Part shown: positions 1-64,000 of the stretch, piece after piece
Position numbering within the stretch: the first letter of the stretch is position 1
Layout of the letters: every line of letters begins with the position of its first letter
DNA from: an uncultured Bacteroidaceae bacterium
Lineage (GTDB): Bacteria > Bacteroidota > Bacteroidia > Bacteroidales > Bacteroidaceae
NCBI GenBank assembly: GCA_905233765.1
Contig: CAJOCU010000005.1
Span: 31,811 to 95,810 of the forward strand
Direction of reading: 5' to 3'
Length of the DNA stretch: 64,000 bases
The notes under the pieces: model-generated
Told to the model about the DNA's origin: nothing
Seen by the model: the letters and a program-made list of their open reading frames with translations, nothing else
Database searches by the model: none
Position numbers and translations under genes: made by a program

Positions 1-792
1 GGCTTCGTTCATGTCGTGGGTTATGAGCGTCACGGCATTCTCGTTGGAGGAGACGTAGCAAGCCTGTTCATCTTTCAGTGTATGGAAGACGTATCTGTAG
101 TCCTTGGCGTTGGTAAAGACGAGCGGGAAGAGGTCTATGGTCCAGATGGGTTGTGACTGAAGGGATTTTGGATAGGAAATCCGATATCGGCTTTCTTGGA
201 TGTCGTAGTCGCAGAGGGTCAGGGGGTGCAGTGATTGGAGGAGTTTGATAAGGCGTGGCTCCAGTTGTGTGACGACATCGCGATAGATGTTCTCGGAGAG
301 TGTTGTGCTATGGCCTCGATATTCGTTTCTGATCTGAACGATGCTGGGTGTTCGTTTGTCGCCTAGGAGGATGTTTTTGTGTTTCTCCAGTAGGTTCTCT
401 TGAAACGCTTGTGCTAGGGTGTTGTCCGGCAGGTGTTTGATGGCTGCAAGTAGGAGTGGATTCAGGAGATCGGCCAGCCAGTCGCCGAGGGAGAGTGGGC
501 GCTTCAGGTCGATTTTATTGACATAGGTTTCCAGGACGGCTTGCACTTGTGGGGTCTCCGTTGCTTTCTCCTGCAACAGTCGCAAGAAGATAAATGAAAC
601 GAAGGGTGTGGCGATCTCAAAGAAATCGAGAACGTGGTTCATGGCCTTGCCATATTGTCCCTGTTGGATGGCAGTCATAGCCTTTTGGACAGGGTATGCC
701 AGGGTGTAGGGCAGTTTGGCCATGGACTGTTCGAGGAGCGTTTGGTAGGCCAGTGTCTCGTTTTCGGAGTATTGATTGAGAAATAGTGGCAT
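1..792 (-). CDS. hypothetical protein, N-terminal 264 codons only (gene runs off the left edge)
   Basis: Absent from the ORF track because it has no stop in the window. Reading the reverse complement from the ATG at 792-790 gives an open frame to position 1 (MPLFLNQYSENETLAYQTLLEQSMAKLPYTLAYPVQKAM...ITHDMNEA). A TATTTTTG box lies about 30 nt upstream. No family recognised by eye. Confidence 0.6.
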   Translation of the reverse strand, partial: MPLFLNQYSENETLAYQTLLEQSMAKLPYTLAYPVQKAMTAIQQGQYGKAMNHVLDFFEIATPFVSFIFLRLLQEKATETPQVQAVLETYVNKIDLKRPLSLGDWLADLLNPLLLAAIKHLPDNTLAQAFQENLLEKHKNILLGDKRTPSIVQIRNEYRGHSTTLSENIYRDVVTQLEPRLIKLLQSLHPLTLCDYDIQESRYRISYPKSLQSQPIWTIDLFPLVFTNAKDYRYVFHTLKDEQACYVSSNENAVTLITHDMNEA

Positions 793-820
793 AGAGGGAG
801 TTATTTCTTCTTTTTGGTGG

Positions 821-828
821 CAAAAATA
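821..828 (-). promoter_or_regulatory. Bacteroidetes -7 promoter box (TATTTTTG) for the leftward partial gene
   Basis: The reverse complement of caaaaata matches TAnnTTTG, about 30 nt upstream of the ATG at 792. Confidence 0.45.
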
Positions 829-871
829 CGCTTTTTTCTTGATTTTCGGTGCACGAATGCATTTTAATTAT

Positions 872-879
872 TATTTTTG
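872..879 (+). promoter_or_regulatory. Bacteroidetes -7 promoter box (TATTTTTG) for the 902..2224 gene
   Basis: tatttttg matches TAnnTTTG, 23 nt upstream of the ATG at 902. Confidence 0.45.
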
Positions 880-901
880 CAGCAATAAAAGCTGTTTAGT
901 C

Positions 902-2224
902 ATGGAACCGTTGCACCAACATATTGCTTTCCTGTGTGGACATTTTAAGGTCTCTGGGGCCCCTTCTTCGAAGGCGTTGCAGGGTCTGGGATGGGAGAGG
1001 TTCAATCTCCCGGAGAACGTGAGAAGGATAGAGAAAAGGTTTTTCTATCCAGAATACGTGGATTTCTGCTATGCTGATGCCTCGGGCAAGAGTTGCACCA
1101 GGTATGTGAAGCATGTTGACGAGGAGTTGGAGATCAGCGTAAAGGAGAAGGTCATCCGTTTTGGTGTGAAGGAGATCACGCTCTATCTGATGCCATTTAG
1201 GATGGCGATGTTCTCGATTCATATTGAGCAGACGACGAACGACTTGGACGACTGTACGGCGTTGCTTTTCAGCCTTCGCTCCATTGACTATTACACGGAA
1301 GCGCACGGTGCGTTTGTGGAGAAGGCGATACGACCATTCATGGACGTGTTCGAAGTCCTGACGGGTGCGAAGGCGATGAGCTACTCGGAGCTGATAGACA
1401 ATGGTAACAAGTTGCGTATCTTTCAGATTGTCAATACGATGGATGCGGACATGGCGGCATGGACAGAGGCAGATAAGGACAAGGTGCTGTATGAGTTGGC
1501 GACAGTGTCGAAGATCACGAGGCCTGGGGAGGTGGATGACTACAGCGCTTCGGCGGCATATCTGGAGAAGATCATAGAGCGCAGTAAGATCTCGGTGTTC
1601 CGTAACTGGAGTGGTCTGGCGTTAATGGACACGTTTACGATTCATGCTTTTGGTGTGTCTGTGAGGTTTGTCAATAACTGGGTTGACAGTTACTTCAGGA
1701 TGATTTATATCCATAGTATTTTCCAGAAGAGTTATCTGTTCAACCTGAATATACGTTTCCGGAACTCTTTGGCTCGCTCGTCGGCTTCGTGGAAGTCGAA
1801 GCTTCGAAACCTGCATATACAAGGAACGAACGTTGGTCAGTTGGTGGAGGAGTATGAATCGTTTGAGCAGAAGTGCTGTTTTCACAAGATTTCCTATAAT
1901 TTCCTGCCGCTGGAAATTGCCGCCAGCATTGACAAGGGGCTGGAGATTCAGGAGGAGATGGCGCAGCTATACAAGATGATGGAGAAAGAGAAGACCCGCC
2001 GCGACGAGGCTAACGACAAGATGGTGAACACGCTGCTGTTCAGTCTCTCGTTGCTGACGCTCTTCTCGGCCATTTGGGATATCAGTTGTCTGTTGGACCA
2101 GATGTATCCTTTTGCCGAGTATTTGGGCGGTCAGCCGTTGGGCTATCGGACCGTTGCATTGTTGTTGTTGTTGGGCGTCAGTGTCCTGCTGCTGGTTATC
2201 TATCGGAGGAAGCGGGTGGAGTGA
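902..2224 (+). CDS. hypothetical membrane protein with a soluble N-domain, a helical stalk and two C-terminal TM helices (CorA-like topology, no GMN motif)
   Basis: Taken from ORF 776..2224, with the start moved to MEPLHQH at 902 because the promoter box lies inside the longer ORF. The C-terminus reads NTLLFSLSLLTLFSAIWDISCLL, loop, TVALLLLLGVSVLLLVIYRRKR. It converges on the NRPS 3-prime end and overlaps it by 29 nt. Confidence 0.6.
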   Translation: MEPLHQHIAFLCGHFKVSGAPSSKALQGLGWERFNLPENVRRIEKRFFYPEYVDFCYADASGKSCTRYVKHVDEELEISVKEKVIRFGVKEITLYLMPFRMAMFSIHIEQTTNDLDDCTALLFSLRSIDYYTEAHGAFVEKAIRPFMDVFEVLTGAKAMSYSELIDNGNKLRIFQIVNTMDADMAAWTEADKDKVLYELATVSKITRPGEVDDYSASAAYLEKIIERSKISVFRNWSGLALMDTFTIHAFGVSVRFVNNWVDSYFRMIYIHSIFQKSYLFNLNIRFRNSLARSSASWKSKLRNLHIQGTNVGQLVEEYESFEQKCCFHKISYNFLPLEIAASIDKGLEIQEEMAQLYKMMEKEKTRRDEANDKMVNTLLFSLSLLTLFSAIWDISCLLDQMYPFAEYLGGQPLGYRTVALLLLLGVSVLLLVIYRRKRVE

Positions 2225-5200
2225 AGAAGTCGAAGCCGACGATGGTATCTACGAAGCGGTGGACGTAGTCGGCAGCGGTGGTGGGCCACTGGAAGCCGAG
2301 GCGATAGAGCACCTGCGTAGTGTATTCGTTGTCGGCCTCTATCCAACGCGTCTTATGACCAATGCCCATGTCGTAGGCCATCAGCGGACGTAACAGGGTG
2401 ACGAGGTCGGGATTCTCCATCATCTTCTCTAATGCCTGTTGATATTCCTCGTTCTCTACACGCTTTAGCGTAATGCCTGCCTCGGAAAAGCCTGTGAGGA
2501 TATCGCTGAGGAACTGGCGATGGGTGTTCGAGGGATGGAACACCATGCACTCTTTCGGTGTCTGTGCCAACAGCATAATGGCGTGGGCCACCTCGTCGAT
2601 GGGGGAGAACTCGAAACGCTGGTCGAGGGCTTCGTAGGGCACCATACCTATCACGACATAGGCACGCAACTTGGCCAGGAAGTTGTTGGTGTTGAAGTTG
2701 ATTTGGAACTCACCATCCTTCTGACGTGCCGACAGGTTGCCCACACGCATGATTTTGGCATTCAACCCATGGTTAGCAATGGCGTCAAGCACCAACTCCT
2801 CGGCCTTGTACTTCGAATAGACGTACTTGTTGGCATCGATATTCTGCCCGATATCAAGCAGTTGTTCTGTCAACTTCACCTCAGGCCCTGGCACGTTGTC
2901 GACGCTGATGCCTGCAATGCTGTTCGTGGAGATATGAATCAGGCGTGAACCTGTGCGCAGGCAGAAGGTGATGAGGTGGCGCACCGACTCAATGTTCACC
3001 ATTTCTATGTCGTTGCCCGCAGAGAAATGCTTCACGTTGGCTACGCAGTTGATGACCGTTAAGGCCCCACCCCCGCCCCCTCCCCTGTTAGGGAGGGGAG
3101 CATTGTCTAGGGCATTGGGCTGTGTGACCTCTGCTGCGAAGGCGGTGATGCGCTCGCCAAAATGCTGGAAGGCCTCTGTCTTACCGAAGTAATAGAAGTA
3201 CATCGTCTTCAGACGGCTCGTGGCCTCCTCGTCGCCTTTCGCGCGGATAGGACAGAGGATGTGCCCCTCGTAGTTCGTCAACAGCTCGTTCAAGATATGG
3301 ATCCCGAGATAACCCGTAGCCCCTGTCAGCAGCACATCGCCAATAGGCTGACGTTTTCCATTGTGGAATGAAGAGAGGGTGTTCTTTGTGAGGATGGAAG
3401 GAGCCCCCCCCACGGCCCCCGAGGGGGCTTCTATTGTTGCGTTGTCAGAGGACATTTGTATAGTGTCCCCCTCGGGGGACGACAGGGGGGCTCTCACAAA
3501 TGCAGCCAACGCCTTGGGTGTCTTCAGATTGAACAGGTCGTTGAAGACAATCTGCACGCCGTGTTTGCTGGCTTCCACGATGACCTTGATGGCATTGATG
3601 CTGGTGCCGCCAATCTCGAAGAAGTTGTCCGTGGCGCCTACCTCCTGAATCTTCAGTACGTCGGAGAAGATGGTGCAGAAAAGTTCTTCCATCTCGCCCT
3701 TTGGTGCCTCATACTCGGTGGCACGCTTCATCTCTGGTACAGGCAGTGCCTTGCGGTTGATTTTACCGTTGGGCGTCATCGGCATCACCTCCATCTTCAT
3801 GTAGACATCGGGCACCATATAGTCGGCCAGAGACGAGGCTTTGAGGGCGGTGCAGATGTCTTCGTCTCCGATGGCAGAACCATCGGACACAGTATAGTAA
3901 AGCACCAGGTGCTCGTTGCCCTGCACCTTGCGCACCTCGGCAGCGGCCTGACGGATGCCTTCGATGTTGAGGGCCTTGTTCTCGATTTCGCCCAGCTCGA
4001 TGCGGAAGCCGCGCAGTTTCACCTGGGTGTCGATACGACCGAGGTATTCAAGCTGTCCCTCGTCGTTCCAGCGGCAGAGGTCTCCGGTGTGGTACATCCG
4101 CACGGGACGTCCCCAGCGGTCTTCCTTCACGAACGGACAATCGACGAACGATGTTGCAGTGCGCTCCGGCAGACGCCAATAGCCGCGCCCCACCTGAATA
4201 CCGGCAAAGCATAGTTCACCGGCTACGCCCTGTGGCACGAGATTGCCAGCTGTATCCACGATGAAGTTCCAGTTGTTGGCTACGCTTTGGCCGATAGGAA
4301 TATTCTCCACACGACGGCCAGGAGCGATGGCGTAGTAAGAGGTGTCGTCGGTACACTCCGTAGGACCATAGACATTGATGATCTCGATGTGGTCGCTATA
4401 GACACCGTCCATCTTCTCGCCGCCACCCGTGGTGAAGCGGATAGGCAGGTCGTCGAAGGCATTGAGCAGCAGACTGGTCATCGCGGTGGAATAGCCGCCC
4501 CCCGTACACTGATGGTCGATGAGGAACTGGCGTATCTGTGCAAGGTCCTTGCGAATCTCCGTCGGCATGACATGGAACGAGCCACCCAGCGTCAGCACAG
4601 GATACATATCCTCGATGTGGGCATCGAACGAGAACGAGCGGTGTCCGCTGATGCGGTCGGCAGCCGTCAGTTTCTCCATATCGATGACCACAGCAATGAA
4701 GTTACGCAAGCCGGCTTGATGGAGCATGGCGCCCTTGGGTTTGCCTGTGGAGCCGGAGGTGTAGATCATATAGGCAAGGCCATCGGGAGAAGATAAATCA
4801 AGGGGTGTGTCGGCGGGTAAACCGCCGACCGCACTGGCCATGAAGTCATCAATGAAGAAAGTACGGGCGGCAGCGGTGCTGAAGTCGCCCTCGGCCTGCT
4901 TTGCTTCAAGGACGGCATGAGTGGTAATCAGCACTTTCGACTCCGAATTCTCCAGCATATAACTCAAGCGTTCGTTGGGGTATTCGAAGTCCAGCGGCGT
5001 ATAAGCGGCACCGGCCTTGTGGATTGACAGCACGGCCAACGGGAACTCCTTGAAACGGTCGAGCATGACGCAGACGAAATCATTGGGCTGTACGCCGAAA
5101 TCTATCAGCTGGTGCGCCAATGCATTCGAGTAATTATCCATTTCAGCGTAGGTCAACTGACTGTCCCTATCCACCACAGCGGGGGCATCGGGCGTTCGCT

Positions 5201-8200
5201 TGGCCTGTTCGGTGAAGAGGTTGGCAAAGGTCTTACTAATGTCGATGTCGATTTCCTTTCCCGTACCTATTTTAATAATGCGCTGGGCCTCCTCGTCGCT
5301 GACAATGCTAATACTGGTCAAGGCTGCATCGGGCTTTGCTATCATCCGTTCTACCGTCACCTTCACGGCATCTGCGAGACTCTGCATCAAACGGGCAGAG
5401 TATTTTCCGTTGTCATATTCTACACAGACACATGCCTGACCATTGATGTCGCGGATGAAGAAAGTGATGGGGAACTTGGGTACTTGAAGTTCCAGACCTT
5501 CTATCTCCAAGGGTGTACCCTGACAGACGTATTGGCTGATCATGCCCAATTGATAAACAAGCTGAATCTCAGCCGTCAAACCGTAGTCGGCAGCAATCTG
5601 TGCAAACGGATAGTTCTCGTGGCGAAGGGTCTCGTCGAAGTTTTCGCTGACCTCCTGCAGGAACTCCTTCACACTTTGTTTTCCGATAGTAGCACTCAGA
5701 GCCAGCGTATTGACAAACATGCCCACGGTGTTGCGGATGTGTAGGTTGGAGCGACCGCTTGAGACGGTGGTAATGCAGACCTGCTCGTTGTTGGCAAATC
5801 GCGACAAAGAATAGTAAATGGCCGACAGAATCAAATGGGCCGGCGTGATATGGTTGCCACGACAGAAGGCATCGATAGCCTCGAAATCAAGAGAAGAGAT
5901 GGCTTTGCCGATTGTTCCCTTCGAGGGGTTCGGCAGGTCTGGACGCACCTCCGTAGCGGTTTCTACTACGGACAGCCGTTCTTTAAAGAAATCCTTGGCA
6001 GCCTGATAGTCTGCCCCACCTTCTGCAACTTTTTCGGCTGTCACATAGGCCGCATAATTCTGGTCTTCATCCTCAATGGAATAACCATTGAGCACACTGC
6101 ATAGCTGCTGGAGGAAGATATCAACAGAACCACCATCGAATATCAGGTGGTGCACATCCATCATCAGATAGGTCTGCCGTTCTGTAGTTACTATCTCAAA
6201 ACGATAGAGCGGACCCTTGTTGAGGTCGAAAGGACGTACAAAGTCGTGCTTATATGATGACAACTCCTCCTCGCTCATCTGCTTCACAGGAATCTCCACA
6301 GCCTGCTCCAAATCAACGGTCTGTACGATGCCCTCGTCTCCGTTACCGAAGTGAGCGGTCATCTCAGGATGCACCTTCACAAGCGTCCTGAGGGCCTCTG
6401 CCAATTGGGCAGTATCCGTTTGCTGCGGGAAAGCAATCTTGTTAGGAATGTTATAGAGCGTAGTCTCCGGATTCTTCAAACAGTCGAAATAGACACCTGT
6501 CTGGGCGTAGGACAGGGGGACAGCCTCACCCCCATCCCCTCTCCAGTAGAGGGGCGTAGATAGATTCTGTTCTTGAGAGTGACCACTCCCCTCGCCCTTT
6601 GTGAGGTTTCTCCATATCTCATTTTCAATGCTCTGCAGGGTGCCGCTTTTGACAAGAGACTTTGAATCTAATGTCACGCCATAGCGCTTATTCACCTGAA
6701 TGGCCAATTTAATGGCTGAGATAGAGGTGAGTCCGGCATAGCCCAAAACAGTTGTGATGCCGAAATCCGTGTTTCCAACGATGGCCGCAATCATCTCATG
6801 CAGTTCCTGCTCGAGGACGTTTAAGGGAGCCTGCTCGGTTTGTTGCGATGACATCGCAACAGACTTGACGGGTTTCGGCAGGGCGCGTTTGTTCACCTTC
6901 TGGTTTTGGTTCAATGGAATCTTGTCAATCTGCATCGTCACTGCAGGCACCATGTAGGGCGGTTTCTGATCAAGGATAAAGCTATTTAAAGCTTCGGTGT
7001 CCACCTGTTGGTCGCTGACGATATAGGCCGCAATGAACTTGCCGCCATTCTCGTCATCGAAGGCCTGCACCGTGGCATCCTTGATGCCGGGAAACTCGCG
7101 AATGACAGCTTCCACCTCCTTCAGCTCAATGCGGAAACCGCGAATCTTCACCTGGCCATCCCTGCGGCCGATGAACTGCAGGTTGCCGTCGGGCAGCCAG
7201 CGCACGATGTCGCCAGTCTTATATACCCGAGCATATTTTTCATTGTCTGTAAAGGGATTCTGAATAAACACTTCTGCGTTCTTGTCCGGTCGGTTCAGGT
7301 ATCCGAGTGCCACTTGCGGTCCGGCTACCCACATTTCACCCATAGCCCCCACAGGCAGACGACGTCCCTGTTGATCGACTACATAAAGCCGCACATTGTC
7401 CAAAGGTTTGCCAATGGGGACATCCGTATCTTTCTTTGTGATAGGATAGACAGTGATGATGATGGTGGCCTCCGTAGGACCATAGCCGTTGTGCAACTGA
7501 TAGCCTTGAGGCGGAGCGATACTGGCCAGTTTCTCGCCAGCCACCGAGAGATGCATCAAGGAGTGATTCTCAATGTTCGTTGCAAACTGATAGCCCACCT
7601 GTGTAGTCATGAAGGTATGGGTGATGTGTTCGCGCTCCAGGTATTCGTTGAGCGACACAAGATCCAGGCGCAGTTCCTCAGGGATGATGTGCACGGTGGC
7701 ACCGCGCGTCAGTGGCGGATAGATACCCTCCTGATGGACATCGAAACCATAGCTGGCATATTCAGCCACATTATGCTCTGGCTTTAGGTCGTAATATTTC
7801 CAGTACCAGTTGCAGTAGCATACCAGATTGGCATGTGTCAGTTGGCAACCTTTGGGAATGCCTGTCGAGCCGGAGGTATAAAGGAGGATAAAAAGAGAGT
7901 CGGGTTTCGGTTCCGTAGGCTGCGACAGAGTCGCAGCTAACGAAAGCAGGTCCTTGGTCAGCAGCACTTCGCCCTGATATTCGTCAACGAGGTCACGCAA
8001 CTCCTCGTCGGCAATGAGCAACTTCGCGCCGGCATCTTTCATCATGAAGTTCAGGCGTTCCTTCGGATAGCTGGGATCCAGCGGCTGATAGGCACAGCCA
8101 GCCTTCAGCACGCCGAGTGAGGCAATAGCCATCCACTCGCAGCGAGGAATGATGACAGAAACGGCATCGCCCACGCCCAGTCCTTTGGATACGATATAGC

Positions 8201-9614
8201 CTGCAATGCGGTCGCTGATGTCATCTACCTCGGCATAGGTGTAACGATGGTCCTTGAAAACGACGGCTTCGGCATCTGGTGTGGCCTTGGCCTGCCGGCG
8301 GAACAGCGACACCACCGTCTGGGTGTCATCATAGGGACGGTCTGTATCGTTGAACGAGTCGAGAAGCTCCACCTGCGAAGCTGTGGTAATATTGATGTCG
8401 CTCAGTTTTTCTTCACTGAGGAACCCCGCTACCACCGCCTCATAGCTTTCCATCAACTGGGTGATAAGCAACTCGCTATACATATTGGCGCTGTATTCTG
8501 CCTCCACACAATAATGGCCGTCCTTCGTGTATGCCTTCAGATAGAGCGGCATCTCGCGGGTGTTGTTGTTCAGACGTCGGGCTGTCATCGGCTTGCCGCA
8601 TAGTTCCAGACTATCGAACAGGGGTCCGTGCCAGACAAAGAGTGTGGCAGCCTGCAGTCCCAAGTCTGCGGCTACGTCAGCGTATGCGTAGGCCTCGTGC
8701 TGGCGCTGCCCCATCATTTGCCGCTCCCCAGCCCTCAGGAAGTCGAGCACGGTGGTGTCGTTGTCAAACTTCGTATAGACGGGCAATGTTCTTACCAACA
8801 TGGCTACCGAGTGGGCCAGACGCTTATCGGCTCGCCCATTGTGTATCGTGTTGAACAGCACCTGCTGCTCGTTGTTGTATTTCGCCAGCAGAAAGCTGTA
8901 GGCTGCCGTGAAGAAAGTGCTCTTAAAGATGTCGTGCTCCTTGCAATAGGCTTCGACAGCATCGATGGCTACATTCATCGTCCGCGTCAGCAGACCCTCT
9001 TGAGGCTCTTCTCCGTCCAAATCGGGCAGCAACGGTGAATAGCAGTCGCCGCAATCGAAGTTTTCTGCATACCATTTTTTGTCCTCCTCAAAGGCCGGAC
9101 TCTCGCGCTGCGCAGCCTCAGCCTGGGCTACCTCGGCCAAAGTCAATGCCTCGGCCTCTAACGTTTCGCCACGATAGGCTTTCTCGATGTCGGCCAGCAG
9201 CACCTTTCTCGATGTGCCGTCGCTGATGATATGGTGGATGTCCTGCAGCAGATAATAGTGCGCAGCATCCTTTAGCAGACGGATTCGGAACAAACGGTCA
9301 TGATACAGGTCGAAGGGCTTGACGAAACTGTCGATGGTCATCTGTGGGTTGTCAACGGTCTCGACCTCGAGACTGAATGTCTCGCTATCGCAGATGGTTT
9401 GCACGGCATCGCCCTGCTCGTTCAACTCGATGCGCGTAAACAGCGTCGGGTGGGCCTTCACGGCAGCCTCGATGGCCGCCGTCAGTTTTTCCTCGTCCAA
9501 ACTGGCGTCTAAGATGTAAACATAGGGTATGTTATAACAAGCCTCTCCCTGGTGGTTGACACATTCCACGTAGAGACCATACTGCGTTTTAGTTAATGGC
9601 GCGGAAATCTTCAT
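2196..9614 (-). CDS. bimodular non-ribosomal peptide synthetase, domain order C-A-T-C-A-T-R (terminal thioester reductase)
   Basis: 2472 aa ORF. C1 motif HHIISDG is at about 9216-9236. A1 core LLYTSGSTGIPKG is at about 7858-7896, and A1 also has NGYGPTE and KVNKRALP. T1 reads LGYAGLTSISAIKL at about 6720. C2 motif HHLIFDGGS is at about 6131-6157. A2 core MIYTSGSTGKPKG is at about 4741-4775, and A2 also has NVYGPTE and NGKINRKALP. T2 reads FFEIGGTSINAIKV at about 3600. The R domain has LLTGATGYLGIHIL at about 3301-3340 and YSKYKAEE. No TE domain is present. Confidence 0.95.
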   Translation of the reverse strand: MKISAPLTKTQYGLYVECVNHQGEACYNIPYVYILDASLDEEKLTAAIEAAVKAHPTLFTRIELNEQGDAVQTICDSETFSLEVETVDNPQMTIDSFVKPFDLYHDRLFRIRLLKDAAHYYLLQDIHHIISDGTSRKVLLADIEKAYRGETLEAEALTLAEVAQAEAAQRESPAFEEDKKWYAENFDCGDCYSPLLPDLDGEEPQEGLLTRTMNVAIDAVEAYCKEHDIFKSTFFTAAYSFLLAKYNNEQQVLFNTIHNGRADKRLAHSVAMLVRTLPVYTKFDNDTTVLDFLRAGERQMMGQRQHEAYAYADVAADLGLQAATLFVWHGPLFDSLELCGKPMTARRLNNNTREMPLYLKAYTKDGHYCVEAEYSANMYSELLITQLMESYEAVVAGFLSEEKLSDINITTASQVELLDSFNDTDRPYDDTQTVVSLFRRQAKATPDAEAVVFKDHRYTYAEVDDISDRIAGYIVSKGLGVGDAVSVIIPRCEWMAIASLGVLKAGCAYQPLDPSYPKERLNFMMKDAGAKLLIADEELRDLVDEYQGEVLLTKDLLSLAATLSQPTEPKPDSLFILLYTSGSTGIPKGCQLTHANLVCYCNWYWKYYDLKPEHNVAEYASYGFDVHQEGIYPPLTRGATVHIIPEELRLDLVSLNEYLEREHITHTFMTTQVGYQFATNIENHSLMHLSVAGEKLASIAPPQGYQLHNGYGPTEATIIITVYPITKKDTDVPIGKPLDNVRLYVVDQQGRRLPVGAMGEMWVAGPQVALGYLNRPDKNAEVFIQNPFTDNEKYARVYKTGDIVRWLPDGNLQFIGRRDGQVKIRGFRIELKEVEAVIREFPGIKDATVQAFDDENGGKFIAAYIVSDQQVDTEALNSFILDQKPPYMVPAVTMQIDKIPLNQNQKVNKRALPKPVKSVAMSSQQTEQAPLNVLEQELHEMIAAIVGNTDFGITTVLGYAGLTSISAIKLAIQVNKRYGVTLDSKSLVKSGTLQSIENEIWRNLTKGEGSGHSQEQNLSTPLYWRGDGGEAVPLSYAQTGVYFDCLKNPETTLYNIPNKIAFPQQTDTAQLAEALRTLVKVHPEMTAHFGNGDEGIVQTVDLEQAVEIPVKQMSEEELSSYKHDFVRPFDLNKGPLYRFEIVTTERQTYLMMDVHHLIFDGGSVDIFLQQLCSVLNGYSIEDEDQNYAAYVTAEKVAEGGADYQAAKDFFKERLSVVETATEVRPDLPNPSKGTIGKAISSLDFEAIDAFCRGNHITPAHLILSAIYYSLSRFANNEQVCITTVSSGRSNLHIRNTVGMFVNTLALSATIGKQSVKEFLQEVSENFDETLRHENYPFAQIAADYGLTAEIQLVYQLGMISQYVCQGTPLEIEGLELQVPKFPITFFIRDINGQACVCVEYDNGKYSARLMQSLADAVKVTVERMIAKPDAALTSISIVSDEEAQRIIKIGTGKEIDIDISKTFANLFTEQAKRTPDAPAVVDRDSQLTYAEMDNYSNALAHQLIDFGVQPNDFVCVMLDRFKEFPLAVLSIHKAGAAYTPLDFEYPNERLSYMLENSESKVLITTHAVLEAKQAEGDFSTAAARTFFIDDFMASAVGGLPADTPLDLSSPDGLAYMIYTSGSTGKPKGAMLHQAGLRNFIAVVIDMEKLTAADRISGHRSFSFDAHIEDMYPVLTLGGSFHVMPTEIRKDLAQIRQFLIDHQCTGGGYSTAMTSLLLNAFDDLPIRFTTGGGEKMDGVYSDHIEIINVYGPTECTDDTSYYAIAPGRRVENIPIGQSVANNWNFIVDTAGNLVPQGVAGELCFAGIQVGRGYWRLPERTATSFVDCPFVKEDRWGRPVRMYHTGDLCRWNDEGQLEYLGRIDTQVKLRGFRIELGEIENKALNIEGIRQAAAEVRKVQGNEHLVLYYTVSDGSAIGDEDICTALKASSLADYMVPDVYMKMEVMPMTPNGKINRKALPVPEMKRATEYEAPKGEMEELFCTIFSDVLKIQEVGATDNFFEIGGTSINAIKVIVEASKHGVQIVFNDLFNLKTPKALAAFVRAPLSSPEGDTIQMSSDNATIEAPSGAVGGAPSILTKNTLSSFHNGKRQPIGDVLLTGATGYLGIHILNELLTNYEGHILCPIRAKGDEEATSRLKTMYFYYFGKTEAFQHFGERITAFAAEVTQPNALDNAPLPNRGGGGGGALTVINCVANVKHFSAGNDIEMVNIESVRHLITFCLRTGSRLIHISTNSIAGISVDNVPGPEVKLTEQLLDIGQNIDANKYVYSKYKAEELVLDAIANHGLNAKIMRVGNLSARQKDGEFQINFNTNNFLAKLRAYVVIGMVPYEALDQRFEFSPIDEVAHAIMLLAQTPKECMVFHPSNTHRQFLSDILTGFSEAGITLKRVENEEYQQALEKMMENPDLVTLLRPLMAYDMGIGHKTRWIEADNEYTTQVLYRLGFQWPTTAADYVHRFVDTIVGFDFFTPPASSDR
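3063..3101. repeat. GC-rich palindromic unit, in-frame inside the NRPS reductase domain (encodes PLPNRGGGGGGA)
   Basis: ggccccacccccgccccctcccctgttagggaggggagc. A C-rich arm, a GTTA loop and a G-rich arm. It aligns with the units at 50622, 43471(rc), 6519 and 43400. Confidence 0.7.
3401..3493. repeat. 93 bp MITE-like composite with ~28 bp terminal inverted repeats, in-frame in the NRPS T2-R linker
   Basis: The left end is gagccccccccacggcccccgagggggc. The reverse complement of the right end is gagcccccctgtcgtcccccgagggggac, about 24 of 28 identical. The core is a 36 bp AT-richer stretch. 93 nt equals 31 codons (APLSSPEGDTIQMSSDNATIEAPSGAVGGAPS). Confidence 0.7.
6511..6606. repeat. GC-rich repeat unit(s), in-frame in the NRPS T1-C2 linker
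   Basis: 6519 gacagcctcacccccatcccctctccagtagaggggcg aligns with the family. A second partial C-rich unit, ccactcccctcgccctttgtgagg, is at 6583-6606. Together they encode LTKGEGSGHSQEQNLSTPLYWRGDGGEA. Confidence 0.55.
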
Positions 9615-9617
9615 ATG

Positions 9618-10964
9618 TCAATTTTTACACTCTCTTAATTCAAACTTAACCTTGTATTTCTTGTGGAGGACGAAGATGGCTACCATCTCGATGAGGTAGG
9701 CCAGCAGATAGCTGAACCACAAATAGTGGGGCGCCATGTACGACATGATCCACAGCACGGGAATGACCGTCAGCGACAGTGCAAAGGAAATGAACAGCGC
9801 TATCTGGTGGTAGTTGTAGAGCTTATAGACGATCATGATGGTGTAGATGTAGCAGAACGGAATGAGACTGACGGCAAAGATGCGCAGCGCGTAGCAACCC
9901 TCGGCAATCATGTCTGCCTCGTAGGCTCCGAATAGATGCACGATCATCTCCGGCCATATCCACACACAGACGCAGGTGATGAGCATTGCCACGGTGATGA
10001 AGCCAAAAGATTTACGCTGTACCAGCATGAAAGCCTCATCGTCGCCCTTGCCCACCTGAATGGAGCCAAACGACTGGATGGTGCGGCAGACTCCCCCAAG
10101 GAAGAGGTTGTATATCTGCAACAGGTACATACAGATGGCGAAAGCGAAAACACCCGCCCGCCCCAGTGCCGAAACGACGATGTGGTTAGAGCAGAACAGC
10201 AGCACTGTCAGACAGACGGAAGCAATGGCCAGCGGTGCGCCTTGCGACACGATATCTTTCAGAGTAGAAATAAAACTTACCGGCCGCGCTGGCTTGTTCA
10301 GGGTGAGCCGCAGCGTGTTCTTGGCTGAGAAAAAATGGAACGCCATCATGGCGATGCCCACCACGTGGCCGATGACGGTAGCCGTAGAACTACTGGCAAT
10401 ACCCCATCCGAAATACTTGATGAACACAACGTCGAGCACCAGATGGACGGCATTATCGACGAAAATCGAGACCGACACCAGCTTCGGACTGCCATCGACA
10501 CTGACCATCGTATCAATACCCCACATCAGCAGATAGAATGGTGCACCAAGCATCATCACCCGCAGATAGGCCTTAGTGGGCTCAAAGAGTTCCTCGCTGC
10601 TGCACAGCAACCTGGTGGAGGCATCGGGGAAGAACAGACCGAAGGCCGAGATAATGAGACCCGCCACCAGACAGGCCATCATCGATACGGTGAAGATGTA
10701 CGAGGCGCGCTGCGTGTCCTTCTTCCCCAGCTGAATACCCACCAGCATGCCGGCACCCGTCGCCAGCAACATGTTGAGGGTAAACAGAAACTGTATCATG
10801 GTACGCGATATGTTGACGGCACTCACTGAGTCCTCGTCAATCAGGTTACCCACGATGATGGCGTCAATGACATTGCCCAGACAGGCCGAGAGGGCAATGA
10901 GAATGGACGACCATAAGAAACGCCAGAACTGGAGATTAAACTCCTTTTGCTCTTTTGTATTCAT
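9618..10964 (-). CDS. MATE family efflux transporter
   Basis: A 12-TM-like hydrophobic protein (ORF 9618..11003). The start is set at MNTKEQKEF (ATG at 10964). Its stop lies 3 nt before the NRPS start, so the two are likely co-transcribed. Confidence 0.8.
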   Translation of the reverse strand: MNTKEQKEFNLQFWRFLWSSILIALSACLGNVIDAIIVGNLIDEDSVSAVNISRTMIQFLFTLNMLLATGAGMLVGIQLGKKDTQRASYIFTVSMMACLVAGLIISAFGLFFPDASTRLLCSSEELFEPTKAYLRVMMLGAPFYLLMWGIDTMVSVDGSPKLVSVSIFVDNAVHLVLDVVFIKYFGWGIASSSTATVIGHVVGIAMMAFHFFSAKNTLRLTLNKPARPVSFISTLKDIVSQGAPLAIASVCLTVLLFCSNHIVVSALGRAGVFAFAICMYLLQIYNLFLGGVCRTIQSFGSIQVGKGDDEAFMLVQRKSFGFITVAMLITCVCVWIWPEMIVHLFGAYEADMIAEGCYALRIFAVSLIPFCYIYTIMIVYKLYNYHQIALFISFALSLTVIPVLWIMSYMAPHYLWFSYLLAYLIEMVAIFVLHKKYKVKFELRECKN

Positions 10965-10981
10965 CTTGTATTCGTGTTTAC

Positions 10982-11176
10982 TCAAAGAAACCGAATGCAG
11001 CAATCTGTCTCAACATCTGGATGATGTATTCGCTGAGGGTATCGCTCCAGTGGAAACCGAGACGGCGCAGGACTCAACTTGATGATACACGGAATATTAT
11101 ACTGCATCATCTGCGGATATTTCAGGCAGTCGTAAAGAACGCCCAACTGTGACTGGAGCAAAGGATAGGTTTTCAT
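10982..11176 (-). pseudogene. truncated remnant of an NRPS condensation-domain N-terminus (64 codons)
   Basis: [34 protein letters not shown] aligns with the start of C2 in the neighbouring NRPS (VPLSYAQTGVYFDCLKNPETTLYNIPNKIAF) and with C1 (APLTKTQYGLYVECVNHQGEACYNIPYVYIL). It then degenerates and stops. Its ATG overlaps the folE stop (ATGA). Confidence 0.5.
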
Positions 11177-11754
11177 GTGTTCTCTTTGAAAAGCTGCTGG
11201 AGGAATTCCTGGCGCACCTGATTTTGCTCGAAAGCACCGATGTGGTGCATCGTGGTTGTGTAGGCCTCTTGTTTGGCGACCCCACGCATCTGCATGCAGA
11301 GGTGTCGTGCTTCGACGACGACCATGACACCGAGAGGGTTGAGTGCTTCCTGGATGCAATGAGCAATCTGCTGGGTCATGCGCTCCTGCACCTGCAGGCG
11401 ATGGCTGAAGGTGTTGACGATGCGTGGAAGCTTTGACAGCCCTGTGATTTCGCCATTGGGTATGTAGGCGATGTGCACCTTCCCGAAGAAGGGTAGGAGA
11501 TGGTGCTCACAAAGAGAGTAGAATTCGATGTCGCGCACGACGACCATGTTGTGGTAATTCTCCTTGAAGAGAGCTGAACGCAGGATGGCTATGGGGTCCT
11601 CGTCGTAGCCTCGCGTGAGTTCCAGCCATGCACGTGCTACGCGAATGGGCGTCTTGAGGAGGCCTTCGCGTGAGGGATTCTCGCCGAGAAGTTGAAGGAT
11701 GTCCGCGTAGTGTTCGGCGAGCGCATCCTGGCGTTGCTGCTTAGTAATAGACAT
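11173..11754 (-). CDS. folE: GTP cyclohydrolase I
   Basis: 193 aa. Contains [20 protein letters not shown] and [15 protein letters not shown], which are typical FolE motifs. Confidence 0.9.
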
Positions 11755-12373
11755 AAATCTTGCTTTTTACTATGCTGGCTTCTCCGAATTTTTGCGTGTC
11801 GCGCATCTTGCGGAGCTGTTCCAAGGCCTCCTCTCGCGTTTTGAAATCGCCAACGCGGCACACCCAACGCGGGGAGATGAAACTGGTATAGACGGACACG
11901 TCGCTGAAGCTGGAGCGTACGAGGCCAGCCATCCGATGGGCTTCGGACTTCGATTGTCGGCTATTGCCGCCGGCATAAACTTGGATGCGGTAGCCCACCG
12001 CTTGTGTGCGATGTCCGTGGTGCTGTTCGCGAAAGGAGTCAGCTGAGAGGGCTGTGGTATCGGGCTCCGTCTTATGGCTGTGAACGGGCTTGACGGCACC
12101 ACTGTGGTTGCCAGGATGGGAGACCGGAGAATTGACTAGGGCCTCAATTTCGGCATCCTGACGGAGGGTTACCCGCCCCTCACCCGCCGTTTGACGGGTG
12201 AGGTGCTGGGTGAATGTCTCCTGGGCGTAAACGCCAGTGGGAAATAATAAAAGATAAATAAGAAATAAGAAATATGAAAAAATAAATAATAAATGAGGGG
12301 TATGGTCTCCCTCGCGGAAGCGCTTCGATCCCAACGTTTTGGCATTAGCCTTTAAGAAATCCTTATTTATCAT
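11741..12373 (-). CDS. SPOR domain-containing membrane-anchored protein
   Basis: The C-terminal segment [23 protein letters not shown]...[22 protein letters not shown] is SPOR-like. The N-terminal hydrophobic anchor is [17 protein letters not shown]. The gene carries two GC-rich repeat units and an AT-rich heptamer array. Confidence 0.75.
12164..12203. repeat. GC-rich palindromic unit, in-frame in the SPOR gene linker (encodes [11 protein letters not shown])
   Basis: gagggttacccgcccctcacccgccgtttgacgggtgagg. The 9 bp stem is cctcacccg / cgggtgagg. Confidence 0.55.
12245..12293. repeat. tandem heptanucleotide array (7 units, TARDAAA) encoding the hydrophobic anchor of the SPOR protein
   Basis: taataaa agataaa taagaaa taagaaa tatgaaa aaataaa taataaa. 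It is followed directly by the small hairpin gaggggtatggtctccctc (12295-12313). Confidence 0.6.
12295..12313. repeat. short GC hairpin (gagggg-tatggtct-ccctc), in-frame (encodes REGDHTP)
   Basis: The inverted repeat GAGGG / CCCTC is read directly. The REGD peptide resembles those encoded by the other units. Confidence 0.4.
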
Positions 12374-12478
12374 TAATCTTTTATTTTAGTTTCGCTTTCT
12401 TCATAAAAAACATTCATGTCCTCGAGCTTTTTTGTATGTGCTCGGATACAAAATGTTTTTTAGCGCAAAGCGCGAGGT

Positions 12479-13237
12479 TTAGTTCCAAGCGTCGATGATA
12501 CCCTTGAAGTCTGCACACTTCAGAGCAGCCCCACCGATGAGGCCGCCATCCACGTCGGGTTTGGAGAATATCTCCTTGGCGTTGCTGGGCTTGCAGCTTC
12601 CACCGTAGAGGATGCTGATGTTCTCGGCTGCAGCCTCGCCGAAACGGCCTGCGATGACGCCACGGATGAAAGCGTGCATGTCCTCGGCCTGCTCAGCAGT
12701 AGCGGTCTTGCCGGTGCCGATGGCCCACACGGGTTCGTAGGCTAGGATGATGTTGGCGAGCTGCTCCTCGGTGAGGTCGAAGAGGCTGTCGGCGAGCTGT
12801 GCGCCTACGACTTCGTTCTGCTTGCCGGCCTCGCGCTCCTCAAGCACTTCGCCGATGCAGAAGATGACCTTCAGCCCGTTGGCCAGGGCGAGGTTCACTT
12901 TCTCCTTCAGAATCTCGGCGGTCTCGCCGTAGTAAGCACGACGCTCGCTATGGCCAAGGATGACGTACTCGGCACCGGCGCTCTTGACCTGAGCAGCGCT
13001 AACCTCACCTGTGTAGGCGCCTTTCTCCTTGTCGGCGCAGTTCTCTGCGCCCAGACCGATGACGGTTCCAGCGACCACATCGGCCACCTTTGCCAGGTGA
13101 ATGAAGGGTGTGCAGATGACGACATCACAGTTGGGTTTTTCGGCTGCGAGAGCGGCCTTCAGTTCGTTGGCGAGTGCCAGACCTTCTTGCAGGTTCAGGT
13201 TCATTTTCCAGTTGCCTGCTACAATTTTCTTTCTCAT
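12479..13237 (-). CDS. tpiA: triose-phosphate isomerase
   Basis: 252 aa. Contains [16 protein letters not shown] and [14 protein letters not shown]. Confidence 0.95.
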
Positions 13238-13315
13238 ATTTTTCTATATTAGTGGTTTGAATGGGTTTGGGACTATTGGCCTTGTGGGGATTGCTTAAGC
13301 AACCCTTTTCGGGTG

Positions 13316-13323
13316 CAAAGATA
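13316..13323 (-). promoter_or_regulatory. Bacteroidetes -7 promoter box (TATCTTTG) upstream of tpiA
   Basis: The reverse complement of caaagata matches TAnnTTTG. Confidence 0.4.
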
Positions 13324-13375
13324 GTGCTTTTTGGCGTTGGATGTTGCGCTGAACGTAAGTTTTTCGCGCTTTGCC

Positions 13376-14557
13376 CTATTTTTTCGAGTTCTCTGCTACG
13401 TGACTTCGCCTTTTACGCCACCACTGGAAACTCATGTAAGCGCGATCCATAAGGATTAACAGCGCGAGTGGACCGATGTACCATAGCAGCAGTGTGAGCA
13501 GTATGCGACGGTAGGTTTCTACGCGCGGATGGGCGATCTCAAGTTTCTCCAGAGAGCGCGTTAATTGATTCTCCTTCGGCAGGGTGCGATGGCTCCATTT
13601 GCCTAGGATGGTGCCATCGTGCAGGAGTATCAAGCCAGGATTACTGCGCGCCATGGTCTTCAGAGTGAGCTCGTCGGTGAATGCGAAGGGGTACTCGGCT
13701 CCTGTCATGTCCTGCCAGCGATGGATGACGCTGTCGCTGGAGGCGGTTAGGCACAGGAAACGGTAGCCGTAACGTTGTGCATAGTCGCATAGCGCGTTGA
13801 TGCTTTCGAGGTTGCTGTCATCGGCCTGTTCTAAGTGCGGTGCAATCAGCAGGAACGTGTAGGATGGGTCGGCGAGGATGGCCTCGGTAGTATTGTCGGC
13901 ATTGCCATCGAGAGGCTGCACCTCGAAGTCCAGAATCTCGGGTAATGCCTCTGGATCCTCGGGCCATTGCATCGCAGTCGGGATATGCTGCATGACATGG
14001 AATGGACGGAAGTCGATGATAGGCTCGCCGTAGAGGCATAAGCTCGTCAGGAACAGCGCATAAAGCACCGTGAACAACGACACTAACCACTGCAGCGACT
14101 GTGAGACAAGACGGGAGAGGCATTTGCGCTTCCACCACAGCAATGCCAACAACCCCAGCAGCACGATATTCTTGGCGAAGGTCTGCCAGTTGCTCAGATG
14201 CAGAGCGTCGCCGAAGCAGCCGCAGTCGGTGACGGCATTGGTGACAGCGAGCCACAGCGTCAGGGGCGTGTAGATAGCTGTCAGCAGTGACATGAGCACG
14301 ATGGTGGAACGCCTGCGGATGGCGCAGAAGAGCAGGATACCAAGCGTGAACTCCGTCACTCCCAAGGCGATGGCTGTGAACAATGGAATGTAATCGCCCG
14401 AGAAGAAGCCAGAGAGTTTCAGCGCCTCAAGATAATCGTGAATCTTGTACGCCGTACCGCTGGGGTCAATGAGCTTGACCAGCCCGGAAAAAACAAAAGT
14501 GGCGGACACCACCAACCGGCATGTGTTCACCACTGTCCATTGTAGCTTGCTATTCAT
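13376..14557 (-). CDS. DoxX/MauE-like membrane protein with a C-terminal thioredoxin-like soluble domain
   Basis: 393 aa. The N-terminal four-TM region includes a CGCFGD motif. The start overlaps the upstream gene stop (ATGA). Confidence 0.6.
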   Translation of the reverse strand: MNSKLQWTVVNTCRLVVSATFVFSGLVKLIDPSGTAYKIHDYLEALKLSGFFSGDYIPLFTAIALGVTEFTLGILLFCAIRRRSTIVLMSLLTAIYTPLTLWLAVTNAVTDCGCFGDALHLSNWQTFAKNIVLLGLLALLWWKRKCLSRLVSQSLQWLVSLFTVLYALFLTSLCLYGEPIIDFRPFHVMQHIPTAMQWPEDPEALPEILDFEVQPLDGNADNTTEAILADPSYTFLLIAPHLEQADDSNLESINALCDYAQRYGYRFLCLTASSDSVIHRWQDMTGAEYPFAFTDELTLKTMARSNPGLILLHDGTILGKWSHRTLPKENQLTRSLEKLEIAHPRVETYRRILLTLLLWYIGPLALLILMDRAYMSFQWWRKRRSHVAENSKK

Positions 14558-15096
14558 TCTCCGAAGGTCAGTTTGATGAGTCCGAAAACGGCGTAGTTCA
14601 TCATGTCCATGTAGTTGGCATCAATGCCTTCGCTGATGAGTGTAGCGCCACCGAGTTCTTCGATTTGCTTGGTTCGGAATATCTTCTGGAGAATGATGTC
14701 TGTGTAACTGCTCACGCGCATCCCACGCCACGCCTCGTCGTAGTCGTGATTCTTGCGGAGCATGAGTTGGAGGGAGTCTTCTGCCAGACGGTCGTATTCG
14801 GCGATGGCCTCGTCGGTGGTCATGTCATCGGGCGTCTCAGCAATGCCATGTTCCAGCTGGATGAGTCCAATGATGGAGTAGTTGACGATGGCGATGAACT
14901 CAGGACGAATGCCCTCGCCCACTTTCGACTCGCCCTTCATCTCCAACGAGCGGATGCGGTTGGCCTTGATGTATAGTTGGTCTGTCAGGGAGGGGATGCG
15001 GAGAATGCGCCACGCGGCACCGTAGTCGTGCAATTTCTTGACGAAGACGTCGCGGCATTCCTTCATGACCGCACGGAACTGCGCCTCGGTGTTCAT
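14554..15096 (-). CDS. DUF1599-like protein
   Basis: 180 aa with an internal duplication (KKLHDYGAAW ... RKNHDYDEAW). Its position between the M23 peptidase and DoxX genes is conserved in Bacteroidales, as far as I recall. Confidence 0.65.
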   Translation of the reverse strand: MNTEAQFRAVMKECRDVFVKKLHDYGAAWRILRIPSLTDQLYIKANRIRSLEMKGESKVGEGIRPEFIAIVNYSIIGLIQLEHGIAETPDDMTTDEAIAEYDRLAEDSLQLMLRKNHDYDEAWRGMRVSSYTDIILQKIFRTKQIEELGGATLISEGIDANYMDMMNYAVFGLIKLTFGE

Positions 15097-15119
15097 CGTT
15101 CGGAGAAGTCAGGAATGGT

Positions 15120-16097
15120 TTAGGAATACTTTAGGATTTGCCCCACGCGCAGTGTGGTCTTTGTGGAGATGCCGTTGGCGCGACAGAGCTTGGCCACAGT
15201 CGTTCCACGCTTGCGGGCGATGCTTCCGAGCGTCTCACCAGCACGCACCTTGTGAATGCGGGTGTTCTGTGCGGCCCTGCGGTTACGGGTGTTCTTGGCC
15301 ACAGAGGAGGAGTTGTAGGTCACCTCTACGCCTTCGCCCTCAGCCATAGCGACATCTTCCTCAGCGGTGCCGGCGTCGTTGACGTCGTGCTTGCCCAGCA
15401 GCAGTCCGCGACCGCGCCCCTTGAAGATGTAGAAGTCACCCGTGACGTCCTGATGCTCGAAGTCGAAGAGCTTGGCAGGATCGATGTACTCGCCCAGCAG
15501 GCGCGTCTCGAAATGCAAGTGTGTACCTGTGCTGCGTCCTGTGCTGCCAGCCAGACCGATGGCCTCGCCGGCCTTCACCGTCTGGTCCTTCTTGGTCAAA
15601 TGCTTGGACAGGTGGCCGTAGATGGTTTCCAAGCCGTTGGGGTGACGGATGACGACAACATTGCCGTAGCCGCCACGCTGGAAAGTGACAACGCGCACTT
15701 TTCCATCGAAGGCTGCACGAATAGTGTCGCCCTTGTAGGCGTTGATATCAATGCCCTTATGCTGGCGACGGAAACGAGGGCGATAACCATAATTGGAGGT
15801 CACGATTCGATTGTTGGTAGGCATACAGAAACCGCGCAGATCAATCTTGTATTCACTTGGAAGCTGCACGCTTCCGTACATGTTGATGTAGTCGTCCTCC
15901 CAGCTTGGATATAGGTCCGCAGCGGGGTTTTCGAGATTCTCTTGGTGGAAAAGGCGCTGGATTTCTACGCTATCGACAGCGCGCATTTTCTTATCGACAG
16001 GGGCCTGACGAGCAATCATGTCTTGACCCATAACAGATGTTATGCAGGCGATGAATGCAAGTGTGGCTGCTGTGCGTTGGATAAATAAATTCAGCAT
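15120..16097 (-). CDS. M23 family metallopeptidase with a C-terminal LysM domain
   Basis: HKGIDINAYKGDTIRAAFDGKV and GSTGRSTGTHLHFE are M23 motifs. The C-terminal HKVRAGETLGSIARKRGTTVAKLCRANGI is LysM-like. The start is set at the ATG of the signal peptide MLNLFIQRTAATLAF. Confidence 0.85.
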   Translation of the reverse strand: MLNLFIQRTAATLAFIACITSVMGQDMIARQAPVDKKMRAVDSVEIQRLFHQENLENPAADLYPSWEDDYINMYGSVQLPSEYKIDLRGFCMPTNNRIVTSNYGYRPRFRRQHKGIDINAYKGDTIRAAFDGKVRVVTFQRGGYGNVVVIRHPNGLETIYGHLSKHLTKKDQTVKAGEAIGLAGSTGRSTGTHLHFETRLLGEYIDPAKLFDFEHQDVTGDFYIFKGRGRGLLLGKHDVNDAGTAEEDVAMAEGEGVEVTYNSSSVAKNTRNRRAAQNTRIHKVRAGETLGSIARKRGTTVAKLCRANGISTKTTLRVGQILKYS

Positions 16098-16120
16098 TGT
16101 TAAGGTAAGATTTTCAGGAT

Positions 16121-16582
16121 TTAACACTCGTCAACAGCATAGATGAAGTCCTGCATGCCCGCTCGATAATCAAAAATTTCCTCGGGACGGAAGAAACGGG
16201 CCAACTCGACGGCTGCATTCTCAACAGAGTCTGAGGCATGAACGATGTTCTGCTGGTTGCTCATTGCATAATCGCCGCGAATGGTGCCGGGATCGGCAGC
16301 ACGACCGTTGGTGAACCCCGTCATGGCGCGTACAACTTGAACGGCTTCGACACCACTAATCGCCATCGCCACGATAGGAGATGCCATCATTGATTTTGCG
16401 AGAAGTGGGAAGAACGGGCGATCAACCAAATGTGCGTAGTGGTCGCGAAGGATGGCTTCGTTCAGCTGCATCATTTTCATGCCTGCGATGCGCAGACCTC
16501 GGCGCTCAAAACGGTGGACAATCTCGCCAATCAGTTGGCGTTGTACGCAACTGGGTTTGAGCAGGACGAGTGTTGTTTCCAT
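16121..16582 (-). CDS. ndk: nucleoside-diphosphate kinase
   Basis: 153 aa. Contains ETTLVLLKPSCVQR and NIVHASDS. Confidence 0.9.
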   Translation of the reverse strand: METTLVLLKPSCVQRQLIGEIVHRFERRGLRIAGMKMMQLNEAILRDHYAHLVDRPFFPLLAKSMMASPIVAMAISGVEAVQVVRAMTGFTNGRAADPGTIRGDYAMSNQQNIVHASDSVENAAVELARFFRPEEIFDYRAGMQDFIYAVDEC

Positions 16583-16643
16583 AAATATCGTTAATGTGAC
16601 TTTTTACTCTCTTTACGTACGTGCGTACTACACGTTTCGGCGG

Positions 16644-16651
16644 CAAAGGTA
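16644..16651 (-). promoter_or_regulatory. Bacteroidetes -7 promoter box (TACCTTTG) upstream of ndk
   Basis: The reverse complement of caaaggta matches TAnnTTTG. Confidence 0.4.
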
Positions 16652-16762
16652 GTGAAAATCTTTGTAACGCACGATAATTATTAACGTTTTTTTAAGTTTT
16701 GAGTGTAAAAAACGCACCAAATGATATGTCTGCGCCTCAAATCTAAGCCTTTTGTCTCATTT

Positions 16763-17980
16763 TTATGGGATTAGCAGCGAGCTGTCGCCGTAGCTTAAAA
16801 AACGGAAATCGTGATCTAATGCATAGCGGTAAATGTCTTTCCAGTGATCATCGCCTACGAAGGCTGATACGAGCAGCAGTAGTGTGGATTGGGGCTGGTG
16901 GAAATTTGTAACTATTCTGCGAACGATATGGTAATCATATCCTGGGGCAATGATGATTTTTGTGGCCGTGTGCAGTGCGTCCAAATGGTTGCGGTTCAAC
17001 CAGTCAAGAATTGCGGCCAGGCATTTCTCGCTTTCCACTCCATCATTTTTTGCATCTTCATAAGGCTCCCACTGATTCACCTTCAAATCTTCTTCGGCGG
17101 CGTTAGGATTCTGAAGAAGCTTTTTGCCGATATAATACAGCGACTCAAGCGTACGAACGCTGGTTGTTCCTACGGCCGTACATTCGCATCCGTGACGCAG
17201 AAGTGCTTCTATAACCTTTCGATGAACATAGATCCATTCGGAATGCATCTCATGACCTTCAATGCGTTCGCTTTTTACAGGCTTGAAGGTGCCCGCTCCT
17301 ACGTGGAGTGTCAACTCTACCCGCTCAATGCCACGTTGGTCAATGGCTTCTAGCACGCGAGGTGTAAAATGAAGTCCTGCGGTGGGCGCGGCCACGCTGC
17401 CTTTTACTTTGGAATAGACTGTTTGATAGGTGGTTAGGTCACTGGTTTCGGTCTGACGATTCAAGTATGGCGGAATTGGAAGCTCGCCACAGTTTTCCAA
17501 TACCTGTGCCCAAGTCAGTTCCGCGTCGTTCCACGTAAAGCGGATTAAATCTGAAGACCCTACTCTTTCGGCTGTAAGACAATGGTCTTTCCCCTCGAAG
17601 ACCACGGTGTTCCTGAGCACTCCTTTCTTCCATTTTTTTGCATTGCCCACGAGGCAGTGCCATGTGCAGCACTGCGTCTGCTGAAACATCAGCGCATAGT
17701 CGTTAGGCTCTGCAGGCTCTAGACAGAATACCTCGATGAGCGCCCCTGTCTCTTTGTGGAAGCGAAGGCGTGCCTGGATAACGCGGGTGTTGTTCATCAC
17801 CAGCAACGATCCCTTAGGCAGCAGCTCTGGCAGATTTTGGAAATGATAATGACTGATATCGCCGTGGTTGTATACCAGCAGCTTCGATGCGTCGCGCTCA
17901 GCCAAAGGATATTTGGCAATGCGTTCGTCTGGCAGCTCGTATGCAAAGTCGGCGATTTGTATGTTTTTGGGGTCGTTCAA
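16763..17980 (-). CDS. queA: tRNA preQ1(34) S-adenosylmethionine ribosyltransferase-isomerase
   Basis: Contains IADFAYELPDERIAKYPLAERDASKLLV, TAGLHFT and FRFLSYGDSSLL. The start is uncertain because the ORF track start is a TTG. Confidence 0.85.
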   Translation of the reverse strand: MNDPKNIQIADFAYELPDERIAKYPLAERDASKLLVYNHGDISHYHFQNLPELLPKGSLLVMNNTRVIQARLRFHKETGALIEVFCLEPAEPNDYALMFQQTQCCTWHCLVGNAKKWKKGVLRNTVVFEGKDHCLTAERVGSSDLIRFTWNDAELTWAQVLENCGELPIPPYLNRQTETSDLTTYQTVYSKVKGSVAAPTAGLHFTPRVLEAIDQRGIERVELTLHVGAGTFKPVKSERIEGHEMHSEWIYVHRKVIEALLRHGCECTAVGTTSVRTLESLYYIGKKLLQNPNAAEEDLKVNQWEPYEDAKNDGVESEKCLAAILDWLNRNHLDALHTATKIIIAPGYDYHIVRRIVTNFHQPQSTLLLLVSAFVGDDHWKDIYRYALDHDFRFLSYGDSSLLIP

Positions 17981-18017
17981 CTTTTTAATTTTTAATTTTC
18001 AGCTGAAAACGTCTTTT

Positions 18018-19232
18018 TCACCCAATCGTTACCATTGTTGCCCCATGCTCGTACTTTGGGTGGGGCGCATTCTCAATAGTGCATGTGCGATAACGGTAGC
18101 GCAGTTCCTTGAGTATCGCTTCCCGAAGAACGTCGTTGTCCTTTCCATGAATGAAAACGATGTGCTGTCCGCGCTTGTGGATATTGCGGTCCATCATAAT
18201 GCGAAACTCGGTGAGTTGAGTGTTCAATAGCACAGCCGGTGAGAGTCCTTCTGTGTGATCAAGCAGGGCGTTGATGTGAAGGTCCACTTCAATGACATTG
18301 CGCTTTTCTGTATGTTGCTTTCGGCTCATCTCTTTTTCGCTCTGTACACGCAGCTCTTCCTTTAGCGCGCGCTTGGCAGCCTTCAGTGCTTCACGCTCCT
18401 CGGCACGTGTTCGCAGCGGAGCTTCTGCAACGGGTGTTGCCTCTTGGGATTCTGTTGGCTCTTCAGGCTGTTCTGGTTCGGGCGCTGCTATGGATTCGAT
18501 GCCACGCATCGCATCCAATACCTCTTCAGCTTCTGTGAACACCTGTTTGATAGGGCGATCGTCGCGAACGATGTCATACACCAATGCGGGCTCGCGGAAG
18601 AATGGTGAGGGTTGGAAAACGTGCAGCTTGTAGAACTTCACAGTATCAAGACGCAGTTCTACGCCCGCGGCGGGCTTTGTCAAGTAGGGCTTATCCTGCT
18701 TCCAGGCAATCAGTTGCACACTCAACCGTTCCAGATCGTTGAGCAGTGAGCGGTCGAAGGTCTCCAGTAATTGTTTTGTATTAGGTTCAATAATGCCTTG
18801 CCAACGCAGGTGCCACGCAGATCCTTCATTGTTAGCGTACACTACGCTGATAAAGTAGTTGGAGTCGTTAATAAGATAGCTCTCGAAACGAGTGCTTGAC
18901 AACTCACGAGGATTCTCTGGTACAAAAGCCAGACACACGTTCAGTAAATCGCCTCCCTTGCGCTCCACCGCCTTGGGCTGGTAACTTACAGGACGTGCTG
19001 ATGGGTCGTCCTCGATGCCGTCTTCCAAGAAGCGCACCTTGGGCGCGGGTGCCTGTTTCTTCTTGACTTCAAAATTGTTGGCGTTCGTTTCGATGACTAC
19101 CACTTTAGAACGAAGCATGGGTACTTCAAATCCGTCTTGATCTTCGACCAGCACGATGCTCTTGCCCTCAAAGCCGGCAATGACACCGCCCCCTACTTCG
19201 TTAAGAAATCGAACTTTATCTCCTATTTTCAT
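18018..19232 (-). CDS. Smr-domain protein (DUF2027-like N-terminal region)
   Basis: The C-terminal segment EVDLHINALL...IVFIHGKDNDVLREAILKELRYRY is Smr-like. Confidence 0.65.
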   Translation of the reverse strand: MKIGDKVRFLNEVGGGVIAGFEGKSIVLVEDQDGFEVPMLRSKVVVIETNANNFEVKKKQAPAPKVRFLEDGIEDDPSARPVSYQPKAVERKGGDLLNVCLAFVPENPRELSSTRFESYLINDSNYFISVVYANNEGSAWHLRWQGIIEPNTKQLLETFDRSLLNDLERLSVQLIAWKQDKPYLTKPAAGVELRLDTVKFYKLHVFQPSPFFREPALVYDIVRDDRPIKQVFTEAEEVLDAMRGIESIAAPEPEQPEEPTESQEATPVAEAPLRTRAEEREALKAAKRALKEELRVQSEKEMSRKQHTEKRNVIEVDLHINALLDHTEGLSPAVLLNTQLTEFRIMMDRNIHKRGQHIVFIHGKDNDVLREAILKELRYRYRTCTIENAPHPKYEHGATMVTIG

Positions 19233-19255
19233 CGTTATTTTTACTTTTTTGGGCG

Positions 19256-19263
19256 CAAAGGTA
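19256..19263 (-). promoter_or_regulatory. Bacteroidetes -7 promoter box (TACCTTTG) for the Smr-domain gene
   Basis: The reverse complement of caaaggta, 24 nt upstream of the ATG at 19232. Confidence 0.45.
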
Positions 19264-19306
19264 GGAATTTTTTAGCGAATTATACCTTTTCTATCAAAAA
19301 ATCCCT

Positions 19307-19314
19307 TATCTTTG
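19307..19314 (+). promoter_or_regulatory. Bacteroidetes -7 promoter box (TATCTTTG) for tex
   Basis: Matches TAnnTTTG. It lies inside the longer ORF-track start, which argues for the MEQNIF start at 19342. Confidence 0.45.
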
Positions 19315-19341
19315 TCGGCAAATCGACTACTTCTGTCAAAA

Positions 19342-21501
19342 ATGGAACAGAATATATTTGCAAAGCTCATAGCTGAACGCTTAGGTATACGCGAGAAGCA
19401 GGTGGAAGGTACGTTGTCGTTGTTGGACAACGGCTCCACTATACCTTTCATAGCCCGTTACCGCAAGGAGCGTACTGGTTCTCTTGACGAGGTGCAGATT
19501 GCAGCTATTGCCGAGCAGAACGAACGCCTTAAGGAACTAGCAAAGCGAAAAGATACTATCATCAGGACTATTACCGAGTTGGGGAAAATGACGATCGAAT
19601 TGCAGGAGCGCATCAATGATTGTTGGGATACCACTGCGCTTGAGGATATCTATCTCCCTTATAAACCGAAACGTCACACACGTGCGCAGGTGGCTCGTGA
19701 GCAGGGATTGGAACCCTTGGCGATTCTTCTCCTTCGTGGCGAATCTCGCCCAGAGGTCGTAGCGCAACGCTTTGTCAATGAAAAAACTCCTTCTGTTGAG
19801 ATAGCTCTTCAAGGCGCTCGGGATATAATTGCCGAGATGGTCAGTGAAGACGAACGCTCTCGTCAAACCGTTCGTGGCGCTTTTCGCCGCACTGCATATA
19901 TCAATGCGAAGGTTGTCAGAGCTAAGGCAGAGACCGAAGAAGCCCAGAAGTACTCCGATTATTTCGAATGGAGCGAGCCGCTCAAACGCTGTTCCAGTCA
20001 CCGTCTGCTCGCCATGCGTCGCGGCGAAGCAGAAGGAGTCCTTCGTGTAAACATAACAATAGATGACGAGGAGGCTGTGCAAAAGTTGCAACGTCAGTGG
20101 AAAACAAACCTCCAGACCTCCCCCGTCAAGGAAGAGAGGGATTGCGTGCAGTTGATAAATGAGGCCGTTGCCGATGGCTATAAGCGTTTGCTGTGTCCAT
20201 CCATAGAGAATGAGTTTGCAGCATCTAGTAAAGAGCGTGCTGACGAAGAAGCCATTCGCGTCTTTGCTGAGAACTTACGGCAGCTTCTTCTAAGTGCCCC
20301 ACTAGGTCAGAAGCGTGTGATGGGCATTGATCCAGGCTTTCGCACGGGCTGTAAAGTTGTATGCCTCGATGCTCATGGTAACCTTCTTCATCACGATGCC
20401 ATCTTCCCCCACCCGCCTGTGCGCAAGCCCGCAGAGGCCGCACAATCCTTGACAGAGATGGTTGGGAAATACAAAGTGGAAGCTATAGCCATTGGCAATG
20501 GAACAGCCAGTCGCGAAACTAAAGGATTTGTGGAAATGGTCCTGGGCACTTCAACGGCTATTTATGTTGTTTCAGAGGATGGCGCTTCTGTGTATTCAGC
20601 TTCAAAGGTAGCTCGCGAGGAGTTCCCCGATGAGGATGTAACTGTTCGTGGAGCTGTCAGCATAGGACGACGTTTGATGGATCCTTTGGCAGAGTTGGTG
20701 AAGATCGACCCCAAAAGTATAGGTGTAGGGCAGTACCAGCACGATGTCGATCAGGGCATGCTTAAGCACTGCCTTGACCAGACCGTTGAGAGTTGTGTCA
20801 ATAGTGTGGGGGTTAACCTTAATACTGCATCCGTACACTTGCTCACATATGTCAGTGGTCTTGGCCCAGCCTTGGCAAAGAACATTGTGGATTATCGTTG
20901 TAAGAATGGTGCCTTCACTAGTCGTGCACAACTGAAGAAGGTGTCGCGCCTAGGACCTTCAGCCTTTGAGCAGTGCGCAGGTTTCCTTCGCATTAACGAC
21001 GCAGAGAATCCTCTCGACAATAGTGCTGTACACCCTGAACGCTATGCCCTTGTAGAGCAGATTGCCAAGGACCTGGGTTGCAAGGTTATTGACCTTATTC
21101 AAAAAAAAGAATTACGTGTGCGCGTAGATTTAAATAGGTATGTTAGCCCAGAAGTCGGACTTCCCACATTGACCGACATAATGCGTGAACTGGAAAAGCC
21201 AGGCCGAGATCCTCGCGAAGCAATCGAAGAGTTTGAATTCGATAGCCGTGTTACTTCTATCGACGACCTCATCCCCGGCATGGAACTTCTTGGTATTGTT
21301 ACGAATATTACAAACTTCGGTGCTTTCGTGGATATTGGCGTACATCAGGATGGCCTTGTTCATATCTCTCAACTAGCGGACAAATATGTCAGCAATCCCA
21401 CCGATGTGGTACATCTTCATCAGCATGTAACTGTGCGGGTCCTAGAAGTGGATCGACGTCGTAATCGAATATCCCTTTCTATGAAACACCACGGAATATG
21501 A
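19342..21501 (+). CDS. tex: Tex-like transcription accessory protein (YqgF/HHH/S1 domains)
   Basis: Contains TIPFIARYRKERTGSLDE and GIDPGFRTGCK (YqgF-like). The C-terminal S1 domain includes GIVTNITNFGAFVDIGVHQDGLVHISQL. Confidence 0.9.
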   Translation: MEQNIFAKLIAERLGIREKQVEGTLSLLDNGSTIPFIARYRKERTGSLDEVQIAAIAEQNERLKELAKRKDTIIRTITELGKMTIELQERINDCWDTTALEDIYLPYKPKRHTRAQVAREQGLEPLAILLLRGESRPEVVAQRFVNEKTPSVEIALQGARDIIAEMVSEDERSRQTVRGAFRRTAYINAKVVRAKAETEEAQKYSDYFEWSEPLKRCSSHRLLAMRRGEAEGVLRVNITIDDEEAVQKLQRQWKTNLQTSPVKEERDCVQLINEAVADGYKRLLCPSIENEFAASSKERADEEAIRVFAENLRQLLLSAPLGQKRVMGIDPGFRTGCKVVCLDAHGNLLHHDAIFPHPPVRKPAEAAQSLTEMVGKYKVEAIAIGNGTASRETKGFVEMVLGTSTAIYVVSEDGASVYSASKVAREEFPDEDVTVRGAVSIGRRLMDPLAELVKIDPKSIGVGQYQHDVDQGMLKHCLDQTVESCVNSVGVNLNTASVHLLTYVSGLGPALAKNIVDYRCKNGAFTSRAQLKKVSRLGPSAFEQCAGFLRINDAENPLDNSAVHPERYALVEQIAKDLGCKVIDLIQKKELRVRVDLNRYVSPEVGLPTLTDIMRELEKPGRDPREAIEEFEFDSRVTSIDDLIPGMELLGIVTNITNFGAFVDIGVHQDGLVHISQLADKYVSNPTDVVHLHQHVTVRVLEVDRRRNRISLSMKHHGI

Positions 21502-22097
21502 TAGACGCTCAACCAAGAAACTCTTCAGCTCCCGATTACGCTTTCATAGACGTAATCCTATTGGCTTACCGTCTAGGTCGTGCCAGGTATAATGAACAGA
21601 AAGTAGCCCTATTGGCGGCAGCACAGGTGGCAACAGATGCTCTGACGTTCCTTACGGCATTGGAGAACTTTGGCGTTGGACCGCGGACGCAATTGCATCG
21701 TTTCGTCGGCGAGATATTGTCGTCATTGCCCTATTATCGGGCGCAGTATCCTGCGGTCCTTGGTCTGCATCGTGAAGATGAGACGGTAGAGTCATTTCTC
21801 AATAATCCACGCGCCCTTTCGCTAGTAGAGGGGGTGCTGACGGTGCCTCAGCAGAACCTCCTCCGCGAATCGTATTGGTGGTTTGTACGCAATCATCAGC
21901 CTATGTACGTTGACCCCAAACGCGGAAACTGCATGGGCCTTTATTCGACAGAGCCTCAAGATAATGCTTCAGCGCTTGAGCGTTTTGAGGATTACCTGAC
22001 AAGGATGCAGCAACATAAGAATCAGCGAATTCGGTCTAGTTATGAAGGCCTCCCTGTGGGCATCGTTCTTGCAATCCTGAAACGAGCGTTCCTTTGA
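21498..22097 (+). CDS. hypothetical protein
   Basis: 199 aa ORF whose start overlaps the tex stop (ATGA). No family recognised. Confidence 0.5.
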   Translation: MIDAQPRNSSAPDYAFIDVILLAYRLGRARYNEQKVALLAAAQVATDALTFLTALENFGVGPRTQLHRFVGEILSSLPYYRAQYPAVLGLHREDETVESFLNNPRALSLVEGVLTVPQQNLLRESYWWFVRNHQPMYVDPKRGNCMGLYSTEPQDNASALERFEDYLTRMQQHKNQRIRSSYEGLPVGIVLAILKRAFL

Positions 22098-22143
22098 GCA
22101 AAGGATGAAGTAATAAAGAAACTAAATATAACAACGAGCGACA

Positions 22144-22899
22144 ATGAAATTCATATCATGGAATGTGAACGGCTTGAGAGCCTGTGATGGGAAAGGATTT
22201 AGGGATTATTTCAAGTCATTGAATGCCGACTTTTTCTGCTTGCAGGAAACCAAAATGCAGGCAGGCCAACTGGATATTGCCTTCGATGGCTATGAGAGCT
22301 ATTGGAACTACGCCGAGAAGAAAGGCTACAGTGGTACGGCAATATTTACCAAACACCACCCGCTGAGTTTTGCTTATGGGCTTGGCATTGCCGAACACGA
22401 TCATGAAGGGCGTGTCATCACACTGGAGTACCCGGATTTCTATGTTGTCACCGTCTATACACCCAATTCGCAGGATGGTCTCAAACGGTTAGATTATCGT
22501 ATGACGTGGGATGATGCGTTCAGGAACTATCTCGTAAGCTTGGATGCACGTAAACCTGTTTTGGTCTGTGGCGACATGAATGTCGCTCACGAGGAAATCG
22601 ATCTGAAAAATCCTAAGTCCAATCGTATGAATGCAGGTTTTACCGACGAAGAACGTTCCAAGTTTTCGGCTTTGTTGGCTGCAGGCTTCACCGACACATG
22701 GCGCGCTTGCAATCCAGAAGTCCGCGATGTCTATTCTTGGTGGAGCTACCGCTTCCAAGCCCGTCAGAAGAACGCGGGTTGGCGCATCGACTACTGGCTT
22801 GTCAGCAATCGTTTGTACCAACAAGTTGTGGACGTCCAAATCCACACGGATATCCTAGGTAGCGACCACTGTCCTGTGGAAGTGGATCTGGTGTTTTAG
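22144..22899 (+). CDS. xth: exodeoxyribonuclease III
   Basis: Contains [18 protein letters not shown] and SDHCPV. Confidence 0.9.
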
Positions 22900-25148
22900 A
22901 GGTTCGGAATCGTCGTGAAGAACGTAGAACCGGGCAAGCCTGCGGCATTGTGCAGATCGGCGTTCGTGAAACCTTGCCATCCATAGCGCGCAGCTTTTGG
23001 CCACTTGACAAAAGGCGATGAGAGGATTATCTTGTCGCCTTCTATCTGGATGGTGGCTGGGTAGAATAGACCATCAGCGCCAGCCATTTCGAAACCATGT
23101 GTGCAGGCGAGGCCGTCAGCATTGTCAAAGCTGAGCACAGCGGTGTTGTGCTGTCCATTGACCGCACTGCGCAAGGTGGGCCCTTCGCTGACGATATCGT
23201 GTCCATACGTGTGCTTCAGAGCCTGCAGTGCCAGGCGCTCGCCCACGGGTCGTTTCGTGCGGTAGTGCACATCGGCGATATCCCCCACATCGCTGCTAAC
23301 AGCCATCCATGTGTCGGGCAACTCCTGTGCCAAGCGACGCTGGCTGTCGCGGAATGCGGGCCACGACGGGCGCGGCAGGCTGGAGAGCTGCACGAAGTAG
23401 AAGGGCAGCTTGGGTTGCTCTTGGAACTCGCTGCGCCAGGTGCGGGCAAACTCTTTGCGCCAGGACTGCTGAAGCAGGCGGAACAGGCGGTCGTGAACCT
23501 CTAGGTTATGGGCATTGCTACAGCCTTGATACCAGATGACACCCTTCAGGGCATAGTGTTCCAGTGGCTGTATGGCAGCTTCGAAGAGGTAGCAGGGGTC
23601 GTAGGGGTGACGCTGCAGCGTGTTATAGGCCGCACTTTCCTTGTTCAGCGCGTGGGCAATGTTTTGGCTCATGCGCCCTCGTGCCCACGGCTGGCCGTAG
23701 TCGCTGTTGCGCCAGTCACGCAGGATATTCGGGAACTCCCATTCCAACGTCGTACGATCCACCCATGACTCCGTTGTCGAACCGCCGACGGCATTGCAGA
23801 TGATTCCGATGGGCACATCCTGAAGGCTGTCACACAGCACGCGGGCGAAGTTGAAGGCCACGTCTGAGAACCAGGCCACCACCTCGGGTGAGGCCGCTTT
23901 CCAACCTTGGAAATCCATGTGGCGCAGCTGGTTGGTGTAGAGGAGCACGCTGTCGTCCCATTCCACGGCATCAGTCCTCGCGCGTGCAGGCATATTATAT
24001 AGGTGTAGCCGGTTGCCGAGGCGTGCAGCGTCGGCCAGGTCAGCCTCCTGCGTGTTGCACTCGTTGACACGCAACTCCATGTTCGACTGTCCGCTGGCCA
24101 GCCACACATCGCCGAAATAGACATCGTCGAGTGTGATAGACTGTTTTTCCTTCGTTGTGAGATTGCTGAGTGTCAGTGGGTAGCGTGTGGGGTAGTAAAA
24201 TGTGTAGTGATTGGTAGGCAGTGCCGAAGAGGTGAAGGTGAACGTATAGGGGCCTCCTGCCTCCTTGCGGCTCAGCTCCATGGACCATGAGCCGTCCGTC
24301 TGTGTGAAGGTAGAGTGTTCTTCAACCACCTTGCCGTCTTTCATGACCTTGAGCTCCACTTGTTGGCGTGCGTTGGCTGTACCGTGCAGCACCACGGGTT
24401 CGTCGCGCTGTAGCACCATCCCGTTGCCATAGAGCACTGGCAGGCGCAGGCCTCCGTGGTCGCCCGTGAGGGCACCATAGACCGTGCGGGCCAGGATCTG
24501 AGCACCTTCAGCGTTGGGATGCAGGGCATCGGGGAATAGGTCTGGGCGGCTGTGCAAGGGCGTGTAGAGGTCGATGAGTTGCACTCCGGCGCCCTGAGCC
24601 ACCTGCTTGATGGCCTCTTGAATCTGTGCGTGCCAGTCGCGCGTGCCGCTCTGGAAGCGTGGATGGCGGTCGAAGATGGGTGTCATCTGGCAGATGAGGA
24701 TGCGCGCCTGCGGGTTCACCGTCAGGAACGAGTCGATCAGCGCTCGGTAGTTGGGGATGAACTCCTCCTTCCAGTCTGGCCAGTTGCGCGGGTCTGTGTC
24801 GTTCAGTCCCAGGTGTATGACCACCCAGTCCGCCTTGAAATTCAATGCCTGATGAAACTCTGGCACTTTGATGTATGGACGGTGCCCTTTATATAATAAG
24901 GTGGAGCCCGAATGGCCGAAGTTGCCCACTTCATAGCGCCCTGCGCCATAGGTGTTGTCTAGCATCTCCTGTAGGCGCACAGGATAGGCTGTGTGTTTAC
25001 GGTCGGCGAGTCCGTAACCGTAGGTAACGCTGTTGCCTACGCAGGCTACGCGTAGCGGTTGTGCCAACTTTTTCGGACGGGCCGCAATGGGGGCCAAAAG
25101 AACGGCCACGAAGAATAGCAGGGAAAAAAATAAGGATCTCAAGGTCAT
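22896..25148 (-). CDS. secreted SGNH/GDSL hydrolase fused to a sialate O-acetylesterase-like (SASA) domain
   Basis: Has a signal peptide. GNSVTYGYG is GDSL block I, and LASGQSNME and WYQG are SASA-like. Confidence 0.7.
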
Positions 25149-25177
25149 AGGGAAGTCCTTTTAAGGGTTTCTGGTGG

Positions 25178-25185
25178 CAAATATA
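25178..25185 (-). promoter_or_regulatory. Bacteroidetes -7 promoter box (TATATTTG) for the esterase gene
   Basis: The reverse complement of caaatata, 30 nt upstream of the ATG at 25148. Confidence 0.45.
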
Positions 25186-25280
25186 CGCTTTATTTGTGAA
25201 AGAAAAACAAAAAACAAAAACTTTTCTCTGAAATGATAATTTTTTATGAAGAAGATATTGCTACAAACAAAAAAACGTTG

Positions 25281-25288
25281 TACCTTTG
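25281..25288 (+). promoter_or_regulatory. Bacteroidetes -7 promoter box (TACCTTTG) for nrdD
   Basis: Matches TAnnTTTG and leaves a leader of about 115 nt before the ATG at 25409. Confidence 0.45.
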
Positions 25289-25298
25289 CACGCGAATT

Positions 25299-25364
25299 GG
25301 TTTTCCAAAATGGACAACTTTTTCGACAAAGCAAAGCAAAAAGTTTTCCAAAACGGACAACTTT
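25299..25364 (+). promoter_or_regulatory. two 23 nt direct repeats in the nrdD leader (candidate operator pair)
   Basis: ggttttccaaaatggacaacttt (25299) and agttttccaaaacggacaacttt (25342) share 21 of 23 positions and are 43 nt apart. Each contains the near-palindrome TTCCAAAAYGGA. Confidence 0.4.
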
Positions 25365-25408
25365 CTGATTACCAACATCGATTCTCTAATAAGAAAATAT
25401 ACGACCAA

Positions 25409-27502
25409 ATGGAAATCAAAAACTTTACCATTACCAAACGCGATGGCTCTAAGGACAGCTTCTCGCTGGACAAGATTATGAATGCCATCGTGAAGGCTTT
25501 CGAGAGCGTTGGAGAACCCTCAGACTTGGCTTCTATCTCAAAGATTATCAGCCGTCTGGATATAAAGGATGATATCACCGTCGAGGATATCCAGAACCAA
25601 GTAGAAGAAGCGCTGATGAGTGAGGGCTTCTACAAGGTTGCTAAGTCGTTCATGCTCTATCGCCAGGCCCATACAGAGGATCGCGAGACGCTGGCGAAGC
25701 TGCAGTTCCTTTCCGATTATATGGAATCGGCTAATGCGGCAACTGCATCAAAGTTTGACGCCAACGCCAACGTGGAGCATAAAAATATTGCAACTTTAAT
25801 AGGCGAGTTGCCCAAGTCGAACTTCATCCGTCTGAACCGTCGTCTGCTCACCGAGCGCATCAAGAGGATGTATGGAAAAGAACTGGCCGATGAGTATATC
25901 GACAAGCTGACACACCACTTTATATATAAGAACGACGAAACCTCGCTGGCCAACTATTGCGCTTCCATCACCATGTACCCCTGGCTCATCGGCGGCACGC
26001 TGGACATCGGCGGCAACTCTACAGCCCCCACGAACCTGAAGTCGTTTGCCGGTGGCTTCATCAATATGGTCTTCATGGTCAGCTCCATGCTTGCCGGCGC
26101 GTGTGCAACGCCGGAGTTCCTGATGTACATGAACTACTTCATTGGTAAGGAGTATGGCAAGGACTACTGGAAGCGTGCCGACGAGCAGGCCGACCTGAGC
26201 CTGAAGAAGCGCACCATCGATAAGATCATCACCGACTATTTCGAGCAGATTGTATATTCCCTGAACCAGCCCACAGGTGCCCGCAACTACCAGGCTGTGT
26301 TCTGGAACGTGGCCTACTACGACCGTTACTACTTCGAGAGCATCTTCGGCGAGTTCTACTTTCCCGACGGCTCGCAGCCCGACTGGGACGGCCTCTCATG
26401 GCTGCAGAAGCGCTTCATGAAGTGGTTCAATAAGGAGCGCACGAAGACCCTGCTGACATTCCCCGTAGAGACGATGGCGCTGCTCGTGGATGAGAACGGC
26501 GAGTGCAAGGACAAGGAATGGGGCGAGTTCACGGCTGAGATGTACAGCGAGGGTCACTCCTTCTTCACCTATATGAGCGACAACGCCGACTCTCTCAGCA
26601 GCTGCTGCCGCCTGCGCAACGAGATCACCGACAACGGCTTCAGCTATACGCTGGGCGCTGGTGGTGTCTCAACGGGTTCCAAAAGCGTGCTCACCATCAA
26701 CCTGAACCGCTGCATCCAGTATGCTGTGAACCATAAGAAGGACTATCTGGAATACCTTGGCGAAGTCATCGACCTCTGCCACAAGGTGCAGCTGGCCTAC
26801 AACGAGAACCTCAAGGACCTGCAGGCTCACGGCATGCTGCCGCTCTTCGATGCCGGCTACATTAACATCGGACGTCAGTACCTGACCATCGGCATCAACG
26901 GACTCGTGGAGGCCGCAGAGTTCATGGGGCTGAAGATCACGCCCAACGACGACTACATGCACTTCGTTCAGGGCATCCTCGGTCTCATTGAGAAGTACAA
27001 CAAGCAGTATAGAACCAAGGAGGTCATGTTCAACTGCGAGATGATACCGGCTGAGAATGTGGGTGTCAAGCATGCTAAATGGGACCGCGAGGACGGCTAC
27101 TTCGTGCCGCGTGATTGCTACAATAGCTATTTCTATGTCGTCGAGGATGACTCGCTGAGCGTCATCGACAAGTTCAAGCTCCACGGCGCCCCCTACATCG
27201 AACACCTCACGGGTGGCTCCGCGCTGCACATGAACCTCGAGGAACACCTCTCGAAGGAGCAGTACATGCAACTCTTGAAGGTGGCTGCCAAGGAAGGATG
27301 CAATTACTTCACCTTCAACATTCCCAACACCGTGTGCAACGACTGCGGCACCATCGACAAGCGCTACCTGAAGGAGTGCCCCCACTGCCACTCGAAGAAC
27401 GTCGATTACATGACCCGCATCATCGGCTATCTCAAGCGAGTGAGCAACTTCTCACAGGCACGTCAGGAAGAAGCAGCGCGTCGCTACTACGCTAATGCGT
27501 AA
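25409..27502 (+). CDS. nrdD: anaerobic ribonucleoside-triphosphate reductase
   Basis: The N-terminal ATP-cone reads ITKRDGSKDSFSLDKIMNAIVKAF. A C-terminal Zn-ribbon has CNDCG...CPHCHS. The glycyl-radical tail is RIIGYLKRVSNF. Confidence 0.9.
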   Translation: MEIKNFTITKRDGSKDSFSLDKIMNAIVKAFESVGEPSDLASISKIISRLDIKDDITVEDIQNQVEEALMSEGFYKVAKSFMLYRQAHTEDRETLAKLQFLSDYMESANAATASKFDANANVEHKNIATLIGELPKSNFIRLNRRLLTERIKRMYGKELADEYIDKLTHHFIYKNDETSLANYCASITMYPWLIGGTLDIGGNSTAPTNLKSFAGGFINMVFMVSSMLAGACATPEFLMYMNYFIGKEYGKDYWKRADEQADLSLKKRTIDKIITDYFEQIVYSLNQPTGARNYQAVFWNVAYYDRYYFESIFGEFYFPDGSQPDWDGLSWLQKRFMKWFNKERTKTLLTFPVETMALLVDENGECKDKEWGEFTAEMYSEGHSFFTYMSDNADSLSSCCRLRNEITDNGFSYTLGAGGVSTGSKSVLTINLNRCIQYAVNHKKDYLEYLGEVIDLCHKVQLAYNENLKDLQAHGMLPLFDAGYINIGRQYLTIGINGLVEAAEFMGLKITPNDDYMHFVQGILGLIEKYNKQYRTKEVMFNCEMIPAENVGVKHAKWDREDGYFVPRDCYNSYFYVVEDDSLSVIDKFKLHGAPYIEHLTGGSALHMNLEEHLSKEQYMQLLKVAAKEGCNYFTFNIPNTVCNDCGTIDKRYLKECPHCHSKNVDYMTRIIGYLKRVSNFSQARQEEAARRYYANA

Positions 27503-27522
27503 TTCGTAAAAACGAGACACGA

Positions 27523-27999
27523 ATGCTCAAGTACGTCAACACGGGAATCGTCTTTCAGGAAATCCCCGACGAAGTAACGCTGGCCATCAACATCTCGGGC
27601 TGCCCTTGCCGCTGCCCGGGATGCCACAGCCATTACCTATGGGATGATATAGGGTTGCCGTTGGACACCGATGCCATTGATGACTTTGTACGTAAATATG
27701 GCCACGACATCACTTGTATCGCTATGATGGGGGGGGACAATGATCCTATGAGCGTGCAGCTACTAGCCCAGTATATCCATGAAAATCATCCGCTGTACCA
27801 TGTGGCTTGGTACAGCGGGCGCCTGAGGATACCTCCAGGAGTCTGCAAGGAGGATTTCGATTATATCAAGATAGGTCCCTACATCCGCCATCTGGGGCCT
27901 CTGAACAGTCCTACGACGAATCAGCGCCTCTATCGTCAGACTGCTGAAGGTGCTTTTGAGGATATTACGCAACGTTTCTGGCGCACTGCCACGGCATAA
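27523..27999 (+). CDS. nrdG: anaerobic ribonucleotide reductase activating protein (radical SAM)
   Basis: 158 aa with the cysteine cluster GCPCRCPGCHS, immediately downstream of nrdD. Confidence 0.85.
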   Translation: MLKYVNTGIVFQEIPDEVTLAINISGCPCRCPGCHSHYLWDDIGLPLDTDAIDDFVRKYGHDITCIAMMGGDNDPMSVQLLAQYIHENHPLYHVAWYSGRLRIPPGVCKEDFDYIKIGPYIRHLGPLNSPTTNQRLYRQTAEGAFEDITQRFWRTATA

Positions 28000-28046
28000 G
28001 TCCCGCAATCCTTGCAAATCATGCCATATATTCCTGTGCGGTCAAA

Positions 28047-28964
28047 ATGAGGCTCAGTCATTACATATCAGAATACATGGGCGTTATGGTGCTGCTGGTC
28101 GCTGCTATCGCGCTATGCTGGCCCACGTCGTTCTCGTGGATTGACACGTGGACGATTAACCCGCTGTTGGGTGTGATTATGTTTGGTATGGGCCTGACGC
28201 TTTCGCCGCAGGACTTTTGCGTCGTCCTAAGCCGTCCCAAGGATATCATGATCGGTTGCCTAACACAGTTTACGATTATGCCCTTGCTCGCATTTGCATT
28301 GACGTGGGTTTTCTCGCTCTCAAAGGAACTTGCGTTGGGCGTGATCCTTGTAGGCTGTTGTCCAGGCGGAACGGCCTCCAACGTAATCACCTATCTTGCA
28401 AAGGGTGACCTGGCATTGTCGGTGGGCATGACCGCCACGTCCACACTGCTTGCTCCCGTTCTCACCCCGCTACTCGTCTGGATTCTTGCTGACACCATGG
28501 TCGAGGTGGACACTATAGGAATGCTGCTGAGCATTGTTTATGTGGTCATAGCGCCGATTGTCATGGGTCTGCTGTTTCAGCGTTTCCTACCGAAAACGAC
28601 GTGTCGCATGGTGCCTTATTTGCCGGCTTTTTCTTCGTTGGCCATTGCTTTTGTGGTGGGGGTTATAGTGTCACACAATGCTGGTCATCTGCTGGTAGGT
28701 GGACTGCTTGTTGTTTTGGTAGTCATGCTTCATAACCTCTGTGGCTTGGGACTTGGCTACCTGGCAGCATGTCTGCTTCACCTCCCAGAACCCAAGAAAC
28801 GTGCCGTCTCAATTGAAGTGGGGATGCAGAACTCTGGGTTGGCCAGTAGTCTTGCCACGTTGCATTTTGCTGCCTACCCCCTTGCTGCTATCCCTGGCGC
28901 CCTCTTCAGTGTATGGCATAATATCAGCGGTGCTTTGATTGCCTTTTTCATGAGGAAATCTTGA
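28047..28964 (+). CDS. bile acid:sodium symporter (BASS) family transporter
   Basis: 305 aa polytopic protein. CCPGGTASNV is the typical BASS motif. Confidence 0.8.
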   Translation: MRLSHYISEYMGVMVLLVAAIALCWPTSFSWIDTWTINPLLGVIMFGMGLTLSPQDFCVVLSRPKDIMIGCLTQFTIMPLLAFALTWVFSLSKELALGVILVGCCPGGTASNVITYLAKGDLALSVGMTATSTLLAPVLTPLLVWILADTMVEVDTIGMLLSIVYVVIAPIVMGLLFQRFLPKTTCRMVPYLPAFSSLAIAFVVGVIVSHNAGHLLVGGLLVVLVVMLHNLCGLGLGYLAACLLHLPEPKKRAVSIEVGMQNSGLASSLATLHFAAYPLAAIPGALFSVWHNISGALIAFFMRKS

Positions 28965-28974
28965 AAAAATCAGT

Positions 28975-29007
28975 GAAGCCCCGAAAGCATGAAAGGCTTT
29001 CGGGGCT
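28975..29007. terminator. bidirectional stem-loop between the convergent BASS and hsp20 genes
   Basis: aagccccgaaagc-atgaaag-gctttcggggctt, a 13 bp perfect stem. Confidence 0.6.
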
Positions 29008-29041
29008 TATAATTGAGACCGCTATAGTGTGTTCTTGTTCT

Positions 29042-29467
29042 TTATGCTATGTCGATGTGGCGCGAGACCTTGACTTCCTCTTTCTTCACCTTCGGGAGTA
29101 CGATGGTGAGAACGCCGTCCTCGACCTTGGCGGTGATGCCGTCCTTCTGCACATCCTCAGGCAGCGAGTAGGCCTGCTGGTAGTTGGTGTAGGAGAACTC
29201 GCGGCGCAGGTAGTGCTCTTTCTTGTCCTCTTCCTTGTGCTCGAACTTGTTCTCGATGGCGATGTTCAGGTTGCCTTCATCGTTGATGCTGATGCGGCAG
29301 AACTCTTTCTTCAGACCAGGAGCTGCGACTTCCATGGTGTAGGCATTTTCATCGACTTTGACGTTGACAGCGGGTGCTGTGCGGTGTGTGGTTGGAACGA
29401 TATCGGTGTTGAAGAAATCATCGAATACGGTGGGGAACCAACTGTTCTTAAACATTACGGGTAACAT
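29042..29467 (-). CDS. Hsp20/alpha-crystallin family small heat-shock protein
   Basis: 141 aa. Contains PAVNVKVDENAYTMEVAAPGLKKEF and GVLTIVLPK. Confidence 0.9.
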   Translation of the reverse strand: MLPVMFKNSWFPTVFDDFFNTDIVPTTHRTAPAVNVKVDENAYTMEVAAPGLKKEFCRISINDEGNLNIAIENKFEHKEEDKKEHYLRREFSYTNYQQAYSLPEDVQKDGITAKVEDGVLTIVLPKVKKEEVKVSRHIDIA

Positions 29468-29552
29468 AATTAAAACCTCCTATTGTTTAATGGTTAAACT
29501 TAAATTTCTTTGTTGGGCCTCGGCTTTCGCTTCGGCGTTACACCCATGAAAT

Positions 29553-29568
29553 GGCAATGAGTGTGCCA
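29553..29568 (-). promoter_or_regulatory. candidate sigma-54 (-24/-12) promoter upstream of hsp20
   Basis: The minus strand reads TGGCACACTCATTGCC, an exact fit to TGGCAC-N5-TTGC. It lies 86-101 nt upstream of the hsp20 ATG. Confidence 0.5.
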
Positions 29569-29612
29569 AAGAGGAAACTGTGCCAAAGAATAAGCTAACC
29601 ACCTCATTATCA

Positions 29613-29670
29613 CGACAAATTGTCGCAAATGTGGACATTTTGTCGCTTCCTGTGTGGTCGTTTTGTCGCA
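29613..29670. promoter_or_regulatory. three TTGTCGC direct repeats (the first is part of the palindrome CGACAAATTGTCG), a candidate enhancer-binding sites
   Basis: tgtcgc starts at 29621, 29641 and 29664, a spacing of 20 and 23 nt. The repeats lie 55-115 nt upstream of the sigma-54-like promoter. Confidence 0.4.
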
Positions 29671-29690
29671 AAGGGGAGGGTAGGAGGGGC

Positions 29691-30725
29691 TCAGGCGTAG
29701 AAGTCGGGGAAGGCCACGGGCGCAAAACCGCGCTCGATGCTCTCCCGCGACAGGGGGATGGCGGCACACCACGTGGCCATGTCGTAGAGGCTGATGGCGA
29801 GCGGCGTGCCGTGGCGCAGGCTGTGGATGAGGTGTTGGTTCATGGCCACCGTCATGGCTTCATGCGAGGCGCGCCCTTGGTCGTGCAGCTCGATGCGGCC
29901 GCGCGTGCCGATGAATGTGAACTGCCGCTCATAAGGCTGCTGGGTGAGCACGTTGTGTTTTAAAAGAATCGTGCGCCCGCGCGAGGTGCGGATGAGCGTC
30001 GTGGTGTGGTCGGCGTTCTGGAAGTCGGCGGCTGTCTGGCCCATGAGTTCCTGGTAGAGCTGCGGACCGGTGAGGGCGGGGGAGTCCATGCTGACGAGGG
30101 TCTGCAGGCGGTCGTCTGTGCCGATGCCCAGCGCCTGACAGATGGGGCCCAGCTCATGCGTGGGGTAGAGGTCGCCCCGCAACCGGCGGTTGATGTCCAG
30201 ACGCCAGGGCGACCAGCGGTCCCCGAGGTGATGGTAGTAGCAGCCCTCGGCATGTACCACCTCGCCGATGTCACCTCGACGGATGGCGGCGACAGCCTCC
30301 ATGACCTGCTGCTCGAAGCAGGCGTTTTCAAGCATGAAGCACTGGCGCCCCGTCTGCTCGGCCGTGGCGAGGAGCAGGCGGATGTCCTCCAGCGTCAATG
30401 CTGCCGGCACCTCGATGGCCACATGCTTGCCGCAGCGCATGGCTTCCACGGTGATGGGCGTGTGCGAGGCCCAGTCGCTGCAGATATACACGAGATCCAC
30501 GCGATCCATGCGGCATGCTTCCTTGTATGATTCGTTGCCATCAAAACAAAGGGGATGGCAGGATGGAGGCAGGAGCGCCAGTGCCTCTTGAACATGTGAA
30601 GGGGAGAGGTCACAGAGAACCGACGCCTCGACGTCCTCCGTGGCTAGAATGAGACGAAGGGCCTTTCGACCGCGTTCGCCGAGTCCGATGAAAGCGATGC
30701 GGATACTGTGAGGAAGCTTAGTCAT
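29691..30725 (-). CDS. Gfo/Idh/MocA family oxidoreductase
   Basis: The N-terminal Rossmann segment reads IRIAFIGLGERGRKAL. 344 aa. Confidence 0.8.
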   Translation of the reverse strand: MTKLPHSIRIAFIGLGERGRKALRLILATEDVEASVLCDLSPSHVQEALALLPPSCHPLCFDGNESYKEACRMDRVDLVYICSDWASHTPITVEAMRCGKHVAIEVPAALTLEDIRLLLATAEQTGRQCFMLENACFEQQVMEAVAAIRRGDIGEVVHAEGCYYHHLGDRWSPWRLDINRRLRGDLYPTHELGPICQALGIGTDDRLQTLVSMDSPALTGPQLYQELMGQTAADFQNADHTTTLIRTSRGRTILLKHNVLTQQPYERQFTFIGTRGRIELHDQGRASHEAMTVAMNQHLIHSLRHGTPLAISLYDMATWCAAIPLSRESIERGFAPVAFPDFYA

Positions 30726-30747
30726 GCTGCAAAAACTTTTTTCAGCA

Positions 30748-30755
30748 CAAAGGTA
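30748..30755 (-). promoter_or_regulatory. Bacteroidetes -7 promoter box (TACCTTTG) for the oxidoreductase gene
   Basis: The reverse complement of caaaggta, 23 nt upstream of the ATG at 30725. Confidence 0.45.
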
Positions 30756-30850
30756 ATCATATTTCGCCGCAGCAACAAAATTGGGACTTTTTTTTTGAGA
30801 TTATTTTACAAAAGAGTCTCCCATGACAGTGCGTTGTGGGATATTTTTTG

Positions 30851-30858
30851 TATATTTG
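30851..30858 (+). promoter_or_regulatory. Bacteroidetes -7 promoter box (TATATTTG) for the alanine:cation symporter gene
   Basis: Matches TAnnTTTG, 42 nt upstream of the ATG at 30900. Confidence 0.45.
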
Positions 30859-30899
30859 CCGGCGATACTGCTAGATTATGATTTAAGAACGATTGTGAT

Positions 30900-32273
30900 A
30901 TGAATGCCATCAATCATCTCTTCTCACTGCTGAGTTCTGTGCTATGGGGCTGGCCCATGGTGATTCTGTTGTTGGGCACGCATGTGTTCCTGACCTTCCG
31001 GTTGCGTGTGCCTCAGCGTAAACTGCTAACCGGAATTCGCCTGTCTGTCCAAAAGGATAAGGGCGCAAAAGGCGACGTAACGCAGTTCGGAGCCTTGGCA
31101 ACAGCACTGGCGGCGACCATAGGGACTGGTAACATCGTGGGCGTTGCCACCGCTGTGGCGCTGGGCGGCCCGGGCGCCGTGCTCTGGTGTTGGCTGACGG
31201 GTATCTTTGGAATGGCCACAAAATATGCTGAGGGGCTGCTTGCGGTGAAGTATCGTGTGAAAGGCAATGACGGTCGCACTTATGGTGGCCCGATGTACGC
31301 GCTGGAGATAGGACTTGGTATGAAACGAATGGCGTTGCTTTTCGCTGTGTTTACAGCACTTGCCAGTTTCGGCATTGGTTGTACGGTGCAGGCCAATTCT
31401 ATTGCGCTGCTGGCCAACGAGACATTCGGCATCCCCACGTGGGCTGTCGGACTGCTCATCTGCGGACTGACGGCGCTGGTCATCATGGGCGGCGTGCGTT
31501 CCATTGCTCGCGTATGCACCATCCTCGTTCCTTTCATGGCCTTGCTGTATGTGGTGGGTTGTGTGGTTATACTGTGCATGAATGGCAGCTACGTGTGGCC
31601 CGCAGTACAACTGATTATACAGTCGGCCTTCAACCCATCGGCTGCCGGCGGAGGATTCGTGGGTGCTACGGTGATGATGGCGGCTCGTTATGGTATAGCT
31701 CGAGGACTATTCTCTAACGAGAGCGGCATGGGAAGCGCTCCCATCGTGGCCGCTGCAGCGCAGACTCGCAACCCCGTGCGGCAGGCACTGGTGAGCTCAA
31801 CAGGAACGTTCTGGGACACCGTCATCATCTGTGCCCTCACGGGACTGGTACTTGTGAGCAGTATTTTGGCTTACCCCGATATCACCTATTCCGACGGCGC
31901 AGCGTTGACGAAGGTGGCCTTCTCAAAGATTCCCTACGTGGGGGCACCACTACTCACCTTTGGTATCCTAACCTTCGCCTTCAGCACCATTTTGGGGTGG
32001 AGCTACTACGGCGAAAGTGCCGTAAATTATATCGAGAGACAACGCATGAACCGTTTCTATCGTATCCTGTATATCGTGGCCTTGTTCTTCGGAAGTATCA
32101 TCAGCTTGGATGTTATCTGGAACATCGCTGACACCATGAATGCACTGATGGCCATTCCTAACCTCGTGGCACTTCTTCTGCTCAGTGGAGTCGCAGCTGC
32201 CGAAACGAAGAAGTACTTGTGGGGTGGTCGCCTAGATGAGGAGATGGAATCGATGTTAGGAAAAGGGGAATAA
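30900..32273 (+). CDS. alanine/glycine:cation symporter (AGCS) family transporter
   Basis: 457 aa. Contains ALATALAATIGTGNIVGVATA and SNESGMGSAPI. Confidence 0.85.
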   Translation: MNAINHLFSLLSSVLWGWPMVILLLGTHVFLTFRLRVPQRKLLTGIRLSVQKDKGAKGDVTQFGALATALAATIGTGNIVGVATAVALGGPGAVLWCWLTGIFGMATKYAEGLLAVKYRVKGNDGRTYGGPMYALEIGLGMKRMALLFAVFTALASFGIGCTVQANSIALLANETFGIPTWAVGLLICGLTALVIMGGVRSIARVCTILVPFMALLYVVGCVVILCMNGSYVWPAVQLIIQSAFNPSAAGGGFVGATVMMAARYGIARGLFSNESGMGSAPIVAAAAQTRNPVRQALVSSTGTFWDTVIICALTGLVLVSSILAYPDITYSDGAALTKVAFSKIPYVGAPLLTFGILTFAFSTILGWSYYGESAVNYIERQRMNRFYRILYIVALFFGSIISLDVIWNIADTMNALMAIPNLVALLLLSGVAAAETKKYLWGGRLDEEMESMLGKGE

Positions 32274-32360
32274 AAGCCACCTTTTCGGTAATAAAAGTGA
32301 AAAAAGAACAACGAAGAGTAATTTCTAACGGTTATATGGAGATGGTTCAAGAAAGAATCG

Positions 32361-32368
32361 TATCTTTG
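32361..32368 (+). promoter_or_regulatory. Bacteroidetes -7 promoter box (TATCTTTG) for pflB
   Basis: Matches TAnnTTTG, 44 nt upstream of the ATG at 32412. This supports 32412 as the real pflB start. Confidence 0.45.
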
Positions 32369-32411
32369 CACCCGCATTATCAAATAATAACGTTATAAAA
32401 CTTACCTCAAC

Positions 32412-34663
32412 ATGGCAATTCGCAACGAATGGCGCGGCTTCAAGGGAGTCAAATGGCTCGACGAAGTCAATGTGCGCGACTTTATCCAGAACAACTACAC
32501 TCAGTATGACGGCGAGAGAGCTTCCTGACGGGGCCCACCGAAGCCACGAATATCCTGTGGGGCAAGCTGCAAGAGCTGCAGAAGGCCGAGCGCGCCAAGG
32601 GCGGCGTGCTGGACATGGAGACGGAAGTGGTCTCCAGCATGACGGCTTACGGTCCCGGTTACATCGACCCCGCTACCAAGGATTTGGAGAAGATTGTGGG
32701 TCTGCAGACCGACAAGCCCCTGAAGCGTGCCTTCATGCCCTATGGCGGCATCAAGATGGCCGAGCAGGCTTGCACGACATACGGCTACCAGCCCTCTGAC
32801 AAGCTCCACGAGATCTTCACGAAGTACTGCAAGACGCACAACGAAGGTGTCTTCGACGCTTACACCGACGAGATGAAACGTGTGCGTCACAACCACATCC
32901 TGACAGGTCTGCCCGACACCTACGGCCGCGGCCGCATCGTGGGTGACTACCGTCGTGTGGCGCTCTACGGTATCGACTTCCTCATCGAACAGAAGGAGAT
33001 TGACAAATACAACTGCGGTAAGCGTCAGATGAGCGAGGATATCATCCGCCTGCGCGAGGAGATCTCCATGCAGATCAAGGCGCTGAAGGAGATGAAGAAG
33101 ATGGCCGAAATCTACGGCTACGACATCAGCCAGCCCGCTAAGAATGCCCGCGAGGCTGTGCAGTGGCTCTACTTCGGCTACCTGGCTGCCATCAAGACAC
33201 AGAACGGTGCTGCGATGTCCGTAGGTCGTGTATCCACGTTCCTCGATATCTACATCACCCGCGACTTGCAGGAAGGCACGCTCACCGAGCAGGAGGCACA
33301 GGAGCTCATCGACCACCTGGTGATGAAGTTCCGCATGGTGAAGTTCGCCCGTATCCCCTCCTACAACGAAGTGTTCTCCGGCGACCCCGTATGGGCTACG
33401 CTCGAGGTGGCTGGTATCGGTCAGGATGGTCGTCACCAGGTGACCAAGAACTGCTACCGCTTCCTCAACACGCTCATCAACATGGGGCCCTCGCCAGAGC
33501 CAAACCTCACCGTGCTCTACTCACCGCGCCTGCCGGAGAACTTCAAGCGTTATGCTGCCTGGATCTCCGTCAAGACCAGCTCCATCCAGTACGAGAACGA
33601 CGAGGTGATGCGTCCCATCTGGGGCGACGACTATAGCATCTGCTGCTGTGTCAGCGCTACCCAGACAGGTAAGGAGATGCAGTTCTTTGGTGCTCGCGCC
33701 AACCTGGCCAAGACGCTGCTCTATGCCATCAACGGCGGTGTGGATGCTAAGACACGCGAACAGTGCGGACCTAAGTTCCGTCCCATCACCAGCGAGTACC
33801 TGACATGGGAAGAACTGGAGCCCCGCTTCCGTGATATGATGGAGTGGTTGTGCGATGTCTATGTCAACACGCTCAACCTCATCCACTACATGCACGATAA
33901 GTATTTCTACGAGGCTGCCGAGCTCGCACTCATCGACACCGATGTGCGTCGCACCTTTGCTACGGGTATCGCCGGTTTCAGCCACGTCATTGACAGCATC
34001 TGCGCCGTGAAGTACGCTAAGGTGAAGATCATCCGCGACGAGACGGGCTTCAACGTGGATTACAAGGTGGAAGGTGACTTCCCACGCTACGGCAACGACG
34101 ACCCGCGCGCCGATGAGGTTGCTATCTGGGTGTTGAAGACCTTCTTGGCCAAGATCAAGCGTCACCACACCTACCGCAATGCCGAGCCCACGACCTCAAT
34201 CCTTACCATCACCTCCAACGTGGTATATGGTAAATACACAGGCAACCTGCCCGACGGCCGTCGAGCAGGTGCACCTCTGTCACCTGGTGCCAACCCCAGC
34301 TACGGTGCAGAAAAGAACGGTCTGCTGGCTTCGCTCAACTCCGTGGCCAAGATTCCTTACGAGTACGCCCTCGACGGTATCTCCAACACACAGACCATCG
34401 CTCCTTCAGCCCTCGGTCACAATGACGAGGAACGCGCTCAGACACTGGTGCGCGTCATGGACGGTTACTTCACAAAGGGTGCCCATCATCTCAACGTGAA
34501 CGTCTTCGGCGTCGATAAGCTGCGCGATGCAATGGAACACCCCGAGAAGCCCGAATACGCCAACTTCACCATCCGCGTATCAGGATACGCTGTCAAGTTC
34601 ATCGATCTCACACGTGAGCAGCAGGAGGATGTGATTGCGCGACAGGCCCACGAAAGACTATAA
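32412..34663 (+). CDS. pflB: formate C-acetyltransferase (pyruvate formate-lyase), apparently frameshifted near codon 36
   Basis: Frame 0 (32412-32528) encodes [38 protein letters not shown] and then stops. The next frame continues from 32516 with [22 protein letters not shown]... to the glycyl-radical end (RVSGYAVKF). The two frames join at a GAGAGAG tract (32514-32520). Confidence 0.85.
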
Positions 34664-35400
34664 TGAGCAAGGCTTTTATTCACTCAACCGAATCCTTTGG
34701 CTCCGTAGATGGGCCAGGGATTCGGTTCCTTATTTTCATGCAGGGCTGCCATATGCGTTGCCGCTACTGCCACAATCCGGACACATGGAGAACTGGGCAA
34801 ACTGGAGACTCCGAACAATCTGCATCCGTAAATAATCTCCTCGACCGAGCCGAGCGTTATAGAGAATATTGGGGCAGGGATGGTGGCATCACTGTTTCCG
34901 GCGGCGAAGCACTTCTGCAGATAGACTTCCTCACGGAACTCTTCGAGGAAGCACATCGTCGCAATATCAACACCTGCCTGGACACCGCAGCCCACCCTTT
35001 CACGCGCAGCGAGCCCTTCTTTAGCAAGTTTGAGCGGCTCTTGAAGAGCACGGATATTGTACTCCTCGATCTCAAACACATGGATTCCGACCGTCACCGA
35101 TGGCTCACGGGACAAGGCAACGAGAACATACTCGATTGTGCCCGCTACCTCTCTGACAACAACATATCCGTCTGGATCCGCCACGTGCTCTTACCTGGCA
35201 TCACCGATGACGAGGGTCACTTGTTAAAAATGCGCCATTTTATCGACACCCTCCACAATGTCAAGAAGGTCGAAGTCCTTCCCTACCACACCCTTGGCAT
35301 TCACAAATGGGAGGCCCTTGGTATTCCCTACACACTTCGAGATGTGCCGGTACCTACGTTAGAACAAGAAAACCGTGCAAGAGAAATCCTGTGTGGGTAA
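34663..35400 (+). CDS. pflA: pyruvate formate-lyase activating enzyme (radical SAM)
   Basis: Contains GPGIRFLIFMQGCHMRCRYCHNPDTW. The start overlaps the pflB stop (TAATG). Confidence 0.9.
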   Translation: MSKAFIHSTESFGSVDGPGIRFLIFMQGCHMRCRYCHNPDTWRTGQTGDSEQSASVNNLLDRAERYREYWGRDGGITVSGGEALLQIDFLTELFEEAHRRNINTCLDTAAHPFTRSEPFFSKFERLLKSTDIVLLDLKHMDSDRHRWLTGQGNENILDCARYLSDNNISVWIRHVLLPGITDDEGHLLKMRHFIDTLHNVKKVEVLPYHTLGIHKWEALGIPYTLRDVPVPTLEQENRAREILCG

Positions 35401-35412
35401 CCTCTTTTATGT

Positions 35413-37257
35413 CTATGATTGTCTCGTGGGTGCTATGACAAGCATGAATCCGCCTCTTGGCTGGCAGCTGATCTGAGTGGGCAGTTGCGTGATGTCCGTA
35501 ATCTGCCATTGGCCAGTACTGTCATCCGCAAAGAGGGTTCTCGTGAGATCGTTCCCTTTGATGAAATCAAGTTGTACAGATAGGGCCTTTGGTTCATCGG
35601 AGCCATTGATGCCTGCCACAAACCAGGTGGTGCCACTGCGGCGCGCCAGCACAGCACTCTCTCCAGGATAGCCACTGATGAAACGGGTCTCTTCCCATGC
35701 AGCGGGTAGCTGTGCAAAGAATGCCTTCACCTGCTGTGGCTGAGCCAGCAGGCTCTCCGGACGGTCGGCAATATGTTGCAGTCCGCTCTCGAAAAGCACG
35801 GTGAGTGCTAACTCGTGGGCCTTTGAGGTGATGTGCGGGTGCTGTGAGTCGCTGAAGGCACACGGCGTATAGTCCATGGATCCGATGACGTTGCGGGTGA
35901 AGGGTAGTGTGGCATTGTGGCTGGCCGCCATTGCTGTGAAATGAGGTACGTTGTTGTACCACTCAGCGCCATAGACACCTTCGGTGGAGAGCAGGTTGGG
36001 GTAGGTCCGCTGCCATCCACGGGGGATAGTGGCACCATGGAAGTTCACTAGCAGATGGTGGCGTGCGGCGCTCTCCAGAAGATCCAGACAGTAGTCCATA
36101 TTCATCTGGTTGTCACCATTGAAAAAATCAATCTTCACGCCAGCCACACCTATCTTCTCGCACCAGTCAAACTCCTTCTCGCGGTCTTCACTTTTGTTTA
36201 ATCGGAATTTGGGACCAGGGGCTCCGTTGATCCATCCAACGGATGAATTGTACCATATCAGCGGTTTCACACCTTGTGCGAGGGCGTAGGCTACGGCGTC
36301 CTCAATGGTCATTCCTTGGTTCGAGATAATCTTGTCCATCTCATCCCATTCGGCGTCAATAAGCACGTAAGGCAGCTTCAACATGACAGCAAGATCGACA
36401 TACTTCTTAATGATATTAAAGTCGTTGGAACCATGGTTGTAGGCCCAGTAAATCCAGGACACCACTCCCGGCTTGATCCAACTAGAGCCCTTCAGTTTCG
36501 ATGGTTCGCTGACATCCGTTACGAGCGTCGATTCAACAATGTCGGCCAAGTGTCCGATGATAACTACGCGCCAAGGCGTGTGCCATCTGCCTGTGAGCCG
36601 CAGATCGTTCTGGTCTTGTTTTACACAGAAGTACGATCCTTTATTGAACAGGCTCGAAGCACTCTGTTGCCGCTCGATGTTTGCCTCTGTGATGAGTGCA
36701 AACACGCCTTCAGAGGGTTCCATCAGCAGGGGGTATCCCCAATGTGTGTTGATGGTCTCCAAGGCATGAGAACTTCCTAATCCTCCCAAGGTCTTTACAT
36801 TGCAGGTGGTCGTCATGGGGAAGAATCCTTCGTAGCCGTCGCTCCACTGCAGCATCCATCGTTTGGTTCCCTCGGGGATGACGTAGGTTGTTTGTTCCTC
36901 GGGCACGGGGCTGTCTTGCAAGCCTGTATATTCATAGCGAAAGGCGATGCCGTCGTTGTAAAGACGCATCACGATTTTGGCATTGGGACTGATGGATGCT
37001 TGATACTCGTTGGCTTCATTGGCACAATGGAGACGCTTGCCAGCGGTCATCTGGTACTCGTCGTTCACTTTTTTGACGAAAGTCAGTTTGCCGAACGGCA
37101 CGTCGGCTAACTCCAGCGCCTTGACATTGTTGTAATAGACAACGAAATCCTTGTTATACGTCTTTGCCGATATGCTACCATTAGGTGAGGTAACCCTCTG
37201 GGCGTTCAAAGCTTGCGCTACACCACAAATAATGATTGTAAAAATAAGAGCCTTCAT
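35413..37257 (-). CDS. glycoside hydrolase family 97-like protein (secreted)
   Basis: Has a signal peptide. VKIDFFNGDNQMNMDYCLDLLESAARHHLLVNFHGATIPRGWQRTYPNLLSTEGVYGAEW resembles the GH97 catalytic region. Confidence 0.7.
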   Translation of the reverse strand: MKALIFTIIICGVAQALNAQRVTSPNGSISAKTYNKDFVVYYNNVKALELADVPFGKLTFVKKVNDEYQMTAGKRLHCANEANEYQASISPNAKIVMRLYNDGIAFRYEYTGLQDSPVPEEQTTYVIPEGTKRWMLQWSDGYEGFFPMTTTCNVKTLGGLGSSHALETINTHWGYPLLMEPSEGVFALITEANIERQQSASSLFNKGSYFCVKQDQNDLRLTGRWHTPWRVVIIGHLADIVESTLVTDVSEPSKLKGSSWIKPGVVSWIYWAYNHGSNDFNIIKKYVDLAVMLKLPYVLIDAEWDEMDKIISNQGMTIEDAVAYALAQGVKPLIWYNSSVGWINGAPGPKFRLNKSEDREKEFDWCEKIGVAGVKIDFFNGDNQMNMDYCLDLLESAARHHLLVNFHGATIPRGWQRTYPNLLSTEGVYGAEWYNNVPHFTAMAASHNATLPFTRNVIGSMDYTPCAFSDSQHPHITSKAHELALTVLFESGLQHIADRPESLLAQPQQVKAFFAQLPAAWEETRFISGYPGESAVLARRSGTTWFVAGINGSDEPKALSVQLDFIKGNDLTRTLFADDSTGQWQITDITQLPTQISCQPRGGFMLVIAPTRQS

Positions 37258-37268
37258 AGATTAATTGA

Positions 37269-38834
37269 TTAATTCCCCCAAGTCTCGCGGTCGAGGTTGC
37301 GGTAGCCCACGGCTTCTGCCAGGTGGTGGGTCTGAATCGTGGCAACGCCCTCGAGGTCGGCAATCGTGCGAGCCACCTTCAAAATGCGGTCGTATGCGCG
37401 GGCGCTGAGTTGTAGCCGATTGATTACGTCGCGCAGCATGGTCATATCCTCTGGTGCAGGGGTGGCATACTGGCGCATCAGCGCCGGTGTCATCTGGGCG
37501 TTACAGTGGATGCGGTCTTTCCCAGTGAGACTACTGAAACGCTCTTCTTGGATCTTCCTCGCTGCAATCACTCGCTCGCGGATGGTGGCCGACGGCTCAC
37601 CAGGTTGTGTACGACTGAGCTCGTTGAAGCTGAGCGGCGTAATTTCAATCTGTATGTCGATGCGGTCGAGTAGGGGACCGCTGATCTTGTTCATGTACTT
37701 GTGAATCTGCCCAGGCGTACACTGGCATGGCTTCGAGGGATGATTGTAGTAGCCGCAGGGACACGGGTTCATGGATGCCACGAACATGAAGTTACAGGGG
37801 TACTCAATGCTGTATTTGGCACGTGTGACGGTAATCTTGCGGTCTTCAAGGGGCTGGCGCAGCACTTCTAGGGTGGCGCGTTGGAACTCTGGCAGCTCGT
37901 CAAGGAATAGGACACCGTTATGGGCCAGGGAAATCTCGCCAGGCATGGGGTTTGCGCCGCCTCCAACGAGGGCTACTTGCGAGACTGTGTGATGGGGTGA
38001 GCGGAAGGGACGCTCGGTGATCAGTCCCGTGCCACCCTTGAGTTGTCCGGCTACGCTGTGGATTTGTGTTGTCTCCAAACTCTCGGCCAGTGAGAGAGGG
38101 GGCAGGATGCTGGGCAATCGGCGTGCCATCATGCTTTTGCCTGCACCCGGAGGCCCTACCATGATGAGGTTGTGCCCACCAGCCGCTGCAATCTCAAAGG
38201 CCCGCTTGACATTATCCTGACCTTTGACATCGGCAAAATCCAGACTGAACTCGCCCTGGTGAGCATAGAATTCGGCGCGTGTGTCTATCAGTGTGGGTGC
38301 CAAGGCTTCGGCCTGTCCCGAGAAGAAAAGGGCCACTTGCTGGATATTGTCCGCGCCGAAGACCTTCAAGCGGTTCACGACGGCAGCCTCGTGTACGTTC
38401 TGCTGTGGCACGATGAGGCCCTCATATCCCAACTCACGTGCCTTGATGGCTATGGGCAGTGCGCCACGGATGGGTTGCAAGCTTCCGTCGAGGCTCAGTT
38501 CTCCCAATAACATGAACCGCTCTGCGTAGGTCGTGGGCACGAGACCATTGGCCATGAGGATGCCCAGGGCGATGGGGAGGTCGAAGCCTGGGCCTTCTTT
38601 GCGGATATCGCCAGGTGCCAGGTTGACGGTAATCTGCTCGGGCGGCACGAGGAAACCGCTGTTGGTGAGTGCCGCCTCAATGCGGCTGAAACTCTCTTTC
38701 ACGCTACTGTCGGGAAGACCCACGACAATCTTACGCACACTACTCTCGCTCTGCACGGGGACTGTATTTACTTCAATCGTAACGGGGATGGCAGCGATGC
38801 CATCGACAGTGGCGCTATATGTTTTTGCTAGCAT
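37269..38834 (-). CDS. comM: YifB/ComM family Mg-chelatase-like ATPase
   Basis: 521 aa. It has an N-terminal Lon-like region, the Walker A motif GPPGAGKS, FLDELPEF, and a C-terminal ChlI-like tail. Confidence 0.9.
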   Translation of the reverse strand: MLAKTYSATVDGIAAIPVTIEVNTVPVQSESSVRKIVVGLPDSSVKESFSRIEAALTNSGFLVPPEQITVNLAPGDIRKEGPGFDLPIALGILMANGLVPTTYAERFMLLGELSLDGSLQPIRGALPIAIKARELGYEGLIVPQQNVHEAAVVNRLKVFGADNIQQVALFFSGQAEALAPTLIDTRAEFYAHQGEFSLDFADVKGQDNVKRAFEIAAAGGHNLIMVGPPGAGKSMMARRLPSILPPLSLAESLETTQIHSVAGQLKGGTGLITERPFRSPHHTVSQVALVGGGANPMPGEISLAHNGVLFLDELPEFQRATLEVLRQPLEDRKITVTRAKYSIEYPCNFMFVASMNPCPCGYYNHPSKPCQCTPGQIHKYMNKISGPLLDRIDIQIEITPLSFNELSRTQPGEPSATIRERVIAARKIQEERFSSLTGKDRIHCNAQMTPALMRQYATPAPEDMTMLRDVINRLQLSARAYDRILKVARTIADLEGVATIQTHHLAEAVGYRNLDRETWGN

Positions 38835-38854
38835 TTTTTTCGTTTTGATGGGGA

Positions 38855-38862
38855 CAAAGATA
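38855..38862 (-). promoter_or_regulatory. Bacteroidetes -7 promoter box (TATCTTTG) for comM
   Basis: The reverse complement of caaagata, 21 nt upstream of the ATG at 38834. Confidence 0.45.
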
Positions 38863-38959
38863 TATAAAAAATGAAAGGGGGGAGGTATGCAGGCAGACGA
38901 AAATGACTGTTTGATGAAAGTTTTTTTGTGAAAAGTGATGCAAGTAACGGATTTCTTTG

Positions 38960-38967
38960 TATTTTTG
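38960..38967 (+). promoter_or_regulatory. Bacteroidetes -7 promoter box (TATTTTTG) for the nucleotidyltransferase gene
   Basis: Matches TAnnTTTG, 44 nt upstream of the ATG at 39011. Confidence 0.45.
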
Positions 38968-39010
38968 CACGCAGAACCCTAAGTACCTAACTCAAAAAAC
39001 TTTTTATCAC

Positions 39011-39922
39011 ATGAAACCAACCCTCTTTCTTCTCGCTGCCGGCATGGGCAGCCGTTATGGTGGCTTAAAGCAGCTAGATGCGCTCGGCCCCAATGGTGAG
39101 ACCATCATGGATTACTCCATCTACGATGCCATTCAGGCAGGTTTCGGCAAAATCGTGTGGGTCATCCGTCGTGACTTCGAAGATCAATTCCGCAACCAGA
39201 TCCTGAAGAAATACGAAGGCCACGTGCCCTGTGAACTCTGCTTCCAGGCTCTCGACGACCTGCCCGCAGGCTTCAAGGTTCCCGAAGGCCGCGTCAAGCC
39301 CTGGGGCACCAACCACGCCGTGCTGATGGGTAAGGACGTCATCAAGGAGCCCTTCTGCGTCATCAACTGCGACGACTTCTATAACCGCGACGCTTTCATG
39401 GCAATCGGCAAGTTCCTGGCCGACCTCCCCGAAGGCAGCAAGGGCAAGTATGCGATGGTCGGTTTCCGTGTGGGCAACACCCTCTCCGAGAACGGTAGCG
39501 TCGCACGTGGTGTGTGCAGCACCGATGCCAATGGCAACCTCAAGGACATCGTCGAGCGCACAGAGATTGAAACCATCGATGGCGAAATCTGCTACAAGGA
39601 TGGTGACAAGTGGGTGCCCGTGGGTGGCGAGAATGTCCCTGTGAGCATGAACATGTGGGGTTTCACGCCCGACTACTTCGCTTATAGTGAGGAGTACTTC
39701 AAAGAGTTCCTCTCCGATCCGAAGAACATGACCAATCTGAAGGCTGAGTTCTTCATCCCCCTCATGGTCGATAAGCTCATCAACGATGGCACCGCCACCT
39801 GCAAGGTTCTCGACACCACTTCCAAGTGGTTCGGCGTCACCTATGCCGCCGACCGTCCCGGCACCGTGGAACGCATCAAAGCCCTTGTGGATGCTGGTGT
39901 CTATCCCTCACCCCTGTTCTAA
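39011..39922 (+). CDS. sugar-phosphate nucleotidyltransferase family protein
   Basis: LLAAGMGSRYGGLKQLD is the nucleotidyltransferase G-rich loop. The start is set at MKPTLF, downstream of the promoter box. Confidence 0.7.
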   Translation: MKPTLFLLAAGMGSRYGGLKQLDALGPNGETIMDYSIYDAIQAGFGKIVWVIRRDFEDQFRNQILKKYEGHVPCELCFQALDDLPAGFKVPEGRVKPWGTNHAVLMGKDVIKEPFCVINCDDFYNRDAFMAIGKFLADLPEGSKGKYAMVGFRVGNTLSENGSVARGVCSTDANGNLKDIVERTEIETIDGEICYKDGDKWVPVGGENVPVSMNMWGFTPDYFAYSEEYFKEFLSDPKNMTNLKAEFFIPLMVDKLINDGTATCKVLDTTSKWFGVTYAADRPGTVERIKALVDAGVYPSPLF

Positions 39923-39997
39923 AAGAATCGCCTAAGCACATTCTTTTTTCCTGAAAAATTTTGGCGGTAAGGAAAAAACATCTTACCTTTGCCGCCA

Positions 39998-40065
39998 GAA
40001 ACGATAACGCAACAATCTAGCCGGCCACGCCATGTGGCACTCGACGGGATTGTTGCGTCTTTTTG
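39998..40065 (+). ncRNA. candidate small RNA or 5-prime leader attenuator (promoter box plus stem-loop plus U-tract)
   Basis: The TACCTTTG box is at 39984-39991. The 11 bp stem acgcaacaatc (40007-40017) / gattgttgcgt (40049-40059) encloses the inner hairpin gccac-gccat-gtggc and is followed by cttttt. Confidence 0.3.
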
Positions 40066-40159
40066 TCATGACGATAACGTCGGGGTTAACTGCTCACAAT
40101 GAGCCACCTATGTGGTGACAAGTTGTAGCAACGTCGTTCTTTTAAATACTGTTATCGTT

Positions 40160-40642
40160 ATGCTGAAAAGAAAAAACTTCAGTCGTCCCAAAGTGAATTG
40201 TTTCTGTCGTTGTACCCCACAAAGTGGCATTCTAGCCCTCTATCCACCCATGATCGAATGCTCGATGGAAGCGGCGATGGAGCAAATTGTATCCACCCGC
40301 AGTACGGGAGTCATCGCGGCCACGGCCCTACGCGTAGGACAGATGCTCGAGAACACAGGTCACGTTATGAAGGCGCTTACCGTCTATCACACTGCTATCA
40401 GTCGCATCGAGCGTATCGATAGCTTTCGGGCCGAGGACTACTATGAGAACGGGCCGTCGCCTGCCAATCCCTACTATCGCTACTGGTACGAGCGCACGAA
40501 TGATGCCGACGTCTTGGAAGTGGCCGAACGCCTCGACAGACTCTACCATCAGCTCGGCCTCCACGGCTACGCCCATCAACAACGTCGTGTTCGTTGGGGC
40601 TACGAGCTCTCCTTCCGCGGCGTCTATTCCGCCTGCATGTAA
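40160..40642 (+). CDS. hypothetical protein
   Basis: From ORF 40112..40642 (GTG start in the track). The first ATG gives MLKRKNFSRPK. No family recognised and the start is uncertain. Confidence 0.4.
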   Translation: MLKRKNFSRPKVNCFCRCTPQSGILALYPPMIECSMEAAMEQIVSTRSTGVIAATALRVGQMLENTGHVMKALTVYHTAISRIERIDSFRAEDYYENGPSPANPYYRYWYERTNDADVLEVAERLDRLYHQLGLHGYAHQQRRVRWGYELSFRGVYSACM

Positions 40643-40691
40643 TCAGCTGAAAGGCTGATGACACTGATACTAGATTGAGCGTCAGTCCATA

Positions 40692-41471
40692 CTATTCCAC
40701 AAGCTCGAAATGCTGATAGTCCTTGCGAGTGGTCCAGTCGCCGCCCCACTCGAAGCCGGCCTCGGTGAAGAGCTTGACGCAGAGGTCGTCGTGGGTGATT
40801 TTGTAGGGGAATTCCCGTGAACGGTCGCAGTAGGGCTCGCCGGTGGCTGGCTTTATGAGGAGCGTACCGTTGGCTAGGGTCTTGATGTAGGGGTTATAGA
40901 GCGTGTTGATATCGACGGCCAGTCCACGGGCATGCTTCGACAGTATGTTGGTGGCAGCGATTTTGCGGTAGCAGAAGCACGACGAGTTGTTGTCGCGCAT
41001 CTGCGTCTCGTCGTCGGCATCATAGACATCTGGCAGCAGCATACGCTGGATGGGGTATTTCGCATCGAACAGCTGGCGTAGAATGGTGACCAGGCGGTCG
41101 GCAATCACTTTATTGCACACCATCTCGCCTACGTGCATCTGGTTGTCGTAATCCCAGTGCAATGCCCGCACATGGCGCAGGTCATCGCGCCCGATGTAGG
41201 GATTCTTCTTGTATGTCTTTCCCTGCATCCGCGCCCACACACCATCGGGTATCGGCTCGGCGGCGAAACACTTGTCAATGCCGCCGAAGGCCTCGACATC
41301 TGCTTGACCCACCGTGCGCCCAGCCTGCCACTCGGTCAGTTGGCGTGTGTCGATGGGGAAGGAGAAGTCGGTCTTTATTACGCCGTCGCCCTTGCTGTAC
41401 GATGTCAGCACCGTTGTGCCGCTTATTACGAGGATGGCGGCGAGCATCCATAATTTTACAGGTTTTATCAT
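40692..41471 (-). CDS. M15 family metallopeptidase (D-Ala-D-Ala dipeptidase/carboxypeptidase-like)
   Basis: Contains SKHARGLAVDI and FEWGGDWTTRKDYQHFE. The start is set at the signal-anchor MIKPVKLWMLAAILV. Confidence 0.7.
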   Translation of the reverse strand: MIKPVKLWMLAAILVISGTTVLTSYSKGDGVIKTDFSFPIDTRQLTEWQAGRTVGQADVEAFGGIDKCFAAEPIPDGVWARMQGKTYKKNPYIGRDDLRHVRALHWDYDNQMHVGEMVCNKVIADRLVTILRQLFDAKYPIQRMLLPDVYDADDETQMRDNNSSCFCYRKIAATNILSKHARGLAVDINTLYNPYIKTLANGTLLIKPATGEPYCDRSREFPYKITHDDLCVKLFTEAGFEWGGDWTTRKDYQHFELVE

Positions 41472-41652
41472 CTCAGAGATTTCTTTTGTTTCTGCCAGCA
41501 GTCTGCGATAGTGCACTCACCGATATCAGCGCTGGCGCCATCGGAAGCAGGATTAGGCCACAAATATACGACTTCTCTCGGTAATTCACCCAAAGAAGTC
41601 GTACTTATTTCACTTCCAGACTCAAAATGAGCCGCAAATAAGTGTCCGTGCA

Positions 41653-41694
41653 AAAAGAACTTTTGCGTAAAACCCTACGAACCCTCCGGTGGAA
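41653..41694. repeat. ~42 nt conserved intergenic motif, copy 1
   Basis: aaaagaacttttgcgtaaaaccctacgaaccctccggtggaa. About 85 percent identical to 47425-47467. Confidence 0.55.
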
Positions 41695-41701
41695 TAGGCG
41701 T

Positions 41702-42103
41702 TTATAACGACTCCAAACGAACTCGCATCTGTAGGATGTCCTGGACATTGCTGATGATGCTGATTAGACCAAAAGACATCAGTAATGAGAGGGCTGTGGC
41801 TGTTAGGAGACGGGAATTCTCTGCCAGACAGAGCAGGAAGCCTGTTTGAACTTGGAAGGTGAAAAGGGGCACATCGGCAGGTGTTGAAAGCACGTATACA
41901 ATAGACACTGCGCCACTGACGATGCCCACTACGAAGGCTGCCACCATCAGCATCTTGTAGCGACGGATGGTTGCTTCCTGATGCTGCTTGATGAACTCTA
42001 CAGCATCAAGACGCTTGGTAAGCGCTGCCATAAAGTCGGCATTGTCCGAGAACTGCGGTTTCTGAGCGAGGAAGAGTTCCTCAAGGGCTTTATCTTTTTC
42101 CAT
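41702..42103 (-). CDS. small membrane protein downstream of an ECF sigma factor (anti-sigma-like)
   Basis: MEKDKALEELFLAQKPQFSDNADFMAAL followed by two TM segments. It lies 3 nt downstream of the sigma gene. Confidence 0.5.
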   Translation of the reverse strand: MEKDKALEELFLAQKPQFSDNADFMAALTKRLDAVEFIKQHQEATIRRYKMLMVAAFVVGIVSGAVSIVYVLSTPADVPLFTFQVQTGFLLCLAENSRLLTATALSLLMSFGLISIISNVQDILQMRVRLESL

Positions 42104-42124
42104 ATCCAATTCAAGTCTCAAGTT

Positions 42125-42619
42125 TTAAGATTCAATTTTCAATTGCTCTCTGAGTCTGTCGCGTCCTCGTGAGAGTTGCTTCTTGACGGCATCTTCCGAG
42201 GCATCAGTGATCTTGGCTATCTCCTTGATGTTATAGCCATTGAGGTAGAAAAGCGTGATAGCTGATCGTTCCTTGGGCGGCAGGGCGCGCAGGGCCAGAT
42301 AGAGGTCTTGGTGCTCGAAAGTGGAAGACCCCTCTTCGTCTCTCCCGAGGGGGAGGGATTGAATCCGTGGGTCATCGATGCTCTCCATCGTCCGTTGGCC
42401 TGCCCGATGATTTAGGAAAGTGTTGTGAGCAATCTTGAAGAGCCACGAACGGAAGCGTCCTTTGTCCTGATAGCCAGCCGACGAGAGATAAGCCTTCACC
42501 AGCGCGTCTTGCGCCAGGTCGTCGGCATCGCTTTGGTTGCCGCAGCAGAGGGCGAGCAAGAAGCCTCTCAGTGCCTCCTGCTCACGCTCCACATGTGCTA
42601 TGAATTCTTCGCGAGTCAC
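42125..42619 (-). CDS. ECF (sigma-70 family group 4) RNA polymerase sigma factor
   Basis: Region 2 reads DADDLAQDALVKAY...FRSWLFKIAHN. Region 4 reads ALPPKERSAITLFYLNGYNIKEIAKITDASEDAVKKQLSRGR. GTG start. A GC-rich repeat unit sits in the region 2-4 linker. Confidence 0.85.
   Translation of the reverse strand: MTREEFIAHVEREQEALRGFLLALCCGNQSDADDLAQDALVKAYLSSAGYQDKGRFRSWLFKIAHNTFLNHRAGQRTMESIDDPRIQSLPLGRDEEGSSTFEHQDLYLALRALPPKERSAITLFYLNGYNIKEIAKITDASEDAVKKQLSRGRDRLREQLKIES
42324..42360. repeat. GC-rich palindromic unit, in-frame in the ECF sigma region 2-4 linker (encodes SLPLGRDEEGSS)
   Basis: gaagacccctcttcgtctctcccgagggggagggatt. It shares the gaagaccc terminus and the arm-loop-arm layout with 43400 and 43578. 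Confidence 0.65.
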
Positions 42620-42622
42620 GGG

Positions 42623-43084
42623 TTATGCCTGCTCCGACTGTTTCGCTTGTTCAGCCTCTATCTCCTTGGCCAACAACATCTTTCCTACAAAGTAATTGAC
42701 AAGGAAGGCGATGCCGATAGCCAATAGCGGGAAGCCTATTAAACTGCACATTATAAGCATTTCAGTAGGTGCTCCGCCTACTATACCTGCACAAGCACAG
42801 AATGCTAAAATACTAAGCCCTAAGAAACCCATGAGACATCCCCACAGCAGTTTCGTGAGCAGTTTTTCCTTCAGCAGTTTCTTCTGGGGAGCCATTTTCT
42901 TGAGTAAATCCTCAATGTCTGTCTCTGCATTTTTCTCAATGGCAGCCAGCACAATCTGTGTGCGTTGGCTTGTCTCGTTGATTTTCTTGCGATTATCTAG
43001 CCATACGATTAAGATGGGAAGCCCAATACCACAAATGATAGCAATGATCTTAACGATCGACTCCATTAAAACAACGTAATTCAT
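42623..43084 (-). CDS. small multi-TM membrane protein
   Basis: 153 aa. It has an N-terminal TM, a charged helix, then two or three further TM segments, and sits between the two ECF modules. Confidence 0.55.
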   Translation of the reverse strand: MNYVVLMESIVKIIAIICGIGLPILIVWLDNRKKINETSQRTQIVLAAIEKNAETDIEDLLKKMAPQKKLLKEKLLTKLLWGCLMGFLGLSILAFCACAGIVGGAPTEMLIMCSLIGFPLLAIGIAFLVNYFVGKMLLAKEIEAEQAKQSEQA

Positions 43085-43248
43085 AGTTTTGTTTATTTAT
43101 TGGTTTATACTTTTGTTTTCTTGACCTGGTCACTAATATAACAAGTCAGAAAGACAAAAGGTGACATTCCAATCGTATTTTCTTTCTCAAAAGCATCTGC
43201 AAAGATAGAACTTTATTGTAAAGTAGCTGAGCAATATTAACTGGCGCG

Positions 43249-43719
43249 TCAGTTGCCGGCCAGCAAATCATAGCGTATCTCATCGCAGAGCATGGAGCAG
43301 CCAGGGGAGGGGGCCGGTTCGGCCTGTGCGGTTTGTAGTTGCGATGTGGGGACTGGAACTCGGACGATGCGGGTCTCGTAAATGGTGTCGTGGATGACTG
43401 AAGACCCACCCTCCTGTCCCTCCCGTGAAGGGAGGGATGTCTCGCTACGCTCAATAGCTGCGCGCAGCATCTCCCCTCCATCACGGGAGGGGTCGGAGGT
43501 GGGGCTTCCTATTCCCTTTCCCACAAAGAATCCTACCACCAGTGCAGCTGCGACAGCGCCCCACCATAGCGGAGTGGGAAAAGACCCTCTCCCCGCTCCC
43601 CCGTGAGGGGGGAGAACCTTGCTTCGCTCGAAGGGGCTGGGCGCCACGTTGAGTTGTTCGTTTTGCTCGTCGCGAAGGTCGCGGGCGGCGGAGATGATAT
43701 CAGAATCTTGAAGCTTCAT
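43249..43719 (-). CDS. single-pass membrane protein downstream of an ECF sigma factor (anti-sigma-like), about one quarter of it made of repeat units
   Basis: 156 aa with the TM segment LWWGAVAAALVVGFFVG. It carries three GC-rich units. Confidence 0.5.
   Translation of the reverse strand: MKLQDSDIISAARDLRDEQNEQLNVAPSPFERSKVLPPHGGAGRGSFPTPLWWGAVAAALVVGFFVGKGIGSPTSDPSRDGGEMLRAAIERSETSLPSREGQEGGSSVIHDTIYETRIVRVPVPTSQLQTAQAEPAPSPGCSMLCDEIRYDLLAGN
43400..43508. repeat. ~109 bp MITE-like composite: two GC-rich units in inverted orientation (~40 bp TIRs) flanking a 31 bp core, in-frame
   Basis: The left end is gaagacccaccctcctgtccctcccgtgaagggagggatg. The reverse complement of the right end is gaagccccacctccgacccctcccgtgatggaggggagatg. 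The two are clearly alignable along their whole length. Confidence 0.7.
43578..43617. repeat. GC-rich palindromic unit, in-frame (encodes VLPPHGGAGRGSF)
   Basis: gaaaagaccctctccccgctcccccgtgaggggggagaac. Nearly identical to the reverse complement of 50687-50720 (cctctccccgctcccccataagggggaggg). Confidence 0.7.
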
Positions 43720-43743
43720 AATCTGTAATTCAAAAATAAAACG

Positions 43744-44325
43744 TTAAACGTTAAACGAGATTTCTTTATACTCTTTCAACTGCCTCCGTATGAGTTGCAT
43801 CGTCTTGTGCAATCGGCTCTTGACAGTCCCCATGGGTATTTCGAGGATGACGGCTATCTGCGGCACAGTGAGCTCTTCCTCGTAGCGGAGGGAGAAAAGG
43901 AGGCGCAAAGGTGCTGGGAGATTGTCGAGTACGGCAGCAAGGGTGCGCTTCAGCGTCTCACGATCCATCTCCACTTCGATGTTTTCTGTGGTCATTGGCT
44001 CTGCATCTATGGTGGCGAGGAAATAGGCTTCGTAGGCATTGCGGCGATAACGGTTACGGCAGAGGTTGTAGGCGATGGTGAACAGCCAGGTGGCGAAGTC
44101 GCGCCCTTTGACATAGCGGTCACGAGCTTCGAAGAGGCGAAGGAAGGTGTCGTGCGTGGCATCTGCCGCTGCATCTTCATCGCCGCCCAGCTGGCGGAAG
44201 AAGAAACCTTGCAGCCGACGGGCATAGCGGCGATAAAGTTCATCGAAGGCCGCATCACTGCCAGCGCCGACGCGCAGCATCAGCTGCTCGTCGGACTGAC
44301 TTGAAAGAAGGAATCGTCTCAGCAT
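43744..44325 (-). CDS. ECF (sigma-70 family group 4) RNA polymerase sigma factor
   Basis: Contains AFDELYRRYARRLQGFF, FATWLFTIAYNLCRN and NLPAPLRLLFSLRYEEELTVPQIAVILEIPMGTVKSRLHK. Confidence 0.85.
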   Translation of the reverse strand: MLRRFLLSSQSDEQLMLRVGAGSDAAFDELYRRYARRLQGFFFRQLGGDEDAAADATHDTFLRLFEARDRYVKGRDFATWLFTIAYNLCRNRYRRNAYEAYFLATIDAEPMTTENIEVEMDRETLKRTLAAVLDNLPAPLRLLFSLRYEEELTVPQIAVILEIPMGTVKSRLHKTMQLIRRQLKEYKEISFNV

Positions 44326-44328
44326 GAC

Positions 44329-45492
44329 TTATTCGTCTCGTGTCAACAACTGCAAAATCTCCTGTTTTCGTTCTTCACTGAGTGACGTATTTGTCACACC
44401 ACTTATCAATCGATTTATCAACCAATCATAGCGCTTTTCGTCATGTCTGGCATAATAAGGCAGTAGATCCGCTAACACCACAGCGTAATTGGCAGACAGC
44501 CGCTGTCCGGCAGTCCAATCGGGGCGGAACGACACGAGCAGGTACTCCAGCATATAGCGTTCCTCTACGTTGCGACGCTTCACTGCCATATTATCGTAGG
44601 ACTTCTTGCTATATTTCAGCGTCAACCCTTCATTGTAGAGGTGCTCTTCCCAGGGCTTCATCGTCTCTGAAGGCGTAGTGGAGGAGAAATACACCTTGCT
44701 GCCATATTTGTCAATGATGACTTGTAAAAGCGCCTGCTCATATTCGTTATATGAACCATAGTCACCCTCTTCCCATGATGGCAATGCAACACCCAGCTTC
44801 TTGGACAGCCATTCCCGATACTCTTTCACAGCCAGGAACGACACACATACCACTGTCTTGTCGCAATGCTTTTTCATACCTTCCTGGATAAGCCATTTGG
44901 GGATGATGGCAGCGTCGCCACTGGCGAAGATGATGCCGCCGGAGTCCATTCCTGCCAGTTCATTGTAGTTGTAGCGCAGCACGGCTTCAGAATAGATGCC
45001 GCTGTCGAAGTATCGTTTGGCCAGCTGTGCCATTCGAGCCACGTCGCCTTTCATAGCTAAGTAGCACACCCATCGGTCGTAGTCGAAGAACTCCATCTCA
45101 TCAGGCAACTTCGCCAGCGCCGCCTCGGCATAGCGATCGCCGTCGGTTCCTCCAGTGCCATGGCCACCAACAATGGCGCTGTAGGCACAATAGTTATAAG
45201 TGTAGCTATCTGGAATGGCTTGGCTCATCTCACGGATGACCTGCCGGACTGATGTATCTTCGGGTTGGAACCAGAGCATGTAACGTGCTGCGTGGTAATA
45301 GTTCAACCAGGCCCATTCATCATCGGGACTCTTACGGGTTGCCTCCTGCCAGGCATTCTTCTGTTCCACGTACCATACGAAGTCCTTCTCCGTTACAATC
45401 GGACTTTCCACCTTTACAGCCTTCGTCTGTGCCCATACCCCAAGGGTAAGAGCCAATCCAGCGAGGCTCGAGATGATTCTATTTGCTTTCAT
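44329..45492 (-). CDS. hypothetical secreted protein
   Basis: From ORF 44329..45669, with the start set at the signal peptide MKANRIISSLAGLALTLGVWAQ. Its stop lies 3 nt upstream of the ECF sigma start. No family recognised. Confidence 0.6.
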   Translation of the reverse strand: MKANRIISSLAGLALTLGVWAQTKAVKVESPIVTEKDFVWYVEQKNAWQEATRKSPDDEWAWLNYYHAARYMLWFQPEDTSVRQVIREMSQAIPDSYTYNYCAYSAIVGGHGTGGTDGDRYAEAALAKLPDEMEFFDYDRWVCYLAMKGDVARMAQLAKRYFDSGIYSEAVLRYNYNELAGMDSGGIIFASGDAAIIPKWLIQEGMKKHCDKTVVCVSFLAVKEYREWLSKKLGVALPSWEEGDYGSYNEYEQALLQVIIDKYGSKVYFSSTTPSETMKPWEEHLYNEGLTLKYSKKSYDNMAVKRRNVEERYMLEYLLVSFRPDWTAGQRLSANYAVVLADLLPYYARHDEKRYDWLINRLISGVTNTSLSEERKQEILQLLTRDE

Positions 45493-45773
45493 TGTCTTAA
45501 TGATTCCGTTTTTTAGTATTACTGTTTTGGAAAGCAGCATGACGTCGTTTGCCTTTCTACTACAGCATACACACGAAAACGGAAACCGTTCACGGAAATC
45601 ACCACAAAAGTACACTCTTTTCCAGAGAAAACGCCAACCTTTACGTAACTTCTTTCCCCAATACTGCATTTTTCCCCTCTTTCCCTCCTCATCCTTCTTT
45701 TTTCTACATTTTATGATTATGATTTAGAGAATTGTTGCACACTTGCAGACAGAAACCAAGAGGATTAAGAATC

Positions 45774-46111
45774 ATGACCTACTTAAACCAGTTCCACAAG
45801 GAAGCGACGGAGCGCAAGATGAGGAAAATCGAAGAATCCATGCAGTCGCCGATGAACTCCGAAGACTTTGCCAACTACATGAGACACAACATGGAGCTGG
45901 CAGCAAGCATATAGCCAATGCTCGTCTTGCTACGCAAGTGATGATAGATACTTATATGGCGGCTCTCGGTTTCACGAAGACTGACCGTGAAGGGCGTTTC
46001 ACCAACGGTGTTTATGAGGCTTGGGATTTGTTACCTCGCAACGTATTGGTTGACCAGGAAGGCGACCTCTATGACCTCTATGTGGTGGATGCAGAGATAA
46101 AGAGGCTCTGA
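45774..46111 (+). pseudogene. possible frameshifted gene remnant with a kinase-like tail
   Basis: Two overlapping frames: MTYLNQFHKEATERKMRKIEESMQSPMNSEDFANYMRHNMELAASI (stops at 45914) and ...KHIANARLATQVMIDTYMAALGFTKTDREGRFTNGVYEAWDLLPRNVLVDQEGDLYDLYVVDAEIKRL. The segment DLLPRNVLVD...VVDAE resembles a kinase catalytic loop plus a metal-binding motif. Confidence 0.3.
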
Positions 46112-46172
46112 AAGTTGCCCCGCCGCGTCATCACGGCGTGTACATAGGGCAACATCGAGTTTACGCCCTCCT

Positions 46173-46616
46173 TTAATCATGCATATTTGGTAAAAGAATC
46201 ATCGTGCTATCATTAGTTGAGCCTTTGCAGCTAAATTCAATGGGAAGATAGTATTTCATTCGTACTATTTTCCCTCCTAACTGTCCAGGTTTCCATTTGG
46301 GCATCTTCTTTGTAATACGAAGAGCTTCTTTATTCAACCTTGAGTCCGACGATTTTGCTATGCTGATATTTGTGAGACTTCCATCTTTTTCTACATAAAA
46401 GCTAACGACAACGCGTCCCTCTACTTCCTCTTCCTTGGCACATTTTGGATAGCACATGTTGCGTTTAATATAGTCCAATACGGCTTTATCACCGCCAGGG
46501 AAACGTGGGCATACCTCATAAGTTGACATGGGCTGTTCGCCATTGGTCTGCTGCGCGTTCGCTATGAGGACGGCGGATACTGCGAACATTGCGGTGATGA
46601 TGAATTTCTTGTTCAT
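46173..46616 (-). CDS. TonB C-terminal domain protein (energy transducer TonB family)
   Basis: Has a signal peptide. PRFPGGDKAVLDYIKRNMCYPKCAKEEEVEGRVVVSFYVEKDGSLTNISI is TonB_C-like. Confidence 0.75.
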   Translation of the reverse strand: MNKKFIITAMFAVSAVLIANAQQTNGEQPMSTYEVCPRFPGGDKAVLDYIKRNMCYPKCAKEEEVEGRVVVSFYVEKDGSLTNISIAKSSDSRLNKEALRITKKMPKWKPGQLGGKIVRMKYYLPIEFSCKGSTNDSTMILLPNMHD

Positions 46617-46702
46617 AATGACAAGCATGTGCTGCGGCAGTTATTATTCTTCATTAGGAAGCGTGTGCCTACTGCACGTAGTCGATGGCGTGTGTCAAAC
46701 TA

Positions 46703-47245
46703 TCAAAAGTTCTCCGCCTTAATCTGGAAGTAGCTTTGGGGATGGTCGCAGGTGGGACACACCTCGGGCGCTTGCTTGCCGATGACGATGTGTCCGCAGT
46801 TGGAGCATTGCCAGATGACATCGCCCTCACGCGAGAAGACCACCGCATCCTCGATGTTCTTCAGCAAGCGACGATAGCGCTCTTCGTGGTGTTTCTCGAT
46901 GGCGCCTACAAGCTCAAACTTCTGAGCAATCTCGTCGAAGCCCTCTTCACGAGCCTCCTGAGCCATACGGGCATACATATCAGTCCACTCGAAGTTCTCG
47001 CCGTTGGCGGCATCTGCCAGATTCGTAGCGGTATCGCTCACGCTGCCGCCGTTCAGGTACTTATACCACATCTTGGCGTGCTCCTTCTCGTTGGCTGCCG
47101 TCTCCTCGAAGATGGCAGCAATCTGCACGAAGCCGTCCTTCTTAGCCCTCGATGCAAAATATGTGTACTTGTTGCGAGCCATGCTCTCGCCTGCAAATGC
47201 CTCCTTGAGGTTCTGCTCGGTCTTGGTTCCTTTCAACGCTTTCAT
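46703..47245 (-). CDS. rbr: rubrerythrin
   Basis: It has ferritin-like EGE/EKEH diiron motifs and the C-terminal rubredoxin motifs CSNCGH...CPTCDHP. Confidence 0.9.
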
Positions 47246-47424
47246 AGGTTTCTTGTTAATGGTAGCAATACCAGTTCAAACTGTTTCTTGATCTTACGTG
47301 GACAATAATAGCGAAAAATCTCCAATCTCTTATCATAAAGAAGACAGAAACTTCATTTTGGCTGTAACATTTCCGACTTTTCCCTACAACATGCTCCGCC
47401 GTCATCCTATCGGGAATCTGTCGA

Positions 47425-47467
47425 AAGAAAAACTTTTGCGTAAAACCCTATGAACGCTCTGGCGGAA
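47425..47467. repeat. ~42 nt conserved intergenic motif, copy 2
   Basis: aaagaaaaacttttgcgtaaaaccctatgaacgctctggcggaa. See copy 1 at 41653. Confidence 0.55.
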
Positions 47468-47773
47468 CATTGCTAATGATATAGAATGGGATGAAAGACA
47501 TGAGTGGACAGGATGACGAGGAAAATTCGATACGTTGTAGGGGATGATTCGATGCATTGTTGTTGACGAAGCAACGCATTTTAGGAGTCGTTTTGTCTAA
47601 ATGTTTTGATTATTCCATGATGATGGAATGATTATTCAATCATGATGGAATGATGAGGAGATAAGGATGTGTTGAACGAAAGAACCCATCGCATCATGCG
47701 ATGCGACGGGTCTTCTGGATTCAGTCGAGCAAGCCTATGCGCACGGAAAAGGCGAAGAGAACCATTCTCCAGG

Positions 47774-47822
47774 AGGCTACTCGGCATTGCTACGCTCAAG
47801 TAGGCTACTCGGCACGGCTACG
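47774..47822. repeat. two 21 nt direct repeats just downstream of the preA-like gene
   Basis: aggctactcggcattgctacg (47774) and aggctactcggcacggctacg (47802), 19 of 21 identical and 28 nt apart. Confidence 0.55.
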
Positions 47823-47848
47823 ACACCAGCAAGCTGATTTATAAATTT

Positions 47849-49339
47849 CTACGGTTGTTTCTTGGGGATGCGCTTTGTCACGCCGATGGCACCCGCCGGG
47901 CATACCAGGCGGCAGAGGTGACACCCGACGCATTTGGTGCCCACGATGCGGGGCTGGCGGGTCTCATGATTGAAGACGATGGCCTGATGACCGCCGTCGT
48001 TGCATGAGATTTCACAGCGCCCGCAGCCTACGCACAGTTCGCGGTTGATCTTGGGATAGATGATGGAGCCGCGATCCAGATTATCCGGCTTGAGGAATGA
48101 TGGCAGCTGCTCGCCCACGAGCTCTTCTAAGCGGGTGATGCCGTGCTTGGCCATATAGCGTTGCAGGCCCAGTTGCAGGTCGTCGATGATGCGGTAGCCA
48201 TATTGCATGACGGCAGTGCAGACTTGCACGTTGCTGCAGCCCAGCTGGATGAATTCCAGGGCATCGCACCAGGTCTCGATGCCGCCGATGCCGCTGAGCG
48301 CTAATCTTGGATTTTCAACATTGCCCTTTATACCGCAGTCCACCTCTGACAGTTCCAGGATATGGCGCAGGGCGATGGGACGGACGGCACGGCCGGAGTA
48401 GCCGGAAACGGCGCGATGGCCAGCAACCTCGGCATCTTCGTCCATCGTTACGGACTTGATGGTGTTGATGGCTGAAATGGCATCAGCACCCGCCTCCACA
48501 CATGCCTGGGCAGGCTCTGCGATGTGGGTGATGTTGGGGGTCATCTTGGAAATGACAGGGATATGGACACTACGCTTGACACAGGCGGTGAAGGCCCTCA
48601 CCAGTTCGGGACTTTGGCCTACGTCGCTGCCCATCCCCTTGTGTGTCATCTGCGGACATGAGAAGTTCAGTTCCACGGCGTCGCAACCTGCCGCCTCGGC
48701 CTTCTTGGCGAGCGCTATCCACTCCTCTTCGGTCTGTCCCATGATGGAGGCCACCACGACCTTGGTGGGGTAGTCTTGTTTCAGGCGGCGCAGGATGTCG
48801 AAGTCCATATCCAAGGGGTTCTCGCTCAGCTGTTCCATGTTGCGGAAACCGTAGAAGTCGCCGTGGGTAGCGTTGCTGTGTATGGCATCGAAGCGGGGCG
48901 ACACCTCCTTGATTTCCTGCAGGCAGATGGTCTTGTAAAAGACTCCTGCCCAACCGGCTTCGAAGGCTTTGGCCACCATCTCATAGTTGGTGCACACGGC
49001 AGATGAGGCGAGGAAAAACGGATTCTCGCAGGGGATGCCGCAGAACGTGATGTCGAGGGTGGGATAGTGGCTGTCGTCCACGTCGTCCTCATGGATGCTG
49101 CGCAGCACCTCCTTGATTCGGATGGGCCAGTTGTAGTGGATGCAGGCCTGCTCAGCCCGTTCCAGATCGGCGTCGGTACAGTTCTTCACCCAGCGCAAAG
49201 CTGGCTTGTGGTTGACAAAGCGGATGGCGCGGATGGCCCGTGCCGGGTCGCCAGTCTGGCAGGCTTGTGTGCAGGGAGCGTCCTGACACAACAGGCAGCG
49301 GCTGGCTTCTTCATAGATGTTTACTTTTCGGTTGGTCAT
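47849..49339 (-). CDS. dihydropyrimidine/dihydroorotate dehydrogenase-family flavoprotein with N- and C-terminal Fe-S cluster motifs (PreA-like)
   Basis: The start is set at MTNRKVNIYEE (ATG at 49339). It contains CLLCQDAPCTQAC, ENPFFLASS, and the C-terminal ferredoxin motifs CVGCGRCEISC and CVGCHLCRLVCP. Confidence 0.8.
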   Translation of the reverse strand: MTNRKVNIYEEASRCLLCQDAPCTQACQTGDPARAIRAIRFVNHKPALRWVKNCTDADLERAEQACIHYNWPIRIKEVLRSIHEDDVDDSHYPTLDITFCGIPCENPFFLASSAVCTNYEMVAKAFEAGWAGVFYKTICLQEIKEVSPRFDAIHSNATHGDFYGFRNMEQLSENPLDMDFDILRRLKQDYPTKVVVASIMGQTEEEWIALAKKAEAAGCDAVELNFSCPQMTHKGMGSDVGQSPELVRAFTACVKRSVHIPVISKMTPNITHIAEPAQACVEAGADAISAINTIKSVTMDEDAEVAGHRAVSGYSGRAVRPIALRHILELSEVDCGIKGNVENPRLALSGIGGIETWCDALEFIQLGCSNVQVCTAVMQYGYRIIDDLQLGLQRYMAKHGITRLEELVGEQLPSFLKPDNLDRGSIIYPKINRELCVGCGRCEISCNDGGHQAIVFNHETRQPRIVGTKCVGCHLCRLVCPAGAIGVTKRIPKKQP

Positions 49340-49374
49340 AGGTCTTAAAGGTGTTAGTGTTTTTAAATATGTTC

Positions 49375-50376
49375 CTAGTCGTTGATAGCTCCGCAGTAGG
49401 GGCAGACACCCTTCTGCTGCAGGCGTTGGTGGCAGCGTCCGCAGAGGTAGCGCGGACGTGCATATACGATATATCGGTAGAGGGCAAAGACGATGTAGGC
49501 GATGGTGAGGATGGCGGTCAGGAAGAGCGGCGTGAGGGAGATGACGAGGTAAGCAATCATGCACACGGCCAAGAGGGCCAGCAGGTAGAGGATGGCAGCA
49601 CCGGTAGGCAGCATCTTCATGACATCATCGATGACGACGAGGGTGAGCAGGAACAAAGCCCAAACGGCACAGAGGAACAGGCACAGCAGGAGAGGCTGCG
49701 AAAAAGGTGTGAGCGTGGGATGGTAGTAGAACTGCACCCACATTTGAGGATAGCTGTGCTGGATGAGGGCATAGAGCCATGCGGTGGCAGTGAGGGTGAC
49801 GACCAAAAGGGTGGGGTAGATGCTGGGGATGTCGTCGAGATGAATCATTCGGAAGCGTTTCCGGCGAAGGATATGCACCAGGGCGAAGGCTGCTGCGACA
49901 GCCATCACGATGAGGAACCACAAGACGTGGCCGTCGGAGAAGAAATGAATGAATTGGCTGATGGGGTCGTCGGGTGTGGTTGCTTGCAGAAGGTCGTTCT
50001 CATGGAGCCAGCCCATCGTCTCTTGATCACGTGCCACCTTAATCCAGACGCTATCGACAGAATCCTCGGGAATGGTGGTGATGGCTGCGATGACGAGCTG
50101 GTTGTGCTTCATAATCCAGATACTGTCGCTACTTTCGGCAACGCCTCCGCTCCAGTGCATGGGCCGATCCTCAACAAGCAGGAGACTATCGGCGTGCACT
50201 AACAAGTTGTAGCCCACGCCGTAGGGACGGCTGAGGCGCTGGGCGGTGCTGTCGGTATCAGGGGAGTCGATGATGATGTGCTGGGGTGGAGCGTAGCAGG
50301 AGGAGAACATTATCACTGCTGCGATAATGAATGAAAAATGAAAAGTGAAGAGTGAAAAATGAAATATTCTTTTCAT
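49375..50376 (-). CDS. lipoprotein-like multi-pass membrane protein with a C-terminal zinc-ribbon (CGRC...CPYCG)
   Basis: The start is set at MKRIFHFSLFTFHFSFIIAAVIMFSSC. There are five or six TM segments. The signal peptide is encoded by a heptamer array. Confidence 0.6.
   Translation of the reverse strand: MKRIFHFSLFTFHFSFIIAAVIMFSSCYAPPQHIIIDSPDTDSTAQRLSRPYGVGYNLLVHADSLLLVEDRPMHWSGGVAESSDSIWIMKHNQLVIAAITTIPEDSVDSVWIKVARDQETMGWLHENDLLQATTPDDPISQFIHFFSDGHVLWFLIVMAVAAAFALVHILRRKRFRMIHLDDIPSIYPTLLVVTLTATAWLYALIQHSYPQMWVQFYYHPTLTPFSQPLLLCLFLCAVWALFLLTLVVIDDVMKMLPTGAAILYLLALLAVCMIAYLVISLTPLFLTAILTIAYIVFALYRYIVYARPRYLCGRCHQRLQQKGVCPYCGAIND
50331..50365. repeat. tandem heptanucleotide array (5 units, RTGAARA) encoding a signal peptide
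   Basis: atgaaaa atgaaaa gtgaaga gtgaaaa atgaaat. The coding strand gives FHFSLFTFHFSF. Confidence 0.65.
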
Positions 50377-50398
50377 AGCGGATAATGCTCTTGAACTC

Positions 50399-52177
50399 TT
50401 AAACCCTTGCGCTTGAGCTTGCTCGCTTCGCTTGCGAAGAACACTTTGAATCTTCTCCGGCCAATACGTGCATCTCACAGCGGCGGCAGTCGAAGCGTAG
50501 GGGGAAGGTGCGGCCGTCGGCCAGGCGCAGGCGCAGGGGCTCGCGGAAGGGGAGGCCCCGCCCGTCGCGCGTGCAGTAACCGAGGGCATGGCGGAGGCAG
50601 TAGCGGCAGGTCATGAGAGGAGACTCACCCCCGGCCCCTTCCGTTAGGGAGGGGGAGAGGCTGGCGCACAGCTCATGAGCGGTAGCGAAACCCTCCCCCT
50701 TATGGGGGAGCGGGGAGAGGATATTCTCTGACACCACCTCTCTCCTCCATTCTCCCAGCACAGAGGCAGGAATGAACCAGTTGTCGGAAAGTTGGATTTC
50801 AATGTCTGCTTCGGTGCAGGTATAGGGTGTGTCGCCGAGGCGCATGAGTTGGCGACGGATATTGTCGGCCTGTGGGGTGCGAGCTAGTTCGTGAGGGTAG
50901 GAGAATGAAGAATGAAGAGTGAAGAATGACGAATGCAGGGTGAGGCGGAAGCCGTCGTCAGTGTCTTCAAGGAGCCAGCGGACGGGGATGCGACGGTCGG
51001 CAGTGGGTCGAGCAAGCTGTCGCTCGAAATCAGCATCGAGATTGCGATAGAGAGGTCCCCCTTTAGGCAATTGCGCAAGGATGGAAGGGTCGGTGGGGAA
51101 GATGCGTCCCTGCTCATCCACGCGGTTCACGCGGAAGCCCTGCAGACGGCCTTCGGCATCGAAGAAGCAGAGGCCGTCGCCATTATGAATAGCGGCCCCA
51201 CCCTCGGTGAGCTTTTCTCCAATGGACTTCGGCGTGGCGAAGTTGGCCATATCGCGTGCGCGACCGTGCAAGAAGTAATCGGTGAAACCGCGGTTAAAGC
51301 TCTTCTGAAGGTCGGGAGTAAAGGTAATGGCTGAGGTGCCGTAGGAGGCGCGGGAATAGTCGTCGGGACGTCGCGCGATGATTTCATCAATACGCTGACG
51401 GTAGTAGGCCGTGGTGTTCTTGACGTAGGCGACATCCTTCAGGCGTCCCTCGATTTTGAAACTGCTGACGCCGGCATCCATCATGGCTTCGAGGTCGGCG
51501 GCGCGGTTCATGTCGCGGAGCGAGAGGAGATGGCGCTGCTTTTCCAAAACCTTCCCATCGGCATCGATGAGGTCGAAGGGGAGGCGGCAGAACTGGGCGC
51601 ATTCTCCGCGGTTGGCGCTGCGTCCGAAGCAGTACTCGCTGGCATAGCAGCGTCCGCTGTAGCTGACGCAGAGGGCACCATGTATGAAGGCTTCAAGGGG
51701 CATCTCGGGCACCGCCTCGTGGATGGCGCGGATATCATCCAGGGAGAGCTCGCGGGCCAGAACGGTCTGTTCGTAGCCAGCCTCGGCACGCGCACGAACA
51801 TCGTCAATCGTGCGGTTGTCCATCTGTGTGGAGCTGTGCAGGGGTAGAGGAGTTGAGAGCTGAGAGTTGAGAGTTGGGAGTTGAGGGTCTTGGACAATCA
51901 ATGCATCCACGCTTATGGCAGCAAGGTCGTTGATGAGGGCTTGGGCCGCTGGGAGCTCCTCATTGTAAAGTAGGGTGTTGACCGTCACATAGATTTTCAC
52001 TCCGTAAGGATGGGCATAATGCACGAGCTCGGCAATGTCCTCTACGCTGTTGCCTGCTGCGGCGCGGGCACCAAAGCGTGGAGCACCAATATAGACAGCA
52101 TCGGCGCCGTGACGAATGGCCTCGATGCCACACTCCAGGTTGCGGGCTGGAGCAAGAAGCTCAATGGATCTCTTCAA
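50399..52177 (-). CDS. peptidase U32 family protein (extended, 592 aa)
   Basis: Contains ELLAPARNLECGIEAIRHGADAVYIGAP, LHSSTQM and CYASEYCFGRSANRGECAQFCR. TTG start in the track. It carries two GC-rich units and two heptamer arrays. Confidence 0.85.
   Translation of the reverse strand: MKRSIELLAPARNLECGIEAIRHGADAVYIGAPRFGARAAAGNSVEDIAELVHYAHPYGVKIYVTVNTLLYNEELPAAQALINDLAAISVDALIVQDPQLPTLNSQLSTPLPLHSSTQMDNRTIDDVRARAEAGYEQTVLARELSLDDIRAIHEAVPEMPLEAFIHGALCVSYSGRCYASEYCFGRSANRGECAQFCRLPFDLIDADGKVLEKQRHLLSLRDMNRAADLEAMMDAGVSSFKIEGRLKDVAYVKNTTAYYRQRIDEIIARRPDDYSRASYGTSAITFTPDLQKSFNRGFTDYFLHGRARDMANFATPKSIGEKLTEGGAAIHNGDGLCFFDAEGRLQGFRVNRVDEQGRIFPTDPSILAQLPKGGPLYRNLDADFERQLARPTADRRIPVRWLLEDTDDGFRLTLHSSFFTLHSSFSYPHELARTPQADNIRRQLMRLGDTPYTCTEADIEIQLSDNWFIPASVLGEWRREVVSENILSPLPHKGEGFATAHELCASLSPSLTEGAGGESPLMTCRYCLRHALGYCTRDGRGLPFREPLRLRLADGRTFPLRFDCRRCEMHVLAGEDSKCSSQAKRASSSARV
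50622..50720. repeat. 99 bp composite of two GC-rich units in opposite orientation flanking a 26 bp core, in-frame in the U32 peptidase
   Basis: 50622 is gactcacccccggccccttccgttagggagggggagagg and 50687 is gaaaccctcccccttatgggggagcggggagagg. Together they encode ENILSPLPHKGEGFATAHELCASLSPSLTEGAGGES. Confidence 0.7.
50891..50946. repeat. tandem heptanucleotide array (8 units, RTGARGA) inside the U32 peptidase gene
   Basis: gtgaggg taggaga atgaaga atgaaga gtgaaga atgacga atgcagg gtgaggc. The coding strand gives TLHSSFFTLHSSFSYP, a 7-aa peptide repeat. Confidence 0.65.
51853..51887. repeat. tandem heptanucleotide array (5 units, YTGAGAG) inside the U32 peptidase gene
   Basis: ttgagag ctgagag ttgagag ttgggag ttgaggg. 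The coding strand gives PQLPTLNSQLST. Confidence 0.6.
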
Positions 52178-53078
52178 TATTGTAGGGCGTCTCTTGATAG
52201 ACGTAGTAGTTCAACCAGTTGGTGAAGAGGAGATTGGCATGGGCGCGCCAGCTGACGAGGGGCCCTTGGTCTGGGTCGTCGTTGCGATAGTAGTGGCGCG
52301 GCATGGCGATGGGCAGGCCTTTGCCGAGGTCGCGACGATACTCGGTGTCCAGCGTCAGGGGTGAGTATTCGGCGTGGCCCGTGATGAAGAATTCGCGACC
52401 ATCGCGCGCCATCACGATGCTGACGCCCGACTCCTCAGATTCGGCGATGATGGTGAGGCCTTCCACCTTCTCAATGTCCTCGCGGCGTAGCTCGGTGTGG
52501 CGGCTGTGTGGCATCTGGAAGACGTCGTCGAAGCCGCGGAAGATAGGTAGGTCTGGCTGCAGGGGTGTCTGTGGGAAGATGCCGAACATCTTAGCAGACA
52601 GCGGGTATTTGGGAACACCGTAGTGATAGTAGAGTCCCGCTTGCGCGGCCCAGCAGATGTAGAGCGTCGAAGTCACGTTGGTGCGAGCCCAGGTGAAGAT
52701 GTCGGAAAGCTCGTCCCAATAGGTTACATCCTCGTAGTCGAGGTGCTCCACGGGAGCTCCCGTGATGATCATCCCGTCGAACTTCTGGTGGCGCAGCAGC
52801 TCGAAGTCTTTGTAGAAGGCTCGCATGTGCTCCACGGGTGTGTTCTTGGAGGTGTGGCTCTTGATTTTCATCAGCGTGAGGTCGAGCTGTAAGGGCGTGT
52901 TGGAGAGCACCCGCACGAGGTCGGTCTCGGTGGTAATCTTGATGGGCATCAGATTGAGCACCACGATGCGCAGGGGGCGGATGTCCTGCGAGGTGGCACG
53001 CGAGGTGTCCATCACGAAGATATTCTCCTCTTTGAGGAGGTTGATGGCAGGTAGCCTATCGGGGAGGGTTAATGGCAT
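52161..53078 (-). CDS. metA: homoserine O-acyltransferase (MetA family)
   Basis: Contains MPLTLPDRLPAINLLKEENIFVM, LRIVVLNLMP, DGMIITGAP and WAAQAGLYYHYG. Confidence 0.9.
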   Translation of the reverse strand: MPLTLPDRLPAINLLKEENIFVMDTSRATSQDIRPLRIVVLNLMPIKITTETDLVRVLSNTPLQLDLTLMKIKSHTSKNTPVEHMRAFYKDFELLRHQKFDGMIITGAPVEHLDYEDVTYWDELSDIFTWARTNVTSTLYICWAAQAGLYYHYGVPKYPLSAKMFGIFPQTPLQPDLPIFRGFDDVFQMPHSRHTELRREDIEKVEGLTIIAESEESGVSIVMARDGREFFITGHAEYSPLTLDTEYRRDLGKGLPIAMPRHYYRNDDPDQGPLVSWRAHANLLFTNWLNYYVYQETPYNIEEIH

Positions 53079-53122
53079 ATTGAGGTTTAATGTTTAAACC
53101 TTAAACTTTAAACTATAATGAC

Positions 53123-55150
53123 TTACCAGATAGTCACGCGGTTGGCTTTGGGGACAAACATGGGGTCAGATTCGGTGATGCCGAAGGCTTCGTACCATGC
53201 ATCGATGTGGGGGAGGGCTCCGTTGACGCGCCAACGTCCGAGAGCATGTGGGTCGCTCTTGGTGCGGTTGCGGATTTCCTCGTCGCGGATATTACCGGCC
53301 CATACGCCGGCGTAGGCGATGAAGAAGCGTTGCTCAGGTGTAAAACCGTCCTCCTCCTTCAAGGGTGCGTCCTTGGTGGCGTTCTTGAAGGCTTGGAAAG
53401 AAACCTGCAGACCACCGTGGTCGGCCATGTTCTCGCCCAGTGTGAGCTGACCGTTGGCATAGAGCCCGGGCAGCACCTCGATCTTATTGAAGAAGTCGCG
53501 CATCACGTGGGTGCGCTCCTCGAATCGGCGTGTATCCTCTTCGGTCCACCATTGGCGCAGGTTGCCATCCTTGTCAAACTTGGCGCCTTGATCGTCGAAG
53601 CCGTGGGTCATCTCATGACCGATGACCACGCCGATGGCACCGTAGTTGAAGGCATCGTCGGCATTCATGTCGAAGAAGGGCGGCTGCAGGATGCCAGCGG
53701 GGAAGCAGATCTCATTGGTGGTGGGGTTGTAGTAGGCATTGACTGTCTGGGGAGTCATGTACCATACCGTGTTATCTACAGGCTTGTTCAGCTTGCGCTC
53801 CACCTCGTCGAAGTTGTTCCAGACGGCGGTGTTCTTGATGTTCTCCCAGTAGTTGCGTCCGATCTTCAGCTTGCTGTAGTCCTTCCATTTGTCGGGATAT
53901 CCGACCTTGATGATGAAGGCGTTGAGTTTGTCGTGGGCAACGGCTTTGGTACTGTCCGACATCCATTCCTGTGCATCGATGCGCTCGCCGAGTGCCACCT
54001 GCAGGTTCTTCACCAACTGCACCATCCGCTCCTTGGCTGCGGCGGGGAAGTACTTCTCCACATAGAGCTGGCCTACGGCTTCTCCGAGTGCGCGTTCTGT
54101 GGCGCTCACGGCACGTTTCCAGCGGGGGCGGTCCTCTTCACGCCCGCTCATGACCTTGCCGTAGAAACCGAAACTCTCCGCGCGCATAGCATCGTCGAGG
54201 TAACTGGCGGCGCCGTCGATGAGCTGCCAGCGGACATAGTCCTTGAGAGCGTCGAGGGATGTTTCGTTCCACACGGCCTCCACCTCCTTGATGAATTCGG
54301 GCTGTCCCACGCTCACCTCCTTGGCTTTTTTGGCACCGTGGATGCTGAGGTAGTGCTTGAGCTGAAGAGACGGGTACTGCTCGTAGAACTGGTTGATGAA
54401 CATCTTGTGGTAGTTGGCTTCGTCATCGCGCAGTTCCGTGCGGCTCTTTGAGGCTTTGGCCAAACGTGTCTCAATGGCGAGGACATCGTTCACACGCGCT
54501 GCGAGGTCGCTTTCGGATGCTACCTTGCAGCGCTTGAAGAGATTACCCATATAGACCTTGTAAGCCTCGCGAATAGCTGTCGTGGCCGAGTCAGTGTCGA
54601 GGTAGTAGTCCTTCTGTCCCATGTGCAGCCCGCTCTGCATGACTTGCAGGAGGTTGTTCTTACTGTCCTTAATGTCGGCATCGATGTAAAAACCGAACAT
54701 GCCGTCGATACCCTTGAGTTGCAGGGAAGAGTAGAGACGGAAAAGCTCGTCCTTGTCATAGCATTGGTCAATGCGCTGCAGATCTTCGCGAATGGGCTCG
54801 AGGCCTTGCTTGTTCAGGCTGATGCTGTCCATGGCGCTATTGTACATCGTGGCAATCTTGTCGGCCACAGAGCCTTCTTCATTCTGTTGGGCGGCTACGC
54901 CTTCGATGAGTTCGCGCAGTTGCTCGTTGTTGTTCTCTGCCAGTTGGTCGAAGCTGCCGAAGCGCGAGTATTCTGCCGTGAGCGGATGCGCGTCGGCCCA
55001 ACCGCCCGTGGCAAAGCGGTAGAAGTCGGTACCGGGGGCGGCGGTGGTGTCGAGGTTGGCAAGGTCAATGCCTGTCTGAAGAGTTTGCTGGCCTGTGCAA
55101 GCAGTCATGAGTGAGAGGGCGATAAGAGGAAATAGATTCTTGACTTTCAT
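53123..55150 (-). CDS. M13 family metallopeptidase (PepO / endothelin-converting-enzyme-like)
   Basis: It has a lipoprotein-like signal and the motifs NAYYNPTTNEICFPAGILQPPFF, VIGHEMTHGFDDQG and GENMADHGG. Confidence 0.9.
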   Translation of the reverse strand: MKVKNLFPLIALSLMTACTGQQTLQTGIDLANLDTTAAPGTDFYRFATGGWADAHPLTAEYSRFGSFDQLAENNNEQLRELIEGVAAQQNEEGSVADKIATMYNSAMDSISLNKQGLEPIREDLQRIDQCYDKDELFRLYSSLQLKGIDGMFGFYIDADIKDSKNNLLQVMQSGLHMGQKDYYLDTDSATTAIREAYKVYMGNLFKRCKVASESDLAARVNDVLAIETRLAKASKSRTELRDDEANYHKMFINQFYEQYPSLQLKHYLSIHGAKKAKEVSVGQPEFIKEVEAVWNETSLDALKDYVRWQLIDGAASYLDDAMRAESFGFYGKVMSGREEDRPRWKRAVSATERALGEAVGQLYVEKYFPAAAKERMVQLVKNLQVALGERIDAQEWMSDSTKAVAHDKLNAFIIKVGYPDKWKDYSKLKIGRNYWENIKNTAVWNNFDEVERKLNKPVDNTVWYMTPQTVNAYYNPTTNEICFPAGILQPPFFDMNADDAFNYGAIGVVIGHEMTHGFDDQGAKFDKDGNLRQWWTEEDTRRFEERTHVMRDFFNKIEVLPGLYANGQLTLGENMADHGGLQVSFQAFKNATKDAPLKEEDGFTPEQRFFIAYAGVWAGNIRDEEIRNRTKSDPHALGRWRVNGALPHIDAWYEAFGITESDPMFVPKANRVTIW

Positions 55151-55174
55151 ATTGTTTGTGATTGTAATTGGAAC

Positions 55175-57085
55175 TTATGTAGTAAAGGCTGCGAGCGCTT
55201 CGGAGGCGGTCATCCATTCTTCTTCAGCGGCTTCGAGCTGTTGCTTAAATCGGGTGTATCTTTCGTAGAGTTGCGTGTCAGTGGCGCCTTCGGGAGTGGC
55301 CAGCTGGTCTTCGAGTAGATGGATGGCGGCTTCCAGTTGTGCCACCTTCTCCTCTGCCTCCTGCACCGCTTTCTCCTGTTTCTTGCGCTGGCGGGCAGCT
55401 GCTTTTTGGGCTTCCCAAGAAGAGGCGGCGGCAGCTTCGGTCTTTCCTGTTTTTGAGCCCTCAAAAACAGGAAAGACCGAAGCCGCTGTCTTATTTAACC
55501 AATCGTATATTCCTCCGAGATGTTCTCTGACCCGTCCGTCGCCGAAAGCATAGACCTTGTCAACGAGGCCGTCGAGGAATTGGCGGTCGTGGCTGACGAC
55601 GATGACCGTGCCGTCGAAGGCCGCGATGGCCTCCTTGAGCACGTCCTTGGATTTCATGTCGAGATGGTTGGTGGGCTCGTCAAGGATGAGGAAATTGACG
55701 GGTTCCAGCAGCAGCTTGATCATAGCCAGACGCGAGCGCTCGCCGCCCGAGAGCACCTTCACCTTCTTGTCCGATGCTTCGCCGCCGAACATGAAGGCGC
55801 CGAGGATGTCGCGGATCTTCGTCCTGATGTCACCTCGTGCCACTCGGTCAATGGTGTCGAAGACGGTGAGCTCTGGGTCGAGCAGCTGTGCCTGGTTCTG
55901 GGCAAAGTAGCCGATCTGTGCGTTGTGTCCCACTTTCAGTGAACCCTCGAAGGGTATCTCGCCGAGGATACATTTCACGAGGGTGGATTTACCCTCGCCA
56001 TTGCGCCCGACAAATGCCACCTTCTCGCCACGTCGGATGGTGAGGTTGACATGGGCGATGACTTCCTTCTCGCCATAGGCCTTGCGCAGGTCTTCCACGA
56101 TGAGGGGGAAGTCGCCGCTGCGCTGGCAGGGCGGGAATTTCAGGTGGAGGGCGCTGTTGTCGATATCATCTACCTCGATGGGCACAATGCGATTCAGCTG
56201 TTTGATGCGTTCTTGTACCTGCACCGCCTTGGTGGGCTTGTAGCGGAAACGCTCGATGAATTCCTTGAGATCGGCAATCTCCTTCTGCTGGTTCTCGTAG
56301 GCCCGCAGCTGCTGTTCGCGGCGTTCGGCGCGCAGCAGGACATACTCGTCGTACTTCACCTTATAATCCCATACGCGCCCGCATGAGATTTCGAGTGTGC
56401 GGTTGGTGACGTTGTTGATGAAGGCCTGGTCGTGCGAGACCAGCACTACGGCACCAGCCCGTTGTTGCAGGTACTGCTCCAGCCACTGAATGCTCTCGAT
56501 GTCGAGGTGGTTCGTGGGCTCGTCGAGCAACAGCACGTCGGGTTGTCGCAGCAGCAACTTGGCCAGCTCAATACGCATTCGCCAGCCGCCGCTGAGCTCT
56601 CGTGTGGGACGGTTGAACTCTGAGCGCTCGAAGCCGAGCCCCATGAGTGTGCGCTCCACTTCGGCGTGGAAGTTGAGGCCGCCCATCATCTGGAAGTGTT
56701 CTTCGGCCCGCGTGTAGCGTTCTACGAGTTCCATGTAGGCTTCGCTTTCGTAGTCAGTGCGCTCGGCCATCTCAGCGCTCAGGCGTTCAATGGTAGCCTG
56801 AAGATCGTGGATATGGTCGAAGGCCAGCAACGCTTCCTCCATCACCGTGCGCTCGTTGGCGAGTTCCATCACCTGTGGCAGGTAGCCGATGGCGGTGTCG
56901 CGCGGCACGGCCACCACGCCCTCAGTGGGCACCTGTTGTCCAGCGATGATCTTCAGCAATGTGCTCTTGCCCGCACCGTTCTTGCCAGTGAGGGCGATGC
57001 GGTCGCGGTCGTTGACCACGAAACTCACGTCTGTGAACAGTGGACGGGCGCTGAATTCTACGGTAAGGTGCTCAACGGAGACCAT
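55175..57085 (-). CDS. ABC-F family ATPase (two ABC domains plus a C-terminal coiled-coil extension)
   Basis: Walker A motifs GKNGAGKST and GRNGEGKST, and signature motifs LSGGWRMR and LSGGERSR. Confidence 0.9.
   Translation of the reverse strand: MVSVEHLTVEFSARPLFTDVSFVVNDRDRIALTGKNGAGKSTLLKIIAGQQVPTEGVVAVPRDTAIGYLPQVMELANERTVMEEALLAFDHIHDLQATIERLSAEMAERTDYESEAYMELVERYTRAEEHFQMMGGLNFHAEVERTLMGLGFERSEFNRPTRELSGGWRMRIELAKLLLRQPDVLLLDEPTNHLDIESIQWLEQYLQQRAGAVVLVSHDQAFINNVTNRTLEISCGRVWDYKVKYDEYVLLRAERREQQLRAYENQQKEIADLKEFIERFRYKPTKAVQVQERIKQLNRIVPIEVDDIDNSALHLKFPPCQRSGDFPLIVEDLRKAYGEKEVIAHVNLTIRRGEKVAFVGRNGEGKSTLVKCILGEIPFEGSLKVGHNAQIGYFAQNQAQLLDPELTVFDTIDRVARGDIRTKIRDILGAFMFGGEASDKKVKVLSGGERSRLAMIKLLLEPVNFLILDEPTNHLDMKSKDVLKEAIAAFDGTVIVVSHDRQFLDGLVDKVYAFGDGRVREHLGGIYDWLNKTAASVFPVFEGSKTGKTEAAAASSWEAQKAAARQRKKQEKAVQEAEEKVAQLEAAIHLLEDQLATPEGATDTQLYERYTRFKQQLEAAEEEWMTASEALAAFTT
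55434..55483. repeat. perfect 24+24 bp palindrome (2 nt centre) inside the ABC-F coding sequence
   Basis: gcttcggtctttcctgtttttgag-cc-ctcaaaaacaggaaagaccgaagc. It encodes AASVFPVFEGSKTGKTEAA. Confidence 0.85.
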
Positions 57086-57158
57086 GTGGAAAATCCTTTA
57101 ATAGCTTATTGCGTCGAAAAAGTCCATTCTTGAAACCGTGTTGGTTCTTTTTAGAGGG

Positions 57159-57914
57159 TCAGATGAATGTCTGACGTGCTTTCTTGAGAAGGTCGGAGGC
57201 AAAGATGAAGTCGATGAGGGCTTGGTTGTTGGAATTGGCCACCTGGGTCTTGTCGCCTGTCCATTCCTGGTGACCTTCCTTAATAAAGATGATACTGTCG
57301 CCGATACCCATGACGGAGTTCATGTCGTGGGTGTTCATGATGGTGGTCATATTGAACTCCACAGTGATGTCGTGTATGAGGGCGTCAATGACGAGCGATG
57401 TCTTGGGGTCGAGGCCGCTGTTGGGCTCATCGCAGAACAAGTACTTGGGATTGAGGGCGATGGCACGTGCAATGGCTACGCGCTTCTGCATGCCGCCCGA
57501 GATCTCATCAGGAAACTTCTGCTGGGCATCGATGAGGTTGACGCGGTCAAGGCATTGTTGGGCGCGCTTGGTGCGGTCACGCAGGGTCATGGAGGAGAAC
57601 ATGTCGAGGGGGAACATGACGTTTTCCAGCACGCTCATCGAGTCGAACAGGGCTGCGGACTGGAAAATCATGCCAATCTCGCGGCGTAGGAGTGCCTTTT
57701 CGCGCTTATTCATGGTGACGAAGTCACGTCCGTCGTAGAGAATCTCGCCCTCATTGGGTTCCAGCAGGCCTACGATACACTTCATCAGCACGGTCTTGCC
57801 GGAACCGGACTGTCCGATGATGAGGTTGGTCTGCCCGGCGGGGAAGGTGTGGGTGATACCTTTGAGGACTTCCCTGTCCTCGAAGGACTTTCGGATGGAG
57901 CGTACTTCAATCAT
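57159..57914 (-). CDS. ABC transporter ATP-binding protein (MlaF-like)
   Basis: Contains GQSGSGKT, ISGGMQKRVAIARA and LFCDEPNSGLDP. The start overlaps the permease stop (ATGA). Confidence 0.85.
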   Translation of the reverse strand: MIEVRSIRKSFEDREVLKGITHTFPAGQTNLIIGQSGSGKTVLMKCIVGLLEPNEGEILYDGRDFVTMNKREKALLRREIGMIFQSAALFDSMSVLENVMFPLDMFSSMTLRDRTKRAQQCLDRVNLIDAQQKFPDEISGGMQKRVAIARAIALNPKYLFCDEPNSGLDPKTSLVIDALIHDITVEFNMTTIMNTHDMNSVMGIGDSIIFIKEGHQEWTGDKTQVANSNNQALIDFIFASDLLKKARQTFI

Positions 57915-58657
57915 GAGAGAATATTTGTCAAGAAGATATCAGCAAAAAGAATCAGCATGGAGCAGTGCACGACGCTATCGGTGCTGGCCTTACCCACTTC
58001 TACGCTGCCGCCTTCGACGGTGTAGCCGTAGAAGGCTGAGACAGAGGCGATAATGAAGGCGAAGAAGAAGGACTTGATGTAGCCCATCCATACAAACCAT
58101 TGATTAAAGGAGTGTTGCAGGCCATAGGTGAGGTCTTCCGTCGTCAAGATACCAGAAAGACAGATGGCATAGGCACCGCCGAAGCCGGCGACCATTGAGA
58201 AGGTGACCAACAGCGGAATCATTGTCACCAAGCCCAAGATCTTGGGCAGGATAAGGAACGATGCGGAATTGACGCCCATGATTTCCAATGCGTCGATTTG
58301 TTGCGTCACGCGCATTGTGCCAATCTCCGATGCGATGTTGGAACCTACTTTACCCGCGAGGATGAGGCACATGATAGAACTGGAGAACTCAAGAAGCAGA
58401 ATCTCGCGGGTGGTATAACCCGTGGAAAAACGTGGCATCCAAGGACTCTGGATGTTCATCTTCATCTGGATACAAATCACGGCACCAATGAAGAAGGATA
58501 TCATCAGTACGATGCCGATACTGTCGATGCCGAGCTGTTGCATCTCTTTGATGTATTGTTTCCAGTACATGCGGAAGCGCTCGGGACGACTAAAGACCTT
58601 TCCCATGAGGAGCAGGTAGTGGCCAAAAGTGGCAATAGGAGTTGTGATAAAATGCAT
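57911..58657 (-). CDS. MlaE-family ABC transporter permease
   Basis: A polytopic protein containing [21 protein letters not shown]. The start is set at the first ATG (MHFITTP), whereas the track start is a TTG at 58690. Confidence 0.8.
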
Positions 58658-58760
58658 AGATTCTTGTATTTCGGGGGCAAAAGTAGTCAAAAAAGGCTAA
58701 AAGAGCGCCATCGGAGGACAGTTTTTTTGCATGAAATAGTAGATTGTGGTAATAATTATG

Positions 58761-58768
58761 TACTTTTG
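58761..58768 (+). promoter_or_regulatory. Bacteroidetes -7 promoter box (TACTTTTG) for lptB
   Basis: Matches TAnnTTTG, 19 nt upstream of the ATG at 58787. Confidence 0.45.
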
Positions 58769-58786
58769 CGCACTCATTTTGTGCCT

Positions 58787-59659
58787 ATGTCTGACGAGAA
58801 GACAATTTCTGACCCGCTAAGTACTGCCTATGTGGCACCGCATCAACGGGAACCCTTGCGCTTATGTGCCGAGCATCTGAAGAAGATCTACGGAAAGCGC
58901 ACCGTGGTTGATGACGTGAATTTCCACGTTGATCAGGGTGAGATTGTGGGCTTGCTGGGTCCCAACGGGGCGGGTAAGACGACCTCGTTCTATATGACTA
59001 CGGGGCTTGTAATTCCCAATGAAGGTCAGGTTTTCATCGGGCATGAGGAGATAACAGATTTGCCTGTATATAAGCGTGCACATAAGGGCATCGGCTATCT
59101 GGCGCAGGAGGCCAGTGTTTTCCGAAAGATGTCGGTCGAAGACAATATCGCCAGTGTGCTGGAACTGCGTACCGATTGCACGGAGGAGTATAAGCGACAG
59201 AAGTTAGAGGATCTCATCCGTGAGTTCCGTCTGCAGAAAGTGCGTAAGAATCTCGGTGACCGCCTCAGCGGCGGGGAACGTCGCCGTACAGAGATCGCTC
59301 GCTGTCTGGCTATAGACCCCAAGTTCGTGATGCTTGATGAACCCTTTGCCGGTGTCGATCCTATAGCGGTAGAGGATATCCAGCTCATCGTGTGGAAACT
59401 GAAGCAGATGAACATAGGCGTGCTTATCACTGACCACAACGTGGAAGAAACGCTTTGTATCACAGATCGTGCCTATATGCTCTTCGAAGGCCGTATTCAC
59501 TTCAAGGGTACGCCGGAAGAATTGGCCGCTAATGAAGTGGTACGCGCCAAGTACTTGACAAACAGTTTTGTGCTGCGTCCGAAAGACTTCGAAGGCATGA
59601 ACAGAGAACGCTTGAAGACAGATGCAGCAGTTTCTGGCACGGGTTTTGCAGAAGAGTAA
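58787..59659 (+). CDS. lptB: LPS export ABC transporter ATP-binding protein
   Basis: The start is set at [10 protein letters not shown]. Contains [28 protein letters not shown] and [11 protein letters not shown]. The upstream part of ORF 58298..59659 is antisense to the permease gene. Confidence 0.85.
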
Positions 59660-59692
59660 AAACGAAAAAACATAGAATCGTACAATAACATT

Positions 59693-61048
59693 ATGAACAT
59701 TCAATTTGAGAAAACATCAGGGGTGGCCGCTGAGTTGACCATCACCTTTGAGAAAGCTGACTATCAGGAACGCGTGGAAAAAGCGCTTAAGGATTATCGC
59801 AAGAAGGCTGCAATGCCGGGTTTCCGCCCTGGTCAGGTGCCTATGAGCTTGATGAAGAAACGCTTTGGTGGTGAGATCACCGCTGAGGAAGTGCAGAAGC
59901 TATTGAGTGAGAAACTCTATGGTTACCTGCGTGAAAATAAGATTGATATGCTGGGTGACCCCCTCGCTAGCGAGAAGCAGCAGGCGGTTGACTTCGAAGC
60001 TGAGCAGCTCAACTTTATCTTTGACATTGCTCTCGCTCCTCAGTTTGATGCCAAACTGACCGATGCAGACAAGATTCCTTACTACACCATTAAGGTAACG
60101 GATGATATGGTAGATGGTCAGGTGACAGCATACCGCCAGCGTGGTGGCCATTATGACAAGGTGGATGGCTATCAGGAAGGTGACATGATAAAAGGTCATC
60201 TCGCAGAACTCGATGCTGATGGCAGCGTGAAGGAAGGTGGCGTACAGAAAGAGGACGCTGTAATCCTGCCTGGCTACTTCAAGAATGCCGACGAGAAGAA
60301 GAAGTTCGACGGCGTGCAGGTGAACACCGTCATCACATGGAACCCCGCCGTGGCATACGAGAACAGTGCCATCGAGCTGAGCAGCCTGCTGGGCATCACC
60401 AAGGAAGAGGCTGAAGGTATCCAGGGCAACTTTAGCTATCAGATTACTGAAATCACTCGTTATGTCCCCGCTGAGCTCTCTCAGGATCTCTATGATCAAG
60501 TATTCGGTGAGGGCAAAGTGAAGAGCGAAGAGGAGTTCCGCGCTGCCATCAAGGCACAGATTGAGGAACAGTTTGCCTTCAATGCGCAGGTGCGTTTCAT
60601 GGCAGACGTCCGTGAGTACCTTGAGGAGCGCATCGGCCAACTGGAGTGGCCGGAGGAACTGTTGAAGCGCATCATGCGTGCCAACAATCCTGACAAGGAC
60701 GAGAAGTACGTGGAGGACAACTTCGCCGGTAGCATCAAGGAGCTGGAGTGGCACCTCATCAAGGAGCAATTGGCCGACCAGACTGGCATCAAGGTTGAGC
60801 AGGACGACGTCCTCGAAGTGGCTAAGCGTCAGACACGGATGCAGTTCGCTCAGTACGGTATGGGCAATATCCCCGACGATGTAGTTACCAACTACGCCAA
60901 CGAGATGCTCAAGAAGAAGGAGCAGGTGGAGGGCCTGGTAGCCCGTTGCGTGGAAGAGAAACTCGGTGTAGCCATTAAGGACATCGTGAAACTCACCAAG
61001 AAGAGCGTCACCATGGAACAGTTCAACAAGCTCTACGAGAAGAAATAA
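59693..61048 (+). CDS. tig: trigger factor
   Basis: 451 aa. Contains KAAMPGFRPGQVPMSLMKKRFG and lies upstream of clpP-clpX. Confidence 0.9.
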   Translation: MNIQFEKTSGVAAELTITFEKADYQERVEKALKDYRKKAAMPGFRPGQVPMSLMKKRFGGEITAEEVQKLLSEKLYGYLRENKIDMLGDPLASEKQQAVDFEAEQLNFIFDIALAPQFDAKLTDADKIPYYTIKVTDDMVDGQVTAYRQRGGHYDKVDGYQEGDMIKGHLAELDADGSVKEGGVQKEDAVILPGYFKNADEKKKFDGVQVNTVITWNPAVAYENSAIELSSLLGITKEEAEGIQGNFSYQITEITRYVPAELSQDLYDQVFGEGKVKSEEEFRAAIKAQIEEQFAFNAQVRFMADVREYLEERIGQLEWPEELLKRIMRANNPDKDEKYVEDNFAGSIKELEWHLIKEQLADQTGIKVEQDDVLEVAKRQTRMQFAQYGMGNIPDDVVTNYANEMLKKKEQVEGLVARCVEEKLGVAIKDIVKLTKKSVTMEQFNKLYEKK

Positions 61049-61054
61049 GGCGCT

Positions 61055-61726
61055 ATGCAGCACTCTGATTTTCGCAAATTCGCTACAGGCCATCTTGGCC
61101 TGAACGGACAAGTCCTGGACGACTACGTTAGCGTGCAGAACCAGTATCTGAACCCCTACATTCTGGAGGAGCGTCAGCTGAATGTGACGCAGATGGATGT
61201 GTTCTCTCGCTTGATGATGGATCGCATCATTTTCCTGGGAACCGCCATCGATGACTATACGGCTAACACGCTGCAGGCGCAGCTCCTATACTTGGACAGC
61301 GTGGATCCTGGCAAGGATATTAACGTCTATCTGAACTCTCCCGGTGGTAGCGTGAGCGCTGGCCTGGGCATCTATGATACGATGCAGTTCATAACCTCTG
61401 ATGTGGCTACTATATGCACTGGTATGGCAGCCTCAATGGCTGCCGTACTCCTGGTGGCCGGCAAGGAAGGAAAGCGCAGTGCGCTACCTCACAGCCGCGT
61501 AATGATTCACCAACCTTTGGGTGGCGTTCAGGGTCAGGCTAGCGACATCGAGATCGAGGCCCGTGAGATTCAGAAACTCAAAAAAGAGCTGTACCAGATT
61601 ATAGCAGACCATAGCCATACGCCTTATGACAAGGTTTGGGCTGACAGCGACCGCAACTATTGGATGACGGCCGAAGAAGCCTGCGAGTATGGTATGATAG
61701 ACCAGGTACTCAGCCGTAAGCAATAG
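61055..61726 (+). CDS. clpP: ATP-dependent Clp protease proteolytic subunit
   Basis: Contains IYLNSPGGSV-like YLNSPGGSVSAGLGIYDTM, GMAASMAAVLL and MIHQPLGG. Confidence 0.95.
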   Translation: MQHSDFRKFATGHLGLNGQVLDDYVSVQNQYLNPYILEERQLNVTQMDVFSRLMMDRIIFLGTAIDDYTANTLQAQLLYLDSVDPGKDINVYLNSPGGSVSAGLGIYDTMQFITSDVATICTGMAASMAAVLLVAGKEGKRSALPHSRVMIHQPLGGVQGQASDIEIEAREIQKLKKELYQIIADHSHTPYDKVWADSDRNYWMTAEEACEYGMIDQVLSRKQ

Positions 61727-61770
61727 TTCTTTCTCGCGCGCGAACATTATTATATAATAAAGTTCTTTAA

Positions 61771-63012
61771 ATGACAAAGAAAAAGAATCGCTGCTCGTTT
61801 TGCGGACGCGCCGACGATGAAGTTGCATTGTTGGTGAGTGGTATCAACGGCTTTATCTGCAATGACTGTATTCAGCAAGCCTATACGATTGTCCAGGAGG
61901 CACAATCGTCTCCAGACGCAAGCATGAAGGGCAAGTGGGCCTCGATGAATTGGAAATCGTTGCCCCGACCCGCTGACATCAAGGCTTATTTGGATCAATA
62001 CGTCATAGGACAGGATGATGCCAAGCGCTATCTCTCCGTAGCTGTCTATAATCATTATAAGCGACTTTGTCAGACAGTGGAAGATGACGGTGTGGAAATC
62101 GAGAAAAGCAATGTCATCATGGTTGGTCCCACCGGAACGGGAAAGACCCTGATGGCACGTACCATCGCCAAGCTGCTGAAGGTTCCTTTTACCATTGTCG
62201 ATGCTACCATTTTCACGGAAGCAGGCTATGTGGGCGAGGATGTTGAGAGCATCCTGTCGCGACTACTTCAGGTGGCAGATTTTGATGTTGAAGCCACGCA
62301 ACGTGGCATCGTGTTCATCGATGAAATCGACAAGATTGCTCGCAAGACAGATAATCCCAGCATCACGCGTGATGTCAGTGGCGAGGGTGTGCAACAGGGC
62401 TTGCTCAAGTTGCTCGAGGGTTCCATTGTGAATGTTCCGCCCAAAGGCGGACGCAAGCATCCAGATCAGGATTACGTTCATGTGGATACACGTAATATAC
62501 TGTTTATCTGCGGTGGCGCTTTCGATGGTATTGAGCGTAAGATAGCACAGCGTCTCAACACTCATGTGGTGGGCTACAACTCTGTTCAGAATGTGGCACG
62601 CATCGACAGGAGCGACTTGATGAAATATATCGTTCCTCAGGACTTGAAGAGTTTTGGCCTAATCCCAGAGATTATTGGCCGCTTGCCGGTGCTTACATAT
62701 TTGAACCAACTTGACCGTAAAGCACTCCGTGCGATTCTCACGGAGCCAAAGAATTCGCTTATCCGTCAACAAGAGAAACTGTTCCAAATGGATGGTATCA
62801 AGTTGACCTTTGACGAGGATGCGTTGGAATATATGGTCGATAAGGCCGTCGAATACAAATTGGGAGCTCGCGGTTTACGTAGTATAGTAGAGGCCATCAT
62901 GATGACTCCTCAATTTGAACTCCCCTCTTCGGGAGACAAAGAATTCCGCGTGACTCTAGATTACGCACGGTGTCAATTAGAGAAATCCACGTTGAATGCG
63001 ATGCAAGGATAA
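61771..63012 (+). CDS. clpX: ATP-dependent Clp protease ATP-binding subunit ClpX
   Basis: The zinc finger reads CSFCGR...CNDC. Also contains [15 protein letters not shown] and [10 protein letters not shown]. Confidence 0.95.
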
Positions 63013-63023
63013 ACATCTTTCAA

Positions 63024-63065
63024 GGCTCCAAAAGTAGTGATAAACAGCTTTTGGAGCTTTTTTTA
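63024..63065 (+). terminator. rho-independent terminator after clpX
   Basis: ggctccaaaag-tagtgataaacag-cttttggagc followed by tttttttat. Confidence 0.75.
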
Positions 63066-63130
63066 TAAAAAAATGCATTACAACATGGAGAAAAGCGGAA
63101 AAAAACTTGGATAATAGAGAGATTTGTGTA

Positions 63131-63138
63131 TATCTTTG
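63131..63138 (+). promoter_or_regulatory. Bacteroidetes -7 promoter box (TATCTTTG) for recQ
   Basis: Matches TAnnTTTG, 19 nt upstream of the ATG at 63157. Confidence 0.45.
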
Positions 63139-63156
63139 TAACGCAAAGGTATAATC

Positions 63157-64000
63157 ATGAAGAAAAACCTTAACCTGACAGAGCAACTGAAGCACTATTT
63201 TGGCTTTGATACCTTTAAGGGTGATCAGGAAGCCATTATCCACAATGTCCTCAATGGGAATGACACCTTTGTTCTCATGCCGACAGGTGGTGGTAAATCC
63301 TTGTGCTACCAACTTCCTGCTCTCATGATGGAGGGTACCGCTATTGTGATTTCACCTTTGATTGCCTTGATGAAGAATCAAGTTGATGCCATCCGGCAAG
63401 TGAGTGCGGATGACGGCATTGCACATTTCATGAATTCTTCCCTGAACCGTTCAGCTTTAGATCAGGTTAAGACGGATGTCCTGTCAGGCCGTACAAAGTT
63501 GCTATATGTAGCTCCCGAGTCGTTGACAAAGGATGAGAATATTGACTTCCTGCGGCAGGTGAAGATATCATTCTATGCGGTTGACGAAGCACATTGTATC
63601 TCGGAATGGGGACATGATTTTCGCCCGGAGTATCGTCGCATACGGCCGATTATCAACGAGATAGGCGTTTCTCCCGTGATTGCTCTTACAGCGACTGCCA
63701 CAGATAAAGTCCGAGGTGATATCAAGAAAAATCTGGGCATGTTGGATGCTACGGAGTTTGTTAGCTCCTTCAATCGCCCCAACCTTTATTATGAGGTGCG
63801 TCCGAAGACAAAGGAAATTGATAAGGATATCATCAAGTTCATTCGCCAAAATCCTGGAAAAAGTGGTATCATATACTGTCTGTCCCGTAAGAAGGTGGAA
63901 GAATTAGCAGAAGTGCTAAGGGCAAACGACATCAATGCGCGAGCTTACCACGCGGGCATGGACACACCGACACGTACGCAGACACAGGATGACTTCATTA
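63157..64000 (+). CDS. recQ: ATP-dependent DNA helicase RecQ, N-terminal part (runs off the right edge)
   Basis: Absent from the ORF track because it has no stop in the window. Contains LKHYFGFDTFKGDQEAIIHNVLNGNDTFVLMPTGGGKSLCYQLPAL and FYAVDEAHCISEWGHDFRPEY. Confidence 0.9.
   Translation, partial: MKKNLNLTEQLKHYFGFDTFKGDQEAIIHNVLNGNDTFVLMPTGGGKSLCYQLPALMMEGTAIVISPLIALMKNQVDAIRQVSADDGIAHFMNSSLNRSALDQVKTDVLSGRTKLLYVAPESLTKDENIDFLRQVKISFYAVDEAHCISEWGHDFRPEYRRIRPIINEIGVSPVIALTATATDKVRGDIKKNLGMLDATEFVSSFNRPNLYYEVRPKTKEIDKDIIKFIRQNPGKSGIIYCLSRKKVEELAEVLRANDINARAYHAGMDTPTRTQTQDDFI

Follow-up and report, generated by a model that had tools for sequence, protein, structure and literature searches.

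In-frame selfish repeats in bacterial genes have previously been known mainly from Rickettsia. According to two accounts, these Rickettsia palindromic elements (RPEs) are repeats that lie in frame in many unrelated genes, are translated at positions compatible with the protein fold, and encode no transposase (PMC10969869, PMC3184786). The same sources, following Ogata et al. 2000, give them as AT-rich elements of ~100-150 bp that fall into several families and occur in Rickettsia only (PMC10969869, PMC3184786). A second class of palindromic repeats, the REPs, is by definition extragenic, is lineage-specific in sequence, and carries GTAG or CGTC tags (PMC3733652, PMC3116915). Further relevant is whalefall-1 (RF01762), which has been described as a non-coding RNA and only from whale-fall metagenomes (PMC2864571). 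We found no literature description of the hairpin unit that is the subject of this report. In the gene analyzed here, a composite element and a solo unit are in-frame, ORF-less copies of a dispersed hairpin-unit repeat, the composite consisting of a pair of inverted units that enclose a short core (Table 1).

The host gene lies in a 64-kb stretch of DNA, which in its full length we call the window. It is a true gene: database searches returned 74 matches for its protein, about 70 of which are full-length orthologues, and synteny is conserved, the orthologues always following an ECF sigma gene. The possibility, raised in the original prediction, that the ORF might not be a real gene was checked against these data and fails. 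Among the orthologues, the N-terminus, the transmembrane (TM) helix and the C-terminal tail are all conserved. The protein matched no Pfam or NCBIfam family, and no anti-sigma domain (e.g. zf-HC2, RskA, FecR) was detected in it with these collections. The label "anti-sigma-like" is one of gene position and topology alone: the gene immediately follows one for an ECF sigma factor, and its product is a single-pass membrane protein. The AF2 model of the protein contains a helix at residues 5-22 and the TM helix at residues 51-69, and the unit-coded residues (35-48, 74-82 and 94-106) appear in it as low-confidence coil. In the protein, the elements fill two stretches, one being the juxtamembrane segment and the other the variable linker that joins the TM helix to the conserved C-terminal part.

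Table 1. Features of the locus and further unit copies in the 64-kb window (strand as reported; "." where no strand applies).
Feature	Position	Strand	Remarks
Host gene	43249..43719	-	156-aa single-pass membrane protein, directly downstream of ECF sigma gene
ECF sigma factor gene	43744..44325	-	upstream of host gene; Sigma70_r2 + r4 domains; TIGR02937
Unit A	43400..43439	+	composite arm, antisense to gene; encodes TSLPSREGQEGGSS, aa 94-107
Type-1 composite core, 28 nt	43440..43467	.	encodes LRAAIERSE
Unit B	43468..43508	-	composite arm, sense in gene; encodes GSPTSDPSRDGGEM, aa 71-84
Solo unit C	43578..43617	+	13-codon insertion; encodes VLPPHGGAGRGSF, aa 35-48
Short GC palindrome ggccggttcggcc	43312..43324	.	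5-bp stem; encodes conserved AEPAP; outside element
Second type-1 composite (units D + E + core)	50619..50728	-	in frame in U32 peptidase/DUF3656 gene 50399-52177, aa 484-520
Solo unit H	42324..42360	+	in frame in second ECF sigma gene 42125-42619, linker between regions 2 and 4; SLPLGRDEEGSS
Truncated type-2 composite incl. unit G	6522..6606	+	in frame, PCP/condensation-domain junction of NRPS gene 2196-9614
Solo unit F	3064..3103	+	in frame inside reductase domain of NRPS gene 2196-9614; APLPNRGGGGGGA

The sequences quoted in the original prediction are all present where it placed them, units A, B and C are in frame in the ORF with the translations it gave, and its total of 109 nt for the composite is correct. 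Two of its measurements needed revision. The arms had been put at roughly 85 percent identity, which is too high; unit A and the reverse complement of unit B agree in 32 of 42 aligned columns (76%), a value that is still far above chance (alignment score 18, vs a mean of -8.1 and a maximum of 5 in shuffled sequences). The core had been given as 31 bp and is 28 nt long when the prediction's own arms of 40 and 41 nt are used. Counting from the units, 42 codons of the host gene derive from repeats, close to the ~40 of 156 given there, and ~51 of 156 do so when the core is counted as well. Units A, B and C each hold their own hairpin, of the form CCCTCCC-GTGA-GGGAGGG, and the hairpin 19-mer matches this locus only (0 matches expected). 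Peptide stretches coded through the composite include SPTSDPSR and SLPSREGQEGGSS. Unit C, which is 75% identical to unit E, sits as predicted just ahead of the TM helix, on its cytoplasmic side. The GC palindrome that had been noted near the 3' end of the gene is present, but it is not preserved in the DNA of orthologues and is therefore a chance palindrome that forms no part of the element.

Beyond A, B and C, the window holds five further units (D, E, F, G and H), and all eight are inside ORFs and in frame, within inter-domain linkers or loops and in stop-free frames. The composite is itself repeated: the D-E composite, a second type-1 copy with its core, is 71% identical to A-core-B over 114 columns, core included, and has the opposite orientation. 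Its core (50659-50688) is 75% identical to that in the host gene, with the orientation reversed. One of the six frames of the D-E composite is open, and this is the frame in use; in the solo units 4-6 of the six frames are open. With lengths of 109 and 110 nt, neither divisible by three, the two composites are not clean in-frame insertions. The type-2 composite of the NRPS gene has a core start in common with composites in the anti-sigma orthologues of two other loci (L001 and L005). Units B and E are read in the sense direction by their genes and A, C, D, F, G and H in the antisense direction, so that different peptides result; these are rich in Pro, Ser, Gly, Glu and Arg and are predicted to be unstructured. 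Orthologues that lack the inserts, as envisaged in the original prediction, exist for the host gene, for the second ECF sigma gene (an orthologue at 83% identity has no unit H) and for the U32 peptidase gene (orthologues without the D-E composite). A search with the core, likewise proposed there, found the second copy in the window; in species-representative genomes, a collection outside which the window's genome falls, it returned two chance matches without flanking units, and with a stricter pattern the core was not found in metagenomes. The copy number of the type-1 core is thus known only as 2.

The units belong to a family with a common layout over ~37-40 nt, in which a C-rich tail is followed by 2 nt, a C/T stem, a loop of 3-6 nt, a G/A stem and a final AG. 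Units D, F and G match a strict generic pattern exactly (a match to CACCCCCNNCCCCTYYCN{4,9}GAGGGG; 0 expected by chance), and units A, B, C, E and H are diverged copies that can be aligned to generic units. The strict pattern was abundant in metagenome and viral scans, among the matches listed, and nearly identical units were found in phages, on cyanobacterial as well as proteobacterial plasmids, in E. coli, and in contigs whose GC content spans 31-74%; judged by these sequences, the unit is not lineage-specific. Many of the copies in other genomes are intergenic. The edges of the unit are sharp, and two covarying variants account for 246 of 259 copies; this covariation of tail and stem may reflect a triplex (mirror-repeat) or, equally well, two clonal subfamilies. 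In the logo of the 259 units the tail reads CC[T/C]CACCCCC and the opposite end AG, and neither a GTAG nor a CGTC tag is present. All of 5426 E. coli genomes contained the pattern, with a median of 15 sites in each, and to judge by the annotation at the matched positions these copies are intergenic. The copy in the fabI-ycjD spacer adjoins ycjD, a DUF559 gene, and has the architecture CCCCTCACCC-TAA-CCCTCTCCCC-AGA-GGGGCGAGGGG. This repeat is probably "boxC" (Bergler et al. 1992; Bachellier et al. 1999), a term that does not appear in PMC2759123 or PMC3184786.

The proximity to DUF559 extends beyond ycjD. In loci that had been selected solely for holding a unit, all eight DUF559 ORFs were flanked by units, and the same was true of 14/14 DUF559 genes that were obtained independently of the units through a tblastn search of plasmids. 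Around these 14 genes the hairpin density was 2.04 per kb, compared to 0.25-0.30 per kb in controls, and 23% of control 1.1-kb windows held a hairpin. Whole DUF559 cassettes were found in frame inside metH, leuS and ispF. DUF559 is Vsr-like in fold and resembles the homing endonuclease I-Bth0305I in sequence, and its PDB matches were 3HRL ("endonuclease-like protein", 8e-33) and 3R3P ("mobile intron protein", 6e-4). Five distant phage DUF559-like nuclease domains, retrieved with a two-sequence query, were not flanked by units. The window copies carry no ORF, and no DUF559 ORF is encoded anywhere in the 64 kb; end units are the only feature that these copies share with DUF559 cassettes, and by eye the composite cores showed no similarity to the subterminal sequences of the cassettes. 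The co-occurrence of units and DUF559 genes does not establish that DUF559 mobilizes the units, which could instead be preferred landing sites or expression signals of those genes.

The original prediction called the composite a textbook MITE, and the part of this claim that stands is that it consists of repeated DNA of a mobile type, inserted in frame. A classical MITE would be a deletion derivative of an IS, on which a DDE transposase acts in trans by recognizing terminal inverted repeats of ~40 bp, and the layout agrees with this: the arms are 76% identical, the core is short and without an ORF, two copies sharing the core have MITE-like lengths of 109 and 110 nt, and the composite folds into a long hairpin. 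However, no direct repeat that could represent a target-site duplication was seen to border either type-1 copy, which is weak evidence because the junctions are imprecise and the surrounding linkers cannot be aligned, and no transposase of any kind was found among the ~50 ORFs of the window scanned against Pfam. Moreover, the arms are self-contained hairpin units, each sharply delimited, and such units are found alone as well (C, F and H), and the gene that lies between inverted units elsewhere is DUF559 rather than a transposase. We consider a classical MITE improbable.

An equally improbable alternative is that the units are REPs and the composite a REPIN, spread by a RAYT (a Y1 HUH transposase) whose gene lies at another genomic location. 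As in the REP/REPIN and RAYT systems, the units are imperfect palindromes (35-40 nt) that are highly repeated, they are found alone or as inverted pairs, the pairs folding into one long hairpin (~100 nt in the known systems, ~110 nt here), no target-site duplication is seen, and copies in other genomes are often intergenic. The way in which a candidate mobilizing gene is recognized by its flanking repeats likewise recalls the RAYT case. In contrast to REPs, the units in the window are all intragenic, bear no GTAG or CGTC tag, and are near-identical in distant phyla, whereas REPs are lineage-specific. The window encodes no Y1 transposase, and the gene flanked by units was DUF559, a Vsr-like nuclease and not a transposase, in 22/22 cases.

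Carboxy-terminal to the TM helix, the linker of the host protein varies widely among the 70 orthologues. Five composite types with different cores sit at this one position (T1 in one orthologue, T2 in 31, T3 in nine, T4 in nine and T5 in eight), and in 12 of the 70 the composite is absent or decayed. The types are scattered over the orthologue tree, and sister sequences differ in type, the window protein (P0001) having T1 and its closest relative (P0002) T2; the composites of two orthologues (P0065 and P0027) are chimaeric. Unit C is found only in the window protein and P0002, and all other orthologues read KGRRT at its place. By comparison of these sequences, the element has been replaced repeatedly at a single position.

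A further idea is that the structure itself is selected. It could be an mRNA hairpin, placed between the sequences coding for the TM helix and the C-terminal part, that adjusts translation or transcript stability, or an intragenic inverton that recodes the linker by flipping. The A-core-B composite does fold as a single, very stable hairpin (mRNA strand, -73.6 kcal/mol, z = -7.7), and most orthologues keep an inverted pair at the same linker position despite its differing sequence. Intragenic invertons are known from Bacteroides (PMC10028968), and a symmetric inversion inside the arms, performed in silico, leaves the ORF open and changes EMLRAAIERSET to RDVSLRSIAARSIS. Yet the type-1 composite also occurs in the unrelated U32 peptidase gene and a type-2 composite in the NRPS gene, at least 12 orthologues do without the pair or retain decayed remnants only, neither a recombinase nor an invertase is encoded in the window, and a 28-nt core is very short for site-specific inversion. 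We judge selection on structure to be slightly less probable still than either of the two transposon readings. The remaining view, that no DNA element exists and that a low-complexity Pro/Gly/Ser/Glu linker under protein selection acquired its palindromes as a by-product of codon choice, fits the simple composition and predicted disorder of these segments but is refuted by a similarity that holds at the DNA level whatever the reading direction (sense for B and E, antisense for the others), by a non-coding-type core common to two genes in opposite orientations, and by identical units in the intergenic DNA of many organisms, and is thus next to impossible.

Taken as a whole, the explanation that we favor, and regard as probable, is that a dispersed hairpin repeat has inserted in frame, that it is selfish or neutral in the linkers where it resides, and that it is possibly an ORF-less derivative of a DUF559 cassette. 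The elements would be passengers that play no part in sigma-factor control, and they may have persisted because the units are almost stop-free and the linker accepts changes in length. Exchange of cores could have proceeded by gene conversion between copies, with the conserved arms providing homology.

The connection to DUF559 is the more tentative part of this explanation, and we place it a little short of an even chance. On this reading, a small cassette encoding a DUF559 nuclease would have the units as its terminal hairpins, the composite would be a deletion derivative that lost the DUF559 ORF, and spread would be driven by nuclease cleavage followed by repair-mediated copying, a route that would explain why no target-site duplication is seen. 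A broader version, which we advance with more reserve, is that the units, among them the E. coli ycjD repeat that has long lacked an explanation, are the ends of an unrecognized cross-phylum cassette whose only gene is the DUF559 nuclease. This cassette and its ORF-less inverted-pair derivatives might insert in frame even into essential genes (metH, leuS, ispF) and be kept as translated linkers, an intein-like lifestyle without protein splicing for which the anti-sigma linker would be a recurrent landing site.

The host locus offers a natural series of the entry, exchange and decay of such DNA inside a gene. Units of this kind create spurious similarity between unrelated proteins and inflate linker variability, and in metagenomic data they can lead gene prediction and homology searches astray. 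The consistent flanking of DUF559 by units suggests a testable role for this very common domain of unknown function, that of E. coli YcjD included, and a testable origin for the dispersed E. coli repeat.

In comparison to the systems that are already described, the window units share their architecture with the E. coli fabI-ycjD repeat, which is intergenic according to annotation, whereas the window units are all intragenic and five of them (A, B, C, E and H) have diverged. Whalefall-1 has a CUCUCC/GGAGAG hairpin followed by AGgGuGAGGAC, which corresponds to the generic unit in its G-tail orientation. In Rfam searches it scored 22.2 bits, below the gathering threshold of 37, and did so with the generic unit in one locus only (L057); the window region gave no whalefall-1 match at E <= 1. 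Otherwise, the locus and the generic composites returned just sub-threshold matches of miRNA type, owing to the long hairpin.

The DUF559 cassettes resemble homing elements in other respects. Their ORF has the nuclease fold of Vsr-like (EDxHD) homing endonucleases such as I-Bth0305I (PDB 3R3P), like inteins they take up in-frame positions within essential genes (metH, leuS), and ORF-less remnants would be expected from the cycle of invasion and decay that homing elements undergo. This likeness is one of fold and position, with cleavage and homing putative. Unlike homing endonuclease genes and inteins, the cassettes have no intron or intein (Hint) sequences around them and end in hairpin units.

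The closest parallel in lifestyle is with the RPEs. Like these, the window units are palindromic, lie in frame in unrelated protein genes, are translated, and encode no transposase. They are set apart from RPEs, as these have been described, by a length of ~37-40 nt (one third that of an RPE), by being G+C-rich, by their occurrence singly or in inverted pairs, and by a distribution across phyla, the host of the window being an uncultured Prevotella-like member of the Bacteroidota. A lifestyle similar to that of the Rickettsia repeats is thus now seen in a Prevotella-like organism of the gut or rumen, in a quite different element that is found across phyla and in phages.

The anti-sigma-like gene is a real gene that carries, in frame, an inverted pair of hairpin units around a shared core as well as a solo unit. 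Its ORF (43249-43719, minus strand; 156 aa, protein P0001) has 74 database matches, about 70 of them full-length orthologues (143-181 aa) from Bacteroidaceae and Prevotella-type metagenome assemblies. The original prediction had allowed that the ORF might not be a gene; the orthologues, their conserved regions and a kept gene order (446-473-aa gene, ECF sigma gene, host gene, preserved in 5 independent contigs) argue against this. Its conserved regions are the N-terminal helix, the transmembrane (TM) helix and the C-terminal portion (IIREVIHEVVHDTIYETRIVRVP...GCSMLCDDIRYDLLAGN); the stretch linking the last two is hypervariable. AlphaFold2 predicts a helix at residues 5-22 and the TM helix at 51-69, and models the unit-coded residues (35-48, 74-82 and 94-106) as low-confidence coil. 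Since a Pfam and NCBIfam search of the protein gave no family match, 'anti-sigma-like' is a putative label drawn from its position and topology. ClpX of the window shares 94% identity with a MAG protein labelled 'Prevotella sp.'.

The surrounding region (41702-45669) contains two ECF-sigma modules arranged head to tail, the first comprising the 446-aa gene, a sigma gene and the anti-sigma-like gene, and the second a DUF6249 membrane protein, a sigma gene and a 139-aa membrane protein; hairpin units are present in the sigma-associated parts of both. Two unrelated proteins, P0073 and P0074, one with a UPF0102/YraN-like N-terminus and the other with a zinc-ribbon, terminate in the host family's conserved 30-residue tail (AQAEPAPSPGCSMLCDDIRYDLLSGK), which is either a portable module or a sign of chimeric assemblies. 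Most orthologues also contain a short internal duplication, IIREVIHEVVHDTIY, one copy of which is missing from P0001 and from a small number of other orthologues (P0068, P0069); this length polymorphism (window 43249-43400, aa 105-115) directly adjoins the composite.

The sequences originally quoted for the inserts are present at their coordinates, and their translations were correct. Units A, B and C are mutually alignable, each with its own small hairpin (CCCTCCC-GTGA-GGGAGGG). Arm identity, put at about 85% by eye, had been overestimated: A aligned with the reverse complement of B gives 76% (32/42 columns), with shuffled scores all far lower, and the core, proposed as 31 nt, measures 28 nt once the predicted arm lengths are applied. 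By folding, the entire 109-nt composite forms one long hairpin, at -73.6 kcal/mol for the mRNA strand (z = -7.7) and -36.7 kcal/mol as DNA (z = -6.6). A further palindrome does exist at 43312-43324, as predicted, but it is a 5-bp stem coding for a conserved AEPAP that orthologue DNA does not preserve, and we treat it as a chance feature.

The host-gene inserts are one of several in this genome segment. A scan of the window for C/T-stem hairpins returned 11 clusters, compared with 2.1 in shuffles, 8 of which are the family of units A-H; all 8 units lie inside minus-strand ORFs and are translated in frame, at domain positions assigned with Pfam. Solo units are stop-free in 4-6 of the six frames, and the D-E composite is open solely in the frame used. 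D-core-E aligns with A-core-B over its full length in opposite orientation (71% over 114 columns; core alone 75%), which makes the composite as a whole, with its core, a dispersed repeat. A profile search of ORFs within the 64-kb window found no DUF559 (Vsr-like nuclease) ORF and no transposase. Separately, a 404-aa ORF at 49375-50589 without a Pfam match shares 190 nt with the 3' end of the U32 gene and also overlaps the beginning of the DHO_dh/4Fe-4S gene (47849-49564); this ORF is probably spurious or has a wrongly assigned start.

Positions of hairpin units in the window and of whole in-frame cassettes in other loci
Feature	Position	Strand	Context
Unit A	43400-43439	+	anti-sigma-like gene
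Unit B	43468-43508	read on -	anti-sigma-like gene
Unit C	43578-43617	+	anti-sigma-like gene
Units A, B, C	43400-43617		anti-sigma-like gene
Units D, E	50619-50728		U32 peptidase/DUF3656 gene, between DUF3656 and C-terminal Cys motif
Unit F	3064-3103		NRPS gene 2196-9614, within reductase domain
Unit G	6523-6558		NRPS gene 2196-9614, PCP/condensation junction
Unit H	42324-42360		second ECF sigma gene, region 2-region 4 linker
Cassette	L056 3953-4383		unit, DUF559 ORF, inverted unit
Cassette	L125 ~3380-3830		unit, DUF559 ORF, inverted unit
Cassette	L033 1-353		unit, DUF559 ORF, inverted unit
Cassette	L088 2497-3189		unit, DUF559 ORF, inverted unit
Cassette	L271		unit, DUF559 ORF, inverted unit

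In orthologues the host-gene inserts are missing or different, and orthologues without inserts were found for unit C, unit H and the D-E composite. Unit C is limited to the window gene and its nearest relative, P0002, all other orthologues reading ...KGRRT-PTPLWW at that point; unit H is absent in an orthologue with 83% identity; and U32 orthologues (closest 66% identity) have unrelated short linkers at the D-E position. The DNA of anti-sigma orthologues contains different inverted unit pairs with longer, different cores at the identical linker position. Among 70 orthologues, composite type 1 occurs once (the window gene itself), type 2 (..GEGSGHLQELAEAQSSEITTPSLTGREGE) in 31, type 3 (..REGAITL..PSLIGRAGGES) in 9, type 4 in 9 and the decayed type 5 in 8, with none or another in 12. 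Types are interleaved, and chimaeras present, on a tree of the host protein's conserved parts, which is built from ~110 residues and indicative only; P0001, of type 1, has P0002, of type 2, as its sister, and the two have the derived unit C in common. The window NRPS gene holds a truncated type-2 composite with an identical core start. Differing composites at one linker position and interleaved types show that this linker has been the target of insertion or conversion more than once. The locus of the closest relative (L001) has an extra intergenic unit at 593-613, between the ECF sigma and anti-sigma-like genes.

We suggest that the inserts are passengers, whose tolerance would stem from their near lack of stop codons and their location in disordered, length-tolerant linkers, and that cores may be swapped through gene conversion, for which the conserved arms would supply the homology. 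Neither a regulatory hairpin nor a recoding inverton is likely, because the same elements occur in unrelated genes and are absent from many orthologues.

The host-gene units are members of a cross-phylum family. A strict pattern, CACCCCCNNCCCCTYYCN{4,9}GAGGGG, is found in window units D, F and G, where chance would give 0 matches, and in at least 120 loci in each of a metagenome and a viral collection. Unit-bearing contigs among the matches listed range from 31 to 74% G+C, with nearly identical units throughout and in phage contigs too; in contigs below 56% G+C, 46 of 99 listed copies lie within long stop-free frames. The logo of 259 listed copies has sharp edges (CC[T/C]CACCCCC NN CCCCTC[T/C]CC loop GG[A/G]GAGGGG AG; ~37 nt), with a tail that mirrors the 5' stem. 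The tail T/C position covaries with a stem A-T/G-C pair in 246 of these copies, which fits either a parallel Hoogsteen (triplex) code or just the existence of two subfamilies. BLAST places the unit in plasmids of Pseudanabaena, Planktothrix, Cupriavidus, Klebsiella and others, and a 91-nt E. coli query containing it matches 5426/5426 complete genomes at a median of 15 places per genome. The E. coli member is probably the repeat named 'boxC', which was originally noticed downstream of envM/fabI. The unit corresponds to no Rfam family; whalefall-1 (RF01762) matches the generic unit only below threshold (L057 281-316 and 343-379), and may be a local variant of the hairpin repeat rather than a dedicated non-coding RNA.

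In loci fetched solely for holding a unit, two inverted unit pairs spaced 370-490 nt enclose a small ORF that Pfam assigns to DUF559 (E-values 1e-37 and 2e-34), and a profile search of all fetched loci gave 8 DUF559 ORFs, all unit-flanked. Three cassettes lie in frame within long host genes: one in metH, with its activation domain split, one in leuS, between the catalytic and editing domains, and one in a fusion to ispF, which has one more in-frame unit. Whole in-frame cassettes also occur in leuS a second time and in a 1621-aa annotated CDS. L088 shows a tandem duplication of target sequence and one unit.

In a reverse test, DUF559 genes were picked by tblastn from annotated plasmid and chromid records; all 14 fetched, each with 400-nt flanks, have hairpins no more than ~250 nt away, in most cases on either side of the gene and in inverted orientation. 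Hairpin density there is 2.04/kb versus 0.25-0.30/kb in control loci, themselves selected for a unit, of which 23% of random 1.1-kb windows hold a hairpin. E. coli ycjD belongs to the DUF559 set, and the ycjD-fabI spacer contains a unit (L272, K-12 NC_000913.3 1351040-1351406; L266). YcjD terminates inside a degenerate unit, a 3'-end fragment of ycjD is repeated downstream, and the E. coli repeat has no RefSeq annotation. Among plasmid records (L260, L263, L268), a Sphingomonas DUF559 gene lies between sufB and sufC, and those of Synechocystis and Picosynechococcus lie within or beside DUF1156 methylase-like genes, one apparently split by the insert.

In the PDB, DUF559 matches 3HRL ('endonuclease-like protein') and, at a weaker level, 3R3P (I-Bth0305I, entered as 'mobile intron protein'). 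Units are absent around five distantly related phage nuclease domains. In phage contigs L256 and L257 (~1500-1830), a DUF559-like nuclease domain directly precedes sequence resembling an intein C-terminal block (..VYNLTVEDDNSYVV..VVHNC), again without units, an arrangement that fits a DUF559-like fold as homing endonuclease within inteins.

With less confidence, we propose that a DUF559 nuclease cassette has these units as its ends, and that the composite is an ORF-less derivative of it; spread via cleavage and repair would explain the absent target-site duplication. A REPIN/RAYT system and a classical MITE are both unlikely, at least one defining feature of each having been looked for and found lacking.

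A limited literature search turned up no account of in-frame copies in Bacteroidota, nor any of turnover at a single linker or of a link to DUF559, and prior work may exist. Among known systems, the window units have their lifestyle in common with Rickettsia palindromic elements (PMC10969869, PMC3184786) and their anatomy in common with REP/REPIN elements (PMC3116915).

Follow-up and report, generated by a model that had tools for sequence, protein, structure and literature searches.

Why should a gene for a translation-factor-like protein contain, within its reading frame, a palindrome of 50 nucleotides without a single mismatch, and is such a structure there for a function or for some other reason? 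This question is raised by positions 55434-55483 of the window, as we call the whole stretch of 64,000 nucleotides analysed here, which belongs to an uncultured Bacteroidales species from gut or rumen. The plus strand reads there gcttcggtctttcctgtttttgag-cc-ctcaaaaacaggaaagaccgaagc, a 24+2+24 nt inverted repeat; both direct reading of the sequence and a repeat finder confirm the perfect 24-nt arms described in the initial annotation. As the gene lies on the minus strand, arm 1 (55434..55457) is the 3' arm of the coding strand and encodes SKTGKTEA, while arm 2 (55460..55483) is the 5' arm and encodes ASVFPVFE; the 2-nt spacer (55458..55459) is CC on the plus strand and GG on the coding strand. 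The repeat finder extends the arms to 27 nt (55431-55457 and 55460-55486, 2 nt between them, 96% complementarity), the single mismatch being G·U in the mRNA and G·T in DNA. On the coding minus strand the extended inverted repeat (55431..55486) is predicted to fold into a 26-pair mRNA hairpin (-49 kcal/mol, z = -7.3), and the predicted DNA hairpin reaches -30.3 kcal/mol (z = -8.5).

The host gene (55175..57085, minus strand) codes for an ABC-F family ATPase of 636 aa with two ABC_tran domains, an ABC_tran_Xtn and a C-terminal coiled coil. Its class is indicated by NCBIfam model NF000355, which scores 450 bits against a cut-off of 380, and by the Pfam architecture, i.e. two ABC domains joined by ABC_tran_Xtn and no transmembrane domain. 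The coiled-coil domain (55208..55384, minus strand, residues 568-626) matches PF16326 (ABC_tran_CTD) weakly, and the AlphaFold2 model of the protein, built from 54 orthologues, has helices at residues 550-634. In this model the pLDDT falls below 50 exactly at residues 534-554, between the ABC2 fold and these helices, so that codons 534-554 (55424..55486, minus strand, AASVFPVFEGSKTGKTEAAAA) form a disordered ABC2-CTD linker. Since this segment coincides with the peptide encoded by the palindrome, read in frame as AASVFPVFEGSKTGKTEAA, the palindrome in the model encodes essentially the whole disordered linker. Pfam and AlphaFold2 thus agree with the first reading of the site as lying within an ABC-F ATPase, between the second ABC domain and the C-terminal coiled coil. 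The view that selection at the protein level does not explain the perfection of the arms is also supported.

Assemblers can generate palindromes, and the first explanation to weigh is a foldback chimera made by the assembler. The identical perfect palindrome is found in four further assemblies of the species (L001, L141, L142 and L143, gene position 1603), with flanks 99.5-100% identical to the window and ABC-F genes differing from that of the window by 0-4 nt; all four members of the protein cluster (4/4) carry the same linker peptide. The five assemblies come from at least four samples and differ in contig naming and k-mer styles. The palindrome sits deep within long contigs, its flanks are collinear with the orthologues on both sides and the reading frame is intact. 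Given this agreement between five independent assemblies, and a decayed homologue in another species (L002, described below), we reject the artefact, whose probability seems negligible. Strain-to-strain indels, which would be a sign of the mobility of an element, were looked for and none was found.

This homologue is central to the age of the repeat. Among the best 120 full-length relatives (75-100% identity, the few that bear a source-given name being "MAG: Bacteroidaceae/Bacteroidales bacterium"), protein P0006, from locus L002, has the only other linker resembling that of the window, AASIQPAFEPSKTDKTESA. The DNA behind it forms an imperfect palindrome about the same axis, with 16 Watson-Crick pairs out of 27, 2 G·T pairs and 9 mismatches, where the window has 26 Watson-Crick pairs out of 27 and one G·T. 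The in-register complementarity of L002 (14/24) was matched by 155 of 100,000 arm shuffles (p ~0.0016). Because a gene with 82.7% DNA identity to that of the window outside the linker carries a homologous imperfect palindrome on the same axis, the inverted repeat is old, predating the split of the two lineages, and only its perfection would be recent. The recent foldback insertion put forward in the initial annotation is therefore not supported as stated. An orthologue with the same peptide on imperfect, non-palindromic DNA had been named there as the observation that would speak against such an origin; L002 comes close to it, its DNA being imperfect and its peptide homologous.

The comparison of the two alleles also bears on the perfection of the window arms. 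At four-fold degenerate sites the two genes are 56.7% identical only, so that chance cannot have kept 48 arm positions perfectly complementary; from these sequences the perfection would be either recent or actively maintained. Window and L002 differ at 13 of the 27 pair positions, 6 of them by a change on the left arm only, 4 on the right arm only and 3 on both. In two pairs, k=13 (T-A in the window, G-C in L002) and k=19 (G-C and T-A respectively), both sides have changed with complementarity kept, but two compensated pairs are about what is expected by chance. The coding-strand spacer, GG in the window, reads CC in L002; each is exactly the reverse complement of the other, an inversion which, with 2 nt, is weak when taken alone. 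The arms of the two alleles are 70% identical, compared with 57% at the four-fold sites: this could be a mark of constraint, or recombination could have given the linker a younger common ancestor. The databases searched hold two lineages of window-type alleles only and no outgroup that would orient the change; an ancestral perfect palindrome could equally have been kept in the window, with decay in L002 alone.

In coding DNA, the described outcomes of template switching are the homogenisation of the arms and the inversion of the spacer, and it gives runs of adjacent amino-acid changes without selection (PMC8604942, PMC7202029). Three observations made here correspond to this process: a related imperfect repeat on the same axis in L002, clustered multinucleotide differences which raise complementarity (the 13 of 27 pair positions), and the inverted spacer (GG versus CC, 2 nt). 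Template switching fits the locus because it accounts for an old quasi-palindrome, a decayed sister allele, a perfect inner 24 bp that ends at the mismatch of pair 25, and a spacer turned around. We give about an even chance to the proposal that template switching during replication made the arms alike and turned the spacer around, the linker tolerating any sequence; the mechanism, the direction and the neutrality of the hairpin are what we infer here.

The course of events might then have been as follows. The palindrome would be one allele of a hypervariable disordered linker of the ABC-F protein, and an inverted repeat would have been present at the site before the lineages of window and L002 parted. 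One arm (SKTGKTEAA) would be akin to the ordinary linker of the orthologues and the other (AASVFPVFE) would be the same sequence reverse-complemented and read in a different frame. The arms would recently have been made identical in the window lineage, a nascent strand folding back and copying one arm from the other, and a related switch between strands would have inverted the spacer. The protein would tolerate such a change if flexibility and a length of about 20 residues are all that is required of the linker as a spacer. As the differences between window and L002 lie on both arms, one switch from an L002-like ancestor is insufficient and more than one event is implied. Nothing indicates a function for the hairpin itself.

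What the linker tolerates can be judged from the relatives. Between the motifs ..GGIYDW and SWEAQK/SYEEQK, the best 120 full-length relatives have a linker of 25-91 aa, hypervariable in length and in sequence. In L003 and L144 it is a 93-nt GC-rich element (family A, peptide APLSSPVGDT..EAPSGAVGGA), in L004 and L005 an element of family B (PTP[D/N]PSR..GGE..), and in L006 an element of family C (SPPALPCREG..APSLQGRAGGES), whose arms of about 38 nt pair along their whole length in the predicted fold, the linker reaching -97 kcal/mol (z = -10.6). Families A, B and C are true dispersed palindromic families. In the window itself, family A occurs at 3401..3493 (minus strand), in frame in a 2472-aa NRPS-like ORF where it is read as APLSSPEGDT..EAPSGAVGGA, with the same length and reading frame as in the ABC-F linker of L003 and L144. 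Family B occurs there twice, also on the minus strand and in frame, at 43405..43504 in a 156-aa ORF and at 50621..50720 in a U32 peptidase ORF (50399..52177); it is likewise inside the annotated U32 peptidase gene of L004 and L005. Short strings are common to the window linker and the loop of family A (SKT..TEA in the peptide, AAGAC..GAAGC in DNA). They might suggest that the window-type linker descends from this loop, but the similarity is short and of low complexity.

In most of the more distant orthologues, found in gut and rumen metagenomes at 72% identity or below, the linker is plain, LQKKKIESLNELQLS.SPT...KKEE....SENKLSYEAQK, without strong hairpin; a few of them have GC-rich elements. 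The plain linkers contain strings, e.g. SPTKTTKEEAP, which resemble the window arm SKTGKTEAA. Judged from this likeness, it is weakly suggested that the SKTGKTEAA arm is native and the other its inverted copy.

The presence of dispersed elements at the very position of the palindrome calls for another reading, in which the window palindrome is itself a mobile or convertible element of low copy number, a fourth family recently inserted or re-copied in frame. Relatives do fill this position with members of families A (L003, L144), B (L004, L005) and C (L006), the element then making up essentially the entire linker; the cassette of L006 is perfect too, and the type of linker does not follow the gene tree. 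The palindrome is, moreover, an in-frame, hairpin-forming insert in a permissive region of a protein, as would be expected of such an element. Multiple copies, the other mark of a dispersed element, were not found in the 64-kb window, the ~1.3 Mb of loci or the 18-mer scan of 185,579 species. The arms of family A are nearly identical across unrelated genes and species, unlike the window arm. The window palindrome is AT-richer than families A, B and C and has no sequence in common with them, and L002 holds the same cassette with the same boundaries in a decayed state, which does not fit a fresh insertion. We regard this reading as rather unlikely, and template switching within an old repeat as the better account.

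Allowing up to 3 mismatches, the arm has no match in the 64-kb window besides its two known places, and 0 of 100 dinucleotide shuffles matched; blastn-short over the window and 147 loci (~1.3 Mb) gave no palindrome copy, in the version of the window or of L002, beyond those known. An 18-mer of the arm, looked for in one genome each of 185,579 species, had 54 single matches in unrelated taxa, none extending or palindromic. These we set aside as chance matches, all of them being single, without extension past the 18-mer and without palindrome. As the scan missed the locus of the window itself, the present species is effectively unsampled in it. Further copies of the arm, which the initial annotation advised looking for, are thus absent from the window, the 147 loci and the species scan, the remaining genome of the organism lying outside the search; as to an orthologue with an empty site, other cassettes or a longer plain linker were seen and no clean empty site. 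Direct repeats flanking the palindrome were not found either. Three protein searches brought no more window-type linkers. A 153-aa C-terminal query of the protein database returned fragments only, none with a window-type linker, a 65-aa linker query (for which the word index was limiting) returned one irrelevant candidate, and a scan of metagenomes returned orthologues of at most 72% identity, which served as controls with plain linkers, and no new window-type allele.

That linker type departs from the gene tree, which could be taken as a sign of mobility, is explained by homologous recombination, as the stepwise identity of L002 and L003 indicates. Outside the linker these two are 98.0% identical and their linkers are unrelated; for L005 and L006, whose families of element differ, the corresponding identity is 93.8%. 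Along the sequence, L002 and L003 are 99-100% identical upstream, about 96-97% over the several hundred bases that surround the linker and 85-87% farther downstream, and between the window and L144 the identity along the gene ranges from 59% to 97%. By these alignments, homologous recombination shuffles the linker alleles. A breakpoint of L002/L003 placed exactly at the palindrome is unsupported, as the identity drops stepwise over ~1.5 kb.

A 26-bp stem in mRNA is a possible substrate of RNase III or could slow the transit of ribosomes, and a 50-bp palindrome in DNA is exposed to possible attack by hairpin nucleases or to deletion. It may be asked whether the hairpin is functional, its perfection being kept by selection, either as RNA (pausing translation after ABC2 and before the tail, or serving as an RNase III or other processing site) or as DNA (a cruciform or recombination site). 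The stem is predicted to be very stable and is the same in five assemblies; however, with differences of no more than 0.5% among the assemblies, this sameness says little. Many close orthologues have some strong hairpin at this place, of unrelated sequence, and the arms are somewhat more conserved than four-fold sites between window and L002. On the other hand the folding z of the linker runs from -10.6 (L006) and -8.1 (window) through about -3.6 (L003, L144 and L005) and -1.6 (L004) to -0.6 in L146, a decayed family A, 0.0 in L002 and +0.9 in L147, which has a plain linker. L002 and L146 have thus lost the hairpin, L147 and most distant orthologues lack one, and the gene shows no sign of damage. 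This range, from perfect to decayed or absent, argues in the sequences compared against a lasting selection on structure. Since hairpins arise, decay and go missing while the gene stays intact, they would rather be neutral or selfish sequence in a tolerant linker; that GC-rich elements are also in frame in NRPS and U32 peptidase fits the tolerance of linkers better than a function particular to ABC-F.

Selection on the hairpin, one of the possibilities raised at the outset, hence finds no support, and the internal terminator also envisaged is unlikely: the mRNA 3' of the stem, GCCGCCGCCUCUUCUUGGG, has no U-run, and the scan made no terminator-like call. An intrinsic terminator, defined by a GC-rich stem then a U-run, was rejected on these two grounds. 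The scan for terminators and promoters gave nothing relevant at the palindrome, and in the window Rfam gave no match at or above the gathering score, the sub-threshold matches being generic hairpin matches to miRNA models only. Altogether we hold a function of the hairpin to be improbable.

A bolder reading of the same data, which we find equally improbable, is that in this lineage of ABC-F a strong hairpin, whatever its sequence, is actively drawn to the place where ABC2 meets the tail, or is required there. This could happen by repeated capture of palindromic elements through integration targeted to hairpins, the window palindrome being then a new family of low copy number, or by repeated selection of a structured mRNA segment which would pause translation, or gate RNase III processing, between the ATPase and its coiled-coil tail. 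If true, the unrelated hairpin cassettes found at one codon position would be convergent, beyond mere tolerance.

If template switching is the right account, the palindrome shows in nature how mutation driven by a hairpin can rewrite about 20 codons of a conserved translation-factor-like gene, and warns against mistaking such clustered changes for positive selection or a regulatory element. The palindrome itself is modest; the recombining series of cassettes and the in-frame GC-rich families are more interesting. This context is also the more useful: in this clade a single disordered linker holds at least five unrelated hairpin cassettes as alleles, shuffled by recombination, and among these alleles are three dispersed GC-rich families, which an NRPS-like protein, a U32 peptidase and a small ORF likewise contain in frame. 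It offers a tractable system for the birth, tolerance and decay of selfish or mutational hairpins inside proteins.

Several known systems resemble this locus in part. With the intrinsic (Rho-independent) terminators and attenuators it shares a strong stem-loop in the transcript; unlike them it lacks a U-run, its stem is far longer, and it is placed midway in an intact ORF with a conserved domain downstream. The mitochondrial genes of Nematomorpha also contain coding palindromes (PMC6649704), which, like that of the window, are perfect repeats in translated genes with arms encoding different peptides; but they are numerous, reach 284 bp and encode conserved regions with both arms, whereas the window has a single one in a non-conserved linker. 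The likeness to quasipalindrome template switching (PMC8604942, PMC7202029) extends to the imperfect sister repeat, the clustered changes which raise complementarity and the reverse-complement spacer, and also to the several adjacent amino-acid replacements, for which positive selection is unneeded. Some differences stand against it: the window arms are long (24-27 nt) compared with the short inverted repeats of the yeast study, and accounting for all changes between window and L002 takes more than one event, with a direction left unset by the lack of an outgroup allele. For Bacteroidales, no account of palindromic elements lying in frame came up in our literature searches. The Rickettsia palindromic elements (PMC3184786) are longer (~105-146 nt, compared with ~56 nt for the window palindrome), and the latter, unlike them, has no detected second copy in the data searched. 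As in Rickettsia, though, a conserved protein includes, at a permissive place, the in-frame translation of a hairpin-forming sequence, and the same linker holds, in this clade, dispersed palindromic families which are in frame in other genes too.

The GC-rich palindromic elements found in the ABC-F linker of related lineages also occur, in frame, in open reading frames of the window. A GC-rich imperfect palindrome with 34-nt arms lies at 3401-3493, inside the NRPS-like ORF 2196..9614 (minus strand), and its in-frame translation is APLSSPEGDTIQMSSDNATIEAPSGAVGGA. The ABC-F linkers of L003 and L144, two loci of related lineages, consist of the same 93-nt element family (family A), read in an identical frame. 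The host gene is a large one (2472 aa) in a Bacteroidaceae-like genome; judged from its translation only, it would comprise adenylation, carrier and condensation regions and a terminal reductase-like region. Two further stretches of this ORF look suspicious, GEGSGHSQEQNLSTPLYWRGDGGEA and APLPNRGGGGGGA.

A family B element is found at 43405-43504, within a 156-aa ORF (43249..43719, minus strand) without Pfam match, where it reads in frame as SPTSDPSRDGGEMLRAAIERSETSLPSREGQEGG; a second, partial match lies 80 nt from it (43582-43604). The peptide encoded by this element is homologous to the ABC-F linker of the related locus L005 (PTPNPSRNGGE..IERSE..).

Besides the ABC-F linker, a second linker in which GC-rich palindromic elements accumulate is found in the C-terminal part of the U32 peptidase. 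They are present there, in frame, in several lineages: at 50621-50720 in the window (ORF 50399..52177; peptide SPLPHKGEGFATAHELCASLSPSLTEGAGGES), at 16674-16777 and 16973-17098 in L004, and at 14297-14331 and 14521-14636 in L005.

In L006 (10001-11965), the linker of the ABC-F protein P0012 is encoded by a GC-rich palindrome with arms of roughly 38 nt, predicted to pair throughout (-97 kcal/mol, z = -10.6); this coding hairpin is predicted to be stronger still than that of the palindrome in the window's ABC-F gene. Judged by their peptides, the alleles related to the P0012 linker, e.g. that of P0017, appear to change in both arms coordinately. In two other ABC-F orthologues, P0034 and P0052, the same linker is occupied by tandem peptide repeats, not palindromes (PTANNQQPTANSHQPSANSQQ... 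and SSAGRSS... over about 90 aa). Two high-scoring relatives, P0002 and P0003 (826 aa), exceed the others in length by about 190 aa and lack the coiled-coil tail at their C-terminal end; gene fusion or an error in gene calling may account for this.

Comparisons between lineages (L002 versus L003, the window versus L144, L003 versus L144) show strong mosaicism in the ABC-F gene and the genes next to it, identity along a single gene ranging from about 60-70% up to 97-100%. This mosaicism indicates that homologous recombination is frequent at the locus. L003 and L144 share an almost identical family A cassette, whereas identity between their flanks is 84-89%.
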